DNA of 58,596 nt from Gaiellaceae bacterium (GTDB lineage Bacteria; Actinomycetota; Thermoleophilia; Gaiellales; Gaiellaceae). Under the pieces are notes generated by a model. That model saw only the letters and a list, made by a program, of their open reading frames with translations, ran no database searches and was not told the origin of the DNA. Below, one piece after another: positions 1 through 58,596 of this stretch. The DNA lies in contig DATMAP010000050.1 in the NCBI GenBank assembly GCA_035559835.1, positions 1-58,596 on the forward strand, read 5' to 3'. How positions within the stretch are numbered: position 1 is the first letter of the stretch; every line of letters starts with the position of its first letter. The position numbers were made by a program, and so were the translations under genes.

Positions 1-435
1 GGCGACGGCGTCGGCCCGGTAGGCGCCGGCGCAGCGGTCGGCGGCGACCGCGGCGAGGGCCGCGGTGTCGGCGGCCAGGGCGGCGATCTCCAGGGGCACC
101 TCGGCGGCGCGGGAGAGGTGCTGCTCGAGGGCGAAGTCGCGCCGCGGGTCACCGCCGGTCTCGGCCCCCGCGAGAGCGACCAGCGCGTCGCCCCAGGCCT
201 CGGCGTCGGCCTCCGCGAGGACCACCGCCCGGTCGCGGAGCGCGAGCGCCTGCGCGGCGACGCCGGGAGCCTCGGGCCATGCGCTCTCCGAGCTGCGCGC
301 CACCATGACCACGAGGCTGGCCGCGAAGGCGAGGGTCAGCGCAGCCGCCGATCCCCCGCCCGGGGCGCCGCCGCCGGCGGCGAGATCGCGCAGGACGTCG
401 TCGAGCTGCAGCTCGAGGTAGCGCTCGGCCGTCAC
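1..435 (-). CDS. cyclodeaminase/cyclohydrolase-family protein (FTCD C-terminal-domain-like), 3' end outside window
   Basis: Absent from the ORF track because it runs off the window. Reverse translation from GTG at 435..433 reads VTAERYLELQLDDVLRDLAAGGGAPGGGSAAALTLAFAASLVVMVARS..., the PGGGSaaA...MVa signature of this family. Third codon positions are almost all G/C. Confidence 0.6.
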   Translation of the reverse strand, partial: MTAERYLELQLDDVLRDLAAGGGAPGGGSAAALTLAFAASLVVMVARSSESAWPEAPGVAAQALALRDRAVVLAEADAEAWGDALVALAGAETGGDPRRDFALEQHLSRAAEVPLEIAALAADTAALAAVAADRCAGAYRADAVA

Positions 436-442
436 GGACCGA

Positions 443-495
443 CGAGTCTACGACGCCTGCAGCGCGCGACGCGCCGAGGCCGGTCCGTAGACTCG
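443..495. promoter_or_regulatory. 10-bp inverted repeat in a divergent promoter gap
   Basis: cgagtctacg (443-452) and cgtagactcg (486-495) are exact reverse complements, 33 bp apart, between gene starts at 435 (-) and 501 (+). Confidence 0.3.
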
Positions 496-500
496 GGCCG

Positions 501-1430
501 GTGGCCCTCTACCTGAGCGAGGCCGACGTGGCCGCCCTGCTCGAGCCGGCCGACGCCCTCGAGGCGGTCGAGGGCTGCTTCCGGCGGATGGTTGCGGGCG
601 AGGTGGAGGTCGCGCCCCGGCGGCGGCTCCGGCTTCCGGAGGGGGCGCTCGCGGACATGGCCGCAGCCGACCACGAGCTCGGGCTCGCGGGCGGCAAGCT
701 GTACGCCGCTACCTCGCAGGGCGCGACCTTCGTCGTCTTCCTCTTCGACGCGATCACGTCCGAGCTCGTGGCGGTGATCGAGGCCGACCACCTCGGCCGG
801 CTGCGCACCGGGGCGGCAAGCGGCGTCGCGGCGCGGTACCTGGCGAGGCCCGGCGCGCGCACCCTGGGCGTGATCGGCTGCGGCCAGCAAGCCGAGACGC
901 AGGTCGCGTGCATCCGCGCTGCCCTCCCCAGCCTCGAGCGGACCGTCGCCTACTGCCGCACGCCCGAGCGCCTGGCGGCGTTCTGCGCGCGCACCGGCGC
1001 CCAGCCTGCCGAGAGCCACCGCGAGGCGGGCGAGCAGGACGTCGTCGTCACCATCACGACCTCGCGCGACCCGGTCCTGCGCGGGGAGTGGCTGCGGGCG
1101 GGCGCGCTCGTCGTCGCCGCCGGCGCCAACGTCGTCACCCGGCGGGAGCTGGACAACGCCGTCCTCGAGCGGGCCCGCTTCGTCTGCTGCGACCTTCTCG
1201 AGCAGGCGAGGCTCGAGTCGGGAGACCTCGTCGAGCCGGTGCAGGCCGGCGTGCTCGACTGGCTCGAGGTGCACGAGCTGCACGAGGTGGTCGCCGGGGA
1301 GGTGCCTGGTCGCCAAGCCGAGGACGACGTCGTCGTCTTCAAGTCGAACGGGATCGCCGCCTGGGACGTCGCCCTCGGGGCCGAGGCGCTGCGGCGGGCG
1401 CGCGAGCGGGGACTGGGCCGGGAGCTCTAG
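501..1430 (+). CDS. ornithine cyclodeaminase / mu-crystallin family protein
   Basis: 309-aa ORF with GTG start. Rossmann motif GVIGCGQQA and family-typical TITTSRDPVL and KSNGIAAWD segments. Confidence 0.85.
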   Translation: MALYLSEADVAALLEPADALEAVEGCFRRMVAGEVEVAPRRRLRLPEGALADMAAADHELGLAGGKLYAATSQGATFVVFLFDAITSELVAVIEADHLGRLRTGAASGVAARYLARPGARTLGVIGCGQQAETQVACIRAALPSLERTVAYCRTPERLAAFCARTGAQPAESHREAGEQDVVVTITTSRDPVLRGEWLRAGALVVAAGANVVTRRELDNAVLERARFVCCDLLEQARLESGDLVEPVQAGVLDWLEVHELHEVVAGEVPGRQAEDDVVVFKSNGIAAWDVALGAEALRRARERGLGREL

Positions 1431-1684
1431 GCGGCGCTGGAGCCGGCGCCGAGCGAGGCCTTCGCGGCCTCCAGCATGTCGCCTGAGATGGCGGACATGA
1501 TCTCCGGCCGGTCGAGGAGTCGCTTCTGCTGCTCGGGGGTGAGCCGGTTCTGGACGTAGCGGTCCTGGAGGATCTCCTGCAGGGCGCGACCGCGGTCGTG
1601 CTCGCGGATCACGTACATGGCGACCCGCTCCTCGGCGGAGCTGCGCTGGAAGAGGAAGGAGAAGAGGTTCTTGAAGATCGCCAC
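1427..1684 (-). CDS. hypothetical small protein (85 aa)
   Basis: GTG-start ORF with coding-like composition (MAIFKNLFSFLFQ...YVIREHDRGRALQEILQDRYVQNRL). 4-nt overlap with the stop of the convergent cyclodeaminase-family gene. No family recognised. Confidence 0.45.
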   Translation of the reverse strand: MAIFKNLFSFLFQRSSAEERVAMYVIREHDRGRALQEILQDRYVQNRLTPEQQKRLLDRPEIMSAISGDMLEAAKASLGAGSSAA

Positions 1685-1707
1685 GCGACGCGATTGTATC
1701 CCCGGGG

Positions 1708-2049
1708 ATGAGGAGGCCGTCTCGCGAGGGTCGCTACGCCGAGCGGGTGCTCACCGGCGTCGACGAGCGCGGCGAGGAGGAGCGGATCGTCCTCTGGATC
1801 GAGCGGCGGCCGGGGGCGCTCTGGGTGGTCGGGCGCTCGGTCAACCCGCACCTGCGCCCGTCGGACGAGCCTCGGCCGGAGGACGTCGTCTTCGAGGGGT
1901 ACGAGCTGGAGGACGCGCTCGAGCACGCGAACGAAGCGCTCGAGGACGAGGTGAGGGTGCTGGAGGAGGACGGCTTCCCGGCCGACGCGCGCCCGTTCAC
2001 GCGCAAGGAGGTCCTCCCTCTGCTCGAGCGCTGGTTCTTCGGCCGCTGA
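1708..2049 (+). CDS. hypothetical protein (113 aa)
   Basis: ATG ORF with very high GC3 and balanced acidic/basic composition, unlike the Arg/Pro-rich shadow frames. No family recognised. Confidence 0.55.
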   Translation: MRRPSREGRYAERVLTGVDERGEEERIVLWIERRPGALWVVGRSVNPHLRPSDEPRPEDVVFEGYELEDALEHANEALEDEVRVLEEDGFPADARPFTRKEVLPLLERWFFGR

Positions 2050-2105
2050 CGCCGCTCGCCGGCGCTCGGGCTCCCGCCGGGCAGAGCCCGGCTCCGCCCG
2101 GCGCC
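2050..2105. repeat. REP-like 56-nt palindromic element, copy A
   Basis: Identical 56-mer to 2222-2277. Contains the imperfect hairpin ggcgc-t-cgggc-tccc-gccggg-cagag-cccggc-tcc-gcccg-gcgcc (2061-2105). Starts 1 nt after the stop of the 1708-2049 gene. Confidence 0.8.
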
Positions 2106-2195
2106 TGACGCCGCGCGCGGCAGGATGCTTCGCGCTCGTCGCGGGTCCGTACCCCACGTACTGTCCCCGCTCCTCGCGCTCGCCTCCTTTGCGCG

Positions 2196-2291
2196 CGGCG
2201 CCCGAGCGACGTCAGACCTGGCGCCGCTCGCCGGCGCTCGGGCTCCCGCCGGGCAGAGCCCGGCTCCGCCCGGCGCCCGAGCGACGTCAGA
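2196..2291. repeat. 75-bp tandem duplication (about 1.3 copies) embedding copy B
   Basis: The 21-mer cggcgcccgagcgacgtcaga occurs at 2196-2216 and 2271-2291, bracketing REP copy B. Confidence 0.7.
2222..2277. repeat. REP-like 56-nt palindromic element, copy B
   Basis: Exact direct copy of 2050-2105, 172 bp downstream. Hairpin part 2233-2277. Confidence 0.8.
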
Positions 2292-2346
2292 TCGCAACCG
2301 TCACCTCTGCGGCGCCTGCGGACGCAGTGGTAGCGTCCTGCGCCTC

Positions 2347-3174
2347 GTGCACATCCGCGTCGGTCACAGCCCCGATCCCGACGACGCGTTCATGTTCTGG
2401 GCGCTCACCGCCGGCCTGGTGGACACCCGCGGCCACGTGTTCGAGCAGGTGCTGGCCGACATCGAGACGCTCAACCTGTGGGCGCGGGCGGGCCGCCTGG
2501 AGGTGACGGCGATCTCGCTCGCCGCGTACCCCTTCGTCCAGGAGGACTACGCGCTGCTCCCACACGGGGCGAGCATGGGCGCAGGCTACGGGCCTATCGT
2601 CGTCGCCCGCCGGCCTGTCTCCCGCGGCGAGCTCGCCGAGCTCGAGATCGTGGTGCCGGGGGCGCTGACGACCGCTTTCCTCGCGCTCCGGCTCGTCCTC
2701 GGCGACTTCCGCTACCGCGAGCTCCCCTTCGCCGAGATCCCCGCCGAGGTCGCCGAAGGTCGCGCCGAGGCCGGCCTGCTCATCCACGAGGGCCAGCTCA
2801 CCTTCGAGGACTACGGGCTCGTCAAGGTGCTCGACCTGGGCGAGTGGTGGCTGCTCGAGACGGGGCTGCCGCTGCCGCTGGGCGTCAACGTCGCGCGGCG
2901 CGACCTCGGGGAGGAGGTCCTGGCCGACGTCTCGGCGGTGCTCCGGGAGTCGATCCAGTGCGGGCTCGACCACCGGGCCGAGGCGCTCGAGTACGCGCTC
3001 CAGTTCGGGCGCGGGATCGACGTCGCCGTCGCCGACCGCTTCGTCTCCATGTACGTCAACGAGCTGACGCAGGACTACGGGGACGAGGGCCGCAAGGCGG
3101 TGACGGAGCTCCTTCGCCGCGGCGAGGCGCTCGGCGTCTTCCCCGCGCCGGTGCAGATCGACTTCGTCAGCTAG
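2347..3174 (+). CDS. MqnA/MqnD-family protein (futalosine-pathway menaquinone biosynthesis type)
   Basis: From GTG 2347 the product starts (M)[19 protein letters not shown]...DIETLN..., the N-terminal signature of MqnD/MqnA-like proteins. The track ORF starts at 2125, but that extension crosses the REP-like repeats and looks non-coding. Confidence 0.75.
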
Positions 3175-3185
3175 CCTCGCGGCCG

Positions 3186-4355
<1,170 letters not shown>

Positions 4356-4365
4356 ATTGCCGGCG

Positions 4366-5838
4366 ATGGCCGTCGCGACGAGAGGGGAGTACGGGCTCTT
4401 CATCGCGGGCGAGGTCGTGGAGCCCACCTCGGGGGAGGTGCGCGAGCTCGCCGAGCCGGCGACCGGCGCCCCGCTCGCCAAGGCGGCGATGGCGGGCGAA
4501 GCGGACGTCGACCGGGCGGTCGAGGCCGCCCGCGCTGCGCTCGGGGGCGCCTGGGGGAAGACGCCGGGGACGGAACGGGCCCGCCTCCTGCACGCGCTCG
4601 CCGACCTCGTCGCCTCCAACCGGGCCGAGCTCGCCGAGCTGGAGGCGCGCAACGTGGGCAAGGCGATCTCCTCGGTGAAGGCCGAGCTGCACCAGGCGGT
4701 CGAGACCTTCCGCTTCTATGCCTCCGCGATCGCCTCCATCGGCGGCCGCTCGAACCCGATCGGCGGCTCGCTCCTCTTCTACTCGCTGAAGGAGCCGGTG
4801 GGGGTGGCGGGCCAGATCGTGCCCTGGAACTACCCGCTGATGATGGCGACCTGGAAGCTCGCGCCCGCGCTCGCGGCCGGGTGCGCGGTCGTGCTCAAGC
4901 CCGACCCGCAGACTCCGCTGACCGCCCTCCGGCTCGCCGAGCTCGCGGCCGAGGCCGGGTTCCCGGCGGGCGCGATCAACGTCGTCCCCGGCGACGGCCC
5001 CACCACGGGCGCCTACCTCGTCCGCCATCCGGGCGTGGACAAGGTCGCCTTCACCGGCTCCACGCGCACGGGCGGCGAGATCATGCGGCTCGCCTCCGAC
5101 CCCGTGAAGCGCGTCACCCTCGAGCTGGGCGGGAAGAGCCCCAACCTCGTCTTCGCCGACGCGAACCTGGAGAGCGCGCTGCCCAGCTCGGCGTGGGCGA
5201 TCTTCTACGCGGCAGGACAGAGCTGCGAGGCACGCTCCCGGCTCCTCGTCGAGCGGCGGCTCTACGACGAGGTCGTGGCGAAGATGGCCGAGTACGCCCG
5301 CTCCCTCCGCGTCGGCGACCCGCTCGACCCGGAGACGCAGATGGGCTCGCTCATCTCGACCGCGCACCGGGAGCGCGTCCACGGCTTCGTCGAGCGTGCG
5401 GTGGCCGCGGGAGCCGAGCTGCTCGCGGGGGGCGCGGTTCCCGAGGGCCCGGGGGCCTTCTACCCGCCGACGGTCGTCGCCACCCCCTCGAACGACCTCG
5501 AGATCGCGCAGGAGGAGGTGTTCGGCCCGGTCGTGAGCGTGATCCCGTTCGAGGACGAGGAGGAGGCGATCCGGCTCGCCAACGACGTCCGCTACGGGCT
5601 CTTCGCCACCGTGTGGACCGGCGATCCCGCGCGCGGCCACAGGGTCGCGGCGCGGATCCGCTCGGGCTCGGTGGGGATCAACATGCCCTACACGGCCTTC
5701 CCCGGGGTCCCCTTCGGCGGCTACAAGCAGTCCGGCTTCGGGCGCGAGCTGGCGCTGGAGACGCTCGAGCTCTACCTGGAGACGAAGAGCGTGCTCGTCT
5801 CCACCGGCTCGCGGCCGATCAACCCCTTCGGGCTGTAG
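4366..5838 (+). CDS. NAD(P)-dependent aldehyde dehydrogenase
   Basis: Motifs VPWNYPL, FTGSTRTG, LELGGKSP, catalytic GQSCEA, EEVFGPV. ATG 4366 preferred over TTG 4357. Confidence 0.9.
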   Translation: MAVATRGEYGLFIAGEVVEPTSGEVRELAEPATGAPLAKAAMAGEADVDRAVEAARAALGGAWGKTPGTERARLLHALADLVASNRAELAELEARNVGKAISSVKAELHQAVETFRFYASAIASIGGRSNPIGGSLLFYSLKEPVGVAGQIVPWNYPLMMATWKLAPALAAGCAVVLKPDPQTPLTALRLAELAAEAGFPAGAINVVPGDGPTTGAYLVRHPGVDKVAFTGSTRTGGEIMRLASDPVKRVTLELGGKSPNLVFADANLESALPSSAWAIFYAAGQSCEARSRLLVERRLYDEVVAKMAEYARSLRVGDPLDPETQMGSLISTAHRERVHGFVERAVAAGAELLAGGAVPEGPGAFYPPTVVATPSNDLEIAQEEVFGPVVSVIPFEDEEEAIRLANDVRYGLFATVWTGDPARGHRVAARIRSGSVGINMPYTAFPGVPFGGYKQSGFGRELALETLELYLETKSVLVSTGSRPINPFGL

Positions 5839-5843
5839 AGCCG

Positions 5844-5871
5844 GGGGAAGCCGGCCGGGACCGGCTTCCCC
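5844..5871. terminator. bidirectional intrinsic-terminator-like hairpin
   Basis: ggggaagccgg-ccggga-ccggcttcccc: 11-bp perfect stem between the convergent aldehyde dehydrogenase (stop 5838) and GYD (stop 5877) genes. Confidence 0.6.
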
Positions 5872-5876
5872 GGGGC

Positions 5877-6215
5877 TCAGGCGTGCACCGCCGCGCCGGG
5901 CGCCGTGTAGGCGACCTCGCCGGCCTTCTCCAGCGCCTCGAGCAGCTCGCCCTGCGTCATGAGGACGTGCGTCTCGAACTTCCGGAACGCGCCGCTGGAC
6001 GTGATCGCGATCGAGAGCCCGGCCGCCGTCGTCGTGTCCGGGGCCTCGATCAGCGCGAACCCGTCGCTCTCGCCGAACGCGTACCACAGGTTGTGGAGCT
6101 TGCAGCCGGCGTCCTCGAGGATCCGGCGAACCGTCTCCTCGCGGTTCTCGGGGCTCTTGACGAGCCCGGCCCACGCCTCCGGCGTGTAGCCGAACTCGAC
6201 CAGGTAGAGGGGCAT
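5877..6215 (-). CDS. GYD domain protein
   Basis: Internal ATG at 6215 gives MPLYLVEFGYTPEAWAGLVKSPENREE...FGESDGFALIEAPD, the typical GYD family sequence. AGGAGG-type RBS (cctcct on + strand at 6221-6226). Confidence 0.8.
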   Translation of the reverse strand: MPLYLVEFGYTPEAWAGLVKSPENREETVRRILEDAGCKLHNLWYAFGESDGFALIEAPDTTTAAGLSIAITSSGAFRKFETHVLMTQGELLEALEKAGEVAYTAPGAAVHA

Positions 6216-6392
6216 GGCGGCCTCCTTTCGACCAGCCGTCGTGAGGCTCGGCGCGATCATGCACCATCGTGGCGATCGGCGCAAGCGGCCCGAGCTGCCG
6301 CTGCAGGCCCGGCGCGCCGGCGAGACCCGGGCTCGCGCGCTCGGACGCACGGGCTCTCGCCGTGGCCGCCGTGCGGGACTAGGGTCTCGGGG

Positions 6393-7412
6393 ATGTCACG
6401 CGTCAGCGAGCGCCTCGAGGAGCTGTACGTGCTCGGCGGCGGGCCGGGCGCGAACCGGCCCTACGGGAGCGCGGCCGAGGACGAGGCGCACGCGCGCGCT
6501 GCCGCGTGGATGCGAGCCGCGGGCCTCGCCGTCGAGGTCGACCGCGCGGGCAACCTCGTCGGGCGGACGGGCCGCAGCGACGACGTCTGGGTCGGCTCCC
6601 ATCTCGACTCGGTGCCGCAGGGAGGGCGGTTCGACGGGGCGCTCGGCGTGGTGGCCGCGCTCGAGGCCGTCGAGCGCGTGGGCGCTGGAGCGGTGGCCGT
6701 CTTCCGCGGGGAGGAGGTCGGGTGCGTCGGCAGCCGCGCTCTCGTCGCCTCCGGCGGGCCGCTGCCGCGCACCTTCCTCGAGCTGCACATCGAGCAGGGA
6801 CCCGTGCTCGCCGAGCGCGGCGTGCCGCTCGGGGTCGTCACCGGGATCGTGGGCTACGCGCGCGGCGAGCTGACCTTCCTCGGTCGGCCGGGCCATGCGG
6901 GGACGACGCCGATGGCCGGCCGCGCGGACGCGCTCGTCGCCGCGGCCGCCGAGATCCTCCGCATCCGCGACGCCGCGCTCGCGATCGAGGGCGCCGTCGC
7001 GACTGTCGGCACGCTCGAGGTCGAGCCCGGCGGGGTCAACGTCGTCCCCGGGCGTGTGCGGCTCAGCGTCGACGTGCGCGCGCCCGACGCCGAGCGGCTC
7101 GACGCCCTGATCCGCGCCATCGGGCTCGAGCCTGAGCTTCGCGTCGAGCCCGTGCCCTTCCGGGGCGAGGCGCGCGAGGCGCTGCTCGAGGCGCTCCGGG
7201 AGCGCGGCCTCGAGCCCGTCGAGCTGCCCTCGGGCGCCGGGCACGACGCCGGGATCCTGGCGGCGGCCGGCGTGGATGCGGGGATGCTCTTCGTGCGCAG
7301 CCTGCACGGGGGCGTCAGCCACTCTCCGGACGAGCTCTCGAGCCCGGAGGACGTGGCGCTCGCGGTGGACGTGCTCGCGGCGGCGCTCGCGCGGCTCGCT
7401 AGGCCTCTCTGA
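6393..7412 (+). CDS. M20-family Zn amidohydrolase (allantoate amidohydrolase / N-carbamoyl-amino-acid hydrolase type)
   Basis: ATG 6393 gives MSRVSERLEELYVLGGG...GSHLDSVPQGGRFDGALGV...GRPGHAGTTPM...GAGHDAG, typical of AllC/AmaB-like hydrolases. Sits at the edge of the purine cluster. Confidence 0.8.
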   Translation: MSRVSERLEELYVLGGGPGANRPYGSAAEDEAHARAAAWMRAAGLAVEVDRAGNLVGRTGRSDDVWVGSHLDSVPQGGRFDGALGVVAALEAVERVGAGAVAVFRGEEVGCVGSRALVASGGPLPRTFLELHIEQGPVLAERGVPLGVVTGIVGYARGELTFLGRPGHAGTTPMAGRADALVAAAAEILRIRDAALAIEGAVATVGTLEVEPGGVNVVPGRVRLSVDVRAPDAERLDALIRAIGLEPELRVEPVPFRGEAREALLEALRERGLEPVELPSGAGHDAGILAAAGVDAGMLFVRSLHGGVSHSPDELSSPEDVALAVDVLAAALARLARPL

Positions 7413-7806
7413 ACGAGATCTCCTGGGCGCCCTCCCAGAGCATGCGGCGCCCCAGCTCGCGCAGGTGCTCGTGGCCTTCCACGACGGTCGCGAAGTGGTT
7501 TCCGGCCAGCGCGCCCGCCTTGCTCGCGAAGGCGACGTAGCCGTACGCGAGCAGGAGCTCCGTCTCGCTGATGCCGCCCGGGTAGAAGATCAGCTCCCCG
7601 GGGCTCGGGTAGCGCGTCGCGTTCTCGGGGCCGAGACCGAGGTCGAGGTCGCCCATCGGGATCCACCCGCCCTCACCCGACCAGCGCACGTGGATGATCT
7701 GCGAGTCGAGCGGGAGCAACCTGCGGAACGCGGCCACGGTCTGCGGCGCGGCCTCCTCCTCGAAGCGGGCGACGAAGCGGAGGCCCGAGGCGGTGATCTC
7801 GAGCAT
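7399..7806 (-). CDS. DUF3830-like (cyclophilin-like fold) protein
   Basis: Internal ATG 7806 gives MLEITASGLRFVARFEEEAAPQTVAAFRRLLP...IHVRWSGEGGWIP. Last gene of the minus-strand urate operon. Family assignment is from memory of DUF3830 N-termini. Confidence 0.6.
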   Translation of the reverse strand: MLEITASGLRFVARFEEEAAPQTVAAFRRLLPLDSQIIHVRWSGEGGWIPMGDLDLGLGPENATRYPSPGELIFYPGGISETELLLAYGYVAFASKAGALAGNHFATVVEGHEHLRELGRRMLWEGAQEISFREA

Positions 7807-7816
7807 GGGGCCGATC

Positions 7817-9013
7817 CTACTTTCCGGCGACCGCGGCCACGTACGCGGCCACGTCGGCGATCTGCGTCTCGTCGAGCCGGCCGCGGAAGGAGGGCATCGC
7901 CCCCCGCCCGTTCGTGACCCGCTCGACGACGAGCTCGGCGGAGGGCCGGGCTGCGTCGAGGCTCGGGCCCACCCGGCCCGACGCGCCGGCATCCGCGAGC
8001 GCGTGGCACGCGCCGCAGCCGGCCGAGGCGAACACGGCCCTCCCTGCGGCGGGGTCGCCGCTCGGCGTGGGGGCCGTGTCGCCGTCGGGCTCGATCGCGA
8101 CCGCCAGCGCGACGACGGCGATCCCTGCGGCGACCGGCATCCACCAGTGCGTGCGGCCGGCGTGCCGCAGGTTGTAGAAGAGCCGCACCCAGGCGCCGAG
8201 CAGCATCAGCGCGACGAGCACGAGCCAGGGGCGCGCGGTCTGGTAGAGGAAGGGGAAGTGCGCGGCGAGCATCGTCAGCAACACCGGCAGGGTCAGGTAG
8301 TTGTTGTGCACGGAGCGCCGCTTCGCCGCGAGGCCCGGCGCGGGATCCGGCTCGCGTCCGGCCTCCTTGGCGCGAATGAGCTCCCAGTGGGCGGGGATGA
8401 TCGAGAAGAGGACGTTCGCGGCCATGATCGTCCCCAGCATCGCGCCGACCTGCAGGAAGGCCGCGCGCGGGGCGAACAGCTCGCCCGCTCCCCACGCGGC
8501 GACGGCCGTGAGCGCGACGAGGCAGCCCGCGAGGACGAGCTCTCGCCCTCCGAGCAGCCGGCAGAGGACGTCGTACGCGAGCCAGGCGGCCACCAGGAGC
8601 CCGGCGCTGAGGCCCACTGCTTCGCCCGTGGAGAGATCGGCGACGGCCGGATCGACGAGGTTCGCCCGCGCGTCGAGGTAGTAGAGGACGACGAGGAGGG
8701 CGAAGCCGGAGAGCCAGGTCGTGTAGGCCTCCCACTTGAACCAGGCGAGGTGGTCGGGGAGCTGCGGGGGAGCGACGCGGTAGCGCTGCACGTGGTAGAA
8801 GCCGCCGCCGTGCACCTCCCAGAGCTCCCCGCCGACGCCCGCCTCGGCGTCCTCGGGGCGCTTCGGCGGTCGCAGCGACTGGTCGAGGAGCACGAAGTAG
8901 AAGGACGTCCCGATCCAGGCGATCGCCGCGATCACGTGCAGCCAGCGCAGGAGGAGGTCGAGCCAGTCCCGCAGGTAGGCGTCGAGGGCGAGCGGGAGGA
9001 GCGCCGAGCTCAC
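7817..9013 (-). CDS. puuD: urate hydroxylase PuuD (polytopic membrane protein with C-terminal cytochrome c domain)
   Basis: N-terminal WLHVIAAIAWIGTSFYFVLLD motif and several TM helices. C-terminal CGACH haem-c site. Adjacent to OHCU decarboxylase and HIU hydrolase genes. Confidence 0.8.
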   Translation of the reverse strand: MSSALLPLALDAYLRDWLDLLLRWLHVIAAIAWIGTSFYFVLLDQSLRPPKRPEDAEAGVGGELWEVHGGGFYHVQRYRVAPPQLPDHLAWFKWEAYTTWLSGFALLVVLYYLDARANLVDPAVADLSTGEAVGLSAGLLVAAWLAYDVLCRLLGGRELVLAGCLVALTAVAAWGAGELFAPRAAFLQVGAMLGTIMAANVLFSIIPAHWELIRAKEAGREPDPAPGLAAKRRSVHNNYLTLPVLLTMLAAHFPFLYQTARPWLVLVALMLLGAWVRLFYNLRHAGRTHWWMPVAAGIAVVALAVAIEPDGDTAPTPSGDPAAGRAVFASAGCGACHALADAGASGRVGPSLDAARPSAELVVERVTNGRGAMPSFRGRLDETQIADVAAYVAAVAGK

Positions 9014-9450
9014 GAGCGCTCCCAGCGGTCCCGTGCGATCGCGACCAGCTCGCGGCAGCCGGTCGCGAGCTCCTCCGCCCGGGTCCTCCCGAGCCGCTCG
9101 CGCAGGATCTCCAGGATCTCGCGCTTGGAGCGGCGGTTCACGAAGACGACGAAGCGGAAGCCGAAGCGCTCTTCGTAGGCGCGGTTCAGGCGGGCGAGCT
9201 CGGCGAGGACGACGGGGTCGGCGTCGTCGCCCTGCTCGGCGGCCGAGCGCGCCGAGAGCCCGCTGCGCTGGCCGATCGCGGGATGGGCCGAGAGCGCCTC
9301 CAGCTGCTCCTCCTCGCTCAGCGCGGCGAGCACCTCCCCGGCGCGTCCGAGCGGGTCCTCGATCTCCGCGAGGCGCTCGACCAGCCGCGTGCGCCCCTCG
9401 AAGAGCTCGGCCAGCTCGTCTGCGCTCAGCTGCCGCGGTAGCTCGCGCAT
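9010..9450 (-). CDS. uraD: 2-oxo-4-hydroxy-4-carboxy-5-ureidoimidazoline (OHCU) decarboxylase
   Basis: 146 aa. ...LSAHPAIGQR...YEERFGFRFVVFVNRRSK.EIL... matches the OHCU decarboxylase signature. GTGA overlap with puuD. Confidence 0.85.
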   Translation of the reverse strand: MRELPRQLSADELAELFEGRTRLVERLAEIEDPLGRAGEVLAALSEEEQLEALSAHPAIGQRSGLSARSAAEQGDDADPVVLAELARLNRAYEERFGFRFVVFVNRRSKREILEILRERLGRTRAEELATGCRELVAIARDRWERS

Positions 9451-9719
9451 CCGTAGGGCGAGACGAGGAGGGGAACGTGGTAGTGGCCCTCGGACAGCTC
9501 GATCTGGAGCTCGACGCGGGTGAAGAACGGCGAGGGCGGGTGGAACACGAGCGAGTAGCTCCCCGGCTCGAGCCCTCCGGCGAGGTGGGGGATCCTGCCG
9601 TCGGCGTCCGTCTCTCCGGAGGCGACTCGAGCGCCGTCCAGGACCAGCTCGACCCGGACTCCGCGCGCGGGCTCGCCGCGGCCGGTGTCGAGCACGTGGG
9701 TGGACACCGAGACGCTCAC
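9426..9719 (-). CDS. uraH: 5-hydroxyisourate hydrolase (transthyretin-like)
   Basis: GTG 9719 gives (M)SVSVSTHVLDTGRGEPARGVRVEL...HYHVPLLVSPYGCASYRGS. STHVLD start and C-terminal YRGS are diagnostic. Confidence 0.85.
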   Translation of the reverse strand: MSVSVSTHVLDTGRGEPARGVRVELVLDGARVASGETDADGRIPHLAGGLEPGSYSLVFHPPSPFFTRVELQIELSEGHYHVPLLVSPYGCASYRGS

Positions 9720-11050
9720 GGCGCGAATCTTCGCGCCTGGACGCGGTGGGCGCGAGCGATCTCGTTCTCGTCCGCCCGCACGAGCGCCCCGCCCCGGACG
9801 ACGTCCTCGCCGCCCACGACGAGGCGGTCGACGCGGTGGGGCGCGGAGAGGACGAGGCCCGCGACCGGGTCCTCCGCGCCGCCCAGCTCGAGCGCGTCGG
9901 TGCGCCAGACGGCGAGGTCGGCGCACTTCCCGGGCTCGAGCGAGCCGAGGTCGTCCCGGCGGAGGACGGCGGCGCCTCCGCGCGTCCCCAGGCGGAGCGC
10001 TTCCCGCGCGGTCATCGCCGCCGGGCCGCCGCGTCCGCGGGCGACGAGCAGCGCCTGCTTCACCTCGAGCAAGAGGTCGCCGCGCTCATTCGAGGCCGAG
10101 CCGTCCACGCCGAGCCCGACGCGGACGCCGGCGTCCACCAGCTCGCGCACCGGCGCGACCCCCGCTCCCAGGCGGAGGTTGGAGGTGGGGCAGTGGGCGA
10201 CGCCGGTGCCGGAGGCCGCGAAGTCCGCGATGTCGCGGGCGGAGAGGTGGACGCAGTGCGCGCACCAGACATCCTCGGCCAGCCAGCCGAGGGAGGCCAG
10301 GTACTCGACCGGCGTGCAGCCGCGCAGCTCGCGGCAGTAGGCCTCCTCCTCGACGGTCTCGGCGAGATGGGTGTGGAGCGCGAGCCCGAGGCGGCGGGCG
10401 AGCGCGGCCGACTCCTCCAGCAGCCGTCCGCTGACGGAGAAGGGCGAGCAGGGGGCGACGGCGATCTGGACGCGGGCTCCCGGCCCGGGCTCGTGCAGCT
10501 CCGCGGCGAGGCGCTCGGTGTCGGCGAGCACGGCGTCGAGCTCCTCGACGAGGTCGTCGGGAGGGAGCCCGCCGGCGGAGGCGCCCAGGTCCATCGAGCC
10601 GCGCGCGGCGACGATGCGGACACCCAGCTCGCGGGCGGCCTCGACCTCCGCCTCGACGAGCCCGGCCCGGCCGCGGGGAAAGACGTAGTGGTGGTCGAAG
10701 ACGGTCGAGCAGCCGGAGAGCGCGAGCTCGGCCAGGCCGGCGCGGGCGGCCGCGTGCTCGGCCTCGGCGTCGATCCCGGCCCAGACCGGGTACAGCTCCC
10801 GCAGCCAGGTGAAGAGGTCGGCCTGCTGGGCCCGGGCGCGGGTGAGCGTTTGGTAGAGGTGGTGGTGCGTGTTGACGAGGCCGGGCGTGACCACGGCGCC
10901 GCCGAGGTCGATCCGCTCGTCCGCTGCCGGCTCCTCCCCCGAGCCGACCGCGGCGATCACGCCGTCCTCGACGAGCACCCAGCCCGAGGGGTGCTCGGCG
11001 CCGGCGTCGTCGCAGGTGACGATCCAGCCGCCCGCGAAGAGCCGTCTCAT
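9716..11050 (-). CDS. amidohydrolase, 8-oxoguanine deaminase / guanine deaminase-like
   Basis: ATG 11050 gives MRRLFAGGWIVTCDD...PGLVNTHHHLYQTLTRA...HLAET...CPTSNLRLG...GVDGSASN. The track merges it into a 976-aa ORF through an open upstream frame. Confidence 0.75.
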   Translation of the reverse strand: MRRLFAGGWIVTCDDAGAEHPSGWVLVEDGVIAAVGSGEEPAADERIDLGGAVVTPGLVNTHHHLYQTLTRARAQQADLFTWLRELYPVWAGIDAEAEHAAARAGLAELALSGCSTVFDHHYVFPRGRAGLVEAEVEAARELGVRIVAARGSMDLGASAGGLPPDDLVEELDAVLADTERLAAELHEPGPGARVQIAVAPCSPFSVSGRLLEESAALARRLGLALHTHLAETVEEEAYCRELRGCTPVEYLASLGWLAEDVWCAHCVHLSARDIADFAASGTGVAHCPTSNLRLGAGVAPVRELVDAGVRVGLGVDGSASNERGDLLLEVKQALLVARGRGGPAAMTAREALRLGTRGGAAVLRRDDLGSLEPGKCADLAVWRTDALELGGAEDPVAGLVLSAPHRVDRLVVGGEDVVRGGALVRADENEIARAHRVQARRFAP

Positions 11051-12744
11051 GCTCGGAGGGGCACGAGCTGGAAGCGGTCGACGTCGACGAGCCCGCGGTC
11101 GGTGATCTTCAGGTGCGGGATGACCGAGAGCGCGAGGAAGGAGAGCGTCAGGAACGGCGTCGCCCCCGTCCAGCCGAGGGCTCGGGCGGCGTCGTTGCAG
11201 GCGAGGCTCCGGCGGACGACCTCGGCTAGCGGCGCGTCCGCGAGGAGCCCGGCGACCGGAAGCGGGAGCTCGGCTCGGACCTCGCCCCCCTCCACCGCCA
11301 CGATCCCGCCCCCGAGCTCCGCGAGCCTGCCCACCGCGTGCGCCAGGTCCTCGTCCCGGACTCCGAGGGCGACGATGTTGTGGGCGTCGTGGGCGACGGT
11401 CGACGCGAGCGCGCCGCGCTGCAGGCCGGACCCGCGCACGAAGCCGAGGCCGATCCGCCCCGTGCCGAGGTGGCGCTCGACGACGGCGATCTTGGCCAGG
11501 TCGCGCGCGGGGTCGGCGACCGCGGCCCCGTCGCGCACGGTGGGCCGCTCGAGGACGAGCTCGGTCACCACCTGGTCGGGCACGAGCCCGATCACCCGGG
11601 CCTGCGCCGACGCATCCCCCCAGCCGATCCGGAAGCTGTCGGCGCTGACCGGCTGGATCCGCACCGAGTGCTTGACCCACTCGGGCACCTCGGGGTGCGA
11701 GATCTCCGCTACGCGCCGGCCCGCCTTCAGCACGACCTCCGGCTGGAAGCGCTCGAGGTCTCCGAGCACGAGCAGGTCCGCCTGGTACCCGGGCGCGATC
11801 GCGCCCAGGTGCCAGAGGCGGTGCCAGACCGCCGGGTTGTGCGAGGCGAGCACGAGCGCGTCCTCGGGGGCGACTCCGGCGGCGACCGCCTCCCGGACCA
11901 TGCCGTTGACGTGGCCGTGCTCGGCGATGTCCTCGGGGTCGCGGTCGTCGGTGCAGAACGCGATCCCGTTCGTCCCCAGCTCGGCGACGAGCGGCAGCAG
12001 GGCCCGCAGGTTGCGGGCCATCGAGGCCTCGCGGACGAGCAGCCACATGCCGGCGCGGAGCCGCTCGCGTCCCTCCTCGACGGTCAGCGCCTCGTGGTCG
12101 GAGCGGATCCCGGCCGCGGCGTAGGCGTTCAGCTGCTTGCCGAGCACGCCCGGCGCGTGCCCGTCGACGTGCTGGGCGCCGGCGAGCGCGAGCTTCTCCA
12201 GCTCCGTCTCCTCGCCCGCGATGACGCCGGGGAAGTTCATCATCTCCGCGAGCCCCAGCACGCGCCGGCGGCGGAGCAGGCTCTCCAGGTCGCCCGGCGT
12301 GAGCGGTCGCCGGGGCGACTCGAACGGGGACGCCGGAACGCAGGACGAGGCCATGAAGTAGAAGTCGAGCGGGAGGTCCGCGCACGCGTCGAGCAGCCAG
12401 TGGACGCCGTCCGTCCCGAGCACGTTCGCCAGCTCGTGCGGATCGGCGACGACCGCGGTCGTCCCGAGCGGGAGCACGAGCCTGGCGAACTCGTCCGGGA
12501 GCAGCTTCGTCGACTCGAGGTGCATGTGGGCGTCGATGAAGCCGGGGACGACCCAGCGCCCGGACGCGTCGAGCGTCTCGCGTCCCTCGTAGTCGCCCAG
12601 CCCGGCGACGACGCCGTCCACGACGGCGACGTCCGTCTGCAGCCACTCCCTCGTGAACACGGAGAGCACGTGTCCGCCACGGACGACGAGGTCGGCGGGC
12701 TCGTCCCCGCGGGCGACCGCCAGGCGGCGCTGGAGCCTCTCCAT
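11047..12744 (-). CDS. ade: adenine deaminase
   Basis: ATG 12744 gives MERLQRRLAVARGDEPADLVVRGGHVLSVFT...PGFIDAHMHLESTKL...VADPHELANV...DGHAPG, typical Ade. ATGA overlap with the downstream deaminase gene. Confidence 0.85.
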   Translation of the reverse strand: MERLQRRLAVARGDEPADLVVRGGHVLSVFTREWLQTDVAVVDGVVAGLGDYEGRETLDASGRWVVPGFIDAHMHLESTKLLPDEFARLVLPLGTTAVVADPHELANVLGTDGVHWLLDACADLPLDFYFMASSCVPASPFESPRRPLTPGDLESLLRRRRVLGLAEMMNFPGVIAGEETELEKLALAGAQHVDGHAPGVLGKQLNAYAAAGIRSDHEALTVEEGRERLRAGMWLLVREASMARNLRALLPLVAELGTNGIAFCTDDRDPEDIAEHGHVNGMVREAVAAGVAPEDALVLASHNPAVWHRLWHLGAIAPGYQADLLVLGDLERFQPEVVLKAGRRVAEISHPEVPEWVKHSVRIQPVSADSFRIGWGDASAQARVIGLVPDQVVTELVLERPTVRDGAAVADPARDLAKIAVVERHLGTGRIGLGFVRGSGLQRGALASTVAHDAHNIVALGVRDEDLAHAVGRLAELGGGIVAVEGGEVRAELPLPVAGLLADAPLAEVVRRSLACNDAARALGWTGATPFLTLSFLALSVIPHLKITDRGLVDVDRFQLVPLRA

Positions 12745-12795
12745 CGCCGCGAGAGCGTACTCGGCGCGCCCTGGTGCGGGAAGGTCCCGCTGTCG

Positions 12796-12817
12796 TATAG
12801 TCGAGCGGTCACTCGAC
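12796..12817 (+). promoter_or_regulatory. candidate -10 box (TATAGT) and overlapping 6-6-6 inverted repeat upstream of the BMP transporter operon
   Basis: tatagt at 12796-12801 is a rare AT hexamer here. gtcgag-cggtca-ctcgac at 12800-12817. Lies in the divergent gap between ade (start 12744) and the BMP gene (12835). Confidence 0.35.
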
Positions 12818-12834
12818 GGGGACAGGAGGAGCAG

Positions 12835-13929
12835 ATGCGAAGGAGGTTTGGCGCGGCGGGGCTCGTCCTCGCGCTCGGCGCCGTTGGGCTGGCCCTCGCC
12901 GGCGCAGGCTCGGCGTCGCCCGAGCAGGGCGTCTTCAAGGCGGCGTGGATCTACGTGGGGCCGCACAACGACGGCGGCTGGTCGCAGGCCCACGACATGG
13001 GCCGCCTGGCAGTGCAGAAGGCGCTCGGGTCGAAGGTGAAGACCACCTACAAGGAGAACGTCCCCGAGGGCCCACAGGTCGCGCAGGTGATCGAGAGTCT
13101 CGTCCGCGACGGGAACAAGATCATCTTCGCCACCTCGTTCGGCTTCCAGGGAGCGATGGTCGCGGCGGCGAAGAAGCACCCGGACGTCTACTTCGAGATG
13201 GCGACCGGAACGGCCACCGCGAAGAACCTCGCCGAGTACTTCGGCGCCGGCGAGGATGCGATCTACCTCTCCGGGATGGCGGCAGGCGCGGCGACGAAGA
13301 AGGGCGTGATCGGCTACATCGTGCCCTTCCCGATCCCCGAGGTGATCCGCCACGCCAACGCCTTCGCGCTCGGGGCGCAGGCGATGCGGCCGAACGCCAA
13401 GGTGCGCCTCGTCTGGACGCACTCGTGGTTCGACCCGAAGAAGGAGCGCCAAGCGGCGGAGAGCCTCGTCGCCGCTGGCGCGGACGTCCTCGGCCAGAAC
13501 GTGGACAGCCCCTCGGCGGGACAGTACGCGGAGTCGAAGAAGATCCCGTGGGTGGGCTACGACGCGGACGCGCGCAAGTTCGCCCCCACCTCGTGGCTGA
13601 CGGCGGCGATCTACAACTGGGGCGTCTACTACGTCCCCCGCGTGAAGGCGGCGATGAACGGCACCTGGAAGAGCGGCTTCTACTACGGGACGATCAAGGA
13701 CGGCTTCACCGACATCGCCCCCTTCGGGCCGAAGGTGTCGGCGAAGACGAAGGCCGCCATCCTGGCGAAGAAGAAGGCGCTCGTCAACGGCACGTTCTAC
13801 GAGTTCACGGGCCCGCTGTACGACCAGCAGGGGAAGCTCCGCGTCCCCAAGGGGAAGCGGCTGACGGTCAAGGACCTCTACTCAATGGACTGGCTCGTCA
13901 AGGGCGTGATCGGTAGCGCCAAGGGCTAG
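12835..13929 (+). CDS. BMP-family (Med/PnrA-like) ABC transporter substrate-binding lipoprotein, purine/nucleoside type
   Basis: ATG 12835 preceded by GGAGGA. Signal peptide MRRRFGAAGLVLALGAVGLALAGAGSA. ...VGPHNDGGWSQAH...FATSFGF... BMP-family features. Confidence 0.85.
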   Translation: MRRRFGAAGLVLALGAVGLALAGAGSASPEQGVFKAAWIYVGPHNDGGWSQAHDMGRLAVQKALGSKVKTTYKENVPEGPQVAQVIESLVRDGNKIIFATSFGFQGAMVAAAKKHPDVYFEMATGTATAKNLAEYFGAGEDAIYLSGMAAGAATKKGVIGYIVPFPIPEVIRHANAFALGAQAMRPNAKVRLVWTHSWFDPKKERQAAESLVAAGADVLGQNVDSPSAGQYAESKKIPWVGYDADARKFAPTSWLTAAIYNWGVYYVPRVKAAMNGTWKSGFYYGTIKDGFTDIAPFGPKVSAKTKAAILAKKKALVNGTFYEFTGPLYDQQGKLRVPKGKRLTVKDLYSMDWLVKGVIGSAKG

Positions 13930-13968
13930 CGTGCGCTGAAGCCCCCGGCTCCACCGCGCGCTCCGTCG

Positions 13969-15531
13969 TTGTCCGGCTCGGCGGGCAACACCACTGCCAC
14001 AGTCGCCCCGCACGGGGCGGCTGTGGCGATGCGGGGGATCACGAAGCGGTTCCCGGGCGTGCTCGCCAACGACAGGGTGGACTTCGAGGCCGCCGTCGGC
14101 GAGGTGCACGCGCTGCTCGGAGAGAACGGCGCGGGCAAGACGACCCTCTCGAACATCCTCACGGGCCTCTACCGCCCGGACGAGGGCCAGATCGAGCTGT
14201 ACGGCGAGCCCGTTCGCTTCCACTCGCCGCGCGACGCCCTCGACGCGGGCATCTGCATGGTGCATCAGCACTTCCGCCTCGTGGCGCCGTTCACGGTGGC
14301 CGAGAACGTGCTCCTCGGCGACCACCGGGCGGAGGGCCGCAAGCTCGTGCTGCGCCCGCGCGCGATCGAGCGCCGGGTCGCCGAGCTCGGCGAGCGCTAC
14401 GGTCTCGACGTCGACCCCCGGGCGCGCATCTGGCAGCTCTCGGTGGGCGAGCAGCAGCGCGTGGAGATCCTGAAGGCGCTGTACCGCGAGGCCCGCATCC
14501 TCGTCTTGGACGAGCCCACCGCGGTGCTCACCCCGCAGGAGGCGGCGAAGCTGTTCGAGACGCTGCGGGCGATGGCCGCCGAGGGCCGGACGGTCGTCTT
14601 CATCTCCCACAAGCTGCACGAGGTGCTGGCCGTCTCCTCCCGCGTCACCGTCCTCCGGGGCGGGAGGACGGTCGCCACCCTCGCCACCGCCGACGCCACC
14701 CCCCGTTCGCTCGCGGCGCTCATGGTCGGCCGCGAGGTGGCGGAGGCGCGCCGGGTCGAGCGGGGAGGGCCGCCGGGGGACGTGGCCCTGGCGCTCGAGG
14801 GCGTGTCCGTCGCGGGCGACCGGGGCGGGCTCGCGGTGCGCGACGTCTCGCTCGCGGTGCGAGCGGGAGAGATCGTCGGCGTCGCCGGGGTCGCGGGGAA
14901 CGGCCAGCGCGAGCTGGCCGAGGCGGTGTACGGGATCCGCGACCTCGTCGCGGGCGTCGTCCGGGTCGAAGGGAAGGCGCTGCGCGCCGGCGACCCGCGC
15001 TCGGCGATCGCCGCCGGGGTCGCGCACGTGCCCGAGGACCGGCTCGGGACGGGGCTCGCGCCGGGCCTCAGCATCGCAGCGAACGTCGCCCTCAAGCGCT
15101 ACCGCGCTGCGCCGGTCTCGAGCGGCCCGCTGCTCCGCCTGCGGCGGATGCGGGAGCTGGCGGAAGCGCTCGTCCGCCGCTACGACGTCAAGGCGCCCGG
15201 AGTGGACACGCCCGTCCGGAACCTGTCGGGCGGGAACCTGCAGAAGCTCGTCCTCGGCCGAGAGTTCGACGGCGAGCCCCGCGTGCTCGTCGCCGCGCAG
15301 CCGACGCGCGGTCTCGACGTCGGCGCGATCGAGACCGTCCACGGGTATCTGCGGGCGGCGGCGGCGAGCGGCGTCGCGGTGCTCCTCCTGAGCGAGGACC
15401 TGGACGAGATCCTCACCCTCGCCGACCGGGTCGTCGTCATGTACGAGGGCGCGCTCGTGGGCGAGGTGGACGCCGGCGCCGCCAGCGCCGAGGAGATCGG
15501 CCTGCTCATGGCCGGGGGGCGGGGCCGGTGA
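13969..15531 (+). CDS. ABC transporter ATP-binding protein (duplicated ATPase, sugar/nucleoside-import type)
   Basis: Walker A GENGAGKTT, signatures LSVGEQQRV and LSGGNLQK, two ABC domains. Start uncertain: TTG 13969, GTG 14023 or ATG 14029. Confidence 0.85.
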   Translation: MSGSAGNTTATVAPHGAAVAMRGITKRFPGVLANDRVDFEAAVGEVHALLGENGAGKTTLSNILTGLYRPDEGQIELYGEPVRFHSPRDALDAGICMVHQHFRLVAPFTVAENVLLGDHRAEGRKLVLRPRAIERRVAELGERYGLDVDPRARIWQLSVGEQQRVEILKALYREARILVLDEPTAVLTPQEAAKLFETLRAMAAEGRTVVFISHKLHEVLAVSSRVTVLRGGRTVATLATADATPRSLAALMVGREVAEARRVERGGPPGDVALALEGVSVAGDRGGLAVRDVSLAVRAGEIVGVAGVAGNGQRELAEAVYGIRDLVAGVVRVEGKALRAGDPRSAIAAGVAHVPEDRLGTGLAPGLSIAANVALKRYRAAPVSSGPLLRLRRMRELAEALVRRYDVKAPGVDTPVRNLSGGNLQKLVLGREFDGEPRVLVAAQPTRGLDVGAIETVHGYLRAAAASGVAVLLLSEDLDEILTLADRVVVMYEGALVGEVDAGAASAEEIGLLMAGGRGR

Positions 15532-16661
15532 GGCTCGAGCGCCGCCTCGACCAGCCGCGACTGCTCCTCGTCGCCGTGCCGGTGGGGTCGCTCGCCGCCG
15601 CCTTCGTGCTGATGGCCTTCGTCCTCCTGGCGACGGGGCACAACCCGCTCGCCACGTACCGCCGGATGCTCGACTCGGCCTTCGTCGCGGACGGCGGGCT
15701 GACCTCGACCTTCGTCTTCTGCACCCCGCTCGCCTTCACCGGCCTCGCCGCGGCGGCGGCGTTTCGCATGCAGCTCTACAACATCGGCGGCGAAGGCCAG
15801 TTCTACCTCGGGGCCATCGCCGCCGTCGGGGTGACGCTCTACCTCGGCGACCTCGGCGTCGAGTCGACCCCGCTCCACGTCGTCGCCATGAGCGCTGCGG
15901 GGGCGGCCGCGGGAGCGGCCTGGGCCGCGATCCCGGCCGTGCTGCGGGCGTTCGCCAAGACCAACGAGATCATCACCACGCTCATGCTGAACTACGCCGC
16001 CGGGCTCGTCCTCACCTACCTGATCATCGACTCGAAGTCGTACTGGCGCGACCTGGAGAGCTTCGAGGGCCAGACCTTCCCGCTCGGGAAGTCGATTCCG
16101 GAGGCCGCGAGCTGGCCGGGCGCCGACCTCGGCCTCCTCGGCGGTGTCCTGCTCCCGCTCGGGTTCGGGGGGGCGCTCGCGCTCGCCGGCCTCATGTGGT
16201 TCGTCTACCGACAGACGCGCTTCGGCTTCGAGCTGCAGGTGATCGGGGACTCGCAGCGGACGGCCAGGTTCGCCGGGATGCGCCTGCGCCGCAAGATCCT
16301 GGCAGTGCTCTGCATCTCCGGTGCGATCGCGGGCCTCGGCGGCGCGAGCTTCGAAGGCGACTTCGCCCACCAGATCGACCCGACCGGCCTGCAGTCGTCG
16401 TTCTTCGGCTACACGGGGATCGTCGTCGCCGCCCTGGCCCGCTACAACCCGCTCGCGGTCATGCCCGTGGCCTTCCTCTTGGGCGGGCTCCAGAACGCCG
16501 GCTTCACGCTCCAAGGGGCCGACTTCCCCTCAGGCCTCGTGGGCGTCATGCAGGGGCTCATCCTCTTCTCCGCGCTCGGGGGAGAGGTGCTCGTGCGCTA
16601 CCGGTTGCGCCTCGGCCGGGCGGTGGCGCGCGCGGGGGCGCCGAGCGAGGTCGCCCCGTGA
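15528..16661 (+). CDS. ABC transporter permease (BMP-type importer)
   Basis: 377-aa polytopic ORF. GTGA overlap with the ATPase gene. Typical ...NIGGEGQFYLGA... motif. Confidence 0.8.
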   Translation: MRLERRLDQPRLLLVAVPVGSLAAAFVLMAFVLLATGHNPLATYRRMLDSAFVADGGLTSTFVFCTPLAFTGLAAAAAFRMQLYNIGGEGQFYLGAIAAVGVTLYLGDLGVESTPLHVVAMSAAGAAAGAAWAAIPAVLRAFAKTNEIITTLMLNYAAGLVLTYLIIDSKSYWRDLESFEGQTFPLGKSIPEAASWPGADLGLLGGVLLPLGFGGALALAGLMWFVYRQTRFGFELQVIGDSQRTARFAGMRLRRKILAVLCISGAIAGLGGASFEGDFAHQIDPTGLQSSFFGYTGIVVAALARYNPLAVMPVAFLLGGLQNAGFTLQGADFPSGLVGVMQGLILFSALGGEVLVRYRLRLGRAVARAGAPSEVAP

Positions 16662-17650
16662 CCGGGCAGCTCCTCGCGAGCGGCGTGAACGACGGCTTCG
16701 TCGTCCTCGTGCTCGCGTCCGCCGTCCTCTACGGCACGCCGCTCCTCTTCGCAGCGCTCGGCGAGCTCCTCGCGGAGCGGTCCGGGGTGCTCAACCTCGG
16801 CGTCGAAGGGATGATGCTCGTGGGAGCGGTGACGGGCTTCTGGGCCGTACAGAGGCTCGCCGGCGCGGGCGTGGTGTCGCTCGCTGCGGCGCTCGCCGTC
16901 GCGGCCGTCGCGGGCGCGCTGATGGCGCTGATCCACGCCTTCCTCGCGATCACGCTGCGGGCCAACCAGATCGTCTCCGGCCTGGCGCTGACCATCTTCG
17001 CCGGGGCGGCGGGGCTCTCCTCGTACCTCGGCAACGACCTCGGCCTGAGCGGCGCCCCGGCGCGGCACGCGTTCACGCCGCTCGACCTCTTCGGGCTCGG
17101 CGGCCTGCCGGTCCTGGGCCCCGTGCTCTTCGCCCAGTCGGTGCTCGTCTACCTGTCGTGGGCGTGCGTCCTCGCCGTCGGCCTCTACCTGAGCCGGACG
17201 CGCCCCGGCCTGAACGTGCGTGCGGTGGGGGAGGCGCCCGCGGCCGCGGACGCGATGGGGATCGGCGTGACCGGCTACCGCTACGTCCACACGATCGCCG
17301 GGGGCGCGCTCGCCGGGGTCGGCGGGGCCTGCTTCAGCCTCCAGATCACGCCGCAGTGGGTGGACGGCCTCACCGGCGGCGCGGGCTGGATCGCGGTCGC
17401 CCTCGTCATCTTCGCGTTCTGGCGCGCCGAGCTCTGCCTCGTCGGCGCGTACCTCTTCGGCGCGTTCTCGGCGCTGCCGTTGCTGCTCCAGGCCCGCGGC
17501 TGGCTGACAAGCGTTCCGTCCGAGGTCTTCACTTCCCTCCCCTACGTAATGACCATCGTCGTGCTCGTCACCGTCTCCTCGGGCGCCGCCAAGCGCAGGC
17601 TCGGCGCCCCGGCCGCGCTCGGGACCCCGTACGTGCGCGAGGAGCGCTAG
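16658..17650 (+). CDS. ABC transporter permease (BMP-type importer, second subunit)
   Basis: GTG 16658 overlaps the upstream TGA. VTGQLLASGVNDGFVVLV...LNLGVEGMMLVGA... polytopic. Confidence 0.8.
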   Translation: MTGQLLASGVNDGFVVLVLASAVLYGTPLLFAALGELLAERSGVLNLGVEGMMLVGAVTGFWAVQRLAGAGVVSLAAALAVAAVAGALMALIHAFLAITLRANQIVSGLALTIFAGAAGLSSYLGNDLGLSGAPARHAFTPLDLFGLGGLPVLGPVLFAQSVLVYLSWACVLAVGLYLSRTRPGLNVRAVGEAPAAADAMGIGVTGYRYVHTIAGGALAGVGGACFSLQITPQWVDGLTGGAGWIAVALVIFAFWRAELCLVGAYLFGAFSALPLLLQARGWLTSVPSEVFTSLPYVMTIVVLVTVSSGAAKRRLGAPAALGTPYVREER

Positions 17651-17663
17651 GACAGGGCGCGGT

Positions 17664-18455
17664 ATGGACGTCCTGACCCCCCGCTCGCTGCGCGAGGCGC
17701 TCCTCCTCAAGGCCGAGCACCCGGACGCGCTCCCCATCCAGGGCGGTACCGACGTGATGGTCGCGCTCAACTTCGACCGGGTCCGTCCCGAGCTGCTCCT
17801 GAGCCTGAGCGAGATTGCGGAGCTGCGCGGCTGGTCGCGCGACGGCAGGACGCTGCGCCTCGGGGCGGGCCTCACCTACGCTGAGGCGATGGGCGAACCG
17901 CTGGCGCAGGAGCTACCGGCGCTCGCCGAAGCGTCGCGCACGGTCGGCTCCCCGCAAATCCGTAACCGCGGGACCGTGGGGGGCAACCTGGGGACCGCCT
18001 CGCCGGCCGGCGACGCGCTCCCGCCGCTCCTCGTCGAGGGGGCCGAGGTCGAGCTGGCGAGCGTGCGCGGGACGCGGCGCCTGCCGCTCGCGGACTTCCT
18101 CCTCGGCCCGAAGCAGAACGCGCTCGCCCCCGACGAGCTGATCGCGGCTGTGCTCGTCCGCCCGAGCGGTCAGCCGCAGACGTTCATGAAGGTCGGCCCC
18201 CGGAACGCCATGGTCATCGCCGTCTGCTCGCTCGCGCTCGTCGCCGACCGCGAGCGAGGAGAGCTCCGGGCCGCCTTCGGGTCGGCGGCGCCCGTCGTCC
18301 GGCTGGTGGTCGCGCCGCTCGCGGAGGCGGACACGTTCCCCGAGCAGGTCGCGGCGGCGGCGAGCCCGATCGACGACGTGCGCGGCAGCGCCGCCTACCG
18401 GCGCCACGCGCTCCGCGTGCTCGCGCGGCGCGCGCTCGAGAGGTGCCTGGCGTGA
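17664..18455 (+). CDS. xanthine dehydrogenase family FAD-binding subunit
   Basis: 263 aa. ...PIQGGTDVMV..., IRNRGTVGGNL, C-terminal CO-dehydrogenase flavoprotein-like domain (DDVRGSAAYRRH). Confidence 0.8.
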   Translation: MDVLTPRSLREALLLKAEHPDALPIQGGTDVMVALNFDRVRPELLLSLSEIAELRGWSRDGRTLRLGAGLTYAEAMGEPLAQELPALAEASRTVGSPQIRNRGTVGGNLGTASPAGDALPPLLVEGAEVELASVRGTRRLPLADFLLGPKQNALAPDELIAAVLVRPSGQPQTFMKVGPRNAMVIAVCSLALVADRERGELRAAFGSAAPVVRLVVAPLAEADTFPEQVAAAASPIDDVRGSAAYRRHALRVLARRALERCLA

Positions 18456-18464
18456 GCCCAGCTT

Positions 18465-18479
18465 GTGACACTTTGTCAC
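18465..18479. promoter_or_regulatory. AT-rich perfect palindrome GTGACA-ctt-TGTCAC (CRP-box-like)
   Basis: Lies 10 nt after the FAD-subunit stop, inside the xdh operon. Reads tTGTGAcactttgTCACt, i.e. GTGA-N7-TCAC. Confidence 0.4.
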
Positions 18480-18494
18480 TTGGGAGGAAAACCC

Positions 18495-18602
18495 GGGCAC
18501 CGAGGAGGGCTCGGGCACTGAGGAGGGCTCGGGCACTGGGGCGAGCTTCGACACATGGGAGGGCTCGGGCGCTGAGGAGCGCTCGGGCACTCGGGAGGGC
18601 TC
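18495..18602 (+). repeat. six in-phase 18-nt tandem repeats, consensus GGGCACTGAGGAGGGCTC
   Basis: Units at 18495, 18513, 18531 (two degenerate units, 36 nt), 18567 and 18585. The array ends 4 nt before the GTG of the Fe-S subunit gene. Four units carry an intact SD-like motif (GAGGAGGG or GGGAGGG); one has a weaker GAGGAGCG and one degenerate unit has none. Confidence 0.85.
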
Positions 18603-18606
18603 GCCC

Positions 18607-19062
18607 GTGAGGATCGAGCTCACGGTCAACGGTGAGCGGCGCGAGGCGGACGTGTGGGCCGGGGAGAGCTTGCTCACGGCGCTCCGCGACCGCTTGGGCC
18701 TGCCCGGCTCGAAGAACGCCTGCGAGCAGGGCGAGTGCGGCTCCTGCTCGGTCCTTCTCGACGGCCGGCTCGTCTGCTCCTGCCTCGTGCTCGCGGCGCA
18801 GGCGCACGCGCACGAGGTGGTCACGGTGGAGGGGCTGGCGGCGGGCGGCGAGCTCCACCCGGTACAGGAGGCGTTCGTGGAGACGGGCGCGGTGCAGTGC
18901 GGCTTCTGCACGCCGGGCTTCGTGGTCGCCGCCGTCGACCTCCTCCGGCGGGTGCCCGACCCGAGCGAGGACGAGATCCGCGAGGCGCTCTCGGGGAACC
19001 TCTGTCGCTGCACGGGGTACCAGAAGATCCTGGAGGCCGTCCGGCTGGCGGCGGGGCGATGA
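18607..19062 (+). CDS. xanthine dehydrogenase family [2Fe-2S] subunit
   Basis: GTG start. CEQGECGSCSV, CGFCTPG and CRCTGY cluster motifs. Confidence 0.9.
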   Translation: MRIELTVNGERREADVWAGESLLTALRDRLGLPGSKNACEQGECGSCSVLLDGRLVCSCLVLAAQAHAHEVVTVEGLAAGGELHPVQEAFVETGAVQCGFCTPGFVVAAVDLLRRVPDPSEDEIREALSGNLCRCTGYQKILEAVRLAAGR

Positions 19063-21275
19063 GCGTCGCCGTCCGTACCTTGCCGCGGGGCCGCGCGGAG
19101 ACGACCACCCGCCGCGCCGACGCCGTTCCCAAGGTCACGGGCGAGTTCGCCTACTCGAGCGACCTCCAGGCGGCCGGGATGCTCTGGGGCCGGACCGTCC
19201 GCAGCCCGCATCCGCACGCGCGCATCCTCGAGATCGACGTCTCGCGGGCGCTGGCCATGCCCGGGGTCCACGCCGTGCTCACGTACGAGGACGTGCCCGG
19301 GCGCAAGACCTACGGGCTCGACTTCCCCGACCAGCCGGTGCTGGCCGGCGACCGCGTCCGCTACTTCGGCGAGCCGGTCGCGATCGTCGCCGCCGAGGAG
19401 CCGGAGCAGGCGCGGCGCGCGGCGGCCGCGGTTCGCGTCGAGTACGAGCCGCTCCCGCCCGTCACCGATCCGGAGCGGGCGACCGAGTCGGAGCCGCTGC
19501 ACCCCGACCGGCCGACGATGGGGCACGGCTTCCGCGACGACCCGCGGCCGAACGTCATCCGCTCGCTCGTCATCCGCCGCGGCGACCCCGACGTGGAGGG
19601 TGAGGTGACGGTCCGCGGGTACTACGAGGTCGGGCAGCAAGATCAGGCCTTCCTCGGGCCCGAGTCGGGCCTCGCCATCCCCGACGGGGAGGGGGGCGTC
19701 GACATCCACGTCGCCACGCAGTGGCTCCACGTCGACCGAGACCAGGTCGCGCCCTGCCTCGACCTGCCGCCGGAGATGGTGCGTGTCCACCTCGCCGGCG
19801 TGGGCGGAGCGTTCGGCGGCCGCGAGGACCTCTCGATCCAGATCCACGCGGCGCTGCTCGCGCTCCGGACGGGGCGGCCGGTGAAGATGGTCTACACGCG
19901 GGAGGAGTCGTTCGTCGGGCACGTCCACCGGCATCCGGCGCGGATCTGGGCCGAGCACCGGGCGACGAGGACAGGCAAGCTCGTCGCGGTGCGGATGCGC
20001 ATCCTCCTCGACGGCGGTGCGTACGCATCGAGCTCGGCTGCGGTCATCTCGAACGCGTGCTCCTTCGCGCTCGGGCCCTACGCCGTCGACAACGTGCTCA
20101 TCGACGGTCTCGCCGTGTACACGAACAACCCGCCCTGCGGGGCGATGCGCGGGTTCGGCGCGGTGCAGTCGTGCTTCGCCGCCGAGGCGCAGATGGATCG
20201 GCTCGCGGCCGCGCTCGGGGTCGACCCGGTCGAGCTGCGGCTCGAAAACGCGCTCGAGCCCGGAGATCGCCTTCCGACCGGGCAGGTCGTGACCGGGTCC
20301 CTGCCGACGCGGGAGGTGATCCGCCGCGCCGCCGCCCTACCCGTCCCCGAGCCGGAGGAGCTGCCACGCGACGCGATCCGCCTCCCCGGGGGCGCCGGCA
20401 ACACGACCCGCGGCGAGGGCGTCCGGCGCGGGGTCGGCTTCGCCGTCGGCTTCAAGAACATCTGCTACTCGGAGGGCTTCGACGACTCCTGCGCCGCGCG
20501 CGTGCGCCTCCGCGACGACGGCTCCGCAGAGGTGCACTGCGCCGCCGCGGAGGTCGGGCAGGGCGTGACCGACGTCATCTTGCAGGTCGCGCGCCGAGAG
20601 CTGGGAACGGACGAGGTCTTCCTCGCCTCGAGCTCGACCGCCCAGGTCGGATCCGCCGGCTCGGCCTCGGCGTCGCGGATGACCTGGATGGCGGCGGGGG
20701 CCGTGCAAGCGGCCTGCCGCGCTGCCCTCGAGCAGCGCGAGCGGCGAGGCGGGGGCGAGGTCGACGTCGAGCGGGTCTACCGGCATCCCCGCACGTTCCC
20801 GCTCGATCCCGAGACGGGCCAGGTCACGGACGGGGACGCGCACGTGGCGCTCGCCGTGGCCGCCATGCGCGTCGTCGCCGAGGTGGACGTGGAGCTCGGC
20901 CTGACTCGTGTCGTCTGGATCGGCACCGCCCAGGACGTCGGTCGTGCGCTCAACCGGATCGCGGTCGAAGGGCAGATCGAGGGCGGGACGGCGCAGGGCC
21001 TCGGGCTCGCGCTCATGGAGGAGATCCAGACGCGCGAGGGCGTGATCGCCAACGCCAGCTTCACGGACTACCTCATCCCCACCTTCCTGGACATGCCGCG
21101 CGTCGTCTCCGAACTGGTCGAGGAGCCCGAGCCCGCCGCGCCCTACGGCCTCAAGGGCGTCGGCGAGCCGCCGACCGTCGTCTCCACGGCCGCGATCGTG
21201 GCCGCCTTGCGGGACGCCACCGGGCGCGAGCTCACCCGCGTGCCCGTGCGCTTGGACGACCTCGTCGGGCTGTGA
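19059..21275 (+). CDS. xanthine dehydrogenase family molybdopterin-binding subunit
   Basis: ATG 19059 (ATGA overlap). KVTGEFAYSSD hammerhead start, GGAFGGRED, PPCGAMRGFG, GEPPTV motifs. Confidence 0.9.
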   Translation: MSVAVRTLPRGRAETTTRRADAVPKVTGEFAYSSDLQAAGMLWGRTVRSPHPHARILEIDVSRALAMPGVHAVLTYEDVPGRKTYGLDFPDQPVLAGDRVRYFGEPVAIVAAEEPEQARRAAAAVRVEYEPLPPVTDPERATESEPLHPDRPTMGHGFRDDPRPNVIRSLVIRRGDPDVEGEVTVRGYYEVGQQDQAFLGPESGLAIPDGEGGVDIHVATQWLHVDRDQVAPCLDLPPEMVRVHLAGVGGAFGGREDLSIQIHAALLALRTGRPVKMVYTREESFVGHVHRHPARIWAEHRATRTGKLVAVRMRILLDGGAYASSSAAVISNACSFALGPYAVDNVLIDGLAVYTNNPPCGAMRGFGAVQSCFAAEAQMDRLAAALGVDPVELRLENALEPGDRLPTGQVVTGSLPTREVIRRAAALPVPEPEELPRDAIRLPGGAGNTTRGEGVRRGVGFAVGFKNICYSEGFDDSCAARVRLRDDGSAEVHCAAAEVGQGVTDVILQVARRELGTDEVFLASSSTAQVGSAGSASASRMTWMAAGAVQAACRAALEQRERRGGGEVDVERVYRHPRTFPLDPETGQVTDGDAHVALAVAAMRVVAEVDVELGLTRVVWIGTAQDVGRALNRIAVEGQIEGGTAQGLGLALMEEIQTREGVIANASFTDYLIPTFLDMPRVVSELVEEPEPAAPYGLKGVGEPPTVVSTAAIVAALRDATGRELTRVPVRLDDLVGL

Positions 21276-21289
21276 GTCGTCCAGTCTGT

Positions 21290-21317
21290 GCGGGAGAGGC
21301 CTTGCGGCCCCTCCCGC
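21290..21317. terminator. terminator-like hairpin after the xdh operon
   Basis: gcgggagaggcc-ttgc-ggcccctcccgc: 12-bp stem with one mismatch, followed by ttccccc. Lies between convergent genes. Confidence 0.55.
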
Positions 21318-21338
21318 TTCCCCCGGATGGAGCTGTGG

Positions 21339-21554
21339 TCAGCGGCCGATCGCGCGCAGCAGGGAGATCCGGCTCGCCTTCGCGCGCTGCGAGGACACGA
21401 GGCCGGGCTTGACCAGCGCGGGCTTGACCAGCGCGGGCTTGGCTACCTGCACGCTGAGCTGCGGCTTCAGCTGGGCGACGGTACCGGCTGCGCCGACTGC
21501 CGGCGCGCCGCAGAAGGCGGCGACGATGACGAGAACGACGCCGGTGCGCTTCAT
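21339..21554 (-). CDS. small secreted hypothetical protein (71 aa) with KPALV repeats
   Basis: ATG 21554 gives MKRTGVVLVIVAAFCGAPAVGAAG signal-like N-terminus, then KPALVKPALVKPGLV encoded by a 15-nt tandem repeat. Gene reality uncertain. Confidence 0.4.
   Translation of the reverse strand: MKRTGVVLVIVAAFCGAPAVGAAGTVAQLKPQLSVQVAKPALVKPALVKPGLVSSQRAKASRISLLRAIGR
21405..21442. repeat. 15-nt tandem repeat (2.5 copies) gggcttgaccagcgc
   Basis: Encodes the KPALV repeats of the small minus-strand ORF. Confidence 0.8.
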
Positions 21555-21849
21555 CGGGTGCTCGTTGCTCCTGCGATCCACGTTGGCCTGAGCATAGGAA
21601 GGGGCGTGCCGGCCGTCGTTCGCGCCCGCGACGGTGGGAGTGTCGCCGTCGTCACAGAAGCCGCGCGCAGCTGATCGCCTCGGATGGGCGGGGCTGAGCG
21701 TCGTCTGCGATCGCTTCGCGCTCGTCGAGCTTCGCACCGACGAGCCGGGCGGGCGCCGCTCGAGCCGAGGGCCCCACCGTGCCCCCCCGTGAGCAGCCCG
21801 CAGGCGCGGCGCGTTTGCGGCCGTCGCGCGCATCACGGACACTCGCGGC

Positions 21850-22512
21850 GTGCACTGGCCCCTCCTCGCCGGCCTCCCCCCGGAGGACGTCCGCGAGCTG
21901 CTCGCGATCGCACGGCGGCGTACGTTCGCCAGGGGCGAGGTCGTGTTCCACCAGGACGACCCCGCCGACTCGTTGCACCTGATCGTGCGCGGGCGCTTCG
22001 GGGCGCGCGTTTCGACCCCGCTCGGGGACAGCGTCCTGCTCGAGGTGCTCGGGCCGGGACGGTCGTTCGGGGAGCTGGCCCTCGTCCTGGAGGACGCTCG
22101 CCGCTCGGCGACCGTCTCGGCGCTCGAGGACGGCGAGACGCGCTCGGTCTTCCGGGACGACTTCGCACGGCTGCAGCGGCGCCACCCGGGCGTGAAGGAC
22201 GTCCTCCTCCGCCTCGTCGCCGAGCAGGTGCAGCGTCTCACCGCACGGGTCGTCGAGGCGCACTACGTGGACGCCGAGACGCGCGTGCGCCGACGGGTGT
22301 GCGAGCTGGCGGAGACGTACGGCTCGAGCGTGATCCCCCTGACGCAGGAGGATGTGGCGGCGATGGCCGGCACGTCGCGGGCGACCGTCAACCGCGTCCT
22401 CCGGGAAGAGCAGGAACGGGGGGCGGTCGCGCTCCGGCGCGGGCGCACGACCGTTCTCGACCTGGACGGACTGCAGCGGCGCTGCCGGCTCGAACGGGTG
22501 CTGGGCACATAG
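21850..22512 (+). CDS. Crp/Fnr-family transcriptional regulator
   Basis: cNMP-binding fold (FGELAL..RSATV) and C-terminal HTH (TQEDVAAMAGTSRATVNRVL). GTG start. Confidence 0.85.
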   Translation: MHWPLLAGLPPEDVRELLAIARRRTFARGEVVFHQDDPADSLHLIVRGRFGARVSTPLGDSVLLEVLGPGRSFGELALVLEDARRSATVSALEDGETRSVFRDDFARLQRRHPGVKDVLLRLVAEQVQRLTARVVEAHYVDAETRVRRRVCELAETYGSSVIPLTQEDVAAMAGTSRATVNRVLREEQERGAVALRRGRTTVLDLDGLQRRCRLERVLGT

Positions 22513-22521
22513 GATCGCTGC

Positions 22522-23442
22522 GTGGTGCGCCTGACGGCGATCGTTCCCGCCACGAACCGTCCGGCGACGCTCGAGCGGTGCGTCGGCGCGATTCAGGCTG
22601 CCGAGACCCCTCCCGAGGAGGTCATCGTCGTGACGGAGGCGCCGGGGCCCGGCCCTGCCGCGGCCCGCAACGAGGGCGCCCGCCGGGCCGGCGGCGACGT
22701 GCTCGTCTTCGTCGACGCCGACGTCCTGCCTCGACCCGACGCGTTCGCCCGCATCCGTGCCGCGTTCACCGAGGACCCCGGGCTCGTTGCGCTCATCGGC
22801 TCGTACGACGACGCGCCCGAGGCGCCGGGTGTCGTCTCGCGGTTCCGCAACCTGCTCCACCATCACACCCACCAGCTGGCGGGCGGCTCAGCGGAGACCT
22901 TCTGGGCCGGGCTCGGCGCCGTGCGGCGGAACGCCTTCCTCGCCGTGGGCGGCTTCGATCAGGAGCGCTACCGCGTCCCCTCCGTGGAGGACATCGACCT
23001 CGGCCTGCGCCTTGGCGCGGAAGGGGCGACGATCAGGCTCGACCCGGCCCTCCAAGGCACACACCTGAAGGCGTGGACGCTCGCGGAGATGGTCCGCACC
23101 GACCTCCTCCACCGGGGTATCCCCTGGATCGTGCTCCTGCTTCGGAGCGGCCGGCGCTCGCAGGCGCTCAACCTCGGCTGGCGCCAGCGGCTGAGCGCCG
23201 CCGCTTCCGTACTTGTTGCCGGGGCGCTGCTCGTCCGCCGGGCCGGCGTTGCCGCGAGCGCGCTGCTCGCACTCGTTGCCCTCAACCGGCGCTTCTACGC
23301 CTTGCTTTCACGGCGCCTGGGTCCGGGTGCGGCCGCTCTCGGCGTCGCCCTCCACGTCCTCCACTACCTCGTCTCCGCGCTCGCCCTCCCGCTCGGCGTG
23401 CTCGCCCACCTGTTGGAACGGCGCGGACGCAGGACCGGCTGA
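22522..23442 (+). CDS. family 2 glycosyltransferase with C-terminal membrane segment
   Basis: TAIVPATNRPATLERCV..., ARNEGA, FVDADV (DxD). Hydrophobic C-terminal third. Confidence 0.8.
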   Translation: MVRLTAIVPATNRPATLERCVGAIQAAETPPEEVIVVTEAPGPGPAAARNEGARRAGGDVLVFVDADVLPRPDAFARIRAAFTEDPGLVALIGSYDDAPEAPGVVSRFRNLLHHHTHQLAGGSAETFWAGLGAVRRNAFLAVGGFDQERYRVPSVEDIDLGLRLGAEGATIRLDPALQGTHLKAWTLAEMVRTDLLHRGIPWIVLLLRSGRRSQALNLGWRQRLSAAASVLVAGALLVRRAGVAASALLALVALNRRFYALLSRRLGPGAAALGVALHVLHYLVSALALPLGVLAHLLERRGRRTG

Positions 23443-23444
23443 GC

Positions 23445-24119
23445 GTGGAGGTGCGCCGGCTCACGACCGGGCGGGTGCGTCCGAAGCGCGCGCGACGGGG
23501 CCTGCGCCGGTGGCTCCCCGGTGGCTGGAGCGGCGAGACCCTGCCGGTCAACGCCTTCCTCGTCGACCACCCCGCGGGCCGCTGCCTCTTCGACACCGGG
23601 CAGTCGGCGCGGGCGGCGCGGTCCGGATACCTCCCGCGCTGGCATCCGTTCCTCCGCCTCGCCCGCTTCGAGCTCACCGAGCAAGACGAGGTCGGAGCGC
23701 AGGTCGATCCCGTCACGGTGCGCTGGGTCGTGCTCTCGCACCTGCACACCGACCACGCGGGTGGTCTCGAGCCGTTCCGGGGTGCCGAGGTGCTCGTGTC
23801 GCGTACGGAGTGGGAGCGCGCGCGGGGGCTGGCGGGCCGGCTCCGTGGCTACCTCCCCCAGCGCTGGCCGGAGGGAATCGAGCCACGCCTCGTCGACTTC
23901 GACGGACCTCCGGTCGGGCCCTTCGCCGCCTCGTACGACGTGGCCGGGGACGGACGGCTCCTGCTCGTGCCCGTGCCCTGGCACACGCCGGGCCATCTCG
24001 GCCTGCTCGTCCGCGGCGAGCGCGGCGGCTACCTCCTGGGTGGGGACGTCGAGCCCAGCGAGCCGCTTGCCTCGTACTGCGCGCACGAGGGGCTCGTCTA
24101 TCTCTGGGCGCACGGCTAG
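23445..24119 (+). CDS. MBL-fold metallo-hydrolase (lactonase-like)
   Basis: GTG 23445 (or 23451). Canonical SHLHTDHAGG motif, later WHTPGH. Follows the GT2 gene with a 2-nt gap. Confidence 0.75.
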   Translation: MEVRRLTTGRVRPKRARRGLRRWLPGGWSGETLPVNAFLVDHPAGRCLFDTGQSARAARSGYLPRWHPFLRLARFELTEQDEVGAQVDPVTVRWVVLSHLHTDHAGGLEPFRGAEVLVSRTEWERARGLAGRLRGYLPQRWPEGIEPRLVDFDGPPVGPFAASYDVAGDGRLLLVPVPWHTPGHLGLLVRGERGGYLLGGDVEPSEPLASYCAHEGLVYLWAHG

Positions 24120-24120
24120 G

Positions 24121-24810
24121 TTAGGGGCGCTTCCGAGTCGCGTACACGACTTGGCGCGTACGCAGGCGCCCGGGCGCGGGGCGCGCGCCGATCGGGACGG
24201 ACGCTGCGACCGTCAGGCCGGCTGCCTCGAGCTCCTCCTCGAAACGTCGAAGGACGAGGAGGCGCCTCCGCGGCGGCGGCGCGGGCCGTCCCACCGGGAC
24301 GACCGCCTTCGCTGTCCGCACCAAGGGGTAGACGACGCGCAGCCGCCACAGGTTGTGCGGCGTCCAGTAGTCAGGGAAGCTGAGGACGGCGCTGCCGCTC
24401 GGCCTGAGCACACGGGCGAGCTCGCCCAGCCCGCGTCCGAGGTCGTCCACGTATTCGAGCACCCCGGTCGCTACCACGGCGTCGAAGCTTCGGTCGGCGA
24501 ACGGGAGCGACTCTAGGCGCGCCTGGCGGAGTCGGGCGGCCAGGTGTGGGAGCCGCGATCTCGCGAGCTCGACCATCCGCGCGGAAGCGTCGATCCCGGT
24601 GACCGTCCAGCCGCGCCGGTCGAGCTCGGCGCACAGGCGTCCGGAGCCCATCCCGGCATCGAGAACGTCTCCCTGCCCCTCGCCGAGCAGGTCGAGCACG
24701 GCCTGGAGGCGTGCCCGCAGAACCCGGCCGCTCGCGCTCCACGCGTCGTACTGGCGGTCGTACCACTCCCCCTGCGCGTCGAAGAGGCGGCCGGCGTCCG
24801 CGCCGGTCAC
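24121..24810 (-). CDS. class I SAM-dependent methyltransferase
   Basis: VLDAGMGSGR motif I, type-11 methyltransferase layout. GTGA overlap with the upstream gene. Confidence 0.8.
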   Translation of the reverse strand: MTGADAGRLFDAQGEWYDRQYDAWSASGRVLRARLQAVLDLLGEGQGDVLDAGMGSGRLCAELDRRGWTVTGIDASARMVELARSRLPHLAARLRQARLESLPFADRSFDAVVATGVLEYVDDLGRGLGELARVLRPSGSAVLSFPDYWTPHNLWRLRVVYPLVRTAKAVVPVGRPAPPPRRRLLVLRRFEEELEAAGLTVAASVPIGARPAPGRLRTRQVVYATRKRP

Positions 24811-25547
24811 GACGCCTCCGGACGGGCAAGCGCGAAGAGGGTGTGGCCGAACGGCAGGCGTCGACCCGGGCGCCGCAGCCAGCGGGCCTCGGCGGAGAGG
24901 AGGGCCGAGCCGAATGCGTTCCTGGCCGCCCCGACCGGGACCGGGATGCCGCAGGTGCTCTCGGTGGGTGGTCGGGGCTCACGCTCGAGCAGGCTCAGCA
25001 GCGCGTTGGCGTGCGTGAGGCGCTCGACGCGGAAGCCGCCACGCCGCAGCTCCTCGGTGAGGGAGACGGGGTCGTACAGGCGCCAGTCGGCCCGCGCCCG
25101 CCGCCCCCGGCGGCCGCCGTTCGTGCGGACGAGCAGCATCCCGCCGGGACGCAGCACGCGCCGGAGTTCTCTCAGCCCGTGCTCGACCTCGTCCTCGTGC
25201 ACGTGCTGGAGAACGTCGGCGAGCAGGGCGAGGTCGAAGGCCGAGTCCTCGAACGGGAGCGCGTGGAGCGGCGCGACACGGATGTCCGCTTCCGGGATGG
25301 CCTGACGCGCCAGCTCCACGGCCTCCGGACTGAGGTCGGAACCGCAAAGCCGGTCGAAGCGGCCGCGGCCTGCGGCCCAGGCGAGAAAGCCCCCCGTTCC
25401 GCAGCCGGCGTCGAGCAGGCTTCCTCGCAGCCTCCCGGCGAGCAGCGACGCGGCGATCCTCCGCATCCCGACCGGCCACCAGTGCCTTCTCTCGGCCTCG
25501 TAGAGCCGCCGGTAGTAGTCCGGGGGGATGCCCGGCATGGCGGTCAC
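24807..25547 (-). CDS. class I SAM-dependent methyltransferase
   Basis: LLDAGCGTGGF motif I, ...LRPGGMLLV. Start GTG 25547 or ATG 25538. Confidence 0.8.
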   Translation of the reverse strand: MTAMPGIPPDYYRRLYEAERRHWWPVGMRRIAASLLAGRLRGSLLDAGCGTGGFLAWAAGRGRFDRLCGSDLSPEAVELARQAIPEADIRVAPLHALPFEDSAFDLALLADVLQHVHEDEVEHGLRELRRVLRPGGMLLVRTNGGRRGRRARADWRLYDPVSLTEELRRGGFRVERLTHANALLSLLEREPRPPTESTCGIPVPVGAARNAFGSALLSAEARWLRRPGRRLPFGHTLFALARPEAS

Positions 25548-26296
25548 GCCGCGTGATCCCTCCGAAGCGACCGGCGTGCGCGCGCCCCGAATGCACGCAC
25601 CTGCAGGTACCGGCCGGCAGAGCCGTCGAGCGCGCGGGCGAAGACCACCTTACGGCGCAGGTAGTGGACGTCTACCCGCGGCAAGGCGTACGGATCGGCT
25701 CCCGCCTGGACGGTCGTGAGCGCGGTGGTGCAAGCAGCCGAGTAGGTCTCGCGCACGAGCGCTTCGGCGCCCGCGAGGCCGTAGGGGTACGCGAAGGAGC
25801 GGACCGGCGCGCCGACGGCCTGCTCGATCCGTTCTCGCGACTCGACCACCTCGCGTCGCGCATGCGCTGCGGGGATGCCGGGGAGCGGCGCGTGCTCGAG
25901 GCCGTGCGAGCCGATCTCGAACCCGAGCTGTGCGAGCTCCGCCAGTGCTTCCGCCGAAGCGAGCTTGAAGCGTGCGAAACGCGCGGGCTGGCTCGGCCAG
26001 TCGTTCCAGCCGCCGAGATGTCCGGCCACGCAGAAGACGGTCGCACGGAGCCCCCGCTCGAGCAGGAGTGGAGCCGCCTCGACCGCCACGGAGGCTGCGC
26101 CGTCGTCGAACGTGAGCGCGACCCCGCGCTGAGGGAGCCGATCCTGCCGGAGCGCACCCGCGAGCTCCGAGACCGTGAGCACCGGGACGCCGGAGGCGAC
26201 GATCCGATCGAGCTGCTCCCGAAAAAGCCCTGGGTCGACGGCGAGCGGGCCCGAGCCGCTGCCGATCTCGTGGTAGGTGAGCACGAGCACGCTCAC
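25544..26296 (-). CDS. polysaccharide deacetylase (CE4-like)
   Basis: LTFDDGAAS motif, ...GSHGLEH..., GTG start overlapping the GT4 stop. Confidence 0.8.
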   Translation of the reverse strand: MSVLVLTYHEIGSGSGPLAVDPGLFREQLDRIVASGVPVLTVSELAGALRQDRLPQRGVALTFDDGAASVAVEAAPLLLERGLRATVFCVAGHLGGWNDWPSQPARFARFKLASAEALAELAQLGFEIGSHGLEHAPLPGIPAAHARREVVESRERIEQAVGAPVRSFAYPYGLAGAEALVRETYSAACTTALTTVQAGADPYALPRVDVHYLRRKVVFARALDGSAGRYLQVRAFGARARRSLRRDHAA

Positions 26297-27492
26297 GTGG
26301 CCTCCGCCAGCCTTCGCGCCTCTTCGATCGCGTCGAAGTAGCCCTGCAGGTGCGGCTCCTCCGACCAGAGTCGGAGCCAGGCCTCGTAGCCCCGATCGCC
26401 CAGCTCGCGACGGCGAGCGGGGTCATGCTGGAGCTCCTCGAGCGCCGCCAAGAGCTCGTCGTCGGACCGGTAGACGATGCCGCCTCCGCTCTCCTCGACC
26501 ACCTCGGGCAGCGCGCCGAGGTCGTGGACGATCGCTGGCGTGCGCTGCGCGAACCCCTCCAGGATGACGATCCCGAACACCTCGAAGCCGACCGACGGCA
26601 CGAGCACCGCGACGGCGCCCGCGTACAGGGCGGAGAGCTCGGAGGGATGCACGCGACCGAGGAACCGGACATTGCCAAGGCCGCGCGCCCGCCGGCGCAG
26701 CTCCGCTTCGTGCTCGCCGTCGCCTGCGATCAGGAGATCGGCTGCGGGGTACCCGCGGAAGCGGTCGATGAGCCGCTCGACTCCCTTGAGCTTCTCGAGG
26801 CGACCGACGAAGAGGAAGTACGGGCGCTTCCGGCCGAGCTCGAATCCACCTGCCGGAGGCTGCGCTGCGCTCGTCGGAAGGAAGTAGGGGAGTCGTCGGA
26901 TCGGCCGGGTGAAGCCGCGTTCGCGGTGTGCCTGGAGCGTGAAGCGGCTTGGGGAGAGGAAGAGGTCCACCTCCTCGAGCCGGCGGGCGAGAAGGCTCGT
27001 GTAGCGCCAGAGCTGCGGGGGGCGCCGGAAGACGAGCGTGCAGCGGAGACAGGCCGGCTCCGTGCAGGGCTCCCGGTTGAATTTCCAGAGCACGTGCATC
27101 GGGCACACGAGCCAGTGCTCGTGCAGCGTGTAGAGCTTGACCCCCTCCCCGTAGGCGAGGACCCCGGGGCCGCCCAAGAGCGAGACGTTGTGGAAGTGCA
27201 CGACGTCGAAACGCTCTTCGAAGACTTCGCGGAGCGGCTTCGCGTTGAGCGCCGGGCGGCCGCTGAGGTAGCTCACCACGGGGGCAGCCCGCCCGAGCCG
27301 GACGGGGACGACGACGACGCCGGGCTCGTTGGGGAAGTCCTTGTTCGGCTCCTCCCGTCGCAGCACGCGGTAGGCGTCCACGCTGTGGACGACCGTGACA
27401 CGGTGCCCCCGGCGTGCGAGCTCGTTGCTCAGGCGGTAGACGTGCATCGCGTCGCCCCCGAAGTGGTACGGCGGATAGAAGGTGGTGACCAT
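26293..27492 (-). CDS. family 4 (GT-B) glycosyltransferase
   Basis: ATG 27492 gives MVTTFYPPYHFGGDAMHVYRL.... C-terminal ...PSVGFEVFGIVILEGFAQRTP... (E-x7-E region). Confidence 0.8.
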   Translation of the reverse strand: MVTTFYPPYHFGGDAMHVYRLSNELARRGHRVTVVHSVDAYRVLRREEPNKDFPNEPGVVVVPVRLGRAAPVVSYLSGRPALNAKPLREVFEERFDVVHFHNVSLLGGPGVLAYGEGVKLYTLHEHWLVCPMHVLWKFNREPCTEPACLRCTLVFRRPPQLWRYTSLLARRLEEVDLFLSPSRFTLQAHRERGFTRPIRRLPYFLPTSAAQPPAGGFELGRKRPYFLFVGRLEKLKGVERLIDRFRGYPAADLLIAGDGEHEAELRRRARGLGNVRFLGRVHPSELSALYAGAVAVLVPSVGFEVFGIVILEGFAQRTPAIVHDLGALPEVVEESGGGIVYRSDDELLAALEELQHDPARRRELGDRGYEAWLRLWSEEPHLQGYFDAIEEARRLAEAT

Positions 27493-27508
27493 GCAGAAGG
27501 AGAGGGGC

Positions 27509-28654
27509 TCAGGCACGGGCCACCTCGTGCACGAGCTCCCGCAGCCGTTCCGCGCTCGCGTCCCACGAGAAGCGGGCGACGGCCGCGCGTCCGCGTGCGG
27601 CAAGCTCCCGGCGCAGCCCCTCGTCGGCGAGCAGCCGCTCGAGCTGTGCTCGGAGGGCGGTCGCATCTCCCGGCGGGAAGGTGAGGGCGGCATCGCCGAG
27701 CGTCTCCCGGTGAGCCGGGAGGTCGCTCACGAGCGTCGGCGCGCCGCAGGCAGCGGCCTCCACCGGCGGCAGTCCGAACCCCTCGGCGAGGGAGGGGCAG
27801 ACGACGATCGTCGCACCGCTGTACAGGCGTGCGAGCGTCTCGTCGGAGACGAAACCGGTCAGCACCGCCCGATGCTCCGGAGGAAGATGCTCCATTCGCG
27901 CACGGACGGAGGCCACCGAGGAGAGGTACGGACCCTCGAGGTCGCCGACGAGGACGAGCGGCGGCGGCGCCTCCAGCCCGGCATAGGCATCGAGGAGGGT
28001 CTCCACGTCCTTGTGCGGGCTGATTCCCGCCGCGTACAGGAGATACGGGCCGTCCGCGAGGCCCAGGGCAGCGAGCTCACGGGCTGTCTCCTCGGGTGGG
28101 CGTGGCTGGAAGGCGGGGTCGGGCGCCTCCGGCACCACCGCGACGCGCGCCTCGTCCAGCCCGAGCCGAACTGCGATCTGCCTCCGCGCCGCCTCGGAGA
28201 CGGTGAACACTCTCGCCGCCCGATGCAACGCGGTTTGCTGCTTCAACCGCCAGAAGAGGCGCGCACGCCGGGTCGGCAGCGTGAGCTCGGGGAAGTCGAG
28301 CGGCGTCGTGTCGTGGATACCGACCACGGTTGGGACGCGCAGCACCGGGAAGAACGTGTACACGGACGGGAAGAGGAACGCATCCAGCCGTGCCCGGCCG
28401 ACGGCGCGCGTCAGGCGCAGGAGGTCGGCCACCGGACGGTGGGAGCCCGCCGCTGCAGCCTGCGCTGGGGACTGCCGGAGCGGAACACGAAGCTGCTCGG
28501 CCCCGGCAGGTAGGCCCTCTGCCTCCCGTTCGTCCACGCACACCACGTACGTGGTCCCGCGATCGAGCTCGACGAGGCGGGCGAGCGCGTTTCGGGCGAA
28601 CCGGCCGTAGCCTCGACGGTTCGACCAGCTCGTGCCGTCGATCCCGACCCTCAT
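27509..28654 (-). CDS. family 4 (GT-B) glycosyltransferase
   Basis: 381 aa. ...CPSLAEGFGLPPVEAAACGAP... motif. Confidence 0.85.
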   Translation of the reverse strand: MRVGIDGTSWSNRRGYGRFARNALARLVELDRGTTYVVCVDEREAEGLPAGAEQLRVPLRQSPAQAAAAGSHRPVADLLRLTRAVGRARLDAFLFPSVYTFFPVLRVPTVVGIHDTTPLDFPELTLPTRRARLFWRLKQQTALHRAARVFTVSEAARRQIAVRLGLDEARVAVVPEAPDPAFQPRPPEETARELAALGLADGPYLLYAAGISPHKDVETLLDAYAGLEAPPPLVLVGDLEGPYLSSVASVRARMEHLPPEHRAVLTGFVSDETLARLYSGATIVVCPSLAEGFGLPPVEAAACGAPTLVSDLPAHRETLGDAALTFPPGDATALRAQLERLLADEGLRRELAARGRAAVARFSWDASAERLRELVHEVARA

Positions 28655-28667
28655 TGGACCACCGCTC

Positions 28668-29555
28668 TCACCTCACCCGGAGCAAGCTGCGCCCGCCCCC
28701 GAAGGCGTAGCCGACGGCCTCGCCGAACGCCCAGACCGAGAGGTAGGCGAGGACGAGCGGCGTCGCGGCCAGTAGCGTTCCCCGGTGACGCCGGCGGCGA
28801 AGCACGTTGCGGGCGATCCGGGAGTAGACGAGGGGGACGAGGAGCGACGAGCCGAGCGCGTACAGCGGTCGCTTCCAGCCGAGCTCCGCGTTGCGCATCC
28901 CGGCGTACGAGCGCGCGTAGTGGTACCGCTGCGCGACGAACTCGCGGAAGTCGAAGTCCTTGTCGTGCTCGATCGCGAGGTCCGGGTCGGCCCAGAGCTC
29001 GAACCCGGAGCGGCGGAGGTGCTCGTGCAGCCACGTCTCCCAGCGTCCCGCGCGCAGCAGCTCCGCCATGGCCTCGAGCGCGCGCCGATCGTAGGAGACG
29101 TTCATCCCCGGCAGCGCGCGCGCTGGGCCCTCCGGTATGGGCTCCATGTGCTCGCTGTACTCGCACAGGAAGGCCGCCCAGTCGCGCAGCCGCCGGGTCG
29201 CCGCGTTGCGGATCGGGCCGCCGACCACCGACCGGCCCGCGCGGTGCTCCGCCAGGATCCGCGCCGCCCACCCCTCGCGCACGACGCAATGGTCCTCGAT
29301 CAGGGCGACGTACGGCGCGCGTGCGGCACCGATACCTGCCGCTCGCAGCTCCGGGATCGTCCGCGGGGCATCGAACGAGACGAGGCGGACGTCGGGCCAG
29401 CGCTCGCGGACCTGTCGGCGAGTCTCCTCGTCGGTGGCGTCGGCGACGACGATCTCGGCCTCGGGGCAGCGCACGGTAAGCGCATCCAGGCATGCGCCCA
29501 GGTACGGGAAGCCGTTCACGGAGGCGACTACGACCGAGAGCTCGGGCTCGTTCAT
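28668..29555 (-). CDS. GT2-like glycosyltransferase with C-terminal TM helix (paralog A)
   Basis: ATG 29555 gives MNEPELSVVVASVNGFPYLGACLDAL...IEDHC.... By eye, similar along its length to the next gene. Confidence 0.7.
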   Translation of the reverse strand: MNEPELSVVVASVNGFPYLGACLDALTVRCPEAEIVVADATDEETRRQVRERWPDVRLVSFDAPRTIPELRAAGIGAARAPYVALIEDHCVVREGWAARILAEHRAGRSVVGGPIRNAATRRLRDWAAFLCEYSEHMEPIPEGPARALPGMNVSYDRRALEAMAELLRAGRWETWLHEHLRRSGFELWADPDLAIEHDKDFDFREFVAQRYHYARSYAGMRNAELGWKRPLYALGSSLLVPLVYSRIARNVLRRRRHRGTLLAATPLVLAYLSVWAFGEAVGYAFGGGRSLLRVR

Positions 29556-30427
29556 CGCCCACGGAGGACGTCGAGGTGCCCGAGCGCCTCCCCGGCCGCC
29601 CAGGAGACGTTGAACGCGAGCACGAGCGGCAGCGCGAGGAGCAGGCGGCCGCGGTGGCGCCGCTTGCGGAGCACCTCGCGGGCGAGGCGAGACGTGAGCA
29701 GAAGCGGGACGAGCGGCACCGCGGCGACGCCGGCCGCGTTCCGGGCGACGCCGAAGCCGGCTCCCCGCTGCCGCCCGTACGCTCGCCCGTGGACGAGGCG
29801 CTGGCGCGCGAATGCGCGCGCACCGGCGGAGCGTCCCTGTCGCACGACGAGCTCGGGGGCGTGCCAGAGGGTCGCGCCCTGGGCCTGCAGCCGGCGGTTG
29901 ACGACCGGCTCCCAGAATCCGTCCCGAGTGAGCTCGCGGACGCGGTCGAGGAGCTCGCGCTTGTAGGCGGCGTTGTCCCCGGGCAGGTCGAGGCACTCGT
30001 GGCCTTCGAACGGGAGCATGTCGCGCGCGTAGCGGCAGAAGTACTCGGCCCAGTCGGAGACGCGGAGCCCGGATCCGGGGTCGATCGCTCCGCCCACAGC
30101 GTCCACCCGCTCGTGCAGGCGCCGGATCTCCGCGACCCAGTCGGGCGCGGGCTGCATGGGCGAGATGGTCAGCGCGACGATCCTGCCGCGGCTGCGCTCG
30201 ATGCCGTCTCGCCAGAGCTCGGGGACGAGCGCGCCCGAGCGCTGGTGGAAGCGGGCCCACGGAAAGCGGCGGCGCAGGGTCTCGGAGCTGGGGGCGGGCT
30301 CGCAGACGAGCACCTCGGCGCCGTCGAGCTGGGGCTCGAGCGCCGCGAGGCAGGCGGCCATCGCGCCCGCGGCGCCGTTGCAGGCGACGACGACCGACAG
30401 CTCCGGGTCAGGCGACGAGCTCGACAT
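29552..30427 (-). CDS. GT2-like glycosyltransferase with C-terminal TM helix (paralog B)
   Basis: MSSSSPDPELSVVVACNGAAGAMAACLAAL.... Shares WA.(F/Y)(L/F)C.Y and RRRHRG..LLA.PLVLA(Y/F) segments with paralog A. ATGA overlap. Confidence 0.7.
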   Translation of the reverse strand: MSSSSPDPELSVVVACNGAAGAMAACLAALEPQLDGAEVLVCEPAPSSETLRRRFPWARFHQRSGALVPELWRDGIERSRGRIVALTISPMQPAPDWVAEIRRLHERVDAVGGAIDPGSGLRVSDWAEYFCRYARDMLPFEGHECLDLPGDNAAYKRELLDRVRELTRDGFWEPVVNRRLQAQGATLWHAPELVVRQGRSAGARAFARQRLVHGRAYGRQRGAGFGVARNAAGVAAVPLVPLLLTSRLAREVLRKRRHRGRLLLALPLVLAFNVSWAAGEALGHLDVLRGR

Positions 30428-31868
30428 CGAGCAGCTCGTCGACGATCTCGCCCTCCTCGAGGTAGGCGGCCTCGGTGTTCACCGACCACACGTCGTAGCT
30501 CGTCCCGTCGAGGAGGTTGAGCGTGGCGAGGATCGCGGTCCACATGGAGTGATCCTGGTTGTTGTAGCGGTGAAGGCCGTTGCGGCCGAAGGTCTGCAGG
30601 TTCTCGAAGTCGGCGAGGTATCGCCGCAGCACCTCCACTCGGTCGCCGTAGCGGAGGTCGTACATGGGGTACGCCTTCGGGACCCGGACCTTGACGCCCC
30701 CGAGCACGTGCGCGGGATCGATGAGCCCGATTCGCGCGAGCTCCGCGGCGGCGAGCTCGACGGCCTCGTCGTCGCGCAGCTCCCAGATCTCGTCGCCCTC
30801 GAAGCAGAAGTACTCGACTCCCAGGCAGGTCGTGTCGGGCACGACCATGCTCTCGCTCCAGGCGCCGAAGTTCTGCACGCGCCCGGCCTTCGTCTCGGGG
30901 TCGTGCAGGTAGATCCAGTTGTCCGGGAACGGCTCCGGGTCGGAGGTGATCAGGGCGACCAGGACGAAGTCCCGGTAGCGCAGGCCGCGGGCGGCTTCCA
31001 CCACCTCGGGAGGCGGCGGCGGATCGAGCGAGAGGACGAGCTCGCTCAGCGGGATGCTGGAGAGGACCGCGTCCACCGGCACCTCCGTGTCCCGTCCGTT
31101 CGAGCGCAGGACGATGCTCTCGACGCACCCCTGGGCATGGCGGATCGAGACGCAGCGCTGGCTCAGGTTGACCGGAATGCCGCGCTCCTCCACGAAGCAG
31201 CGGAAGGCATCCCACATCTGGCCCGGCCCCAGGCGCGGGTACTGGAACTCCTCGATCAAGGTCGTGACGTTCCTGCGCAACCCGACCAGGCCCAACATGG
31301 CCCGCCAGAAGGAGAAGTTCTTGATGCGCTGGGCGGCCCACGCCGACTGGATCTCCGTGCCGGGGATGCCCCACACCTTTTCCGTGTAAGACTGGAAGAA
31401 CGAGTGGTAGAGCCGCCTGCCGAAGCGACTGGTGACCCAGTCCTCGAACGTCACCGGCTCGGGCGGGCGCTTGATCTTCGTCCAGAAGTAGGAGAGCGCG
31501 CAGAGCGTGGACTCGAGGAGGCCGAGCCGGCCGACGACGTCGCGCGCCACGAGCGGGTAGCGGAGATACCGGCCCTGGTAGTAGATGCGCGAGAGGCGAG
31601 GGCGCGTAAGAAAGTCCTCGCCGAGCATGGATCGCCACAACCGTTCGATCGGCGCCAGCTTCGTGAAGAAGCGGTGACCGCCGAGGTCGAAGCGGTAGCC
31701 GCCGAACTCGACCGTCTTGGCGAGGCCGCCGACGACGGCGTCCGCCTCGAAGACAGCGCCCTCCTGCTCGCGGAGGGCGAGGACGTAGGCGGCCGTCAGC
31801 CCAGCCGGGCCGGCTCCCAGGACGGCTGTCCCGACCGAAGTGCGATCCATATCCACGTGCGACGACAA
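30408..31868 (-). CDS. FAD/NAD(P)-binding oxidoreductase (amine-oxidase / UDP-galactopyranose-mutase-like)
   Basis: VLGAGPAGLTAAY dinucleotide-binding motif. ...GRNGLHRYNNQDHSM... near the C-terminus. Start ATG 31868 or 31850. Confidence 0.75.
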   Translation of the reverse strand: MSSHVDMDRTSVGTAVLGAGPAGLTAAYVLALREQEGAVFEADAVVGGLAKTVEFGGYRFDLGGHRFFTKLAPIERLWRSMLGEDFLTRPRLSRIYYQGRYLRYPLVARDVVGRLGLLESTLCALSYFWTKIKRPPEPVTFEDWVTSRFGRRLYHSFFQSYTEKVWGIPGTEIQSAWAAQRIKNFSFWRAMLGLVGLRRNVTTLIEEFQYPRLGPGQMWDAFRCFVEERGIPVNLSQRCVSIRHAQGCVESIVLRSNGRDTEVPVDAVLSSIPLSELVLSLDPPPPPEVVEAARGLRYRDFVLVALITSDPEPFPDNWIYLHDPETKAGRVQNFGAWSESMVVPDTTCLGVEYFCFEGDEIWELRDDEAVELAAAELARIGLIDPAHVLGGVKVRVPKAYPMYDLRYGDRVEVLRRYLADFENLQTFGRNGLHRYNNQDHSMWTAILATLNLLDGTSYDVWSVNTEAAYLEEGEIVDELLDVELVA

Positions 31869-31935
31869 GGCGAGGAGTCTAGACGAGCCCTCTTACGAGA
31901 TCGCCGGGCCAGGGTGTGCGAGGATCGGCTCGTCC

Positions 31936-32820
31936 GTGGCTGAGCCCCCGGTCAGAGTCCTCTACGTCGCGGGCGTCTCGCACTGCGGGAGCACGCTCGT
32001 CGGTGCCGTGCTCGGCCAGGTCGAGGGCGTCTTCTTCGCCGGGGAGCTCGCCCATGTGGCGCGTGCGCTCGAGCGCGACCTCGACTGTGGCTGCGGGCGC
32101 CCGCTCCGCGAGTGCCCGGTGTGGACGGACGTCTTCGCCGCGCTCGGCGAGGGCACGCCGCCCGACCTCCTCAGGCTCGAGCACGCCGAGGAGCGTGCCC
32201 GAGCCCTTCTCCGCCACCTCGCTCGCGAGCGAGGTTGGCTGCGACCCTCGCCGCCGGTCGAGAAGGCACGGGCCGCGTACATCGAGGCGCTGCGCGCCAT
32301 CTGCGCGACGACGGGAAGCAGGCTCGTGGTCGACTCCTCCAAGTCGCCGGCGTACGGACGCCTGCTCGACGTTTCGGACGGTGTCGACCTGCGCGTGCTC
32401 CACCTCGTCCGCGATCCCCGGGGGACGGCGTGGTCGTGGCGGAAAGCCCCTGAGCTGACCTCCAGCCCCGTGCAGGTCGCGGCCGTCTGGAGCGTCTGGA
32501 ACCCGACCATCGAGCTGCTCTGGCGCCGTCGCCGCGGGCGCTACCTGCGGCTCCGCTACGAGGACTTCGCTCGCGCCCCGCGGGAGTCGCTGCGGCGCGT
32601 CCTCGACTTCGCAGGCGAGCCTGGTGCCGAGCTCCCGTTCGTCTCGGAGCGAGAGGTCGAGCTCGCTCCTACGCACGGCGTCGCGGGGAACCGGCGCTTC
32701 GCGGGCGCCGGGCGGGTGGAGATCGTCTGCGACGACGACTGGCAGAAGGCGTCGGGCTTCTCGGGGCGGCGCACGGTCTCGGCCTTGACCTGGCCGCTCC
32801 GTCGCCGCTACGGGTACTGA
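31936..32820 (+). CDS. sulfotransferase family protein
   Basis: GTG 31936 preferred, because the track start 31840 overlaps the divergent gene. PAPS 5'-phosphate loop-like GVSHCGSTL and 3'-phosphate motif HLVRDPRG. Confidence 0.75.
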   Translation: MAEPPVRVLYVAGVSHCGSTLVGAVLGQVEGVFFAGELAHVARALERDLDCGCGRPLRECPVWTDVFAALGEGTPPDLLRLEHAEERARALLRHLARERGWLRPSPPVEKARAAYIEALRAICATTGSRLVVDSSKSPAYGRLLDVSDGVDLRVLHLVRDPRGTAWSWRKAPELTSSPVQVAAVWSVWNPTIELLWRRRRGRYLRLRYEDFARAPRESLRRVLDFAGEPGAELPFVSEREVELAPTHGVAGNRRFAGAGRVEIVCDDDWQKASGFSGRRTVSALTWPLRRRYGY

Positions 32821-32821
32821 C

Positions 32822-33820
32822 ATGGAGGCGCTCCGCTCGCGGCCGTTCACGGTCCTGAACCGGCAGATGGAGGTCCACCCAGACCGGGTGGCGTGGCCGA
32901 CCGCGATCCTCTCTGCGATGGGCTTTCACGTCCGGCAGGTGGGGGATGGTCCGCTCGCGACATCGCCGGGGGAGGTCGTGCTCGTCTGGGGCAACCCGCT
33001 GTGGTTCCCGAGGGCGCTGCGCTCGCTCCTCGACCTGCCGGCGGGGCGGCGCCCGATGACCGTGATCTGGCATGTGGAGCCTCTTCCGCTGCCGCGCGCT
33101 GCAGGGCTCCGACGCCCGCTCTTGCGCCCACGAGAGCTTGCGAAGATCGCCCTCCGCGACCCGCGCGTGAGCGACGTCTACTCGAACTACCGCAGCCTCG
33201 CTCGATTGGCCCGCCTCGGAGTGCCCGACGTCCTCGCCGTGACCACGCGCGAGCGCGCGACCTTCCTGGCCGAGCGGGGGCTCGACGCGGTGGTCGTCCC
33301 GTACGGGTACGTGCCCGAGGACGGTCGCGACCTGGCGCTCGAGCGGGACCTCGACGTGCTCTTCCTGGGGACGCTCGGGATCCGGCGCCGGCGCGACGCC
33401 GTTCGGCGTCTCCGCCGTGCCGGGATCCGGGTCGAAGCGGTGGGCAGCTACCACGATCCCGCTCTCTGGGGCGAGGAGCGGACGAAGCTCGTCAACCGCG
33501 CGAAGATCATGCTCAGCGTCGCCCGCTTCCCCGGAACGCTCGCCGGCAAGCGTTTCCTCATCGGGATGGCGTGCAAGGCGCTCGTCCTCTCCGACCCGCT
33601 CTACGACCCCGCGCCGTACGAGCGCGGTGTTCACTTCGTCGAGGCACCGCTCGAACTCCTGCCGGAGGTCGCCGCACGGTACCTCGCCGACGAGAGCGAG
33701 CGGCTGCGGGTTGCCGAGCAGGGCCATGCCTTCGCAACCCGGGAACTGACCATGGAGCGCAGCGTGGGGCTCCTCCTCGACGCCGTCGCAGCGCGGCTGC
33801 GGGAGAAGGCTGTCCGGTAG
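32822..33820 (+). CDS. glycosyltransferase-like protein (CgeB/DUF3880-like GT-B C-terminal domain)
   Basis: 332 aa. ...DVLFLGTLG.RRR..., ...INRAKIMLSV... resembles spore-maturation CgeB-type GT-like proteins. Weak call made by eye. Confidence 0.5.
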   Translation: MEALRSRPFTVLNRQMEVHPDRVAWPTAILSAMGFHVRQVGDGPLATSPGEVVLVWGNPLWFPRALRSLLDLPAGRRPMTVIWHVEPLPLPRAAGLRRPLLRPRELAKIALRDPRVSDVYSNYRSLARLARLGVPDVLAVTTRERATFLAERGLDAVVVPYGYVPEDGRDLALERDLDVLFLGTLGIRRRRDAVRRLRRAGIRVEAVGSYHDPALWGEERTKLVNRAKIMLSVARFPGTLAGKRFLIGMACKALVLSDPLYDPAPYERGVHFVEAPLELLPEVAARYLADESERLRVAEQGHAFATRELTMERSVGLLLDAVAARLREKAVR

Positions 33821-33859
33821 CATCCCCGCCCACTATCGTCCAGGTCGTCGTCTGAGGAG

Positions 33860-34921
33860 ATGCGGTTCGGGCTCGTCGGTCTCGGCTGGGCGGCGCGCGC
33901 ATTCCACCTTCCTGCCCTGAGGACGGTTCCGGGCGCACAGATCGTCGGCGGCGCCGACTCGTCGGCGGAGCAGCGGGAGTCGTTCTCCCGCGCGACCGGC
34001 GTCCCCGTGTTCGGAACGCTCGATGAGCTCCTCGAACGGACGCTGCCGGACGTCGTGGTGGTGGGCACACCTCCCGACTCGCACCTCGAGCTCTGCCTCG
34101 GTGCCCTCGCAGGCGGCGCGCACGTGATCTGCGAGAAGCCCTTCGTCGGGAGCGCGGAGGAAGCGGACCGCGTGCTTGCCGCCGCGGAGGCGGCAGGGCG
34201 GAGAGTCGCGGTCAATCACGAGTACCGCGAGAAGCCGATCTTCCGAGCAGTCAAAGAGCGGATCGGCGCTCCCGACGTGGGCCGCCTCGTCTTCTGTCAG
34301 ATCGTGCAGCTCATGGACCTCGCCCCCTGGGAGGAGCCTGTTCCCTGGCGGCGGGCGATGCCGAACCGCACCCTGTTCGAGGGTGGTGTCCACCTCGTCG
34401 ACCTGTTGCTCATGCTCTATGGTGAGCGGCCCGAAGCGGTGTACGCGCGCCGCTCCGCGGGCCTCGACTCCGAGCGGGAGGCGGATGCGATCCAGCTGCT
34501 CACGCTCGAGTTTCCCGGCGGCAGGCTCGCGCAGATCACGATCGACCGGCTCTGCCGGGCGGGGACGCGGTACATCGAGCTCCGCGCAGACTGCGAGCAC
34601 GCCTCGCTGCGTGCCTCGCACGGGGGGCGCGTGCTCTTGCAGCTGGGCATGAAGCGAGCCGAGCGGCCCGGGCTTCGGTTCGTCTACGGGCTCGGAGGTG
34701 TCGCCTGGCTCGAGCGTGGGACGCGTCGGAAGACGCTCGCCCGCAGCCCGCGGAATCCCGGGGTCGTCGCCACGGGGGCGCTCTTCCGCAAGATCGCGGC
34801 TGCGCTCGAGGAGGGCCGGGAGCCGCCGTCGAGCGGTCGCGAGGCCCGCGACGGGCTCGAGGTCGTGGACGCGGCCTACCGGTCGGCGGCGACTGGGCTG
34901 CGAGTCGAGCTCGCGCCCTGA
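33860..34921 (+). CDS. Gfo/Idh/MocA-family oxidoreductase
   Basis: MRFGLVGLGWAA Rossmann start and EKP motif (ICEKPF). Confidence 0.85.
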   Translation: MRFGLVGLGWAARAFHLPALRTVPGAQIVGGADSSAEQRESFSRATGVPVFGTLDELLERTLPDVVVVGTPPDSHLELCLGALAGGAHVICEKPFVGSAEEADRVLAAAEAAGRRVAVNHEYREKPIFRAVKERIGAPDVGRLVFCQIVQLMDLAPWEEPVPWRRAMPNRTLFEGGVHLVDLLLMLYGERPEAVYARRSAGLDSEREADAIQLLTLEFPGGRLAQITIDRLCRAGTRYIELRADCEHASLRASHGGRVLLQLGMKRAERPGLRFVYGLGGVAWLERGTRRKTLARSPRNPGVVATGALFRKIAAALEEGREPPSSGREARDGLEVVDAAYRSAATGLRVELAP

Positions 34922-34924
34922 GGC

Positions 34925-36316
34925 TCAGGGTGACACGATGCGGAGCGAGGCGCGGTCTCCCGCGGTGCGTCCGTCCGCTGCACGCGCGACGAGGCGGAGG
35001 TCGTAGAGCCCGATTTTGAGCCGGGCGCGGAGCACGACCGCCCCTCGACCCGCCTCGGCGGAGGTGGTCGCCTGCGCGACCACGCGGCCGCGCCGGCGGA
35101 CGAGGAGGACCACGCGGGCGGAGCGGTTCACCGCGAACCGGATCGTGACGGGCTCCTGGGACCGCGCGCGGTACGCGCGGGCGAGGAGCCGCGCCGTGAG
35201 CGGCGCCCGCAGGTCGATCGAGACGAGCCGCACGCGGTTGTTCGCGGCGTCGCCGATCAGGTAGCCACGCTGGTTGGCGAGCACTGCGATCGCCTTCGGC
35301 TCGAAGAGGACCGCCTCGCTGGCGGAGCTCCCGTCACCACCGAACCCGACCGCTCCGGTCCCGGCGGCGGTCGTGATGACTCCACGCGCGTCGACCCGTC
35401 GGATGCGGTGGTTTCCCGTATCCGCGATGAGGAAGCCGCCGTCCGGAAGAGCCGCGACGGCGTGGGGCTCGTTCAGCCGGGCGGCGACCGCAGGGCCTCC
35501 GTCGCCGGAGTAGCCGGCCACGCCTGTGCCGGCGACGGTCGTGATCGTCCCGTCCGGCCAGACGCGCCGGACGCGGTTCCCCCTCCGCTCGACGATGAGG
35601 AAGCCGCCGTCCGCAACCGGCGAGACCCCGAAGGGGCCGTCGAGCTCAGCCGCCGTGGCCGGGCCCCCGTCCCCCGCCGAGCCGGCCACTCCGGTGCCGG
35701 CGACCGTCCGGATCCGTCCGTCGAGGCCGACGAGGCGGATGCGGTTGTTGCCGGAGTCAGGGATGAGAAGCTCGCCCGTGGGGAGAGCGGCGATCCCGCG
35801 GGGAAGGCTGAGCTCTGCCTGCCTCGCCGGCCCCCCGTCGCCCGAATAGCCGGCCACGCCTGTGCCGACGACGGTTGTGATCGTCCCATTCGGCGCCACG
35901 CGCCGAATGCGGTTGTTCAGCATGTCGGCCAGCACGTAGCCACCGTCCGGGAGGAGCGCGACGCCGTGCACGAAGTCGAGCTCCGCGGCCACAGCAGGCC
36001 CTCCGTCCCCGGAGAAGCCTGCGCTCCCTGTGCCGGCCACCGTCGTGATCGTGCCGTCGGCGCGCACGAGTCGAACCGTGTTGTTGAACGGCTCTGCGAA
36101 CAGGAAGCCGCCTCCCGGCAGCGCTGCGATCCCGCGTGGGTGCCCGATCTCGGCCTCGGTCGCGGGGCCGCCGTCTCCGCTGCGCCCGGCGACGCCCGTG
36201 CCGGCGACGGTGGTGATCGTTCCGACCCGGTGGGAGACGGCCCGGACGTCGCCGGGGAGCCAGGCGAGCGCGACTGCCAGGACGAGCGCGACGACGGCGG
36301 AGGTCTGGGTGCGCAT
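34925..36316 (-). CDS. secreted NHL-repeat beta-propeller protein
   Basis: Signal peptide, then six copies of ...ITTVAGTG.AG.SGDGGPA..A.L..P.G.A.L.DGG.L.AD..N.RIRRV..., followed by a roughly 100-aa Arg-rich beta-sandwich-like tail. Confidence 0.8.
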   Translation of the reverse strand: MRTQTSAVVALVLAVALAWLPGDVRAVSHRVGTITTVAGTGVAGRSGDGGPATEAEIGHPRGIAALPGGGFLFAEPFNNTVRLVRADGTITTVAGTGSAGFSGDGGPAVAAELDFVHGVALLPDGGYVLADMLNNRIRRVAPNGTITTVVGTGVAGYSGDGGPARQAELSLPRGIAALPTGELLIPDSGNNRIRLVGLDGRIRTVAGTGVAGSAGDGGPATAAELDGPFGVSPVADGGFLIVERRGNRVRRVWPDGTITTVAGTGVAGYSGDGGPAVAARLNEPHAVAALPDGGFLIADTGNHRIRRVDARGVITTAAGTGAVGFGGDGSSASEAVLFEPKAIAVLANQRGYLIGDAANNRVRLVSIDLRAPLTARLLARAYRARSQEPVTIRFAVNRSARVVLLVRRRGRVVAQATTSAEAGRGAVVLRARLKIGLYDLRLVARAADGRTAGDRASLRIVSP

Positions 36317-36330
36317 CCGCTCCTACGCGA

Positions 36331-37047
36331 CTAGGGCACGTACGCGCGGCGCACGTCGTCGAAGGTCCCGTCGGCCGCCACCGAGCCCTCGTGGAGCCAC
36401 AGCCCGCGGTTGCAGAGACGCTCGAGCAGCGGGTGGTCGTGTCCGGCGGCGACGAGCATGCCGCCGCGCCGCAGCAGGCGGTGCGCCTCCGCCTCCACGA
36501 GCTCGCGGAAGTCGTGGTCGAGCGCCTCGTGCACCTCGTCGAGGAGGAGGATCGAGGGCATCGCCTGCATGGCGATGGCGAACGAGAGGCGTGCCCGCAT
36601 ACCCTGCGAGTAGCTCGAGATCGGCCGATCGAAGGCGTCGCCGAGCGCGGTCCAGTCCCGGAGCTCATCCAGCGCCCGCCGGATGTGAGAGCGCGGCATC
36701 CCGGCGAGGACGCCGAGGAGGAGCGCGTTCTCCCGGCCCGTGAGGGCAGGGGTCAGGCCGGCGTCCACGGAGAGGAGCGACGCCACCCGTCCCCGCACGA
36801 GCAGGCGCCCCGCGTCGGGGCAGAGCACGCCGGCGAGCGTCCGCAGGAGCGTCGTCTTCCCCGAGCCGCTCGCGCCGACGAGCGCCACCGCGTCACCGGG
36901 AGCGAGTGCGAACGTGACGTCGCGGATGCCCCACGTCTCCGTCCCGCGGCGGCGGAGGCGCGCCAGGGTAGAGGTGACCACGCGCCGCTGCCGGTCGAAA
37001 CGGAAACGCACGCCAACTCCCTGCGCGGCGATGGTCGCGGTGGTCAT
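36331..37047 (-). CDS. ABC transporter ATP-binding protein (Wzt/TagH-type glycan exporter, short form)
   Basis: ATG 37047. Walker A GASGSGKTTL, signature YSQGMRARL, Walker B LLLDEV. Only 238 aa, so there is no C-terminal carbohydrate-binding extension. Confidence 0.85.
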   Translation of the reverse strand: MTTATIAAQGVGVRFRFDRQRRVVTSTLARLRRRGTETWGIRDVTFALAPGDAVALVGASGSGKTTLLRTLAGVLCPDAGRLLVRGRVASLLSVDAGLTPALTGRENALLLGVLAGMPRSHIRRALDELRDWTALGDAFDRPISSYSQGMRARLSFAIAMQAMPSILLLDEVHEALDHDFRELVEAEAHRLLRRGGMLVAAGHDHPLLERLCNRGLWLHEGSVAADGTFDDVRRAYVP

Positions 37048-37832
37048 AGCACCTTGGCGAACTCGCGTTGCTCGCGGGCGTAGACGGGCAGGAGCACCGC
37101 GAGCACGAGCAACGCCGCTGCGGCCGGGACGAGAAGCTGCCAGGCCTGCGGGCTGCGCCCGTAGAGGAAGACCGAGCGGTATGCCTCGAAGAGGCCGCTC
37201 AGGGGGTTCAGCGGCAGGAGGTCGTGCGCCCGGCCCCGGATGTCGGCCAGCGCTACGAGCCCTGGGGCGAGGAAGAACATGGCTCGCACGAAGCTGATCG
37301 CGAGCGCGCGCAGATCGGGGAACCAGAGCCCGAAGAGCGACGCGCCGTACGCGCAGGCCACGGCGACGAGGACGTTGACGGCGAGCACGACCGGCAGCCA
37401 CAGCACTGCGAGCGTGGGGGCGATCGCATACGCAGCCATCATCAGAGCCACGAGCAGCAGGCTGGAGCCGAAGGCGAGCGTCTCGGTGAGAGCGCCCGCC
37501 AGCGGGATCAGCGTTCGCTGAAAGCCCATGTTGAGGATGATCGAGGAGCGGGAGGCCACCGACCCGAGCCCGTTCGTCACCGACAGCATCACGAGCTGGA
37601 ACGGGATCACCGCGCACGCGAGGCTCAATCCCGCGGCGAGACCGGGGCGATGGATGACGAACGTGACGAGGAGCAGGTAGACGCCCACGAGCGCGAAGGG
37701 GTCGAGCAGCCACTTCACGAGGCGGAAGCCGCCGCGGCCGTAGCGGGCGCGGAGATCCGACTCCGTGAGCGCCAAGAGGACGTCGAGCCCGACTCCGGCC
37801 GCCAGTGCACGAACGTGCGCCAAGGGCGGCAC
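37044..37832 (-). CDS. ABC-2 type transporter permease (Wzm-like)
   Basis: ...SDLRARYGRGGFRLVKWLLDP... then six hydrophobic helices. ATGA overlap with the ATPase gene. Start GTG 37832 chosen; TTG near 37898 is possible. Confidence 0.7.
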   Translation of the reverse strand: MPPLAHVRALAAGVGLDVLLALTESDLRARYGRGGFRLVKWLLDPFALVGVYLLLVTFVIHRPGLAAGLSLACAVIPFQLVMLSVTNGLGSVASRSSIILNMGFQRTLIPLAGALTETLAFGSSLLLVALMMAAYAIAPTLAVLWLPVVLAVNVLVAVACAYGASLFGLWFPDLRALAISFVRAMFFLAPGLVALADIRGRAHDLLPLNPLSGLFEAYRSVFLYGRSPQAWQLLVPAAAALLVLAVLLPVYAREQREFAKVL

Positions 37833-37955
37833 GGCTGTGCGGGGCTCCTCGATCTCCGTTGCGGCGGCCTGGCGCTCGATGGAGGCGAGTCTAGGCAACG
37901 GGCGGGAGGGAGCGGGCACGTGGGATACTCCACCCGTGCGCCCCCGGCTCTCGAG

Positions 37956-38789
37956 GTGAGACTTCCGGCCAGCTCGTTTCTCGCGGCACCGCTGAAGAAC
38001 GCGAAGCAGGTGCTGCGCGCACGCCACACGTGGGCCCTCCAGCGCGCTCCCGAGCGGATCTTCCCCAGCTCCTGGCGAACGGGCCCGCCCGACTTCGTGG
38101 GCGTGGGGGTGCAGCGCTCCGGCACCACGTGGTGGTACGCGGCGATCGAGGCACACCCGGAGGTGCACCGGGTCCCCGGTGCCCCGAAGGAGCGGCAGTT
38201 CTTCGAGCCCTTCCACGCCGAGCCGTTCACGGTTGCGTCGGTCGAGCGCTACCACCGTCTCTTCCCGCGCCCGCCGGGGATGGTCACGGGGGAGTGGTCA
38301 CCCGCGTACGTCTACCACTACTGGACGCCGAGGCTGCTCGCCCTCGCAGCGCCCGAGGCCAGGCTTCTCGTACTCCTCCGCGACCCGGTCGAGCGGTACC
38401 TCTCGGCGGTCACCGGGGACGAGCGGAACAAGCGCCGCTCGCATCGCCGGGCGAGCGAAGCGTTCGAGCGCGGCCTCTACTTCGCGCAGCTCTCCCGCTT
38501 GCTCGAGCACTTCGACCGCGAGCAGGTGCTCGTCCTCCAGTACGAGCGCTGCCGTGAGCGACCGGAGGAGGAGCTGCGCCGGACGTACGCCTTCCTCGGG
38601 CTCGGCGACGTCGCCTTCGTGCCCGACATCCTGCACCGGGGTGTGAACGTGACTCGCACCCCCAAGCTCGAGCTCGGCGAGGAGCTGCTCACCTCGCTTC
38701 GAGAGGGCTACCGCCGCGACGCCGAGGCGCTCTTCACCGCGTTCCCCGAGCTCGACCCAGCGCTCTGGCGCGCGCTCGATCCGTCTTGA
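37956..38789 (+). CDS. sulfotransferase domain protein
   Basis: PSB-loop GVGVQRSGTTWWY and 3'-PB motif LLRDPVERYLS. Start uncertain (GTG 37956 or GTG 38010). Confidence 0.75.
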   Translation: MRLPASSFLAAPLKNAKQVLRARHTWALQRAPERIFPSSWRTGPPDFVGVGVQRSGTTWWYAAIEAHPEVHRVPGAPKERQFFEPFHAEPFTVASVERYHRLFPRPPGMVTGEWSPAYVYHYWTPRLLALAAPEARLLVLLRDPVERYLSAVTGDERNKRRSHRRASEAFERGLYFAQLSRLLEHFDREQVLVLQYERCRERPEEELRRTYAFLGLGDVAFVPDILHRGVNVTRTPKLELGEELLTSLREGYRRDAEALFTAFPELDPALWRALDPS

Positions 38790-38817
38790 GCGCCGACCTC
38801 CTCATACCTAGAGTGAG

Positions 38818-40509
38818 ATGCGGGGTGGAGGCCTGAGCGTCGAGCGCCAGCAGCTGCGCCGGAGATTCCGGTTGGCGACCGGATTTCGTTTGCTGCTGCC
38901 CGCCGCGCTCGCGGTCGTCGTCGCCGCACCTGCTGGTGCCGGCCCGAGCCGTCCGCTGCACGGCTCGATCAGCGTCAGCAAGACGGGGAACGGGAGCGGG
39001 GTGGTCGTCTCGTCGCCAGCAGGAATCGACTGCGGCGGAGTCTGCAGCGGCAGCTTCGTCTCGGACGAGTCGCCGGACTACAAGCCTGTCTCGCTGAGCG
39101 CGTCTCCCGACCCCGGGTCCGTGTTCGACGGCTGGGGCGGTGCCTGCTCGGGCGGAGGGGGGTGCACGATCGACCCGGTGAAGATGGGCGCGTCCTACGC
39201 CGTCACGGCATCGTTCACCTCCGTGCGTCCAACGCAGCTCCCGGTTGCGGTGAGCGTGAGCGGGAGCGGCCGCGTGACCTCGAGCCCGGCCGGGATCGAC
39301 TGTCCCTCCATCTGTACGGCGTCCTTCCCCACGGACAGCACGGTGACGCTGAATGTCGCGCCGACTCCGGGCTGGAGCTTCGCCGGCTGGAGCGGGGACT
39401 GCTCGGGCACCGGCACCTGCGCGCTGGTGATGAGTGGCCCCCGCGCGGTCACGGCGACCTTCAGCCCACCCGAGACCGTGTACGCGCTCACGGTTGCCGT
39501 CGAGGGCGGCACGGTCGTGAGCGACATCGAGGGGATCTCCTGTCCCGGGTCGTGTGTCGGCTCGTATGGCGCCGGGGTCACGGTGACGCTCGCTGCTCAG
39601 GGCGGCCCGGCTGCCTGGGAGGGCTCGTGCTCGGGCGAGAGCACCACGTGCCAGGTGACCATGAGCGGCCCGAGGGCAGTCGCGGCGGCCTTTGCCGGGC
39701 GAGGGCACACTCAGGCGCCTCTCGCTGTCGCCGTCGTCGGCAAGGGCGCCGTCTCCAGCAGCCCGATCGGGATCTCGTGCGGTGCGGCCTGCGGAGCCGT
39801 CTTCCCCCGAGGGACCGTCGTCGACCTGAGCGCGACGCCGGAGGCGGGCTGGGCGTTCGCCGGTTGGAGTGGCACCTGCGCCGGGGTCGTGAGGGCATGC
39901 AGAGTGGCGATGCGCGGGCCACGTGTCGCGATTGCCCTCTTCGTCGAGGCCGGGACACGCTTCCCGCTCGCGGTGACGATGGCCGGGCGCGGCGCGGTTC
40001 GTAGCAGGCCAGCCGGGATCGCCTGCTCGCCCTCGTGCAGCGCGAGCTTCCTCGCCGGGAGCACGGTCGTGCTCGAGGCCGTGGCGGCAGAGGGGTGGAC
40101 GTTCGTTCGCTGGAGCGGCGCCTGCGCGGGCTCGAGGAAGGTGTGCTCGCTGGGGATGGACGGTCCCAAGTCCGTCTCGGCCACCTTCGGGCGGCTTGCC
40201 GACCGTGCCGCGCCGCGTGTGAAGTCTCTCCCGAGCACGGGCGCGCCTGGGCGCACGGCACGGCTCCGGTACAGGCTCCGGGAGGAGAGCGGACGCAGCC
40301 GCGAGTGGGCGAGCGTCTTCCGCGGCCACAAGCGCTTGGCAACTGTCCGAGGCCCCCTCGACGAGGTCGAGCCAGGCGTTCTTTTCTACTTCTTGCCCTG
40401 GCGCGTCCCGGCATCGTTCCCACCCTCGATCCTCCGCTTCTGCGTCTGGGCGGTGGATCCGACCGGGAACCGGAGCCCTCCGAGCTGCGCACCCTTGAGG
40501 ATCGGATAG
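38818..40509 (+). CDS. secreted protein with five divergent InlB-B-repeat-like domains
   Basis: Signal-like N-terminus, then five units of about 75-80 aa: G.V.SSPAGI.C...C...F..G..V.L.A.P..GW.F.GWSG.C.G...C.V.M.GPR.V.A.F, each with 4 Cys. Confidence 0.75.
   Translation: MRGGGLSVERQQLRRRFRLATGFRLLLPAALAVVVAAPAGAGPSRPLHGSISVSKTGNGSGVVVSSPAGIDCGGVCSGSFVSDESPDYKPVSLSASPDPGSVFDGWGGACSGGGGCTIDPVKMGASYAVTASFTSVRPTQLPVAVSVSGSGRVTSSPAGIDCPSICTASFPTDSTVTLNVAPTPGWSFAGWSGDCSGTGTCALVMSGPRAVTATFSPPETVYALTVAVEGGTVVSDIEGISCPGSCVGSYGAGVTVTLAAQGGPAAWEGSCSGESTTCQVTMSGPRAVAAAFAGRGHTQAPLAVAVVGKGAVSSSPIGISCGAACGAVFPRGTVVDLSATPEAGWAFAGWSGTCAGVVRACRVAMRGPRVAIALFVEAGTRFPLAVTMAGRGAVRSRPAGIACSPSCSASFLAGSTVVLEAVAAEGWTFVRWSGACAGSRKVCSLGMDGPKSVSATFGRLADRAAPRVKSLPSTGAPGRTARLRYRLREESGRSREWASVFRGHKRLATVRGPLDEVEPGVLFYFLPWRVPASFPPSILRFCVWAVDPTGNRSPPSCAPLRIG
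38956..40191 (+). repeat. five tandem intragenic domain repeats (about 230-240 nt each)
   Basis: Protein-level repeats of the InlB-B-repeat-like unit within the 38818-40509 gene. Boundaries approximate. Confidence 0.7.
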
Positions 40510-40758
40510 GTGGCTGGAGAGATGGGCATCCCGATCCAGGGACCCCATTCGGCCCTCGCGCTCGGCGCCTCCACCTACGGCGGCGAGGGCGAGCCGGAGG
40601 TGACCGACGGGGTGAACCTGCACGGCTACGAGCGGATGGTGGACCCGACTCCGGGCAGGCCTGCGGCGATTGCCGGGCCCGGGTCGACCGCGGGGCGCTT
40701 CGAGGTCGCGCTCGGGGAGCGTCGGCCGCTGGTGGCCGAGGTCGAGGTGCACCCGTGA
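40510..40758 (+). CDS. hypothetical small protein (82 aa)
   Basis: GTG directly after the upstream TAG, with GAGGA 8 nt upstream. Very high GC3. Its TGA overlaps the GTG of the next gene. Confidence 0.45.
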   Translation: MAGEMGIPIQGPHSALALGASTYGGEGEPEVTDGVNLHGYERMVDPTPGRPAAIAGPGSTAGRFEVALGERRPLVAEVEVHP

Positions 40759-42176
40759 GACGGCACACCCTCGCGCTCGCCGCCCTTCTCTGCGTGTTCG
40801 CTCTCGTCGCGCCGGAGGTTGCTACCGCCCACGGGCTGGGTGGCATCCGTGACCTGCCGGTACCAGGCTGGCTCTTCCTCGTCGGCGGCGGGACGGTGCT
40901 CGTCGTTTCGTTCCTCGCGCTCGGGGTGCTCTGGCACGAGCCGAGGCTCCATGTGAACGCAGGTGCCGCCGCTCCCGCCTGGCTGCAGCGAGTCGCTCTC
41001 TCCCGGGTGCTGCGCCTCTTGCTGCGCCTGGTCTCGCTCGGGGTCTTCCTCCTGGTCTGGAGCGCAGCCGCCTTCGGTACCGAGCGCGCGAGCCAGAACC
41101 TCGCGCCCACCTTCGTCTACGTCGTGTTCTGGGTCGGGATGGCCGTTACGGTGGTCCTGCTCGGGAACGTATGGGCGGTTCTCGATCCCTGGCGCACGGT
41201 CGCCGACGCCGCCGCCTGGGCGATCGGCCGGCTCGGCTACCGGCGAGAGCCGCGGGCGTATCCCCGCGAGCTCGGGATCTGGCCGGCTGCGGGACTCCTG
41301 CTCATGTTCACGACGCTCGAGCTCGTCTACCACGACCCAGCCAACCCGCGCGTGCTGGCGGTCGCCATCTTCGTGTACAGCGCCCTCACGTGGTCGGGGA
41401 TGGCCCTCTTCGGGCGCCGCGTCTGGGCCCGGAACGGCGACGGTTTCGCCGTCTACTTCGACTTTCTCTCGCGCGTGTCCCTGTTCGGGACGCGTGAACG
41501 GGAGGGACGCACGGAGGTCGCAATCCGTCAGCCGCTTTCGAAGCTGGCCGAGATCGAGCGGCGCCCCGGCGTCGTCGCGTTCTTCGCCATCATGCTCGGC
41601 ACGGTCGCCTTCGACGGTGTCTCGCGCTCGAGCTGGTGGCTCGACCGGACGTACGACATCCAGACGTCCTTCGCGGATCCGGAGACGGCCGACCGCGTGG
41701 TCATGCTCGTCAATCTCACGGCGCTCGTCACGGCCGTGCTCTTCGTCGCAGGCGTCTATACGGCCGCCGTCAAGGTCGCGGAGCGGGTGATCGGCGGCGG
41801 TGTCTCTCTCGCGGGCGTCTTCGTCTTCAGCCTCGTCCCGATCGCGTTCGTCTACGCGCTCTCGCACTACTTCTCGCTCCTCGTCGTCCAGGGACAGTTC
41901 GCCATCCCGCTCGTCTCGGACCCCTTTGGACGGGGCTGGAACGTGCTCGGAACCGACGGTTTCGAGCCCAAGCTCGACGTGCTCAGCCCGAACATGACCT
42001 GGTACGTGCAGGTGGCTGCGCTCGTCCTCGGCCACGTCGCCGCTCTCGTCGTGGCACACGATCGTGCCGTTGCCAACGCGCCGACGCCGTCGGTCGCCCT
42101 CCGCACGCAGTACGCGATGCTCGCGCTCATGATCCTCTACACCGTCGGCGGGATGTGGCTCCTCTCGATCGGCTAG
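40755..42176 (+). CDS. polytopic integral membrane protein, unknown function
   Basis: GTG 40755 gives VRRHTLALAALLCVFALVAPEVATA/HGLGG..., then about 10-12 hydrophobic helices. No family recognised. Confidence 0.7.
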   Translation: MRRHTLALAALLCVFALVAPEVATAHGLGGIRDLPVPGWLFLVGGGTVLVVSFLALGVLWHEPRLHVNAGAAAPAWLQRVALSRVLRLLLRLVSLGVFLLVWSAAAFGTERASQNLAPTFVYVVFWVGMAVTVVLLGNVWAVLDPWRTVADAAAWAIGRLGYRREPRAYPRELGIWPAAGLLLMFTTLELVYHDPANPRVLAVAIFVYSALTWSGMALFGRRVWARNGDGFAVYFDFLSRVSLFGTREREGRTEVAIRQPLSKLAEIERRPGVVAFFAIMLGTVAFDGVSRSSWWLDRTYDIQTSFADPETADRVVMLVNLTALVTAVLFVAGVYTAAVKVAERVIGGGVSLAGVFVFSLVPIAFVYALSHYFSLLVVQGQFAIPLVSDPFGRGWNVLGTDGFEPKLDVLSPNMTWYVQVAALVLGHVAALVVAHDRAVANAPTPSVALRTQYAMLALMILYTVGGMWLLSIG

Positions 42177-42180
42177 GGTC

Positions 42181-43125
42181 GTGCGCATGCGAGCCCGACG
42201 GATCGCGAGGATGCATCTGGCTGCTGCGGCGCTCGCCGGGGTTGTCGGCCTTGCAGCGCTGACCGCGGGGTCGGCCTCGAGCGCGTCCTCGCGTTCCTCG
42301 GTCGATACGTACATCACTGGCAAGGTCATCGGGCGCATACCTGGACGGAACCTCGCCCTCGTCGAGATTGCCTGGGCCTACAAATGCCTCGGCGACAAGC
42401 TCGGCGAGTCGACCTACCAGTGGACGCTGAAGCTCGTGCGGCGAGCGCCGAAGCCCGAGAGGACGACCACGCTCGGGGAGGGCACGACGAAGAAGGGCAG
42501 CATGCGCCTCCGCCTTCCCCCTGGACAGTACCTGCCGATCGCGGATCCCTTCTTCTGCGAGACCGAGCGTGGCGCGGGCAGCGACAAGCCCGAGGTGGGC
42601 GCGCCGTTCGAGGTGCCCGACTACTGCGCGTGGAAGGTGACTGCAGCCAAGGGTGAGGTGCAGCTCGAAACCGGCGCGGCGGTCAAGCTCGCGAAGGCGG
42701 GATCCTCGGTGCGCCCGGGGGAGACGATCGTGACGCCCGCTGCCGGCTCGGCCACGCTCGTCTCCAACGGCGCGGACGGCCAAGTGGTCACCGGCGTCTC
42801 TACGCGTCTCGGGGTGAGCGCCAAGGGGTGCTCGGGCAAGGGCGCTTGGCGGTTGCAGCTCTCGGGGGGCAGCGTGACGGCCACGGTGCCGCCCAGCGCG
42901 GACACGACGCGTACGTACCAGGTGGCGACGGCGAACGCGACCGCGACCGCACGCGCACGTGCGACCTGGCGTGTGCAGTACGCCGCGGCGGGGCCGAGGA
43001 CTACCGTCAAGGCGCTCGCCGGCGCTGTGGTCGTCGCGGGTCGGGGCCGTTCCGCGGTGACGGTGACGAAAGGCCTGTCCACGGTCGTTACCGGGTCTGC
43101 GGCCCCCAGCAAGCCCGCCCCGTAG
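42181..43125 (+). CDS. secreted hypothetical protein (FecR-like beta-rich C-terminal region)
   Basis: Signal peptide ...AALAGVVGLAALTAGSASS. The segment GEVQLETGAAVKLAKAGSSVRPGETIVTPAAGSATL resembles FecR-domain proteins. Weak call. Confidence 0.55.
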   Translation: MRMRARRIARMHLAAAALAGVVGLAALTAGSASSASSRSSVDTYITGKVIGRIPGRNLALVEIAWAYKCLGDKLGESTYQWTLKLVRRAPKPERTTTLGEGTTKKGSMRLRLPPGQYLPIADPFFCETERGAGSDKPEVGAPFEVPDYCAWKVTAAKGEVQLETGAAVKLAKAGSSVRPGETIVTPAAGSATLVSNGADGQVVTGVSTRLGVSAKGCSGKGAWRLQLSGGSVTATVPPSADTTRTYQVATANATATARARATWRVQYAAAGPRTTVKALAGAVVVAGRGRSAVTVTKGLSTVVTGSAAPSKPAP

Positions 43126-44767
43126 TACGGCCCGTCAGGGCTGCTGCCGAGAGCAGGAAGAACGCTGGGTAGACCGGCACTCCGTACCATCCGAGGAGGA
43201 CGCCCGAGGCGGCATGCACGGCCAGGACGAGGACGGCCAGCGCAGTGAGCGCGAGCAGGACGAGGCTCCCACGGGGCCTGCGCAGGACGAGGGCAACCAG
43301 CCCGACGGCGAGCCAGAAGATCGGGCGCGGGAACTTCCACGACCAGCGCTTGAGCTGTTCCGCGAGCCAGACGGAGCCGTTCCGGGAGGGGAGATCCGCG
43401 TCCCACTCCGAGAGCTGCCGCACGAGCTCCGCGTACTGGCGCTGCTGCGCCGGGTTCTCCCACACGCTCGCCGGGTGGTCGATCGTGCAGCGCTCGAGGT
43501 AAGCGGAGGCGCACCATATCCAGCCGTACTCGGCGGCAGCGAGGAGAGGTCCGAGCGCTTCCGGGTTCGGCACCTTGTGGCCGCGGATCACCGTCGCCTG
43601 TGGCGGCTCGGACTCGGACTCGGGAGCATGCCGGACGCCGGGCTCCCGGATCGGGCGCTTGTGCAGGAAGCTCCACACGCCCGAGGCGATCCGCTCGGTC
43701 AGGGGCCAGAGGGCGAAGGCGCTCCCGTCCCCGCCGTGGCCGTCCTCGTCTCCCTCGCGCGCTGCCCGTCTGAGCACGCGGTAGTCGCTGTCCCAGCCCC
43801 AGAGCCGGTCGGAGAGAGCGAGCAGGTCGATGTACTCGTAGTTCGAGCCCGCGTCGAAGTACGTTTCGACGTCGACGCCGAGGGCGCGGTACTCGGGTTT
43901 CGTCAGGATCTCGCGCTCGACCGCCCGGGCGAGCTGGCGCGAGGCGGGCCCACCCTGGGGGTCGATGTTCCCCGACAGGTACTGGCGGAAGAAGGGGACC
44001 GAAGCGACGCGCAGGCGCGAGATCGTGAAGTCGTCGTAGCGGATCCCGTTGTAGGCAGCCCAACCGGCGAGGAGGGCGACAGCCGTTCCCGCGAAGGCGG
44101 CCGCCCAGGTCAGGCGCTGCCGGAGCCGTCCCGGAAGCACGAGTGGGACGACCGCGAAAGCGAGCAGCACCTGGTTCGGCGGCCGCGTCAGGACGAGCGC
44201 GACGGCGCCCGCGCCGAGGGCGGCGTACCTCCAGGTCGCTGGGCGGCGAGCGGTGAAGACGATACCCAGCGACCAGAGCGCGAAGCCGAGTGCAAAGACG
44301 CCGTCTGCGCCGACGTCGTGGAAGACGGCGCCGAAGGGGGCGTAGGCCAGGAGCACGATCGCCATGAGGACTGCGGGCAGGCGACCGAACGTCAACGCGG
44401 CGGCGCTCCAGGCGACGACCGCGACGGCGTACAGGAGGCTCATGACCGCCTCGAGCAGGAGGGCGCCCCCGAGGTCGAGTGGCACCCCGAGGACGACCGG
44501 AGCGACCGGGGTCCGGAACGCCATCAGGCGGCGGAACACCGGATCCCCTTCCCAGAGCTGGAGGTAGTAGCTCAGGTAATCCCAGGCGTCTCGGCCCCGC
44601 TCGAGCGGCCACGCGACGCTCTCGAGCCAGTAGACCGCGACGGCGGTTGCAAAGAGGAGGGCGGCAGCCTTCTTGGTTTGTGCGAACGCGTCGACGGGCG
44701 CCCACCACCGACGAGGCACGGCCGCAGACCGGCTCCTGAGCCGCCGCAGGGCTCCGGCCTCCGTCAC
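43088..44767 (-). CDS. large polytopic membrane protein, GT-C-like (ArnT/PMT-type) candidate
   Basis: 559 aa. About 9 N-terminal TM helices, a roughly 220-aa soluble loop, then 2 C-terminal TM helices, which is the architecture of GT-C glycosyltransferases. No diagnostic motif verified. Confidence 0.5.
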   Translation of the reverse strand: MTEAGALRRLRSRSAAVPRRWWAPVDAFAQTKKAAALLFATAVAVYWLESVAWPLERGRDAWDYLSYYLQLWEGDPVFRRLMAFRTPVAPVVLGVPLDLGGALLLEAVMSLLYAVAVVAWSAAALTFGRLPAVLMAIVLLAYAPFGAVFHDVGADGVFALGFALWSLGIVFTARRPATWRYAALGAGAVALVLTRPPNQVLLAFAVVPLVLPGRLRQRLTWAAAFAGTAVALLAGWAAYNGIRYDDFTISRLRVASVPFFRQYLSGNIDPQGGPASRQLARAVEREILTKPEYRALGVDVETYFDAGSNYEYIDLLALSDRLWGWDSDYRVLRRAAREGDEDGHGGDGSAFALWPLTERIASGVWSFLHKRPIREPGVRHAPESESEPPQATVIRGHKVPNPEALGPLLAAAEYGWIWCASAYLERCTIDHPASVWENPAQQRQYAELVRQLSEWDADLPSRNGSVWLAEQLKRWSWKFPRPIFWLAVGLVALVLRRPRGSLVLLALTALAVLVLAVHAASGVLLGWYGVPVYPAFFLLSAAALTGRTTGRACWGPQTR

Positions 44768-44777
44768 GGCCGGGAGC

Positions 44778-46235
44778 TTACCGGGAGAGGTCGTCCAGGA
44801 GGGCGCACAGGAGGCGGTAGAAGCGCGCCGTGCTCGAGATCGAGAGCCGCTCGCCGGGCGCGTGCGGCCCCACGATCTCGGGCCCGAGCGCGAGCATGCG
44901 GAGGCCGGGGAGCTTTGCCCCGAGCACGGCGCACTCGAGGCCGCCGTGGACGACCTCGGTCGCCGGCGGCCGCCCGAAGAGGCGCTCGTAGGTCGCGCTC
45001 GCGGCGGCGAGGAGCGGCGAGGCGGGGTCGGGCTGCCAGGGCGGGTAGGAGTGGACAGTCTCCACGCCGGCCCCTGCCAGGCGCGCGATCGCTTCCAGGC
45101 TCGCCACCGTGTCCTCGAGACCCGCCGGGCTCGCGCTCCGCGTCATCGAGGCGAGCTCGAGCGTTCCCTCCTCGGTGCGCGCGACGGTGAGGCAGGTGCT
45201 CGTCTCGACCGCTCCCGAGGGCTCCGGCGCGAGCGTGACCACGCCGCTCGGAAGCGCGGCCAGCAGGTCGAGCGCCCGCGCCGTCTCCTGCTCGGTGGCG
45301 GCGCCCGCGAGGCTTCCGGCCGCGCGCACCCGGAGCTCGAGCCGGTCCTCGCCCGGGTGCTGCGCGCGGATCTCCGTCAGCTCGCGCTCCGTCGCGGCCC
45401 GGAAGCCCGCCTCCGCGACCGCCGGTACCGCCACCGAGGCCGCGGCCTCGCGGGGGATCGCGTTCCGGCTGGCGCCGCCCTCGAGCCCGGCCAGCCGGAG
45501 CGGAGCGGCCTCGCGTCCTTCGCGCAGGATCCGTCCCAAGGCCTTGATCGCGTTCGCGCGTCCGCGGGCGATGTCGCCCCCGGAGTGACCGCCCCGGCCT
45601 CCGGTGACGGCTACCTCGAGCGCGACGTGTCCGGGCGGGAGCGGGTCGGGCCGGAGCGGCAGGCGGACGAGGGTGTGCGCGCTCCCGGCGCAGCCGATCG
45701 TCAGCGTCCCGTCGCTCGTCCCGTCCAGGTTCAGGAGCAGCCGTCCCGACACGAGCGCAGGGTCGAGGCCCTTGGCGCCCTCGAGGCCGTGCTCCTCGGA
45801 GACGGTGAGCAGGAGCTCGAGCGGCCCGTGCGCGACGTGCGGGTCCTCGGCCACCGCCAAAGCGGCGGCGACGCCGATGCCGTTGTCGGCGCCGAGCGTC
45901 GTCCCCTCGGCGCGCAGCCAGTCCCCGTCCCGGACGACGTCGATCCGGCCCGCACGGGGGTCGAAGAGGCTCGATGGATCGCGCTCGCAGACCATGTCCA
46001 GGTGCGCCTGCAGGACGACCACCGGCGCCGCCTCTCGGCCCGCTGAGGCCGGGACGCGGACGACCACGTTGCCCGTCGCGTCCGTCTGCGCCGCGAAGCC
46101 GTGGGTGTCCGCCCACGCGAGCACGTGCTCGCGGACGGCCGCTTCCTGCTTCGGCGGGCGCGGGATCCGGGTCAGCTCGGCGAACCGCGCCCAGACCAGC
46201 TCGGGCTCGAGCCCGGCGAACGCGGAGCGACTCAC
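44778..46235 (-). CDS. pepD: aminoacyl-histidine dipeptidase (M20C)
   Basis: GTG 46235. ...VLQAHLDMVCE..., GTTLGADNGIG, SEEHGLEGA, ...VHGGLECA... PepD signatures. Confidence 0.85.
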   Translation of the reverse strand: MSRSAFAGLEPELVWARFAELTRIPRPPKQEAAVREHVLAWADTHGFAAQTDATGNVVVRVPASAGREAAPVVVLQAHLDMVCERDPSSLFDPRAGRIDVVRDGDWLRAEGTTLGADNGIGVAAALAVAEDPHVAHGPLELLLTVSEEHGLEGAKGLDPALVSGRLLLNLDGTSDGTLTIGCAGSAHTLVRLPLRPDPLPPGHVALEVAVTGGRGGHSGGDIARGRANAIKALGRILREGREAAPLRLAGLEGGASRNAIPREAAASVAVPAVAEAGFRAATERELTEIRAQHPGEDRLELRVRAAGSLAGAATEQETARALDLLAALPSGVVTLAPEPSGAVETSTCLTVARTEEGTLELASMTRSASPAGLEDTVASLEAIARLAGAGVETVHSYPPWQPDPASPLLAAASATYERLFGRPPATEVVHGGLECAVLGAKLPGLRMLALGPEIVGPHAPGERLSISSTARFYRLLCALLDDLSR

Positions 46236-46678
46236 CGGCGCAGCGTGAGGAACGCACCCGCGGCCAGCAGTGCGATCCCGGCCACGCGCGGCCACGTGAC
46301 CGCCACGCGCTCGATCCCGAACCAGCCGAAGCGGTCGATGACGACGGCTGCGCCGAGCTGGCCGGCGATCAGGAGCGCGACCGTCGCCGTCGTCCCGATC
46401 CGGGGCCCGGCCAGCGTGATCCCGCCGACGACGACCACGCTGAGCACGGCGCCGAGCCAGAGCCACCTCGGCGCGGCGAGGCCGTCGGCGTAGCCGCCCA
46501 GGCTGCGCCGGGCGACGAGCAGGACGACACCGGCGAGGAGCGCTCCGGCGAGCGCGGTGAAGGCGAGCGCCTCCAGCGTGCCGATGCGGTTTCCGAACGC
46601 CCCCATCACCGCCACCTGCACCGAGCCGGCGACGCCCGCGCCGACCGCGACCGTGACCGCTGCGCCCGTCCAGCTCAC
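46232..46678 (-). CDS. DMT-superfamily small membrane transporter (DUF606/YdcZ-like)
   Basis: 148 aa, 4-5 TM helices, ...GQLGAAVVIDRFGWFG... motif. GTGA overlap with pepD. Confidence 0.7.
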   Translation of the reverse strand: MSWTGAAVTVAVGAGVAGSVQVAVMGAFGNRIGTLEALAFTALAGALLAGVVLLVARRSLGGYADGLAAPRWLWLGAVLSVVVVGGITLAGPRIGTTATVALLIAGQLGAAVVIDRFGWFGIERVAVTWPRVAGIALLAAGAFLTLRR

Positions 46679-46723
46679 GCCCCGACGCTATACGCTCAAG
46701 GCCCCGCGACGAAGGAGAGGCGC

Positions 46724-47005
46724 ATGGTGCGTGCGATCATCCTGTACGAGTCCGAGCCGGATCCCGAGCGCTACCGGCAGCACATCGAGGAGCACGCGGC
46801 GAAGGTGCCTGCGGCTGCGTTCCGGCACGGGCGCGTGTTCGGTGCCCCCTTCGGGGAGCCTGCGTACCGCTACTACGCGGAGTTCGAGTGGCCCGATCGC
46901 GAGTCGTTCCAGGCAGCGGCCGCCTCGGAGGAGTTCCTGGCCTCGGGTCGCGACGCCATGGCGATGGGTGTCCCCTTCACCGTCCACTTCGCCGAGATCG
47001 CGTGA
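46724..47005 (+). CDS. EthD-family protein
   Basis: ATG 46724 with GAAGGAGAGG RBS. MVRAIILYESEPDPERYRQHIEEH... is typical of small EthD/dimeric alpha-beta-barrel proteins. Confidence 0.65.
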   Translation: MVRAIILYESEPDPERYRQHIEEHAAKVPAAAFRHGRVFGAPFGEPAYRYYAEFEWPDRESFQAAAASEEFLASGRDAMAMGVPFTVHFAEIA

Positions 47006-47820
47006 GCGAGCCCTCCGCCCCCCGCGCCCGCGACCCGTCCCAGCTCGGGTTCGAGGCGATCGTCTACGAGAAGGCTCCGCCCCGGGCGACGATCCGTCTC
47101 AACCGACCGGACGTCCTCAACGCCTTCGACTTCCGCATGCTGAGGGAGATCGCGCGCGCCTGCGAGGACGCCTCCTGGGACGATGACGTGCGGGTCGTCG
47201 TCGTGACGGGGACGGGACGGGCCTTCTGCGTCGGCGCCGACCTGCGCTCCTGGGACGAGGAGCTGCTCGGGCGGCCCGGTGAGTACTGGAAGTGGTTCGG
47301 CGCCTTCAAGGACATGCACGACCGCCTGCGCGAGCTGGGCAAGCCGACGATCGCGCGTATCAACGGGATCGCGGTCGGAGGCGGGAACGAGCTGCAGATG
47401 GCGTGCGACCTCGCGGTGATGGTGGACACGGCCTTCATCCGGCACGTCGGCCTCCAGCACGGCTCGGTGCCCGCGGGCGGAGCGACGCAGTGGCTCCAGC
47501 TCATGGTCGGCGACCGGCGGGCACGCGAGATCGTCTTCCTCTGCGAGGAGATCCCGGCGGCGCAGGCTGCCGAGTGGGGACTCGTGAACCGGGCCGTGCC
47601 GGAGGCCGAGCTGGACGCGGTGGTAGACGAGTGGGTGGAGAAGCTGGCGGCGAAGCTGCCGCACACGACGCGCTACGCGAAGCAGCAGCTCAACGTCTGG
47701 CGCGACCTCGCCTGGCACCAGACGATCGGCCACGCGCGTGACTGGCTGGCGCTGTCCATGCTCGGTGAGGAGGCGCAGACCGCCGTCCGGGGGTTCCTCG
47801 AGCGCCGCGAGCGGCGGTAG
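47002..47820 (+). CDS. enoyl-CoA hydratase/isomerase family protein
   Basis: GTG 47002 (GTGA overlap). ...RLNRPDVLNAF..., GTGRAFCVGADL, INGIAVGGGNEL. Confidence 0.85.
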   Translation: MSEPSAPRARDPSQLGFEAIVYEKAPPRATIRLNRPDVLNAFDFRMLREIARACEDASWDDDVRVVVVTGTGRAFCVGADLRSWDEELLGRPGEYWKWFGAFKDMHDRLRELGKPTIARINGIAVGGGNELQMACDLAVMVDTAFIRHVGLQHGSVPAGGATQWLQLMVGDRRAREIVFLCEEIPAAQAAEWGLVNRAVPEAELDAVVDEWVEKLAAKLPHTTRYAKQQLNVWRDLAWHQTIGHARDWLALSMLGEEAQTAVRGFLERRERR

Positions 47821-47829
47821 GCTGACGGC

Positions 47830-48603
47830 ATGGCCGAGGAGGTGCTCACCGCCCGCGACGGCGCCGTCCTGACGATCACCCTCAACCGCCCAGAGGTCTA
47901 CAACGCGCTCGACCGCGCGATGCACGCGAAGCTCCGCGACGCGCTCGCCGAGGCAGCCGACCCTGAGGTGCGCGCGGTCGTCCTCACCGGGGCCGGCCGC
48001 GGCTTCTGCTCCGGCCAGGACCTGCGCGAGTTCCAGGCGCTGCCGGGGTCGATCCGCGACGCGCTCGAGGAGACGTACCACCCGAACGTGCGCGCGATCC
48101 GGGCGCTCGAGAAGCCGGTGATCGCCGCGGTCAACGGGGCGTGCGCCGGGGCGGGTCTCTCGCTGGCGTGCGCGTGCGACGTGCGGGTGGCGTCGAGCGA
48201 GGCGACCTTCGTGCCCGGCTTCGTCGGCATCGGGCTCGTGCCCGACTCGGGGGGGACGTGGTTCCTGCACCGCCTGCTCGGCTTCTCGCGCGCGTTCGAG
48301 TGGATGGTGTCGAACCGGCGACTGAGCGCGGCCGAGGCGCTGATCTGGGGGCTCGTCTCGGAGGAGATCCCCGCCGAGCGCTTTCGCAAGCGGGTCGAGG
48401 AGCTGGCGGAGTGGTACGCCGCCCTCCCGACGCGGGCGGTGGCCATGACGAAGCGGCTCTTCGAGAACGCGTACGCGGCCTCGCTCGAGGAGCAGCTTGC
48501 GCTCGAGGCCGAGCTCCAGCAGGCGGCGACGCAGACGGAGGACTTCGCCGAGGGCGTGCGGGCGTTCCTGGAGAAGCGCCTACCGGCCTTCAAAGGCCGG
48601 TAG
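47830..48603 (+). CDS. enoyl-CoA hydratase/isomerase family protein (PaaG-like)
   Basis: ITLNRPEVYNAL, GAGRGFCSGQDL, VNGACAGAGLSLA. Confidence 0.85.
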   Translation: MAEEVLTARDGAVLTITLNRPEVYNALDRAMHAKLRDALAEAADPEVRAVVLTGAGRGFCSGQDLREFQALPGSIRDALEETYHPNVRAIRALEKPVIAAVNGACAGAGLSLACACDVRVASSEATFVPGFVGIGLVPDSGGTWFLHRLLGFSRAFEWMVSNRRLSAAEALIWGLVSEEIPAERFRKRVEELAEWYAALPTRAVAMTKRLFENAYAASLEEQLALEAELQQAATQTEDFAEGVRAFLEKRLPAFKGR

Positions 48604-48606
48604 CCA

Positions 48607-48621
48607 CCGGTGTCAGACACC
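48607..48621. promoter_or_regulatory. 15-nt element ccGGTGTCaGACACC (self-palindromic), left copy
   Basis: Begins 4 nt after the upstream TAG stop. Exact reverse complement of 48762-48776. Confidence 0.45.
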
Positions 48622-48761
48622 GCGAGCGGATGGCGTTCGGTGCCACCGTCACGACCGCGTCTGTTCTGGACGTGGCGAACCGCAAGCGCCAGCGTGACGC
48701 CACGGTATTCGCTGTGGAGCGATTGTCACACTCTTGGCACGAGTACCCCTTGACAAGAAAG

Positions 48762-48776
48762 GGTGTCTGACACCGG
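48762..48776. promoter_or_regulatory. 15-nt element GGTGTCtGACACCgg (self-palindromic), right copy
   Basis: 8 nt before the ATG of the proline-racemase-family gene. A TTGACA hexamer lies at 48750-48755. Confidence 0.45.
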
Positions 48777-48783
48777 GGTGGAG

Positions 48784-49770
48784 ATGGGGGCTGTGAGCGC
48801 GGTCGACTACCACACCGGCGGCGAGCCGTTCCGGATCGTCACCGGCGGGGTCGAGGCGCCGAGGGGCGCGACCATCCTCGCCAAGCGCCGCGATGCGCTC
48901 GAGCGGCTCGACCACGTGCGGCGGCTGCTCGTCTACGAGCCCCGGGGGCATGCCGACATGTACGGCTGCTTCGTGGTCGAGCCCGACGACGATGGAGCCG
49001 ACCTCGGCGTCGTCTTCTTCCACAACGCCGGCTACTCGACCGCGTGCGGGCACGGCACGATCGCCCTCGTCACCTGGGCGCTCGACGAGGGCATCGTCCC
49101 GCGCCGGGAGGGGGAGAACCGGGTCGTCGTCGATGTCCCCTCCGGCCGGCTCGAGACCTGGGCGCGCGTGGAGGATGGACGCGTCCGCTCGGTTCGCTTC
49201 CGCAACGTCCCCGCCTTCGTCTGGGCCGAAGGGATCGAGGTGGCTGGACACACGCTGGATGTCGCCTTCGGCGGCGCGTTCTACGCGTCGCTCCAAGAGC
49301 GCGTGGAGCCGCGCGAGCTACCGCGCCTGATCGAGCTCGGCCGCCAGCTGAAGCGTGCGATCGAAGCCGAGCACGAGGTCGTGCACCCGCTCGAGCCCGA
49401 GCTTCGCGACATCTACGGCGTCATCTTCTGGCAGGAGGAGGAGGAGCGGGAGGGCGACCTCCCGCGCCTGCTCACCCAGCGCAACGTCACCGTCTTCGCC
49501 GACGGCGAGGTCGACCGCTCGCCCTGTGGGAGCGGTACCTCGGCCCGGCTCGCCCTCCTCGACCGCTCCGGGCGGCTTCCGCGCGGCGCCGAGCTCCGCC
49601 ACCTCTCCATCGTCGGCTCGGAGTTCCGCGGTCGCGTCGTCGCCGACACCGAGGTCGCCGGGCTGCCCGCGGTCGTCACCGAAGTCGAGGGCAGCGCCTA
49701 CCGCACGGGCGAGCACGTCTTCACCCTCGACCCCGACGATCCGCTCCGGGAGGGCTTCCTGCTCCGCTGA
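48784..49770 (+). CDS. proline racemase-family enzyme with Cys/Cys catalytic pair (proline racemase or 4-hydroxyproline 2-epimerase type)
   Basis: ATG 48784 gives MGAVSAVDYHTGGEPFRIV.... Catalytic STACGHG and DRSPCGSGTSA. The track start 48763 lies inside the palindrome. Confidence 0.85.
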   Translation: MGAVSAVDYHTGGEPFRIVTGGVEAPRGATILAKRRDALERLDHVRRLLVYEPRGHADMYGCFVVEPDDDGADLGVVFFHNAGYSTACGHGTIALVTWALDEGIVPRREGENRVVVDVPSGRLETWARVEDGRVRSVRFRNVPAFVWAEGIEVAGHTLDVAFGGAFYASLQERVEPRELPRLIELGRQLKRAIEAEHEVVHPLEPELRDIYGVIFWQEEEEREGDLPRLLTQRNVTVFADGEVDRSPCGSGTSARLALLDRSGRLPRGAELRHLSIVGSEFRGRVVADTEVAGLPAVVTEVEGSAYRTGEHVFTLDPDDPLREGFLLR

Positions 49771-49790
49771 CCGGCGTGGGGCGGCGGCCG

Positions 49791-50009
49791 CTACTCGAGC
49801 GCGGCGAGGATCTCGGCCGGCTCGGGGAAGCGGCCTTCCGTGCGCTTCGAGAAGAGGAGCTGCCCGTCCGCGCGGACGTCGAACTGTCCCTTGGCGCCCG
49901 GGGTGATCGTCGCCGGGATCCCGGTCTTCGACTCGATCTCGGCCGCGAGACTCGCGGCTCGGGTGTCGTAGCCGGTTCAGGTCGGGCAGTAGAAGATCTC
50001 GACCCGCAC
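49791..50009 (-). CDS. SelW/Rdx-family selenoprotein (CxxU), in-frame TGA at 49979..49977
   Basis: Not in the ORF track. Minus-strand translation from GTG 50009: (M)RVEIFYCPT-U-TGYDTRAASLAAEIESKTGIPATITPGAKGQFDVRADGQLLFSKRTEGRFPEPAEILAALE*. The CxxU is in the Rdx redox-motif position, and GQFDV...G.LLFSK...GRFP is typical of the family. High GC3 on both sides of the TGA. Confidence 0.8.
49942..49958 (-). promoter_or_regulatory. candidate SECIS hairpin for the SelW-like gene
   Basis: RNA GCCGCG-AGUCU-CGCGGC (a 7th A-U pair is possible) starts 18 nt after the UGA. The apical loop contains GU. Confidence 0.55.
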
Positions 50010-50042
50010 GCCACCAAGCCTAGTCAGCGGTACAGTCCGGCC

Positions 50043-50285
50043 GTGGCCACCGTCTTCGAGGTCGAGCAGGCGGGCTGCCCGAGCTGCGCACGCCGCGTGC
50101 GTGGCGCGCTGGAGGCGCTCGCCGCCGTCGCCGAGCTGACGATCGACGAGGAGCAGGACGTCGCCACCGTGCGCCTGGCTGACGCCGGCGCGTCCGAGGA
50201 CGCCGTCAACCGCGTCCTTGCCGAGGCGTCACAGGGGAGCGGCCACGCCTACCGCGTGAGACCGGGCTCCTGGCGCTCCGAGTAG
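50043..50285 (+). CDS. heavy-metal-associated (HMA)-like small protein with CxxC
   Basis: GTG 50043 gives (M)ATVFEVEQAGCPSCARRVRGALEALAAVAELTIDEEQDVATVRL..., a ferredoxin-like HMA layout with GCPSC in place of GMxCxxC. High GC3. Confidence 0.65.
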   Translation: MATVFEVEQAGCPSCARRVRGALEALAAVAELTIDEEQDVATVRLADAGASEDAVNRVLAEASQGSGHAYRVRPGSWRSE

Positions 50286-51258
50286 GCCGCCGCTCCGTAC
50301 GCTGCGGCGGTGCGCCCACACAGGCCTCCGCGTACTCGGCCGACTTCGCGCAGCAGCGCGTGAGCGTGGCCACGAACCTCGACTCCGCCGGGGAGAGGTC
50401 GCGGCCGGCGAGGGTGGCCAGCGAGAACTGCCGGGTCAGGGGAGAGAGCCCGTGGACACGGAACGCCTCCAGCTCCCCGCGCGCCACCTCTTCGGCCACC
50501 GCGTAGCGCGAGAGGAACGCGACCCCGAGTCCCTCGCGCGCGGCGCGCTTGATGGCCTCGCTCGAGCCCAGCTCCCAGCGCCCGCCGGTCTCGATCCCGG
50601 CAAGGGCCAAGGCCCGCTCGACGAGGGCTCGCGTGGACGAGCCGGGCTCGCGGCAGAGGAACAACCTGCCGCGCAGCTCGGCGAGCGGCAGATAGCCGGC
50701 CTCGAGCGGCAGCGTCCCCGGCTGCGCGATCCCGACCAGCTCGTCGTCGAGGAAGGGGGTGAGGGTGACGCGCTCGTCCGTCGCCTCGGCGCCCACGATC
50801 GCGAGCTGCACGCGGCTCGAGAGCAGCCGCCGGAGGATCTCCCCGCTCGAGGCGATCTCGACCTCGACGGTGACGCCGGGGTGGTCGCGCCGGAAGCAGC
50901 CGAGCGTGTCGGGGAGCAGGTAGACGCCGGGCGCGGTGGACGCGCCGACGTGGATCGTTCCCGTCTCCAGCCCCGTGAGCGCGGCGAGCTCCTCCTCCGC
51001 CCGGTCGAGGCTCGCGAGCGCCTGCGCGGCGCGGGCGGCGAGGACGCGGCCGGCCTCGGTCAGGCGGCTGCCGCGGCCGTTGCGCTCGACGAGACGCTGG
51101 CCCGCCGCCGTCTCGAGCAGGCGCAGGTGCTGACTTGCGCTCGGCTGGCCGATGCCGATCGCCTCGGCCGCGGCCGAGAGCGTGCCCCGGCGCTCGATCT
51201 CGACGAGGAGCCGCATGCGGGTCGTGTCCCAGAGCGCGCTCAGCGTCGTCTGCGCCAT
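50206..51258 (-). CDS. LysR-family transcriptional regulator
   Basis: N-terminal HTH (RGTLSAAAEAIGIGQPSASQHLRLLE) and a LysR substrate-binding domain. The roughly 50-aa Arg-rich tail overlaps the HMA gene 3' end. Confidence 0.85.
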   Translation of the reverse strand: MAQTTLSALWDTTRMRLLVEIERRGTLSAAAEAIGIGQPSASQHLRLLETAAGQRLVERNGRGSRLTEAGRVLAARAAQALASLDRAEEELAALTGLETGTIHVGASTAPGVYLLPDTLGCFRRDHPGVTVEVEIASSGEILRRLLSSRVQLAIVGAEATDERVTLTPFLDDELVGIAQPGTLPLEAGYLPLAELRGRLFLCREPGSSTRALVERALALAGIETGGRWELGSSEAIKRAAREGLGVAFLSRYAVAEEVARGELEAFRVHGLSPLTRQFSLATLAGRDLSPAESRFVATLTRCCAKSAEYAEACVGAPPQRTERRPTRSARSPVSRGRRGRSPVTPRQGRG

Positions 51259-51352
51259 CGACGCGGACGATACAGGACATCCTCGAAATCGTCTGGCGGG
51301 ATGAGCGTGCGCAGCCTACGGTGCTCTCTGCACACCCGAGTGAGGAGGCAGC

Positions 51353-51874
51353 ATGCCCCAGGAGCGCATCCGGGAGTCGATCGAGGCGGCACGTGGGTAT
51401 CTGAGCGAGCATCCCGAGGAGGCGCGCGCGCACGACCTGCCGGCCACGGCGGTGCTCGAGGAGGGGCTCCGCTGCCGGGTCGAGGGCCCCGCCGGCACGG
51501 CGATCGTGACGGACATGCCCGCGGCGGTCGGGGGTATGGCCTCCGCGCCGACGCCCGGCTGGCTGGCGCGCGCGGCGCTCGCGAGCTGCGACGCGACGGT
51601 GCTCGCCATGCGGGCCGCCGAGCTCGGGATCGCGATCGAGCGGATCGAGGTGACCGTCGAGAGCGAGTCCGACGACCGCGGCCTGCTCGGAGTCGCCGAG
51701 GCGCCGGCCGGGCCGCTCAGCGTGCGCGTGCGTGCCAGGCTGGTCGGAGGGAGCGTGGACGACGACGCGGTGCGCGCGCTGCGCTCGTGGCTCGAGGACC
51801 ACTCGCCCGTCGGCGGCGTCTACCGGCACGGCGTGCCGACCACCCTCGAGCTCGAGACGGTGGCCGTGCCGTGA
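51353..51874 (+). CDS. OsmC/Ohr-family protein
   Basis: 173 aa, GAGGAGG RBS. ...APTPGWLARAALASCDATV.... Divergent from the LysR gene. Confidence 0.8.
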   Translation: MPQERIRESIEAARGYLSEHPEEARAHDLPATAVLEEGLRCRVEGPAGTAIVTDMPAAVGGMASAPTPGWLARAALASCDATVLAMRAAELGIAIERIEVTVESESDDRGLLGVAEAPAGPLSVRVRARLVGGSVDDDAVRALRSWLEDHSPVGGVYRHGVPTTLELETVAVP

Positions 51875-52620
51875 TCCTGCGCCCGTTCCTGTACGAGCCG
51901 ACCTCGTGCGCGAGCTACCTCTTCGGCTGTACGACGCAGGGGCAGCTTGCGGTCGTGGACCCGCACTCCGAGCTCGTCGAGGCCTATCTCGAGACCGCGC
52001 GCGACCTCGGCCACCCCATCGTCGCGGCCTTCGAGACGCACGTCCAGGCCGACCACGTCTCCGGGCTCCCCGAGCTCGTCGCGGCTGGCGCGACCGCGTA
52101 CCTGCCCGCGGGGGCCGGCGTCTCCTTCCCGCACGTCGCGCTCGCGGGCGGCGAGCGCATCGAGCTCGGCAACACGCTCGTGACCGCGCTCGCGACGCCC
52201 GGCCATGCCCCCGCGCACGCGGCGTACGCCGTCGCCGACCGACGCCGCGGCGACGAGGAGCCCTGGCTCGTCTTCACGGGGGACTCCCTGCTCGTGAACG
52301 ACGTCGGCCGCCCCGACCTGCACGCGACGGGCGACCCCGAGCCGCTCGCCCGGGAGCTGCACGCATCCCTGCGGAGGCTTCTGGCGCTGCCCGACGACGT
52401 GCTCGTCCTGCCGAGCCACTACGGGGGCTCGGTGTGCGGCCGTGCCCTCTCCGGGAACCCCTTCTCGACCATCGGCTTCGAACGGCGCCACAACCGCGCG
52501 CTCGCCCTCGACGAGGACGCCTTCGCCGAGGCGGCGCTGCGCGACCTGCCCCCGCCCCCGGCGGAGCAGGAGGCGATCGTGGCGGCGAACCGCGCCGGAC
52601 GGCCGCGAGCCGCGGCGTGA
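51871..52620 (+). CDS. MBL-fold hydrolase (persulfide-dioxygenase / glyoxalase-II-like) with variant metal motif
   Basis: GTG 51871 (GTGA overlap). ...SYLFGC..., ETHVQADHVSG (HxQxDH rather than HxHxDH), TPGHAPAH, FTGDSLLVNDVGRPDL. Confidence 0.8.
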   Translation: MILRPFLYEPTSCASYLFGCTTQGQLAVVDPHSELVEAYLETARDLGHPIVAAFETHVQADHVSGLPELVAAGATAYLPAGAGVSFPHVALAGGERIELGNTLVTALATPGHAPAHAAYAVADRRRGDEEPWLVFTGDSLLVNDVGRPDLHATGDPEPLARELHASLRRLLALPDDVLVLPSHYGGSVCGRALSGNPFSTIGFERRHNRALALDEDAFAEAALRDLPPPPAEQEAIVAANRAGRPRAAA

Positions 52621-53843
52621 GCTCGATCCGGCTGGGCCTGCGGGCGAACGCCCGCCAGTTCTCCCTGCTCGTCGGGATCACGGGACTCGTCGGGGCGGCC
52701 GCCGGCCTCGAGCGCAGCGTCCTCCCGCTCGTCGGCGAGGAGGAGTTCGGGATCGCGTCGCGGACGGCGATCCTCGCCTTCGTCGCCACCTTCGGGGCCG
52801 CGAAGGCGGCGGCCAACCTCTTCTCCGGGCCGCTCGCGGAGCGGTCGGCCCGGAAGCGCGTGCTCGTGCTCGGCTGGCTGGCCGTGCTGCCGGTGGGGCC
52901 GATCGTCGCGCTCGCGCCCTCCTGGTCGACCATCGTCGCCGCCAACGCGCTCCTCGGCGCCGGCCAGGGCCTCGCTTGGTCGATGACGATCGTGATGAAG
53001 ATCGACCTCGTCGGCCCGGCGCGCCGAGGCCTGGCTCTGGGGCTGAACGAGGCGGCGGGCTACCTCGGGGTCGCCGTCGCGGCCTTCGCGACCGGGGCGG
53101 CAGCGAGCGCGGTCTCGCCGCGGACGGCGGTGTGGGTCGGGATGGCGGGCGTGTCGGCGCTCGGGCTGCTCGCCTCGCTCGTCCCGGCGCGGGACACCTC
53201 GGCGCACGTCGCGCACGAGCAGGCCGCGCACGGAGCGGCGCGGGCGGCGTCGCTGCGGCGCGCGCTCGGAGCGAGCGTGCGCGCTCCCGTGCTGCGCGCC
53301 TGCTCCCAGGCGGGCTTCGTCAACAACCTGAACGACGCCGTGCTCTGGGGCCTCGTCCCCCTCTACCTCGCGGCGCGCGGCGCGACCGCGGCCGAGATCG
53401 GGCTCGCGGCAGGCGTGTATCCGGCCGTCTGGGGGCTCGGGCAGGTCGCCACCGGCTGGGCCTCCGACCACCTCGGGCGCAAGCCGCTCGTCGTCGCCGG
53501 GATGCTCGTGCAGGGCGCCGCGCTCGCGCTCCTGGCTGCCGGAGGTGGCGATCTCGCCTCCGCTCTCGTCGCCTCCGTGCTCCTCGGCCTGGGCACGGCG
53601 CTCGCCTACCCGACGCTGATCGCGGCCGTCTCCGACGTGGTCAGCCCCCGGGACCGAGCGCCCGCCGTCGGCGTCTACCGCTTCTGGCGAGACGCCGGCT
53701 TCGTCGCCGGCGCCGTCGCGGTCGGGCTCGTCGCCGACGCCGCGGGAGCGCAGGCGGCGATCGGCGTGACCGCCGCGCTGACCGCCCTCTCGGGGGTGTG
53801 GGTCGCGGCCGTCCGCTTCGCTACGAGCGCGTCGCGCGGATGA
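52617..53843 (+). CDS. MFS transporter
   Basis: GTG 52617 (GTGA overlap). 12-TM-like profile. ...DHLGRKP... loop motif. Confidence 0.8.
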   Translation: MSSIRLGLRANARQFSLLVGITGLVGAAAGLERSVLPLVGEEEFGIASRTAILAFVATFGAAKAAANLFSGPLAERSARKRVLVLGWLAVLPVGPIVALAPSWSTIVAANALLGAGQGLAWSMTIVMKIDLVGPARRGLALGLNEAAGYLGVAVAAFATGAAASAVSPRTAVWVGMAGVSALGLLASLVPARDTSAHVAHEQAAHGAARAASLRRALGASVRAPVLRACSQAGFVNNLNDAVLWGLVPLYLAARGATAAEIGLAAGVYPAVWGLGQVATGWASDHLGRKPLVVAGMLVQGAALALLAAGGGDLASALVASVLLGLGTALAYPTLIAAVSDVVSPRDRAPAVGVYRFWRDAGFVAGAVAVGLVADAAGAQAAIGVTAALTALSGVWVAAVRFATSASRG

Positions 53844-54615
53844 CCGCGCAGACGGCGATCCGTTCGAGCCGCTCGGGCGCGATCAGCCGGCGCATGGTCG
53901 CGAGCAGCTCCTCCGTGAAGAGCGGGTAGAGCTCGCAGTCCGCGATTCCCATCGGCGTCCGCTCGAGCACCTCGATCTCCGAGAAGCCCGCCCGCTCGAG
54001 CTTTCCGACGAAGTCACGCTCCGTCAGGGCACCCGCCACTCAGCCGGCCCAGGCAGCCGGGTGCGTCAGCACCTCCGGCGGGAGCTCCTCGTCCTCCACG
54101 GTGACGTCGGCGACGCAGAGCTCGCCGCCGGGCCTCAGCACGCGCGCGCACTCGGCCAGCGCCCGCGCCTTGCGCGGCGAAAGGTTGATGACCCCGTTCG
54201 AGAGCACGCAGTCGACGCTCGCCTCGGGAAGCGGGATCGCCTCCATCTCCCCCTCGAGCGTCTCCACGTTGTCGAGCCCGGCCTCCTGCGCCGCCGCGGC
54301 CGTCCGCCCGAGCATCTCGGGGAGGAAGTCGAGCGCGAGCACGCGGCCGGAGGGGCCCGTTCGGTGCGCAGCCAGGATCGTGTCGATGCCAGCGCCGCAG
54401 CCGAGATCGAGGACGGTGTCGCCCGGCCGGATGCGCGCGTGGCGGAGGTGGTTGCCGACGCCGAGGGCGCGCCCGACCGCCGACGCCGGGACGAGGGCGA
54501 GCTCCTCGGGCGAGTAGAGCCTCTCGGCGACCGCGCGGCTCTCGCCGTCGACCGCGCGGTAGGCCTCGCGCACGAGCGCCCGGATCTCGTCTTGGTGCAG
54601 GAGGTCGCGGGTCAT
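53821..54615 (-). CDS. ArsM/AS3MT-like SAM-dependent methyltransferase, probable selenoprotein (in-frame TGA at 54042..54040)
   Basis: Track ORFs 54040..54615 and 53821..54039 are contiguous and in the same frame. Joined: ...VLDLGCGAGID...VLSNGVINLS...LTHPAAWAG-U-VAGALTERDFVGKLERAGF.... The U sits where ArsM/AS3MT have the conserved Cys of W.GC.AGAL. Confidence 0.75.
54005..54027 (-). promoter_or_regulatory. candidate SECIS hairpin for the methyltransferase gene
   Basis: RNA CUGACGGAG-CGUGA-CUUCGUCGG: 9-bp stem (2 G-U pairs), 5-nt loop containing GU. Starts 12 nt after the UGA. Confidence 0.5.
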
Positions 54616-54845
54616 GCTCCGCCGAGCTCGTCGAGCGTCGCCACGAGCCGGGCGCGGACCTGCGGCGGGAGGTCGTCCTCGGCGTGGGCGGCGAGGAAGG
54701 CGCGGAGCTCCTCCGCGAACTCGAGCTCGCCGCAGCAGCGGCGACAGAAGGCGAGGTGCTCCTCGACCTGCGCGCGCCGCGACTCCTCGACGATCCCGTC
54801 GAGGTAGTCCCAGAGCTGACGCACTGCCTCCGCGCAGGTGATCAC
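54612..54845 (-). CDS. ZAS-family (RsrA-like) anti-sigma factor
   Basis: GTG 54845 gives (M)ITCAEAVRQLWDYLDG...EEHLAFCRRCCGELEF. HxxxCxxC zinc/redox motif plus N-terminal Cys. GTGA and ATGA overlaps with both neighbours. Confidence 0.8.
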   Translation of the reverse strand: MITCAEAVRQLWDYLDGIVEESRRAQVEEHLAFCRRCCGELEFAEELRAFLAAHAEDDLPPQVRARLVATLDELGGA

Positions 54846-55441
54846 GCGCGCGCGCCTTCCTTCAGGAGGCCGTTCCGCTCGGCGTAGCTCCAGAGCTCGC
54901 GCTCGAAGAGCTTCCGCCCGCGGTGGAGCCGCGCGAGCATCGTCCCCAGCGGCACCTCGAGCATGAAGGCGACCTCCTTCACGTGGTAGCCGGCCATGTG
55001 CACGAGGACGAGGGGGACGCGGTACAGCTCGGGCAGCGAGGCGAGGACGGCGCGCACGTCCTCGCCGCCGAACTGCTGCAGGAAGTCGAGGTGCACCGAG
55101 TCCGAGTACGGGAAGGGGTCCTCGTCGGCGATCTTCCGGAAGAGCGAGAACTCGTCGGCCTTCTCCAGCTCGACGGTCTCGACCCGGCGTCCCTGCGCGC
55201 GCCAAAGGTCGTGGCAGCAGTTGACGAGGATCGCCGTGAGCCAGTCGCGCCCGGCACCGTCGTCCGCGAGCTGGGAGAAGCCTCGGTAGGCGCGGAGCAG
55301 GCACTCCTGGACGACGTCCTCGGCGTCGTCGCCGACGAGGCGGCGCGCGAGCGCGTACAGCCGGCCGAGCTCGCTCTCGGCGAGCCTCCGGAACCGCTCG
55401 ACCGAGGCGGTGCCGCTGCCCGTGGAGATGGCGTCGCCCAC
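54842..55441 (-). CDS. ECF-type RNA polymerase sigma-70 family factor
   Basis: Region 2 (DAEDVVQECLLRAYRGF) and region 4 HTH (VKEVAFMLEVPLGTMLARLHRGRKLF). Confidence 0.85.
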   Translation of the reverse strand: MGDAISTGSGTASVERFRRLAESELGRLYALARRLVGDDAEDVVQECLLRAYRGFSQLADDGAGRDWLTAILVNCCHDLWRAQGRRVETVELEKADEFSLFRKIADEDPFPYSDSVHLDFLQQFGGEDVRAVLASLPELYRVPLVLVHMAGYHVKEVAFMLEVPLGTMLARLHRGRKLFERELWSYAERNGLLKEGARA

Positions 55442-55481
55442 AACTCCGCTCCCTCGTAGAGACGCTCCCGGAGAGGAAGTT

Positions 55482-55495
55482 ATTGCAGGTGCAAT
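55482..55495. promoter_or_regulatory. AT-rich palindrome ATTGCA-gg-TGCAAT
   Basis: Sits in the 117-bp divergent gap between the ECF sigma gene (start 55441, -) and the OsmC gene (55559, +). The local sequence is the most AT-rich stretch of the gap. Confidence 0.35.
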
Positions 55496-55558
55496 GAGAT
55501 CCGGGACGCGGCCGTCTTACCGGGGGAGAGAGCAGGGAATCCGAACAGGAGGGAGGAG

Positions 55559-56131
55559 ATGGCGACCGTAACGGTGCGCAACGGCGTCGACGTGGGGGCG
55601 CTGCTCGAGACGATCGACGCGATCAAGGCCAAGCCAGAGCTCGCGAGCTTCACCTTCCGCGCGCGTACCCGGTGGCAGGAGGGGACGTGCGCGACCGCGC
55701 AGATCGGCTCGTTCCTGCACGCGGGGGCGGAGGACGGGACCCGCGAGCAGCCCTTCACGCTCGTGGGCGACGAGCCGCCCGTGCTCCTCGGGCACAACCA
55801 GGGCCCGAACGCGGTCGAGCTCCTGCTGGCCGCGCTCGGCTTCTGCTACTCGGTCGGCTACGTGGCGAACGCGGCCGCGCGCGGGATCGAGATCGAGGAG
55901 ATGTCGTACGAGCTCGAGGGCGACCTCGACGTCCGCAGCTTCCTCGGCCTCGAGGGCGGCGCTCGTCCCGGGTTCACGGAGATCCGGGCAAAGGCGCGCG
56001 TCAAGGCCCCGGGAGCGAGCAAGCAGGAGCTGAAGGAGCTCTGCGCCTACGTGCAGGACACGTCGCCGGTCCTGGACGCGCTCGCGAATCCGGTGCCGGT
56101 CAAGACGACGATCGAGGTGCTCGGGGCGTAG
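55559..56131 (+). CDS. OsmC-family protein
   Basis: 190 aa, GGAGGGAGGAG RBS. ...NAVELLLAALGFCYSVGY... OsmC-like core. Confidence 0.8.
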   Translation: MATVTVRNGVDVGALLETIDAIKAKPELASFTFRARTRWQEGTCATAQIGSFLHAGAEDGTREQPFTLVGDEPPVLLGHNQGPNAVELLLAALGFCYSVGYVANAAARGIEIEEMSYELEGDLDVRSFLGLEGGARPGFTEIRAKARVKAPGASKQELKELCAYVQDTSPVLDALANPVPVKTTIEVLGA

Positions 56132-56152
56132 CGGCTTCAGCCGCTACGCCCC
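56123..56152 (+). terminator. perfect 13-bp stem hairpin spanning the OsmC stop codon
   Basis: ggggcgtagcggc-ttca-gccgctacgcccc. No U-tract follows, so it may act as a terminator, attenuator or mRNA-stability element. Confidence 0.5.
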
Positions 56153-56173
56153 GAACGACAGAGAGGAGCGACG

Positions 56174-56677
56174 ATGAGCACCGTCGCGACCCGGCACGGA
56201 ACGGCCGAAGAGGCGGGTTCGAGGCTGCGGCTCGGCACGGGCCTGATGACGCTCGGCGCGGCCGCGTTCATCGGCTACGCCGTCGTCTTCTTCGTGCGCA
56301 ACTTCACCGACAGCTTCCTCGAGCTCGGGATCGGACCCGGCCAAGTGAGCGTGGGCAAGGAGGAGATCCAGGACTTCAGCCCCTCCCTCTACGACTACGT
56401 CGGCCACCTGCACATCGCCGTCTCCGGCTTCATCGCCGCGACCGGCCTCGCCGTAGTCTTCCTGAGCTGGTTCGGCGTCCGGCGCGGGCAGGCGTGGGCC
56501 TGGGTCGGGGCTGTCGCGGCGCCCGTGCTCGGGCTCGCCGTCGCGCTGCCTGCCCACTATCCGTACGGCTTCGACACGATCGGCCACCTGGGGCTGATCT
56601 ACCTGGCCACGGCCATCTTCGTCGTCGGTGCCGTGCTCTCGGGCCAAGCGCTGCTCGCCGGGCGGGTGGGGCGCTGA
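56174..56677 (+). CDS. hypothetical membrane protein (4 TM)
   Basis: 167-aa ORF with four hydrophobic helices, GAGAGGAG RBS. No family recognised. Confidence 0.6.
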   Translation: MSTVATRHGTAEEAGSRLRLGTGLMTLGAAAFIGYAVVFFVRNFTDSFLELGIGPGQVSVGKEEIQDFSPSLYDYVGHLHIAVSGFIAATGLAVVFLSWFGVRRGQAWAWVGAVAAPVLGLAVALPAHYPYGFDTIGHLGLIYLATAIFVVGAVLSGQALLAGRVGR

Positions 56678-56694
56678 GCCGGATGGAGCAGTTA

Positions 56695-56720
56695 GCCGCG
56701 CCGGCCGAGGCCGGCGCGGC
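56695..56720 (+). terminator. perfect 11-bp GC stem hairpin
   Basis: gccgcgccggc-cgag-gccggcgcggc, 18 nt after the stop of the 56174-56677 gene. No U-tract. Confidence 0.5.
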
Positions 56721-56804
56721 GACCTGCGATCGGGAAAAGCGATGGACGGTATCCCGATGCTCGGGTTGACCGATGGAGTAGGACGGCGTAGGGTCGAAGC
56801 GCCG

Positions 56805-57503
56805 ATGGCGTCGTCCTCACACGGGAACGGAGAGGCGGCAGCCGTGACCGTCGGCTCCCGCAGCGCGAGAGTCGCAACCCGTCTGGGGACGCTCGGCGGG
56901 AGGGACCGGGCGCAGGTGGCGGCAGGGAGCGCCCTGGTCGCCGCCTCGGCGCTTGCCTGGCTCGCGCTCGCTGGCACCGAGCCGCCGCTGGGCGCGGCCG
57001 GCTTCCTCGCTGGCTGGACGCTGATGATGGTGGCGATGATGCTCCCCTCGATCCTGCCGCTCGTGCTGCTCCACCGCGGCTCACGGGCGGGGTTGGTGGC
57101 GGGGTACCTGGGCGTCTGGAGCGCGCTCGGCCTCCTCCCGTACGCGGCCATGGAGTGGGGCCTCGAGCTCGGGCTCCCGCTCGTGCTCGCGCTCGCGGGC
57201 CTGTACGAGCTGAGCCCGCTGAAGTCCGCCTGCCTGCGGCGATGCCGCAACGTTGCCGGGTTCCTGCTCGAGCACTACCGCAGCGGGCCGCTCCGGCTCG
57301 GGGCCGAGCACGGCCTGTGGTGCGCCGGCTGCTGCGCAGGCCTGATGGCGCTGCTCGTGCTCGCCGCCTCCATGGGCCTGCAGTGGGCGGCGGCGATCGC
57401 GGCGGTCGTGTTCGTCCAGAAGGTCCTGTCCTTCGGCGAGCCCTCGGCCCGGGTCGTGGGCGCCGGGCTGCTCGCCGCCGCCGCGCTCGTCGCGGTCACC
57501 TGA
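56805..57503 (+). CDS. DUF2182-like predicted metal-binding integral membrane protein
   Basis: ATG 56805 (alternatives 56742 and 56757). ...FLAGWTLMMVAMMLPSILP... and ...SPLKSACLRRCR... are typical of DUF2182, assigned from memory. Confidence 0.7.
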   Translation: MASSSHGNGEAAAVTVGSRSARVATRLGTLGGRDRAQVAAGSALVAASALAWLALAGTEPPLGAAGFLAGWTLMMVAMMLPSILPLVLLHRGSRAGLVAGYLGVWSALGLLPYAAMEWGLELGLPLVLALAGLYELSPLKSACLRRCRNVAGFLLEHYRSGPLRLGAEHGLWCAGCCAGLMALLVLAASMGLQWAAAIAAVVFVQKVLSFGEPSARVVGAGLLAAAALVAVT

Positions 57504-57515
57504 GAGGAGAGTGGA

Positions 57516-58121
57516 ATGGCCGAGTCGTGGACGATGAAGGGGACGGTCCTGATCGCGTGCAACTGCGCCTACGGCTGCCCGTGCAACTTCAACGCCCTGC
57601 CGACGACCGGCAAGTGCGAGGGAGAGTGGACGTGGCACGTCGAGGAGGGCGCCTACGGCACCGTCGACCTCCGCAGCGTGACTTTCACGCTGGCCGTGAA
57701 CTGGCCGGGCGCGATCCACGAGGGCAACGGCGTCGCTCTGCTGCTGGTCGACGAGCGCACGACCCCCGCGCAGCGGGACGCGATCCACACCCTGGTCAAG
57801 GGCGAGGCGGGCGGCCCCTGGGGCGTCCTCGGCTGGACGTGGCCGACGCTGCACGGGCCGGAGGCCGTGTCCTTCGAGCTCGAGCTGGACGGCCTTCGCT
57901 CCCGCGTCCGCGCGGGCGCAGGGTTCGAGCTGGAGCTGGAGCCGATCCGGAACCCCGTCTCCGGGGCGGAGGTGACGCCGGGCGCGGTGCTTCCGCAGGG
58001 GATCGTCTTCAAGCAGGGCGACTTCGCCTCCACGAGGAGGTACCGGGTGGAGGCGCTGGGCATCGACTACCGGGATACGTACGCGGCCGTGGCGCCCTTC
58101 GACTACGCCGGAGGGAAGTGA
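57516..58121 (+). CDS. DUF1326-like Cys-rich protein
   Basis: N-terminal W.MKGTVLIACNCAYGCPCNFNALPTTGKCEG cysteine cluster and about 200 aa length. GAGGAGAGTGG RBS. Confidence 0.7.
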   Translation: MAESWTMKGTVLIACNCAYGCPCNFNALPTTGKCEGEWTWHVEEGAYGTVDLRSVTFTLAVNWPGAIHEGNGVALLLVDERTTPAQRDAIHTLVKGEAGGPWGVLGWTWPTLHGPEAVSFELELDGLRSRVRAGAGFELELEPIRNPVSGAEVTPGAVLPQGIVFKQGDFASTRRYRVEALGIDYRDTYAAVAPFDYAGGK

Positions 58122-58596
58122 TGGCGATCGAGGCGGACATCGACGTCGGGCTGCTCAAGTCCGAGATCCGCAAGACGTACGCGGCCGTCTCGCAGGAGCC
58201 GGAGCGGGAGTTCGTCTTCCCGACCGGCCGCGCCTGGGCCGAGGACCTCGGCTATCCGCCCGAGCTGGCGCGGGTGCCCGACTTCGTCGTGGAGTCGTTC
58301 GCCGGCGTCGCCAACCCCTTCTCGCTCGGCCGCCTCGAGCAGGGCGAGCGGGTGCTCGACGTGGGCTCGGGGGCCGGCACCGACTCGCTCGTGGCGGCGC
58401 TCATGGTGGGGCCGGAGGGCTCGGTCACAGGGATCGACATGACGCCTGAGATGCTCGCGAAGGCACGGGCCGGCGCGGCCGAGCTCGGGCTCTCGAACGT
58501 GACCTTCGTGGAGGGCGAGGCGGAGGCGCTTCCGTTCGCCGATGCGAGCTTCGACGTCGCCGTCTCCAACGGGGTCATCGACCTCATCCCGGACAA
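58121..58596 (+). CDS. ArsM-like SAM-dependent methyltransferase paralog, 3' end outside window
   Basis: Not in the ORF track (no stop in window). ATG 58121 overlaps the upstream TGA by 1 nt. MAIEADIDVGLLKSEIRKTYAAVSQ...VLDVGSGAGTD...VAVSNGVIDLIPD. Like the 53821-54615 gene, it lacks the first two ArsM cysteines. Confidence 0.75.
   Translation, partial: MAIEADIDVGLLKSEIRKTYAAVSQEPEREFVFPTGRAWAEDLGYPPELARVPDFVVESFAGVANPFSLGRLEQGERVLDVGSGAGTDSLVAALMVGPEGSVTGIDMTPEMLAKARAGAAELGLSNVTFVEGEAEALPFADASFDVAVSNGVIDLIPD

Follow-up and report, generated by a model that had tools for sequence, protein, structure and literature searches.

Can a short reading frame that is interrupted by TGA at its eleventh codon, in a gap for which gene finders report nothing, be a functional selenoprotein gene? 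This question was raised by a contig of a Gaiellaceae bacterium, of which a stretch of 58,596 nucleotides was analyzed as a whole (hereafter, the window). An earlier note, made from the sequence alone, had placed a SelW/Rdx-family gene on the minus strand, in the gap between a proline-racemase-family gene and an HMA-like gene, and had read its TGA as a selenocysteine (Sec) codon. The features concerned are as follows.

48763-49770, plus strand: proline-racemase-family gene, flanking the Rdx gene
49791..50009, minus strand: proposed SelW-like (Rdx) selenoprotein coding sequence of 72 residues, with a GTG start, the motif Cys8-Pro-Thr-Sec11 and a TAG stop
49986..49988, minus strand: Cys8 codon TGC, the resolving partner in the CxxU motif, aligned with the first Cys of CxxC in Rdx proteins of the PDB
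49977..49979, minus strand: in-frame UGA at codon 11, the proposed Sec codon, at the second-Cys position of CxxC in solved homologues
50043..50285, plus strand: small HMA gene with a GCPSC motif, divergent from the Rdx gene (Pfam HMA, 32.2 bits; gathering score, 24.8)

Both flanking genes were confirmed; the HMA gene lies on the opposite strand and is divergent, not co-oriented. Two OsmC genes, a copper-chaperone-like gene and an ECF sigma factor were also observed in the local context. Translation of the minus strand reproduced exactly the sequence that had been described, with its codon-11 TGA at 49979..49977: from 50009 to 49791 the strand reads GTG-RVEIFYCPT-TGA-TGYDTRAASLAAE...ALE-TAG, with the TAG stop at 49793..49791, and its conceptual translation is VRVEIFYCPT*TGYDTRAASLAAEIESKTGIPATITPGAKGQFDVRADGQLLFSKRTEGRFPEPAEILAALE*. 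Third codon positions are rich in G/C on both sides of the TGA, as the note had remarked (10/10 before it and a fraction of 0.93 after it). Likewise in agreement with the note, no ORF finder run on the window reported the gene, because its codon 11 is TGA, and the gap is likewise empty in the public annotations of four near-identical metagenome assemblies. The same codon-11 TGA is present in all four of these independent assemblies, and it is therefore not a sequencing error. Their contigs, which are at most 4.2 kb long and provide no extra flank, were located through the enoyl-CoA hydratase and LysR ORFs; a contig search with the proline-racemase ORF from the GTG at 48763 gave no match. On the evidence presented below, we consider it highly probable that 50009..49791 on the minus strand is a functional gene encoding a 72-residue SelW-like/Rdx selenoprotein.

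We searched the conceptual translation, with U masked as C, against the Rdx/SelW profiles, as the earlier note had proposed, and obtained significant matches to Pfam Rdx PF10262 (58 bits against a gathering score of 22.6, E = 1.1e-15; residues 2-70 aligned with profile positions 1-71 of 74) and to NCBIfam TIGR02174, CXXU_selWTH (45.8 bits against a curated cut-off of 34.2). The best-scoring NCBIfam model was NF041051, SelTWH_Campy, which matched end to end (residues 3-71) with 65.6 bits; this score is below the 88-bit cut-off of that model, and the Rdx protein therefore falls outside the SelTWH_Campy equivalog. Judged by its sequence, it is a separate actinobacterial subfamily, distinct from SelTWH_Campy. 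Among proteins of known structure, sequence matches were found to MIEN1 (2ljk), SAV_2001 (3dex) and Atu0228 (2fa8), and Sec11 aligns with the second Cys of CxxC in all three. The fold was modelled on a homologue, P0003, which is 72% identical to the window protein and stands in for it. The AlphaFold model of P0003 (pLDDT 92, pTM 0.78) has the thioredoxin-like β-α-β-β-β-α fold, with β1 at residues 2-7 and α1 at residues 14-29, and the redox motif C8-P-T-U11 falls in the loop connecting the two. The top 22 PDB matches obtained with Foldseek for this model were all Rdx-family proteins (TM 0.72-0.84). The two profile scores above their cut-offs, the CxxC alignment and the fold of the homologue thus agree with the family assignment made from the sequence; the SelW/Rdx family is a known one, as the note had also remarked, and the kind of gene is ordinary.

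The most decisive evidence came from a comparison of 84 orthologues that align with the Rdx gene over its full length, almost all of which are from Gaiellales/Thermoleophilia MAGs. Codon 11 was TGA in 82/84; the other two, both metagenomic, carried TCA (Ser) and GGA (Gly), and no Cys codon occurred at codon 11 among the 84. The Ser and Gly forms were found preferentially, because the protein database takes only uninterrupted ORFs. The in-frame UGA is thus a conserved one, flanked by conserved sequence and aligned to the Cys/Sec site of the family. Cys8 is kept in 83/83 orthologues (TGC 80, TGT 3), while Pro9 and Gly13 are invariant as residues and vary in their synonymous codons (CCC 44, CCG 33, CCA 4 and CCT 2 for Pro9; GGC 52, GGG 23, GGT 4 and GGA 4 for Gly13). 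As read from these aligned codons, protein coding is shown to be conserved on both sides of the UGA. A genome scan, using a pattern derived from 9 aligned sequences in which codon 11 was left free, detected 435 relatives among species-representative genomes; the best 80 of the 435 were examined, and all of these were Gaiellales/Thermoleophilia/Actinomycetota MAGs that share one almost invariant candidate SECIS sequence.

These comparisons bear on the possibility that the TGA is a true stop, in which case the locus would be a pseudogene or would encode a short C-terminal fragment translated from an internal start. Such an explanation would fit the behavior of gene finders, which predict either no gene here or, in relatives, ORFs of 39-60 aa that are truncated at the N-terminus; these programs, however, place the internal start differently from one sequence to another. 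Moreover, the ten codons before the TGA encode a conserved peptide (VEIxYCPT) in which the codon for Pro9 varies synonymously, they form β1 and the redox Cys of the Rdx fold, and upstream of them lie an aligned start-codon column (GTG 53 and ATG 25 across 83 orthologues) and a promoter-like box. A nonsense mutation would not persist across approximately 80 species-level genomes, and we therefore regard a true stop as barely credible.

A selenoprotein gene of bacteria would be expected to carry a SECIS element, and the earlier note had described a GC hairpin beginning 18 nt after the UGA. It is present as described:

49942..49958, minus strand: bSECIS-type hairpin GCCGCG-AGUCU-CGCGGC, inside the coding sequence at codons 18-23 (AASLAA)

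Counted from the UGA, the stem begins after 18 nt and the loop after 24-25 nt, so that the element spans 18-34 nt downstream, and it can be drawn either with a 6-bp G+C stem and the loop AGUCU or with 7 bp, including an A-U pair, and a GUC triloop. Its free energy is -11.4 kcal/mol, and the folded region has z = -2.4 relative to dinucleotide shuffles. We compared the hairpin with the published bSECIS model, which specifies a loop of 3-9 nt, an upper stem of 4-16 bp, a G in the first two loop positions, a UGA-to-loop distance of 16-37 nt and an MFE <= -7.5 kcal/mol (PMC13188914). The hairpin agrees with all four published constraints, with a spacing of 25 for the 7-bp stem or 24 for the 6-bp stem. 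In Rfam, no SECIS family was matched in the whole window at the gathering threshold, and a search of 49880-50030 at E <= 10 gave only chance-level matches to unrelated families. The SECIS prediction that the note had called for was accordingly borne out in part: the hairpin fits the generic bSECIS model only and belongs to no curated Rfam SECIS family.

The bSECIS criteria are unspecific in DNA of 73% G+C. Arbitrary TGA triplets in the window precede a hairpin that passes them in 16.8% of cases, and one that is at least as stable in 5.4%, and the hairpin alone is weak evidence. What exceeds chance is the conservation, both of the TGA in 82/84 orthologues and of the synonymous sites in the hairpin codons, whose freeze lends the bSECIS reading its real support. 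The perfect-stem bSECIS test was passed by 71/83 orthologues, the consensus fold of the 83 recovers the hairpin, and the loop AGUCU is present in 80/83. The codon entropy was 0 bits at A19 (GCG, 80/80), S20 (AGT, 81/81) and L21 (CTC, 82/82), whereas the internal controls, other invariant sites of 4- or 6-fold degeneracy, had a synonymous entropy of 0.9-1.8 bits; AGT is the invariable choice at S20, yet it accounts for 1.6% of the Ser codons in the genes of the window. Since the stem is nearly invariant, with variation confined to its outermost pair (GC 65, CG 3, GU 2, AU 1, CC 10), covariation was uninformative about structure, and synonymous-site entropy was used in its place.

It is nevertheless conceivable that the gene encodes a selenoprotein and that the hairpin is not its SECIS but is conserved for another role, be it in mRNA stability, as the site of a regulatory protein or as an element at the DNA level; the true recoding signal would in that case be located elsewhere. 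The lack of an Rfam match, the near absence of covariation in the stem, the frequency of bSECIS-like hairpins by chance in this DNA and the low synonymous variation that is also found at codons 3-12, outside the hairpin, would all be compatible with such a role. However, position, stem length, loop size, the G-U in the loop and stability all match the published bSECIS model, the apex resembles the experimentally defined fdhF SECIS, and the consensus fold of the 83 orthologues contains no other conserved structure downstream of the UGA. We consequently consider a hairpin of other function to be extremely unlikely.

The machinery for Sec decoding was sought in the window and in related loci. ARAGORN detected no tRNA-Sec in the 58.6-kb window or in the 84 related loci, and tblastn searches with E. 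coli queries revealed no homologues of SelA, SelB, SelD or FdhF in the window or in approximately 1.3 Mb of related loci. The Sec machinery is not linked to the Rdx gene, and its presence in this organism is assumed here. The result would also be compatible with read-through of the UGA without Sec, by a near-cognate or suppressor tRNA inserting Trp, Cys or Gly in an organism that has no Sec machinery, and so would the relatives with GGA (Gly) and TCA (Ser) at codon 11 and the public gene calls that give Trp there. The codon behind the Trp calls, however, is TGA, which makes them artefacts of translation with code 4, and the Ser and Gly forms amount to just 2/84 and were found preferentially. 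Codon 11 is, moreover, the catalytic CxxC/CxxU site of the Rdx family, and a hairpin of bSECIS geometry that is frozen at its synonymous sites would be needless for plain read-through. Nor is TGA reassigned here: elsewhere in the window it acts as a normal stop, and indeed as the most frequent one, ending 26/43 provisional genes. Finally, the same pattern recurs in a second known selenoprotein family, and read-through without Sec is, in our judgment, very unlikely. The Sec reading proposed in the earlier note is thus supported by a TGA that is kept in approximately 80 species-level genomes with no Cys form, by a frozen hairpin that fits the bSECIS model, and by the use of TGA as a stop otherwise.

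The second family is represented by a gene located 4 kb from the Rdx gene:

53821..54615, minus strand: ArsM-like SAM methyltransferase, a candidate selenoprotein, with an in-frame TGA at 54042..54040 and the motif U-V-A-G

Its translation matches the arsenite methyltransferase model NF008823 (216.7 bits, residues 26-262), the alignment running across the TGA, and in the ArsM structure 5evj the residue aligned with the TGA is the Cys of GECLAGAL. A UxxG ArsM selenoprotein family has been listed (PMC13188914). The ArsM-like TGA occupies this known Sec site and is kept in three other MAG loci (L045, L013 and L027), in keeping with the connection to the methyltransferase that the note had drawn, and it is followed by a bSECIS-compatible hairpin (9 bp, loop CGUGA, spacing 21, -10.8 kcal/mol). 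This putative Sec codon supports, independently and indirectly, Sec decoding in the lineage. A TGA at 57501-57503 on the plus strand was also considered as a further Sec site and was rejected as an ordinary gene junction, at which GAGGAG and an ATG follow.

We further analyzed the region upstream of the start codon, where the following element was found:

50017..50022, minus strand: putative -10 hexamer TAGGCT, 7 nt upstream of the GTG start

Of 78 distinct orthologous upstream regions, 72 contain a TANNNT hexamer whose end lies 6-8 nt ahead of the start codon; the hexamer occurs almost nowhere else in the 60 nt upstream, and an SD-like 4-mer was present in only 5/78. By analogy with the leaderless architecture of actinobacterial genes, we infer that TAGGCT implies a promoter of the gene's own and a leaderless mRNA with no Shine-Dalgarno sequence; in such a transcript, the Sec UGA would consequently occupy nucleotides 31-33. 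An operon with the upstream gene was considered and rejected, given that the upstream neighbors differ between subclades and that the promoter-like box directly precedes the start codon. The start codon of the HMA gene is 33 bp from that of the Rdx gene, and the HMA gene has a TANNNT of its own, TACAGT, at 50031-50036, 6 nt before its GTG.

Expression of the Rdx gene might then proceed as follows. The gene would be transcribed from its own promoter into a leaderless mRNA, as its conserved upstream sequence suggests. The UGA at codon 11 takes the second redox Cys position, C8-P-T-U11, between β1 and α1. According to the established bacterial Sec pathway, SelB·GTP·Sec-tRNA(Sec) would bind the hairpin as the ribosome reaches the UGA, and Sec would be delivered there instead of termination. 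The mature protein may act as a small oxidoreductase, cycling between a selenol/thiol form and a Cys8-Sec11 selenenylsulfide.

Bacterial SelW-like selenoproteins have been described by Zhang, Gladyshev and colleagues (PMC1088965, PMC1794560), and a 'SELENOW-like protein, CxxU' is listed in PMC13188914, as a family 'predicted with high confidence' only. No prokaryotic SelW-like protein is known to have experimentally demonstrated Sec incorporation. The Gaiellales protein resembles these in its N-terminal CxxU between β1 and α1, its small single-domain thioredoxin-like fold, and a SECIS hairpin that follows the Sec-UGA within the ORF. Cys homologues of the family have been stated to be few or absent in organisms that use Sec (PMC1794560), and the absence of a Cys form among the 84 orthologues is in line with this. 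Unlike in other bacterial SelW-like selenoproteins, the SECIS of the Gaiellales gene is clade-specific and almost invariant, and the mRNA is apparently leaderless. The E. coli fdhF SECIS, which is experimentally defined and bound by SelB, is likewise a hairpin located directly past the UGA and within the coding sequence, and the apices are alike in that an A-U pair closes a small loop containing G-U (GCA-GGUC-UGC in fdhF, GCGA-GUC-UCGC here). The loop starts 24-25 nt after the UGA here, compared with 18 nt in fdhF, and the present hairpin differs in that its G+C stem of 6-7 bp is perfect and lacks a bulged U, while no long lower helix is conserved; SelB binding is putative here.

Among solved bacterial Rdx proteins containing Cys, we compared Atu0228 (2fa8), Q7WAF1 (2ojl), the VC SelW-related protein (2p0g), PA Q9HYQ7 (2oka), a P. 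fluorescens protein (2obk) and SAV_2001 (3dex) with the P0003 model. They share its fold (TM 0.76-0.84, rmsd 1.7-2.8 Å) and carry the redox motif at the same position as the Gaiellales protein, whereas the motif is CxxC rather than CxxU, identity is 23-30%, and extra C-terminal residues are present; none of the set has a defined function. The chains of the solved bacterial homologues comprise 103-108 residues, in contrast to 71-75 in the Gaiellales protein. The best PDB sequence match was MIEN1 (C17orf37, 2ljk; E = 3.6e-6), with CxxC and CxxU aligned. MIEN1 and mammalian selenoprotein W have the Rdx fold, as here, and MIEN1 shares the GxFE/D..G.L.FSK core. In eukaryotic SelW/MIEN1, however, the SECIS is located in the 3'-UTR and is bound by SBP2, whereas the present hairpin lies inside the coding sequence. 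The partners of eukaryotic SelW/MIEN1 (14-3-3, glutathione) are known only in animals, and nothing suggests a cellular role shared with mammalian selenoprotein W/MIEN1.

With regard to its neighborhood, the HMA gene is an associated neighbor and no part of the selenoprotein gene. It is kept in 6/84 related loci, in 5 of which it abuts the Rdx gene divergently. Together with the ArsM-like methyltransferase, the OsmC genes, the copper-chaperone-like gene and the ECF sigma factor, it gives a hint that the Rdx protein may take part in metal(loid) or oxidative-stress chemistry. A redox function would follow from homology, and a link with metal handling may be suggested by a neighborhood that is conserved in a minority of loci only. 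A more specific and unlikely proposal is that the Gaiellales SelW-like protein is the redox partner in a Se-dependent metal(loid) module, together with the HMA protein and the Sec-containing ArsM-like protein, and that recoding occurs 30 nt from the 5' end of its mRNA; as part of this proposal, the ArsM-like protein may have lost one canonical As-binding Cys. If this were true, the divergent HMA and Rdx genes would share a 33-bp back-to-back leaderless promoter region, SelB/SECIS recoding would take place on a ribosome that had just initiated without a Shine-Dalgarno interaction, and the SelW-like protein in Gaiellales would not be a stand-alone housekeeping redox protein.

In the literature that was searched, Gaiella or Thermoleophilia occurred with selenocysteine or selenoprotein as incidental co-mentions only, and the selenoprotein literature searched contained no mention of Gaiellales/Thermoleophilia as selenium users. 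Since 435 relatives were detected and the best 80 of them share one SECIS sequence, Gaiellales, an abundant and poorly cultured soil lineage, appears from these genomes to be a consistent selenium user. The understanding of selenoproteins is unchanged, as the family, the motif and the recoding mechanism were already established; the practical value lies in a correction of annotation, in that standard ORF finders overlook a gene that is real and conserved. Its entries in public databases were limited to truncated fragments and to code-4 mistranslations that place Trp at the Sec site. Within this clade, the gene could be detected simply by a DNA probe directed at the invariant 17-nt hairpin.

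Conceptual translation of the minus strand from 50009 to 49791 gave V-RVEIFYCPT-*-TGYDTRAASLAAEIESKTGIPATITPGAKGQFDVRADGQLLFSKRTEGRFPEPAEILAALE-*, a candidate selenoprotein gene of the SelW-like (Rdx) family with the following landmarks:

50009, minus strand: GTG start codon
49979..49977, minus strand: in-frame TGA, codon 11 (the U of the CxxU motif)
49958..49942, minus strand: hairpin GCCGCG-AGUCU-CGCGGC, starting 18 nt past the UGA
49793..49791, minus strand: TAG stop codon

Third codon positions were G or C in 10/10 codons upstream of the TGA and at a frequency of 0.93 downstream, and the G+C content of the window was 73%. The gene is absent from the mechanical ORF list of the window, and the public gene calls of three near-identical contigs contain none between the heavy-metal-associated (HMA) and Pro_racemase genes. 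Near-identical strains from four independent assemblies retained the TGA in 4/4 cases, with 2–4 differences per 219 nt. The earlier note, which had proposed a selenoprotein gene hidden in a gap of the ORF track, proved accurate in every detail of start, TGA, stop, gap, third-position G/C and hairpin position when compared with the translation and the ORF list.

Entered with C in place of U, the 72-residue protein scored above threshold with both Pfam Rdx PF10262 (58 bits vs a gathering score of 22.6, residues 2-70) and TIGR02174 CXXU_selWTH (45.8 bits vs a cut-off of 34.2), confirming the family named in that note; the Campylobacter-type equivalog NF041051 gave 65.6 bits, under its 88-bit cut-off. 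Sequence matches in the PDB were MIEN1 2ljk (E = 3.6e-6), SAV_2001 3dex, Atu0228 2fa8, 2ojl, 2p0g, 2oka and 2obk, and the three alignments inspected (2ljk, 3dex and 2fa8) placed the second Cys of CxxC opposite the TGA position. A structure model (pLDDT 92, pTM 0.78) was made for P0003, the closest full-length database homologue (72% identity), in place of the window protein itself, and its predicted elements were ordered β1(2-7), loop, α1(14-29), β2, β3, β4, α2. The top 22 PDB fold matches of this model were Rdx-family proteins only (TM 0.72-0.84), and ArsD and thioredoxins ranked after them. Membership of the window protein in the Rdx/SelW-like family is established.

Among 5.8 billion predicted proteins searched, 30 relatives were found; 22 were N-terminally truncated calls with differing internal starts, and the eight full-length ones had W, S or G in place of Sec. 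When the DNA of their loci was read, the W products were found to be encoded by TGA, and W is thus a code-4 mistranslation; the S product came from TCA and the G product from GGA, both one base off TGA. We also scanned one genome per species with a pattern that left the Sec codon unconstrained and obtained 435 relatives; every one of the best 80 loci came from a MAG with the label Gaiellaceae, Gaiellales, Thermoleophilia or Actinomycetota. Among 84 sequences (83 related loci and the window's own gene), codon 11 was TGA in 82, TCA in one and GGA in one, and TGC or TGT in 0/84. The Ser and Gly forms were preferentially found because protein databases admit only uninterrupted ORFs. The missing Cys forms match a published remark that Cys homologues of the SelW-like family are few or lacking in Sec-using organisms (PMC1794560). 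Since TGA ends 26 of the 43 provisional gene calls of the window, the codon is not reassigned. In the orthologue alignment, the flanks of the TGA are both under protein-level selection in one frame, with Pro9 invariant across four codons (CCC 44, CCG 33, CCA 4, CCT 2) and Gly13 likewise (GGC 52, GGG 23, GGT 4, GGA 4); the start-codon column contained GTG 53 and ATG 25.

Several further observations concern these sequences. Only three database forms of this subfamily exist, namely code-4 Trp products (as in loci L001 and L004, where public protein databases call the TGA as W), rare Ser/Gly variants and fragments with arbitrary internal starts, some of which bear the JGI label 'selT/selW/selH-like putative selenoprotein'. 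The TCA variant (L002, 591-809) and the GGA variant (L003, 870-1088) lie on single short contigs, each seen once, and may be either genuine alleles that have lost Sec or errors of sequencing. Two MAGs each carry two Rdx copies on separate contigs (L020 and L022; L047 and L048). The pair in MFD10007.bin.3.89 is identical and that in SC-S_metawrap_bin.19 differs, and such pairs may represent duplications, paralogues or mixed bins.

We compared the hairpin with the published consensus for the bacterial SECIS (bSECIS), which specifies an apical loop of 3-9 nt on a 4-16-bp stem, a G within the first two loop positions (usually N1-G-[G/U]-N-N2, with N1/N2 paired), a UGA-to-loop distance of 16-37 nt and an MFE <= -7.5 kcal/mol (PMC13188914). 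The window hairpin has a 6-bp G+C stem with an A-G-U-C-U loop or, equivalently, 7 bp if the A-U is counted as the closing pair of a GUC triloop, a spacing of 24-25 nt and a free energy of -11.4 kcal/mol, and hence agrees with the model on all four points. Its apex (GCGA-GUC-UCGC) resembles that of the experimentally defined SECIS of E. coli fdhF (GCA-GGUC-UGC), although the fdhF loop begins 18 nt after the UGA. The surrounding 66 nt were more stable than shuffled sequences (z = -2.4), and Rfam families gave no match to the hairpin. By itself, the fit to the consensus proves little; 16.8% of arbitrary TGA triplets in the window precede a qualifying hairpin, and 5.4% precede one at least as stable.

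Strong evidence came instead from comparing the codons within the hairpin among 83 distinct orthologues. Codon entropy was 0 bits at Ala19 (GCG 80/80), Ser20 (AGT 81/81) and Leu21 (CTC 82/82), and 0.26, 0.49 and 0.65 bits at Ala22, Ala23 and Ala18, respectively, whereas invariant 4- or 6-fold residues in the same orthologues (A33, P37, G38, V45, G49, S54, G59, R60, P62, L71) ranged from 0.87 to 1.82 bits. AGT accounts for 1.6% of Ser codons in the window genes, and Ser54, which served as a control, is encoded by TCG, TCC and TCA. The loop AGUCU was present in 80/83 orthologues, and a consensus fold of all of them recovered the hairpin. The stem is nearly invariant and for this reason shows scarcely any covariation, with changes at the outermost pair only (GC 65, CG 3, GU 2, AU 1, CC 10). 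These frozen synonymous sites show that the hairpin is under RNA- or DNA-level selection beyond the coding of AASLAA, and the place and shape of this predicted element are as expected of a bSECIS. Together with the Rdx profiles and the conserved TGA, the frozen codons support the selenoprotein interpretation originally proposed. Synonymous variation is also strongly suppressed outside the hairpin, at codons 3-12 (49977-50003, minus strand, and orthologues), for example at Val3 (GTC 77/80), Thr10 (ACC 75/78) and Ser12 (AGC 71/72); leaderless initiation, the codon context of the UGA or a further RNA element could account for this.

One further candidate, at 54042..54040 on the minus strand, came from scanning for TGA codons in coding-like flanks; it lies within a conceptual ArsM-like SAM methyltransferase (ATG 54615 to TAG 53821). 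This protein matched NF008823 arsenite methyltransferase (216.7 bits, residues 26-262) in an alignment that crosses the TGA, and also the NCBIfam ArsM selenoprotein models. The TGA lies opposite the Cys of GECLAGAL in ArsM 5evj, giving U-V-A-G; the known family of ArsM selenoproteins is recorded with the pattern UxxG (PMC13188914). The TGA is conserved in related loci L045 (81% identity) and L013 and L027 (41-44%), and a qualifying bSECIS-like hairpin lies 3' of it, so that the link drawn earlier between the two genes holds. The other As(III)-binding Cys of canonical ArsM (SNCVINL in 5evj) is replaced by Gly in the window enzyme (SNGVINL), and its substrate may therefore not be arsenite.

The window contains no tRNA genes at all, no tRNA-Sec was found in the 84 related loci, tblastn with E. 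coli SelA, SelB and SelD gave no match in the window or related loci, and none of 34 scanned window ORFs matched SelA/SelB/SelD families in the protein-family libraries. Because two unrelated families keep an in-frame TGA at known Sec sites, a lineage that decodes Sec is by far the simplest reading. The family and fold, the motif, and the conservation of both UGA and hairpin are demonstrated; by the established bacterial pathway, SelB·GTP·Sec-tRNA(Sec) would bind the hairpin and insert Sec at codon 11, and the protein would work via a Cys8-Sec11 selenenylsulfide/selenol-thiol couple.

Transcription was considered from the upstream sequences and neighbouring genes, which in the window are as follows:

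50022..50017, minus strand: TAGGCT box (TANNNT) of the Rdx gene
50031-50036, plus strand: TACAGT box, 6 nt 5' of the HMA start
50043-50285, plus strand: HMA-domain gene with GCPSC motif (Pfam 32.2 bits vs a gathering score of 24.8)
51344-51874: OsmC-like gene
within 51654-53843, plus strand: MFS transporter
54842-55516, minus strand: ECF sigma factor
55460-56131: second OsmC-like gene
56598-57503: PpoB2 copper-chaperone-like gene
57504-58121: DUF1326 gene
58154 to window end: second methyltransferase paralogue, 44% identical to the Sec methyltransferase

TANNNT, most commonly TAGAGT or TAGGCT, occurred 6-8 nt 5' of the start codon in 72 of 78 distinct orthologous upstream sequences and was nearly absent from the rest of the 60 nt examined; an SD-like 4-mer was present in only 5/78. 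Such a box is known from leaderless actinobacterial genes, and the Rdx mRNA probably begins at the start codon, which would place the Sec UGA at transcript nt 31-33 and the hairpin at 52-68. The Rdx and HMA starts are divergent and 33 bp apart (50010-50042); with a TANNNT box 6-7 nt before each, back-to-back leaderless promoters are implied, whose -35 regions would sit inside the opposite gene. The HMA gene was found in six related loci, five of which repeat this divergent order. The upstream neighbour varies between subclades, which fits a monocistronic Rdx gene, and the nearest downstream neighbour is on the opposite strand in 59/77 loci (Ser/Thr kinase-like in 32; proline-racemase-family in 16, as in the window). 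Among 85 sequences searched in the fetched DNA, the proline-racemase gene occurred in 59 and two enoyl-CoA hydratase genes in 61-63, a recurrence that suggests synteny within the clade rather than a link in function.

Recognition of SelW-like proteins as a selenoprotein family widespread in bacteria dates from 2005-2006 (PMC1088965, PMC1794560), and in a 2026 review they appear under PF10262 with the motif CxxU, as 'predicted with high confidence' (PMC13188914). No paper that connects Gaiellales or Thermoleophilia with selenoproteins turned up in our literature search; new here are this host lineage, the clade-specific invariant sequence of the candidate SECIS and the putative leaderless-type promoter.

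Elsewhere in the window, a 684-codon ORF (43088-45142, minus strand) has a coding-like G+C pattern and no Pfam or NCBIfam match. The 3' end of the HMA gene overlaps a convergent LysR regulator gene by 80 bp (50206-50285), beyond which lie the OsmC, MFS, Sec methyltransferase and other listed genes; the second methyltransferase paralogue ends at the window edge, short of its would-be Sec codon position. Metal- and redox-stress-themed genes adjoin the selenoprotein genes (51344-58596), and this neighbourhood and the distant ArsD fold resemblance are hints only as to function.

What the first reader, a model, noticed from the sequence alone, without database searches (positions are those of the whole stretch)
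53821..54615. ArsM/AS3MT-like methyltransferase in which the only surviving active-site Cys position is an in-frame UGA: probable selenoenzyme
The ORF track shows two minus-strand ORFs (54040..54615 and 53821..54039) that abut exactly and share one frame, separated by a single TGA (54042..54040). Read through, the product is a normal-length (264 aa) class I methyltransferase: ...DTVLDLGCGAGID...VDCVLSNGVINLS...PEVLTHPAAWAG-U-VAGALTERDFVGKLERAGFSEIEV.... In ArsM/AS3MT enzymes, W.GC(I/L/V)AGAL carries one of the three metalloid-binding cysteines (the C206 region of human AS3MT). Here that exact position is the TGA. The other two canonical cysteines are absent: GVGN instead of GCGN, and SNGVINL instead of SNCVINL. 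High GC3 continues on both sides of the TGA. A 9-bp stem / 5-nt loop hairpin with GU in the loop begins 12 nt downstream (54005-54027). A second TGA-containing redox gene lies 4 kb away. So the enzyme would have a single Sec in place of a Cys triad, which argues against classical As(III) methylation and for a different substrate or chemistry (selenium, tellurium, thiol or electrophile). I cannot tell from here whether this subfamily has already been catalogued.
Basis: partly seen in the sequence, partly recalled or inferred. Interest (0 to 1): 0.85.

Follow-up and report, generated by a model that had tools for sequence, protein, structure and literature searches.

The report
Selenocysteine methyltransferase, ArsM-like, in Actinomycetota
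The in-frame TGA is a real selenocysteine codon in a 264-residue ArsM-like methyltransferase. Selenocysteine at this position is already known in the family, so this is an unannotated new member, and what it methylates is still unknown.

Summary
One minus-strand frame (53821-54615) is broken only by TGA at 54040-54042, and read through it gives a normal 264-aa class I methyltransferase.

The TGA is a Sec codon, not a defect:
- 58 distinct orthologs (51-99% aa identity; Gaiellaceae, Acidimicrobiia and other Actinomycetota MAGs, soil metagenomes) keep TGA in this column. Sister clades have TGC.
- The ~72-aa tail stays under purifying selection.
- Codons +5 to +11 after the TGA are frozen at synonymous sites (pS 0.019 against ~0.48 in the flanks). 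They form a 7-bp stem with loop CGUGN, 21 nt after UGA, and one pair covaries (A-U/G-U/G-C). Cys forms lack this hairpin.
- A SelW-like CxxU selenoprotein gene lies 4 kb away.

The two "missing" ArsM cysteines are absent from the whole subfamily, Cys forms included.

The gene is the third cistron of a conserved operon: ECF sigma, RsrA-like anti-sigma, methyltransferase. No ars genes are nearby, so canonical As(III) methylation is unlikely. A role in thiol-reactive stress is inferred.

Sec at this column of ArsM-like enzymes is already catalogued (Fomenko 2007; UxxG motif). This is therefore a new, unannotated member of a known kind. selA/B/C/D could not be checked.

The parts
53821..54615 (-). 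Full methyltransferase gene: 264 codons with Sec at codon 192, ATG start at 54615, TAG stop at 53821-53823
   Evidence: Pfam Methyltransf_31/25/11. Best NCBIfam match is NF008823 arsenite methyltransferase, 216.7 bits against a cut-off of 263. Full-length Cys homologs are 263-270 aa.
54040..54042 (-). UGA read as selenocysteine (Sec192), in the motif W-A-G-U-V-A-G
   Evidence: TGA at this column in 58 distinct orthologs and TGC in 9 Cys-form loci. It aligns with the C224-equivalent cysteine of ArsM structures.
54007..54025 (-). Conserved SECIS core: 7-bp stem GACGGAG/CUUCGUC with apical loop CGUGA, 21 nt after UGA. In this window the stem extends to 9 bp (54005-54027).
   Evidence: Stem pairs are 98-100% paired in 58 sequences. 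Pair 18-34 covaries: A-U 39, G-U 12, G-C 7, no mismatches. The loop is CGUG[A/C/U/G]. Third-position entropy is 0.00-0.13 bits here against about 1.0-1.7 elsewhere. pS is 0.019 against about 0.48. The hairpin is absent from Cys forms. It meets the bSECIS rules quoted. MFE is -10.8 kcal/mol.
54612..54845 (-). Anti-sigma factor, 77 aa, zf-HC2 with C4 and H30-x3-C34-x2-C37 (RsrA-like ZAS). Its stop overlaps the methyltransferase start (ATGA).
   Evidence: Best NCBIfam match is TIGR03988 anti-sigma-R RsrA, 51.6 bits against a cut-off of 62.5. Found next to the methyltransferase in 56 of 66 Sec loci and 8 of 9 Cys loci.
54842..55441 (-). ECF sigma factor, 199 aa, first gene of the three-gene operon. 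Its stop overlaps the anti-sigma start (GTGA).
   Evidence: Sigma70_r2 and r4_2. Best NCBIfam match is SigH_actino, far below cut-off. Conserved in 50 of 66 Sec loci and 8 of 9 Cys loci, including Streptomyces and Solirubrobacterales.
55559..56131 (+). OsmC-like protein, transcribed divergently from the sigma operon. A recurrent but not universal neighbour.
   Evidence: PF02566. Found in 15 related loci.
56174..56677 (+). Membrane protein of unknown function, 167 aa, read by eye as having about four hydrophobic segments. A recurrent neighbour, also present next to Cys forms.
   Evidence: Divergent genes of 169-170 aa sit in the same place in L108 and L109.
49791..50009 (-). Second selenoprotein gene: SelW/SelT/SelH (Rdx) family, motif C-P-T-U, TGA at 49977-49979, hairpin 49942-49958 with loop GUC 25 nt after UGA
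   Evidence: PF10262, E 1e-15. TIGR02174 CXXU_selWTH, 45.8 bits against a cut-off of 34.2. TGA is kept in 4 related loci at 70-94% identity.

Best explanation
The gene encodes one 264-residue selenoprotein. The UGA at 54040-54042 is decoded as selenocysteine, directed by a bacterial SECIS hairpin 21 nt downstream (core 54007-54025).

The protein belongs to a large, mostly actinobacterial branch of the ArsM/AS3MT methyltransferase superfamily. This branch keeps the SAM-binding fold and only one of the three metalloid-binding cysteine positions, the CmArsM C224 / hAS3MT C206 column. That column holds Sec in this clade and Cys in sister clades.

The gene is the third, translationally coupled cistron of a conserved operon: ECF sigma factor, small RsrA-like zinc anti-sigma factor, methyltransferase.

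**Shown here**
- Sec coding and the SECIS element.
- The architecture of the subfamily.
- The operon and its conservation.

**Inferred**
- The operon is switched on by thiol-reactive (disulfide, electrophile or soft-metalloid) stress sensed by the anti-sigma factor.
- The single selenolate holds a substrate that needs only one protein ligand, in front of the SAM methyl group, so that it is methylated and detoxified. Candidates are a selenium, tellurium or sulfane-sulfur species, or an already methylated arsenical. The substrate is not inorganic As(III), which needs three thiolates.
For: **Sec coding**
- A pattern scan of one genome per species found 16 true orthologs with TGA in this column (Gaiellaceae, Acidimicrobiales/Acidimicrobiia and other Actinomycetota MAGs). 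They are 51-86% identical to the window protein, and each has a conserved tail, mostly 72-78 aa.
- A metagenome scan using only the N-terminal part found 47 TGA and 6 TGC loci.
- Pooled, this gives 58 distinct TGA sequences.
- pN/pS is 0.43 upstream and 0.57 downstream of the TGA, so the tail is still under selection as protein.
- All 28 full-length homologs aligned have Cys at this column.

**SECIS**
- Codons +5 to +11 are invariant at synonymous sites. This includes a CGT Arg codon kept in 58 of 58 sequences.
- The last loop base changes the amino acid (D/A/V/G), so the constraint acts on the RNA.
- Pair 18-34 covaries with no mismatches.
- The hairpin fits the published bSECIS rules.
- The nine Cys-form loci lack it.

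**Sec use by this organism**
- A SelW-like CxxU gene with its own G-loop hairpin lies 4 kb away. Its TGA is kept in four relatives.
- TGA is also the commonest ordinary stop in the window, so this is not a reassigned genetic code.

**Not canonical ArsM**
- Gly stands at the C72 and C174 equivalents.
- The NF008823 score is below its cut-off.
- No ars genes turned up among the recurrent neighbours.

**Operon**
- The sigma, anti-sigma and methyltransferase genes have overlapping stop and start codons.
- The module is conserved in Sec and Cys forms.
- The anti-sigma has C...HxxxCxxC, and its best match is RsrA.

**Sulfur and redox flavour of the partners**
- OsmC and a DsrE-like protein (sequence resemblance only) recur as neighbours.
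- A Cys sister clade carries a C-terminal TusA fusion.
Against: - No selA, selB, selD or tRNA-Sec is in the window or in any fetched locus. The decoding machinery is therefore inferred, not seen.
- The hairpin in this one sequence is not better than shuffled controls.
- The functional part is inference only. No member of the single-Cys/Sec subfamily was found to be characterised in the literature searches.
- The anti-sigma and sigma factors score below the RsrA and SigH equivalog cut-offs, so the stimulus is a guess by analogy.
- hAS3MT work states that dimethylarsenite binds a single cysteine (PMC3877260 abstract). An arsenic-related late-step role is therefore not excluded.
Confidence: 0.9

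Rival explanations
1. The TGA is a nonsense mutation, a sequencing error or an assembly error. On this view the gene is a decaying pseudogene or a truncated 191-aa protein.
For: Gene callers split the gene into 191-aa and 72-aa ORFs in every public record seen. No Sec machinery is visible in the window.
Against: - The same TGA is in 58 distinct sequences from independent samples and genomes, down to 51% aa identity.
- The tail is under purifying selection and mostly keeps its usual length.
- A hairpin specific to the TGA forms is frozen at synonymous sites.
Confidence: 0.02
2. The TGA is a true stop and the enzyme is made as two polypeptides. The 72-aa C-terminal piece would be re-initiated at the GTG immediately after the TGA (TGAGTG).
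For: A GTG follows the TGA directly in the window and in most orthologs.
Against: - Codon +1 is not always a start codon. It is GTC in L027 and Ile in three sequences.
- All Cys forms are single chains with Cys exactly at this column.
- Re-initiation would not explain a hairpin 21 nt downstream with a conserved G-U loop and covariation.
- The break would cut through the middle of the substrate-binding motif W-x-G-C-x-x-G.
Confidence: 0.03
3. It is a selenoprotein, but its job is still arsenic methylation. It would be an ArsM variant that uses Sec plus low-molecular-weight thiols, or that acts only on already methylated As(III) species.
For: - Its best family match is arsenite methyltransferase, NF008823.
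- Its closest solved structures are ArsM.
- JGI names many homologs 'arsenite methyltransferase'.
- The catalogued Sec form of the family has the same UxxG motif.
- Dimethylarsenite is stated to need one cysteine ligand (PMC3877260 abstract).
Against: - Two of the three As(III)-binding cysteines are Gly throughout the subfamily.
- The NF008823 score is below the curated cut-off.
- NCBI names the Cys homologs only 'methyltransferase domain-containing protein'.
- The conserved context is an ECF sigma/ZAS module with OsmC, DsrE-like and TusA partners. It is not an ars operon.
Confidence: 0.15
4. The UGA is read through as an ordinary amino acid, either by near-cognate Trp or Cys insertion or under a reassigned genetic code. 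Selenocysteine would not be involved.
For: No tRNA-Sec or selB was seen.
Against: - TGA ends most ordinary genes in the window, so the code is standard.
- The column is Cys in homologs, which is the classic Sec/Cys pairing.
- The downstream element matches the SelB-type bSECIS model.
- A canonical CxxU SelW-family gene lies on the same contig.
Confidence: 0.02

Closest known systems
Sec-containing arsenite methyltransferase in the prokaryotic selenoprotein catalogues (NF008823/PRK11873, motif UxxG, representative WP_011987699.1; Fomenko et al. 2007 Science 315:387, as listed in PMC13188914 and PMC9312934)
   Same: It has the same superfamily domain and one Sec. The Sec sits in a U-x-x-G motif (here U-V-A-G) at the column that is Cys in homologs.
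   Different: - The window protein scores below the NF008823 cut-off.
- It lacks the other two metalloid-binding cysteines.
- It comes from high-GC Actinomycetota.
- It sits in a sigma/anti-sigma operon.

I could not retrieve the catalogued representative to see whether it keeps those cysteines. Truncated-at-Sec forms of both kinds exist in public data. P0224 and P0248 keep GCG and SNCVINL. P0121-P0160 do not.
Canonical ArsM/AS3MT (CmArsM, PDB 4FS8/4FR0/4KW7; Chlamydomonas ArsM, 5EVJ; human AS3MT)
   Same: It shares the class I SAM-dependent methyltransferase fold. Conserved motifs include LDLGCGxGxD, SN-x-V-x-NL and W/Y-x-x-C-x-x-GAL. The alignment E-value is 5e-29, and the Sec column matches C224 of CmArsM (C206 of hAS3MT).
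   Different: - Gly replaces the C72 (C61) and C174 (C156) equivalents.
- The protein is about 264 aa against 320-390 aa.
- There is no ars-operon context.
- Inorganic As(III) is stated to need three cysteines (PMC3877260 abstract).
NCBIfam selenoprotein fusion models: ArsM/AhpD (NF041537), ArsM/DUF2284 (NF041536) and methyltransferase/UXPK-star (NF047649)
   Same: The methyltransferase domain is homologous (152-171 bits over residues ~30-220), and these are Sec-containing relatives.
   Different: The scores are far below the cut-offs of 460-575 bits. The window protein has no AhpD, DUF2284 or UXPK-star module and only one Sec.
SigR-RsrA / SigH-RshA thiol-oxidative stress module of Actinobacteria (ZAS anti-sigma factors)
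   Same: An ECF sigma gene is followed by a small soluble anti-sigma with an N-terminal Cys plus H-x3-C-x2-C. The best NCBIfam hits are RsrA (TIGR03988) and SigH_actino.
   Different: Both score below the equivalog cut-offs, so this is a paralogous pair. The operon carries a dedicated methyltransferase as a third cistron. I do not know this arrangement from sigR-rsrA (own knowledge), and it was not checked here.
SelW/SelT/SelH (Rdx) CxxU selenoproteins
   Same: The neighbouring gene 49791-50009 passes TIGR02174 and PF10262 with Sec in the CxxU motif.
   Different: This match concerns the neighbouring gene, not the methyltransferase. It is relevant only as independent evidence that the organism decodes UGA as Sec.

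Membership tests
Bacterial selenoprotein gene (UGA recoded as Sec) | In-frame UGA at a column occupied by Cys in homologs | tested here: met
   All 28 full-length homologs aligned have Cys there. Among the related loci, 9 have TGC and 67, counting the window itself, have TGA.
Bacterial selenoprotein gene (UGA recoded as Sec) | Coding sequence continues and is conserved downstream of the UGA | tested here: met
   GC3 is 0.92 downstream. The tail is mostly 72-78 aa and conserved in orthologs. pN/pS is 0.57 downstream against 0.43 upstream.
Bacterial selenoprotein gene (UGA recoded as Sec) | bSECIS: apical loop of 3-9 nt with G in its first two positions, upper stem of 4-16 bp, 16-37 nt after UGA, MFE <= -7.5 kcal/mol (rules as quoted in PMC13188914) | tested here: met
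   Loop CGUGA, stem 9 bp (7 bp conserved), spacing 21 nt, -10.8 kcal/mol.
Bacterial selenoprotein gene (UGA recoded as Sec) | SECIS conserved at the RNA level among Sec forms and absent from Cys forms | tested here: met
   Synonymous-site entropy is 0.00-0.13 bits in codons +5 to +11. One pair covaries. pS is 0.019. Cys forms do not fold here.
Bacterial selenoprotein gene (UGA recoded as Sec) | selA, selB, selD and tRNA-Sec present in the same genome | not testable with these tools
   None are in the window or in 52 related loci scanned for tRNAs.
Bacterial selenoprotein gene (UGA recoded as Sec) | Other selenoprotein genes in the same organism | tested here: met
   A SelW-like CxxU gene lies 4 kb away and passes TIGR02174. 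Its TGA is conserved in 4 relatives.
Catalogued Sec-containing arsenite methyltransferase (NF008823, UxxG) | Sec in a U-x-x-G motif of the methyltransferase domain | tested here: met
   The motif here is U-V-A-G. The motif is as listed.
Catalogued Sec-containing arsenite methyltransferase (NF008823, UxxG) | Score at or above the NF008823 curated cut-off | tested here: not met
   216.7 bits against a cut-off of 263.
ArsM/AS3MT As(III) S-adenosylmethionine methyltransferase | Class I SAM-binding domain homologous to ArsM | tested here: met
   Pfam methyltransferase domains. Match to 5evj at E 5e-29 and to 4fr0 at E 4e-21.
ArsM/AS3MT As(III) S-adenosylmethionine methyltransferase | Cysteine equivalent to CmArsM C72 / hAS3MT C61 (GCG motif) | tested here: not met
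   Gly54 in GVGN. Every aligned subfamily member has Val where ArsM has this Cys (G-V-x-[NH]).
ArsM/AS3MT As(III) S-adenosylmethionine methyltransferase | Cysteine equivalent to CmArsM C174 / hAS3MT C156 (SNCV motif) | tested here: not met
   Gly141 in SNGVINL. It is invariant in the subfamily.
ArsM/AS3MT As(III) S-adenosylmethionine methyltransferase | Cysteine equivalent to CmArsM C224 / hAS3MT C206 | tested here: met
   The position is occupied by Sec192, and by Cys in sister clades.
ArsM/AS3MT As(III) S-adenosylmethionine methyltransferase | Arsenic-resistance gene context (arsR, arsB/ACR3, arsC). This is typical rather than obligatory, from general knowledge of ars operons. | tested here: not met
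   Five Pfam-annotated contexts and a neighbour clustering over 76 loci gave sigma, anti-sigma, OsmC, a membrane protein, a DsrE-like protein and an MFS protein. None of the recurrent clusters looked like an ars gene, but several had no family assignment. One Streptomyces locus has an ArsR-type HTH next to a cation-efflux gene.
ArsM/AS3MT As(III) S-adenosylmethionine methyltransferase | Methylates As(III) in vitro or in vivo | not testable with these tools
   This needs an enzyme assay.
SigR/RsrA-type ZAS sigma/anti-sigma pair | Anti-sigma with a zinc-binding H-x3-C-x2-C motif plus an upstream Cys, next to an ECF sigma gene | tested here: met
   C4 and H30-x3-C34-x2-C37. zf-HC2 Pfam hit. The sigma factor has regions 2 and 4.
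SigR/RsrA-type ZAS sigma/anti-sigma pair | Scores at or above the RsrA (TIGR03988) and SigH_actino (TIGR02947) equivalog cut-offs | tested here: not met
   51.6 against 62.5 bits, and 89.2 against 251.6 bits. The pair is a paralog, not an ortholog.

The most novel reading that the evidence does not exclude
The single-Sec/Cys branch would not be an arsenic enzyme. It would be a distinct, widespread stress-response module of soil Actinomycetota, possibly extending to Chloroflexota and other phyla. In it, a SigR/RsrA-like redox switch controls a dedicated methyltransferase. The lone selenolate or thiolate would capture a chalcogen or sulfane-sulfur species (selenide or selenotrisulfide, tellurium, persulfide) and methylate it to a volatile or harmless product. 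Sec would be the ancestral state, with the large Cys clades (Streptomyces and others) derived from it by Sec-to-Cys replacement.
Probability: 0.25. Interest if true: 0.65.

Novelty: new member of a known kind. Interest (0 to 1): 0.45.

Why it matters
**Annotation.** A whole clade of soil actinobacterial methyltransferase genes is split into 191-aa and 72-aa fragments in every public record seen. The fragments are named 'arsenite methyltransferase', 'UbiE' or 'SAM-dependent methyltransferase'. The near-invariant element UGA-N18-ACGGAGCGUGNCUUCGU is an easy signature for repairing these records.

**Sec use in a poorly known group.** Aerobic, high-GC soil Actinomycetota (Gaiellaceae, Acidimicrobiia) carry at least two selenoprotein genes side by side. 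In the one full-text search on this, no paper dealt with selenoproteins in Gaiellales.

**Arsenic surveys.** Metagenomic counts of 'arsM' based on homology probably include this large subfamily, which lacks two of the three As(III) ligands. This may inflate estimates of arsenic-methylation potential.

**Biology.** A conserved operon that couples an RsrA-like redox switch to a single methyltransferase is a testable lead. It points to an uncharacterised detoxification reaction.

Tried and rejected
**Searches that found nothing useful**
- tRNA-Sec was sought with ARAGORN in the window and in 52 related loci. None was found.
- Rfam at gathering thresholds over the whole window gave no match.
- Pfam annotation of essentially all window ORFs, looking for selA, selB or selD, found none. 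One call failed on wrong coordinates.
- An exact look-up of the window's own 191-aa fragment returned only a 1.9-kb contig, which was no help in finding the rest of the genome.
- Literature searches turned up nothing specific. Topics tried were selenoproteins in Actinobacteria or Gaiellales, ArsM homologs lacking cysteines, an ECF group with a conserved methyltransferase, and ArsM acting on selenite or tellurite.
- The catalogued representative WP_011987699.1 appears only in the two reviews. I could not see its sequence.

**Ideas considered and dropped**
- A second interrupted gene at 1675-3174 (+). The stretch after that TGA does not look like coding sequence, and the MqnA-like domain starts about 100 codons later.
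- The promoter and terminator scan of 53600-55800 found nothing. It is uninformative for ECF promoters.
- Single-sequence folding significance for the hairpin is weak (z = -1.5). I rely on the comparative data instead.
- Structure prediction was not run. The tool returns no coordinates, so it could not show which residues surround Sec192.

**Caveat on the tree**
- The neighbour-joining tree suggests that Sec forms are paraphyletic with Cys clades nested inside. It has no support values and a midpoint root, so I treat it only as a hint.


Full report
**1. The observation**

On the minus strand, 54615-53821 is a single reading frame broken only by TGA at 54042-54040. Read through, it gives a 264-residue protein with Pfam class I methyltransferase domains. 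GC3 is 0.96 in the 50 codons before the TGA and 0.92 in the 50 after. In the whole window this is the only internal TGA with a coding signature on both sides.

The best NCBIfam match is NF008823, arsenite methyltransferase. The score is 216.7 bits, below the curated cut-off of 263.

Alignment to solved ArsM structures (5evj at E 5e-29; 4fr0 and 4kw7) maps the three metalloid-binding cysteine positions as follows:
- Gly54 (GVGN) lies opposite the GCG cysteine.
- Gly141 (SNGVINL) lies opposite the SNCV cysteine.
- The TGA lies opposite the GEC(L/A)GGAL cysteine.

The hairpin at 54005-54027 exists: 9 bp, loop CGUGA, -10.8 kcal/mol. In this 73% GC sequence it is not, on its own, better than shuffled controls. 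The z-score is -1.5, and 19 of 200 shuffles fold as well.

**2. Is the TGA a Sec codon?**

*Homologs.* A search of 5.8 billion proteins gave more than 3,800 homologs. The best full-length ones are 263-270 aa and 65-73% identical, from Streptomyces, Solirubrobacterales and other Actinomycetota. All 28 that I aligned have Cys at the TGA column, in the motif WAGCVAGAL. The only closer hit is a 191-aa fragment that stops at the same place. This means public gene calls truncate the TGA forms.

*Genome scan.* I scanned one genome per species for GCN GCN TGG GCN GGN TGA GTN GCN GG. Of 24 hits, 16 are true orthologs with TGA in this column and a conserved tail, mostly 72-78 aa (two are longer and two run into a contig end). 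They come from Gaiellaceae, Acidimicrobiales/Acidimicrobiia and unclassified Actinomycetota MAGs. They are 51-86% identical to the window protein. The closest named relative is a Gaiellaceae MAG at 86%.

*Metagenome scan.* A scan seeded only with the N-terminal 191 residues, and so blind to the codon in question, gave 47 loci with TGA and 6 with TGC.

*Pooled set.* Together there are 58 distinct TGA-form sequences. Their pairwise nucleotide identity around the site is 51-99%, with a median of 74%.

*The tail is still a protein.* pN/pS is 0.57 for codons +12 to +38, against 0.43 for the 30 codons upstream.

*An RNA-level constraint follows the TGA.*
- Third-codon-position entropy is about 1.0-1.7 bits along most of the gene. 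It collapses to 0.00-0.13 bits for codons +5 to +11 (CTG ACG GAG CGT GAC TTC GTC).
- pS in those codons is 0.019, against about 0.48 in the flanks.
- The Arg codon CGT is kept in 58 of 58 sequences. In Cys forms that residue varies freely.
- Inside the frozen stretch, the last loop base changes and alters the amino acid (D/A/V/G). The constraint therefore acts on the RNA, not the protein.

*The structure.*
- The frozen stretch folds into a 7-bp stem with the 5-nt loop CGUG[A/C/U/G], starting 21 nt after the UGA.
- Six of the seven pairs are 100% paired and the seventh is 98% paired.
- Pair 18-34 covaries: A-U 39, G-U 12, G-C 7, with no mismatches.
- This meets the published bacterial SECIS rules: a loop of 3-9 nt with G in its first two positions, a stem of 4-16 bp, a spacing of 16-37 nt, and MFE <= -7.5 kcal/mol (PMC13188914).
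- The nine Cys-form loci vary at these synonymous sites and do not form the hairpin. Their mean local MFE is -4.4 kcal/mol, against -9.8 for the Sec forms.

*Independent evidence from the same contig.*
- The gene at 49791-50009 (-) is a SelW/SelT/SelH (Rdx) protein with the canonical C-P-T-U motif. It hits PF10262 at E 1e-15 and passes the TIGR02174 cut-off.
- It has its own hairpin with loop GUC, 25 nt after the UGA.
- Its TGA is kept in four related loci that also carry the Sec methyltransferase.
- TGA is also the commonest ordinary stop in the window, so the genetic code is standard.

*Alternatives to Sec.*
- A pseudogene or a sequencing error is excluded by the comparative data.
- A split enzyme re-initiated at the GTG after the TGA is unlikely, because that codon is GTC or ATC in some orthologs.
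- What remains untested is the decoding machinery. No selA, selB, selD or tRNA-Sec is in the window or in the fetched loci.

**3. What kind of enzyme is it?**

The two 'missing' cysteines are not a peculiarity of this gene. Gly at the SNCV position is invariant, and none of the 28 full-length homologs aligned has Cys in the GCG motif. The truncated Sec-form representatives look the same. The subfamily does have partly conserved cysteines of its own (C156, C167, C227). These are not invariant among the Sec forms.

A library-wide search with the N-terminal part found two kinds of ORF that end just before this column:
- The single-Sec kind has G-x-G and SNGV. It includes proteins from a Dehalococcoidia MAG and from 'bacterium HR16'.
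- The canonical three-cysteine kind keeps GCG and SNCVINL.

All of them are annotated as plain methyltransferases.

According to hAS3MT work, inorganic arsenite is held by three cysteines, methylarsenite by two and dimethylarsenite by one (PMC3877260 abstract). A site with a single chalcogen is therefore a poor fit for As(III).

**4. Context**

*The operon.*
- The methyltransferase start overlaps the stop of a 77-aa zf-HC2 protein (ATGA). That protein's start overlaps the stop of an ECF sigma factor (GTGA).
- The small protein has C4 and H30-x3-C34-x2-C37. Its best NCBIfam match is the anti-sigma-R factor RsrA (51.6 bits, cut-off 62.5).
- The sigma factor is closest to actinobacterial SigH, but far below that cut-off.

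*Conservation.* The sigma, anti-sigma, methyltransferase trio is found in 50-56 of 66 Sec loci and in 8 of 9 Cys loci. The Cys loci include Streptomyces jeddahensis, a Solirubrobacterales MAG, and a clade in which the methyltransferase carries a C-terminal TusA domain.

*Other neighbours.* Other recurrent neighbours are OsmC, a 167-aa membrane protein of unknown function, and a small DsrE-like protein. No ars gene turned up among them.

**5. Mechanism**

*Shown here:* UGA-Sec recoding through a conserved SECIS element, a single-chalcogen ArsM-like active site, and a conserved sigma/ZAS/methyltransferase operon.

*Inferred:*
- By analogy with SigR-RsrA, thiol-reactive stress would release the sigma factor and induce the operon.
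- The Sec192 selenolate would bind a soft substrate that needs one protein ligand and present it to the SAM methyl group.
- The substrate is unknown. Selenium, tellurium or sulfane-sulfur species fit the TusA, DsrE-like and OsmC company. Late-step methylation of arsenicals is not excluded.

**6. Comparison with what is known, and novelty**

Two reviews list 'arsenite methyltransferase' among experimentally verified prokaryotic selenoproteins. The later one gives domain NF008823 and motif UxxG, and both trace the entry to Fomenko et al. 2007. NCBIfam also holds three Sec-ArsM fusion models.

The window protein has the same domain and the same motif (U-V-A-G). Sec at this column is therefore not new.

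What appears to be undescribed:
- This large actinobacterial Sec clade.
- Its near-invariant SECIS.
- The lack of the other two cysteines.
- The sigma/anti-sigma operon.

None of the Sec forms is annotated as a selenoprotein in the collections searched.

I rate it a new member of a known kind, of moderate interest.

Noticed in passing
window 49791-50009 (-); TGA at 49977-49979; hairpin 49942-49958: A SelW/SelT/SelH (Rdx) family selenoprotein gene with motif C-P-T-U and its own G-loop hairpin 25 nt after the UGA. In four related loci (L027, L028, L034, L038) it lies within a few kb of the Sec methyltransferase and keeps its TGA.
   Followed up: yes
L043/L044, L110; proteins P0005, P0054, P0100: A Cys-form sister clade (CVAGVLTER) still carries the 5' arm of the SECIS (CTGAC[GT]GAGCGT) but has lost the 3' arm. 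This looks like a relic of a recent Sec-to-Cys replacement. Most members of the clade (not P0005) also have a C-terminal TusA sulfur-carrier domain fused on.
   Followed up: partly
window 55559-56131 (+) and 51353-51874 (+): Two OsmC-like genes flank the region. Both give sub-threshold hits to the NCBIfam 'OsmC-related (seleno)protein' domain model. They contain no in-frame TGA, and their active-site residues were not examined. A LysR regulator (50206-51258, -) lies beside the second one.
   Followed up: no
window 56174-56677 (+); also L108 3381-3890 and L109 3540-4052: A 167-170-aa protein with no family assignment, which looks like a membrane protein with about four hydrophobic segments. It recurs divergently upstream of the sigma/anti-sigma/methyltransferase operon in both Sec and Cys lineages (14-20 loci).
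   Followed up: partly
window 56628-57503 (+) and 57516-58121 (+): A PpoB2 (copper chaperone family) gene is followed by a DUF1326 gene. This pair was seen in only a few close relatives.
   Followed up: no
window 7817-9715 (-), 11230-15531 (+), 17553-21275 (+): A cluster that looks like purine catabolism. It holds a urate-oxidase N-terminal domain fused to cytochrome c, a BMP-family ABC transporter, and the three subunits of a xanthine-dehydrogenase-type molybdenum hydroxylase (FAD, 2Fe-2S and MoCo). It was not checked for a link to selenium.
   Followed up: no
window about 22500-38800: A large cluster that looks like polysaccharide or glycolipid modification. It holds several GT2 and GT4 glycosyltransferases, two adjacent class I methyltransferases (24121-25649, -), a polysaccharide deacetylase, two sulfotransferases, an amine oxidase and an NHL-repeat protein.
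   Followed up: no
proteins P0224, P0248, P0124: Other ORFs end just before the same column. Two keep the canonical GCG and SNCVINL cysteines, so they look like three-ligand ArsM with Sec as the third ligand. P0124 is a 608-aa AhpD + ArsM + second-methyltransferase protein whose last domain stops at ...DAWAT. These probably match the known NCBIfam Sec-ArsM fusion families.
   Followed up: partly
window 53821-53843: The 3' end of the methyltransferase gene overlaps the 3' end of a convergent MFS transporter ORF on the plus strand (ending at 53843) by 23 nt. The same arrangement is seen in the near-identical contigs L001 and L002.
   Followed up: no

Follow-up and report, generated by a model that had tools for sequence, protein, structure and literature searches.

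A conserved ECF sigma/zinc-thiol anti-sigma module linked to predicted selenocysteine-containing ArsM-fold methyltransferases in Gaiellaceae and other soil bacteria

To our knowledge, pairs of ECF sigma and ZAS anti-sigma factors are recognised as switches, very few of them having a known signal and fewer still a regulon that can be read directly. The nearest described examples are the ECF12 pairs SigR-RsrA of Streptomyces coelicolor and SigH-RshA of mycobacteria in which, as is predicted for the locus described here, the ECF sigma gene shares a transcript with that of a small, cytoplasmic anti-sigma factor of the ZAS type. A second relevant group comprises the Sec-containing ArsM-family proteins, an already known selenoprotein family (PMC2398784, PMC5029168) bearing the name 'arsenite S-adenosylmethyltransferase' (PRK11873; Zhang and Gladyshev 2008, PMC2398784; PMC5029168; PMC9312934). 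These share the class I ArsM fold of the methyltransferase that is our main subject (MT1) and, like it, have Sec or Cys, depending on lineage, at the third ArsM cysteine position; the literature searched reports no linkage of such proteins to an ECF sigma/ZAS pair. The NCBIfam fusions ArsM_AhpD_UU (NF041537), ArsM_DUF2284_UU (NF041536) and MTase_UXPK_star (NF047649) are matched in their methyltransferase part by MT1 and, more closely, by its paralogue MT2, at 150-173 bits (MT2 reaching 173 against NF041537), far under the cut-offs of 460-575. An ArsM-like Sec methyltransferase is accompanied by a thiol-peroxidase-type partner in both settings, AhpD within the fusions and OsmC as a neighbour here; however, our proteins are separate and have no second Sec, and regulation by a sigma/anti-sigma pair lies outside those family definitions. 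Finally, the SCO3450-3452 island of S. coelicolor (bioRxiv 10.1101/247056) also sets an ECF sigma gene beside genes for a zinc-finger anti-sigma factor and a methyltransferase in a contiguous, self-contained regulon. The likeness is one of layout only: its sigma factor is ECF01, SCO3451 is predicted to span the membrane and the regulon numbers around 26 genes (bioRxiv 10.1101/247056), and the island was set aside as an equivalent on account of its ECF01 class and membrane anti-sigma factor.

The DNA analysed, hereafter the window, is a 58,596-nt stretch from a Gaiellaceae bacterium (GCA_035559835.1, contig DATMAP010000050.1, positions 1 to 58,596, forward strand). A prior sequence-only reading had proposed that ECF sigma, RsrA-like anti-sigma and Sec-methyltransferase genes form one translationally coupled operon at 53821-55441. 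All of its open reading frames and motifs were recovered where it had placed them, in the minus-strand order sigma, anti-sigma, MT1, and the triad itself stood; the span was too narrow, since a predicted bidirectional promoter (55461-55516) and a divergent operon running from 55559 to the window end belong to the locus too. The features are collected in Table 1.

Table 1. Coordinates of the module and neighbouring features within the window
Feature	Position	Strand	Remarks
MT1, ArsM-like SAM methyltransferase, predicted selenoprotein	53821..54615	-	264 aa incl. Sec192; Methyltransf_31/25/11
SECIS-like hairpin GACGGAG-CGUGA-CUUCGUC	54007..54025	-	begins 15 nt after UGA; 7-8 bp, loop CGUGA
In-frame UGA (predicted Sec192), motif AAWAG-U-VAGAL	54040..54042	-	invariant Cys at the same place in 14 homologues
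Soluble ZAS anti-sigma gene	54612..54845	-	77 aa; C4, H30, C34, C37, C38; zf-HC2
ECF sigma gene	54842..55441	-	199 aa, GTG start; Sigma70_r2 + Sigma70_r4_2; TIGR02937
Predicted sigma-dependent autoregulatory promoter	55461..55487	-	-35 TGCAATAA (55487-55480), 15 nt, -10 CGTC (55464-55461)
Predicted divergent promoter, same type	55490..55516	+	-35 TGCAATGA (55490-55497), 15 nt, -10 CGTC (55513-55516)
OsmC-like protein	55559..56131	+	190 aa, first divergent gene; PF02566 74 bits
Conserved membrane protein, no family match	56174..56677	+	167 aa; homologues in module
PpoB2/DUF2182 membrane protein, start uncertain	56757..57503	+	PF09948 122 bits; occasional passenger
DUF1326 protein	57516..58121	+	PF07040 156 bits; occasional passenger
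MT2, second ArsM-like methyltransferase	58121..58596	+	5' part; window ends before expected Sec codon

The sigma factor comprises regions 2 and 4 only (Sigma70_r2 46.8 bits, Sigma70_r4_2 36 bits) and passes the sigma70-ECF model TIGR02937 (56.3 bits, cut-off 42.9), by which it is classed as an ECF (group 4) sigma-70 factor. Among solved structures it comes closest to M. tuberculosis SigH (E 3.3e-18), but at 89.2 bits it falls well below the cut-off of 251.55 for the SigH_actino equivalog TIGR02947, so that by this model it is not a SigR/SigH (ECF12) orthologue. A second redox layer acting through cysteines of the sigma factor itself was ruled out because C47, C75 and C76 are not conserved.

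The anti-sigma factor has no hydrophobic segment and scores 38.4 bits against zf-HC2 (PF13490, cut-off 22.2). Together with the position of its gene directly after sigma and the sequence V-I-T-C4 ... H30-L-A-F-C34-R-R-C37-C38, in which the HxxxCxxC motif and the N-terminal Cys previously noted are both present, this identifies a predicted ZAS factor; the pattern C...HLxxCxxCCGE is invariant across 75 loci. In a pairwise alignment with RsrA (PDB 5frf), residues C4, H30, C34 and C37 correspond to RsrA C11, H37, C41 and C44, giving Cys, His, Cys and Cys at the ligand positions with the same 26-residue spacing from Cys to His. The description of the protein as RsrA-like is therefore upheld as regards all four zinc-ligand positions, but does not extend to orthology: the score for the RsrA equivalog TIGR03988, 51.6 bits, falls short of the required 62.5, and an additional invariant Cys forms a CC pair absent from RsrA. 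By these sequence measures the factor is RsrA-like without being an RsrA orthologue.

At the sigma/anti-sigma junction, GTGA, the anti-sigma GTG (54845-54843) overlaps the sigma TGA (54844-54842), and at the anti-sigma/MT1 junction, ATGA, stop and ATG overlap at 54615-54612. These arrangements go beyond chance since the former 4-nt overlap recurs in 61/73 related loci and the latter in 35/75, the genes in the remainder lying no more than 67 nt apart save for two ORF-calling artefacts. A search inside the triad for sigma-70-like promoters and intrinsic terminators found neither. With an ECF-type promoter 5' of sigma and the gene order kept across phyla, the proposal that sigma, anti-sigma and MT1 constitute one tightly coupled operon is supported at the level of sequence.

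Comparison of related loci revealed a conserved motif upstream of sigma, TGCAATAA or GGGAATAA followed, after a 15-16 nt spacer, by CGTC. It was present at 61/70 loci, for which shuffled sequences gave an expectation of 0.08, and an inverted copy directed toward the divergent gene at 47/70 (expectation 0.10), the motif having been derived from the same loci in which both counts were made. Within the window, GCAATA-N14-19-CGTC has a single exact match, the sigma promoter, while the divergent -35 element, TGCAATGA, contains one mismatch. Back-to-back ECF-type promoters are hence predicted to serve the sigma operon and the divergent genes. An autoregulatory promoter is predicted here as for SigR-RsrA and SigH-RshA, but the motif is unlike the SigR type, which is GGAAT-N18-GTT, and the predicted regulon looks minimal and local, in contrast to the large set of thiol-homeostasis genes under SigR.

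Absence of the triad from relatives would have counted heavily against the original proposal, and on this point the comparison is decisive. A search from the methyltransferase side recovers the triad in 41/41 species-level genomes having sufficient flanking sequence; approached from the sigma side, in metagenome contigs, the anti-sigma gene is adjacent in 40/40 cases and the methyltransferase gene follows in 34/34. Sigma orthologues of at least 54% identity are always followed by both genes, while among 28 contigs carrying more distant ECF sigma factors (at most 36% identity) there is not a single triad. The loci span Actinomycetota, Chloroflexota, Zixibacteria, Verrucomicrobiia, Methylomirabilota and Rokubacteria, so that, unlike SigR-RsrA and SigH-RshA, the module occurs outside Actinomycetota as well; cultured hosts of its Cys-type form include Kribbella, Streptomyces, Blastococcus and Georgenia. 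A literature search for an ECF sigma/ZAS/methyltransferase triad found no description, and methyltransferases go unmentioned in the main text of the ECF re-classification paper. That the unit recurs across several phyla, in well over a hundred soil bacteria, suggests a detoxification circuit that regulates itself and has apparently not been described.

MT1 is predicted to combine a class I SAM-binding fold with an ArsM-type C-terminal domain. Its best PDB matches are ArsM chains (5evj, E 5e-29), aligned over residues 37-237, and it scores 216.7 bits against PRK11873, under the cut-off of 263. The arsenite-binding cysteines of ArsM we take to be Cys72, Cys174 and Cys224 of CmArsM. Comparison with 5evj and 5eg5 shows GCG replaced by GVG (Val54) and SNCV by SNGV (Gly141), so that equivalents of Cys72 and Cys174 are absent and only the Cys224 position is retained, as Sec192; the same pattern, with Val54 and Gly141, is seen in 14 MT1 homologues, and MT2 similarly lacks the other arsenite-binding cysteines and likewise falls under the PRK11873 cut-off. 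As just one catalytic cysteine is kept, MT1 is not a canonical ArsM. The earlier label of ArsM-like Sec-methyltransferase consequently survives in its selenoenzyme part, which is considered next, and holds for the fold but not for the arsenite site.

The MT1 frame continues for 72 codons beyond the TGA at 54042-54040 (codon 192). This codon is TGA at 29, TGC at 47 and TGT at 4 of 80 genome loci, and TGA at 26/29 metagenome loci. Full-length Cys homologues are 65-72% identical to MT1, the 72 downstream codons being conserved in frame, and GC3 coding bias persists across the TGA. Alignment of the UGA with Cys and conservation of the coding sequence beyond it are features by which bacterial selenoproteins are recognised, as is a SECIS stem-loop 3' of the UGA with G in its apical loop, for which the hairpin in Table 1 is the candidate. 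The hairpin motif accompanies 27/29 TGA loci but none of the 51 Cys loci. Paired cells make up 85%, compared with 28-56% in slid controls, covariation being confined to one pair (AU 13, GC 9, GU 4). Rfam, applied at gathering thresholds to the whole window and permissively around the UGA, yielded neither SECIS nor any other family, as is to be expected since in bacteria each gene family has SECIS elements of its own. For the 71 nt that follow the UGA the minimum free energy is unremarkable (z-score -0.3), and Sec and Cys loci in this GC-rich DNA are not distinguished by their mean folding energy; only the specific hairpin tells them apart. Scanning the entire window brought up no further convincing case of read-through at an in-frame TGA.

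On the divergent side, an OsmC gene faces sigma in 24/41 well-flanked loci, and Cys96 and Cys162 of the protein are conserved. The 167-aa membrane protein has no match in Pfam or NCBIfam, and homologues of 62-81% identity occur in the module at 18 Actinomycetota loci. The PpoB2/DUF2182 and DUF1326 genes were rejected as module members because each was found in only one other locus. MT2, whose ATG overlaps the DUF1326 stop, is 44% identical to MT1 (tblastn); in relatives it has TGA or Cys at the position of the MT1 Sec and a hairpin of its own. Such a paralogue lies in the output operon or 3' of MT1 at 25/41 loci. Since both OsmC and MT2 are missing from the vicinity in 8/41 well-flanked loci, the invariant core is restricted to sigma, anti-sigma and MT1. 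All-against-all clustering of open reading frames was swamped by spurious GC-rich examples, leaving as the only usable result a DsrE cluster: in most of 10 loci, a minority association, DsrE-family genes take the divergent side that OsmC occupies elsewhere. The proposed thiol-dependent partner would be OsmC in our window and DsrE in some relatives.

Taken together, these data make it probable that the locus is a self-contained, autoregulated ECF sigma/zinc-thiol anti-sigma module that has, as its dedicated outputs, a pair of one-Cys/Sec SAM methyltransferases of the ArsM fold together with a thiol-dependent partner protein. Three competing accounts were weighed. That the genes are adjacent without functional unity, the methyltransferase gene being a pseudogene or two reading frames split by a real stop and the selenoenzyme an artefact, is very improbable. 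Gene callers do end the protein at 191 aa, a GTG directly after the TGA could serve as a restart, and neither selA, selB, selC or selD nor any tRNA gene was seen within the 58.6-kb window. However, TGA occupies precisely this codon in 26 metagenome contigs as well as in 29 species-level genomes, the codon that follows it is GTC, ATT or CTG in several loci, which are not common start codons, and the in-frame conservation, the continuous GC3 bias and the confinement of the hairpin to TGA loci all speak against this account. We likewise regard as unlikely, though less strikingly so, an ordinary arsenic-resistance determinant, with MT1 as a canonical ArsM and arsenite as the signal for the sigma/anti-sigma pair. 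The leading structural and NCBIfam matches are indeed to ArsM, many database homologues bear the name arsenite methyltransferase, and As(III), being thiol-reactive, could attack the ZAS site; against this must be set the sub-threshold PRK11873 score, the family-wide Val54 and Gly141, and the lack of arsR, arsC and acr3/arsB among annotated genes around the module.

The remaining account, also unlikely though the least so of the three, would make MT1 part of the signalling device and not its output, either modifying or resetting the anti-sigma factor, for instance by S-methylation of a Zn-thiolate or Sec-mediated thiol-disulfide exchange, or acting as primary sensor and passing the signal on to that factor. 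The absolute linkage of the two genes from both search directions is in keeping with this, as are their translational coupling in nearly half of the loci, a pattern typical of proteins of fixed stoichiometry, and the extra Cys38 of the anti-sigma factor. Yet a paralogue with the same Sec/Cys occupies the output operon or lies 3' of MT1 at many loci, some MT1 homologues carry a fused TusA domain, an association of a minority of loci, or a fused cupin domain, both of them enzyme-like partners, many Chloroflexota loci separate the anti-sigma and MT1 genes by 5-67 nt, and conserved target genes beside an ECF sigma factor are usually outputs (PMC7826278).

Under the favoured reading, that of a sigma/anti-sigma switch with methyltransferase outputs, the cytoplasmic anti-sigma factor would at rest hold sigma through a zinc site formed, by analogy with RsrA, by C4, H30, C34 and C37. 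A thiol-reactive cytoplasmic signal, for which the candidates are oxidants, electrophiles and soft species of chalcogens or metalloids, would attack the Zn-thiolates and free sigma, whereupon RNA polymerase carrying it would fire the two back-to-back promoters predicted by comparative genomics (TGCAATAA-N15-CGTC). One would produce sigma, anti-sigma and MT1 on a single translationally coupled message, providing positive feedback, new anti-sigma factor with which to end the response, and MT1 in parallel with the two; the other would produce OsmC, the conserved membrane protein and MT2. In what is the weakest step, MT1 and MT2 would bind and methylate the offending species through their single Sec/Cys, the preferred candidate substrate being a species of sulfane sulfur, selenium or tellurium in place of arsenite, and its removal would allow the anti-sigma complex to re-form. 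The sequence-only reading suggested that the methyltransferase is produced under thiol-oxidative or electrophile/metalloid stress and that it may take part in a signal-removal loop; both ideas are plausible. TusA fusions of MT1 homologues, DsrE at the divergent side and the NCBIfam MT-AhpD selenoprotein fusions hint at chalcogen chemistry. A dedicated sensor-and-disposal circuit for reactive chalcogen (sulfane sulfur, selenide/selenite-derived Se, tellurium) may be entertained as a tentative and rather unlikely elaboration, in which the anti-sigma factor would be the sensor and carriers of the OsmC, DsrE or TusA type would feed the methyltransferases, converting the inducer to a volatile methylated form and switching the circuit off.

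Sensor, both promoters and outputs all lie inside about 3 kb, a layout kept in at least six phyla, and such a compact, conserved module makes the function of a large family of mis-annotated 'arsenite methyltransferases' having one catalytic Cys/Sec directly testable. It further provides a promoter motif for an uncharacterised ECF group and, in two paralogues, a clear-cut Sec/Cys pair whose SECIS elements are lineage-specific. If the substrate is a sulfur or selenium species, the module would have a bearing on the regulated release of S and Se volatiles by soils. Should the chalcogen circuit prove real, the one-Cys/Sec chalcogen methyltransferases would represent a new enzymatic class in the ArsM fold, and abundant soil Actinomycetota and Chloroflexota would harbour an unrecognised, regulated source of methylated S/Se volatiles.

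The window DNA has a G+C content of 73% and its nearest relatives are Gaiellaceae MAGs (Thermoleophilia, Actinomycetota). Within it, the genes for the sigma factor, the anti-sigma factor and MT1, an ArsM-like methyltransferase with a predicted selenocysteine at position 192, are arranged head-to-tail on the minus strand. The sequence-only reading had described overlapping stop and start codons at both junctions, and both are present in the sequence where it placed them: GTGA at 54845-54842 between sigma and anti-sigma, and ATGA at 54615-54612 between anti-sigma and MT1. A divergent unit of five genes includes MT2, a second ArsM-like Sec/Cys methyltransferase; this unit, the triad and the bidirectional promoter between them are referred to here as the module.

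Features of the module and of the genes adjoining it
Feature	Position	Strand	Remarks
LysR regulator	50206-51258	minus	adjoins module
Second OsmC-like gene	51353-51874	plus	adjoins module
GloB-like MBL-fold hydrolase	51871-52620	plus	adjoins module
MFS transporter	~52623-53843	plus	convergent with MT1; 23-bp overlap at MT1 3' end
MT1	53821-54615	minus	class I SAM methyltransferase domains; 72 codons continue past TGA
Anti-sigma gene	54612-54845	minus	77 aa; zf-HC2 38.4 bits (cut-off 22.2)
Sigma gene	54842-55441	minus	199 aa; Sigma70_r2 and Sigma70_r4_2; TIGR02937 (sigma70-ECF) above cut-off
CGTC (-10) element	55464-55461	minus	15 nt from its -35
CGTC (-10) element	55513-55516	plus	15 nt from its -35
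OsmC-like protein	55559-56131	plus	PF02566; Cys96 and Cys162 conserved
Membrane protein	56174-56677	plus	167 aa; no Pfam or NCBIfam match
PpoB2/DUF2182 and DUF1326 pair	56757-58121	plus	between membrane protein and MT2
MT2	58121-58596	plus	ATG at 58121 overlaps DUF1326 stop; window end cuts gene

A scan from the MT1 side, using one genome per species, yielded 80 loci, and tblastn recovered the order sigma, anti-sigma, MT1 in every one of them with upstream flank. The single operon proposed by the sequence-only reading is matched by conservation of the triad in relatives: it is intact in all 41 loci having at least 3 kb upstream and at least 1.5 kb downstream. The loci are spread over Actinomycetota (Gaiellaceae, Kribbella, Streptomyces, Blastococcus, Georgenia and Micromonosporaceae), Chloroflexota (Limnocylindria, Thermomicrobiales and Anaerolineaceae), Zixibacteria, Verrucomicrobiia, Methylomirabilota and Rokubacteria. 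When metagenome contigs were approached from the sigma side, the matches fell into two classes separated by a clean identity gap between 54% and 36%. In the closer class the anti-sigma gene came next in 40 of 40 contigs with enough sequence and MT1 followed in 34 of 34 that extend 600 nt or more downstream; beside the distant ECF matches a methyltransferase was found in none of 28. Judged by this comparison, linkage of the triad is obligate in both search directions, and the gene identities, operon layout and coupling are likewise supported by sequence and comparison together. The 4-nt overlap of sigma and anti-sigma is kept in 61 of 73 loci, and that of anti-sigma and MT1 in 35 of 75; elsewhere the gap between the latter two genes is no larger than 67 nt, two ORF-calling artefacts aside. 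Three MAG assemblies show oddities, an apparent read-through of the anti-sigma stop (loci L012 and L023) or a fused anti-sigma/MT1 ORF (L072), which are probably assembly or frameshift artefacts.

The anti-sigma factor carries the residues VITC4...H30LAFC34RRC37C38GELEF, and on alignment with RsrA (PDB code 5frf) its C4, H30, C34 and C37 correspond to RsrA positions 11, 37, 41 and 44. The pattern C-x25-27-H-L-x2-C-x2-C-C-G-E is invariant among the anti-sigma factors of 75 related loci. The Cys-Cys pair within it (HxxxCxxCC; codons 37-38, 54731-54736, minus strand) is thus present in 75 of 75 loci, whereas RsrA has the first Cys only. The anti-sigma factor reaches 51.6 bits on the RsrA equivalog model (TIGR03988), whose cut-off is 62.5, and the sigma factor reaches 89 on the SigH/SigR model (TIGR02947), whose cut-off is 251; the nearest solved sigma structure is that of M. 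tuberculosis SigH. The anti-sigma family is small: among 1.84 billion representative proteins, 739 clusters matched at E ≤1e-3 and 43 at ≤1e-10, with members mostly of 75-110 aa. On sequence, the anti-sigma factor is RsrA-like but not an RsrA.

The reading frame of MT1 contains a TGA at 54042-54040 (minus strand), across which the GC3 coding bias is unbroken, and this is the sole such site in the window. More than 3,600 homologues are present in databases, the best being of ~265 aa and 65-72% identical across their full length; an alignment of 14 shows an invariant Cys at the TGA column (AAWAG-C-VAGAL) and conservation of the C-terminal 72 residues. Among the 80 species-representative loci the codon is TGC in 47, TGA in 29 and TGT in 4, while of 29 metagenome contigs reached via sigma, 26 have TGA. 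Cultured hosts of the Cys type include Kribbella turkmenica, Kribbella caucasensis, Streptomyces sp. E11-3, Blastococcus deserti and Georgenia sp. AZ-5. Some 15 nt 3' of the UGA lies a hairpin, G(A/G)CGGAG-CGUGN-CUUCG(U/C)C, which is common to 27 of the 29 TGA loci and to none of the 51 Cys loci. With 26 distinct sequences aligned, 85% of its cells are paired, a share that drops to 28-56% on sliding the partner columns, and one pair covaries (AU 13, GC 9, GU 4). The two TGA loci without it, L078 (Methylomirabilota) and L080 (Rokubacteria), have CACUGGC-GGA-GCCAGUG equally far from the UGA, a pattern suggesting that the SECIS element evolved independently or was replaced. No tRNA genes were found in the window. 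The TGA of MT1 is, on these comparative grounds, a predicted selenocysteine codon. The selenoenzyme by itself is not new, since ArsM-family proteins with Sec have previously been recognised as a family of selenoproteins (PMC2398784, PMC5029168, PMC9312934).

The closest solved structures to MT1 are arsenite methyltransferases, 5evj (E 5e-29) followed by 5eg5 and 4fr0, and its score on the ArsM model PRK11873 is 216.7 bits, below the cut-off of 263. Pairwise alignments put Sec192 at the position of the ArsM 'GEC-L-GGAL' cysteine, with Gly141 (SNGV) replacing the 'SNCV' cysteine and Val54 that of 'GCG'; substitutions of the latter two kinds are common to the whole MT1 family. We take these three ArsM cysteines to be Cys224, Cys174 and Cys72 of CmArsM, in which As(III) binding requires Cys174 and Cys72. 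MT1 is thus predicted to have an ArsM-like fold without being an ArsM.

The composition of the divergent side varies. Among the 41 well-flanked loci, a divergent OsmC gene is found in 24 and neither OsmC nor MT2 in 8; MT2 is present in 25, lying divergently in 15 of them and immediately downstream of MT1 in the other 10. In 18 Actinomycetota loci the module includes a homologue 62-81% identical to the 167-aa membrane protein, which is, on that evidence, a predicted and hitherto unrecognised member of the system; the PpoB2/DUF2182 and DUF1326 pair recurs in one other locus only (L024) and is probably a passenger in the window's lineage. MT2 is about 40-44% identical to MT1, and at ~170 bits it matches the methyltransferase portion of known fusion selenoproteins in NCBIfam, ArsM_AhpD_UU and its kin. 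In the window it ends before the expected Sec codon; its relatives have TGA or Cys at the position equivalent to that in MT1, together with a SECIS-like hairpin, GC(U/G)CU(G/C)C-UGGAR-G(C/G)AG(A/C)GU, showing compensatory changes. Sequence and comparison accordingly predict Sec in MT2 as well as in MT1. In 10 loci (L004, L005, L008, L009, L011, L012, L017, L019, L055 and L080) the module contains a DsrE-family gene, mostly on the divergent (OsmC) side, whose product of ~120 aa carries a CPIC or C-x-x-C motif. Some MT1 database homologues are fused to TusA (P0054, P0055, P0083 and P0100) or to a cupin (P0115). These neighbours and fusions hint at sulfur-relay chemistry. Of the genes adjoining the module, the MFS gene recurs nearby in 6 other loci and the MBL gene in 3.

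An ECF-type motif is shared upstream, consisting of TGCAATAA (Actinomycetota) or GGGAATAA (Chloroflexota), 15-16 nt, then CGTC. It precedes sigma in 61 of 70 loci and is repeated as an inverted copy toward the divergent gene in 47 of 70, against ~0.1 in shuffled sequences in each case; these counts are descriptive, the motif having been defined on the same loci, but the enrichment is still very large. The window has 1 exact match to the forward site in its 58.6 kb, where 0.12 would be expected. Its predicted -35 elements stand back to back at 55480-55497 as TTATTGCA-GG-TGCAATGA, a near-perfect palindrome with 2 bp between the two, compared with 8-25 bp in other loci. Elements this close could cause interference between two holoenzymes; alternatively, the palindrome could serve as the binding site of a dimeric regulator. 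Between 53400 and 56300 neither a sigma-70-like promoter nor an intrinsic terminator was found. Taken together, the motif counts, the window sites and this lack of an internal promoter or terminator argue for a shared bidirectional promoter dependent on sigma, from which the sigma/anti-sigma/MT1 transcript would be positively autoregulated and the divergent unit also driven.

Taken singly, the parts are of known kinds: sigma factors of the ECF type, anti-sigma factors of the ZAS type and ArsM-family proteins with Sec. Our literature search found no description of the fixed sigma/anti-sigma/methyltransferase combination, of the distinctive promoter or of the one-Cys/Sec MT1/MT2 pair as a dedicated output, and the ECF Hub may well list the sigma group with its gene context. 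RsrA holds its sigma factor via a Zn-thiolate site, and thiol-reactive attack frees it. By analogy, the anti-sigma factor here would sequester sigma through its own Zn-thiolate site until a thiol-reactive agent struck that site and released it; MT1 and MT2 might then methylate the inducing species and so remove it, the weakest step of the scheme. As to what is methylated, our very tentative preference, which we consider doubtful, is for a substrate of the chalcogen or persulfide type rather than arsenite, because the arsenite-binding cysteines are missing in MT1, no ars genes were seen near the module, and the recurrent partners are sulfur carriers (TusA, DsrE) or of thiol-peroxidase type (OsmC, AhpD). 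The explanation of the module as a whole, as an autoregulated sigma/anti-sigma switch with the methyltransferases as its dedicated output, seems to us reasonably likely.
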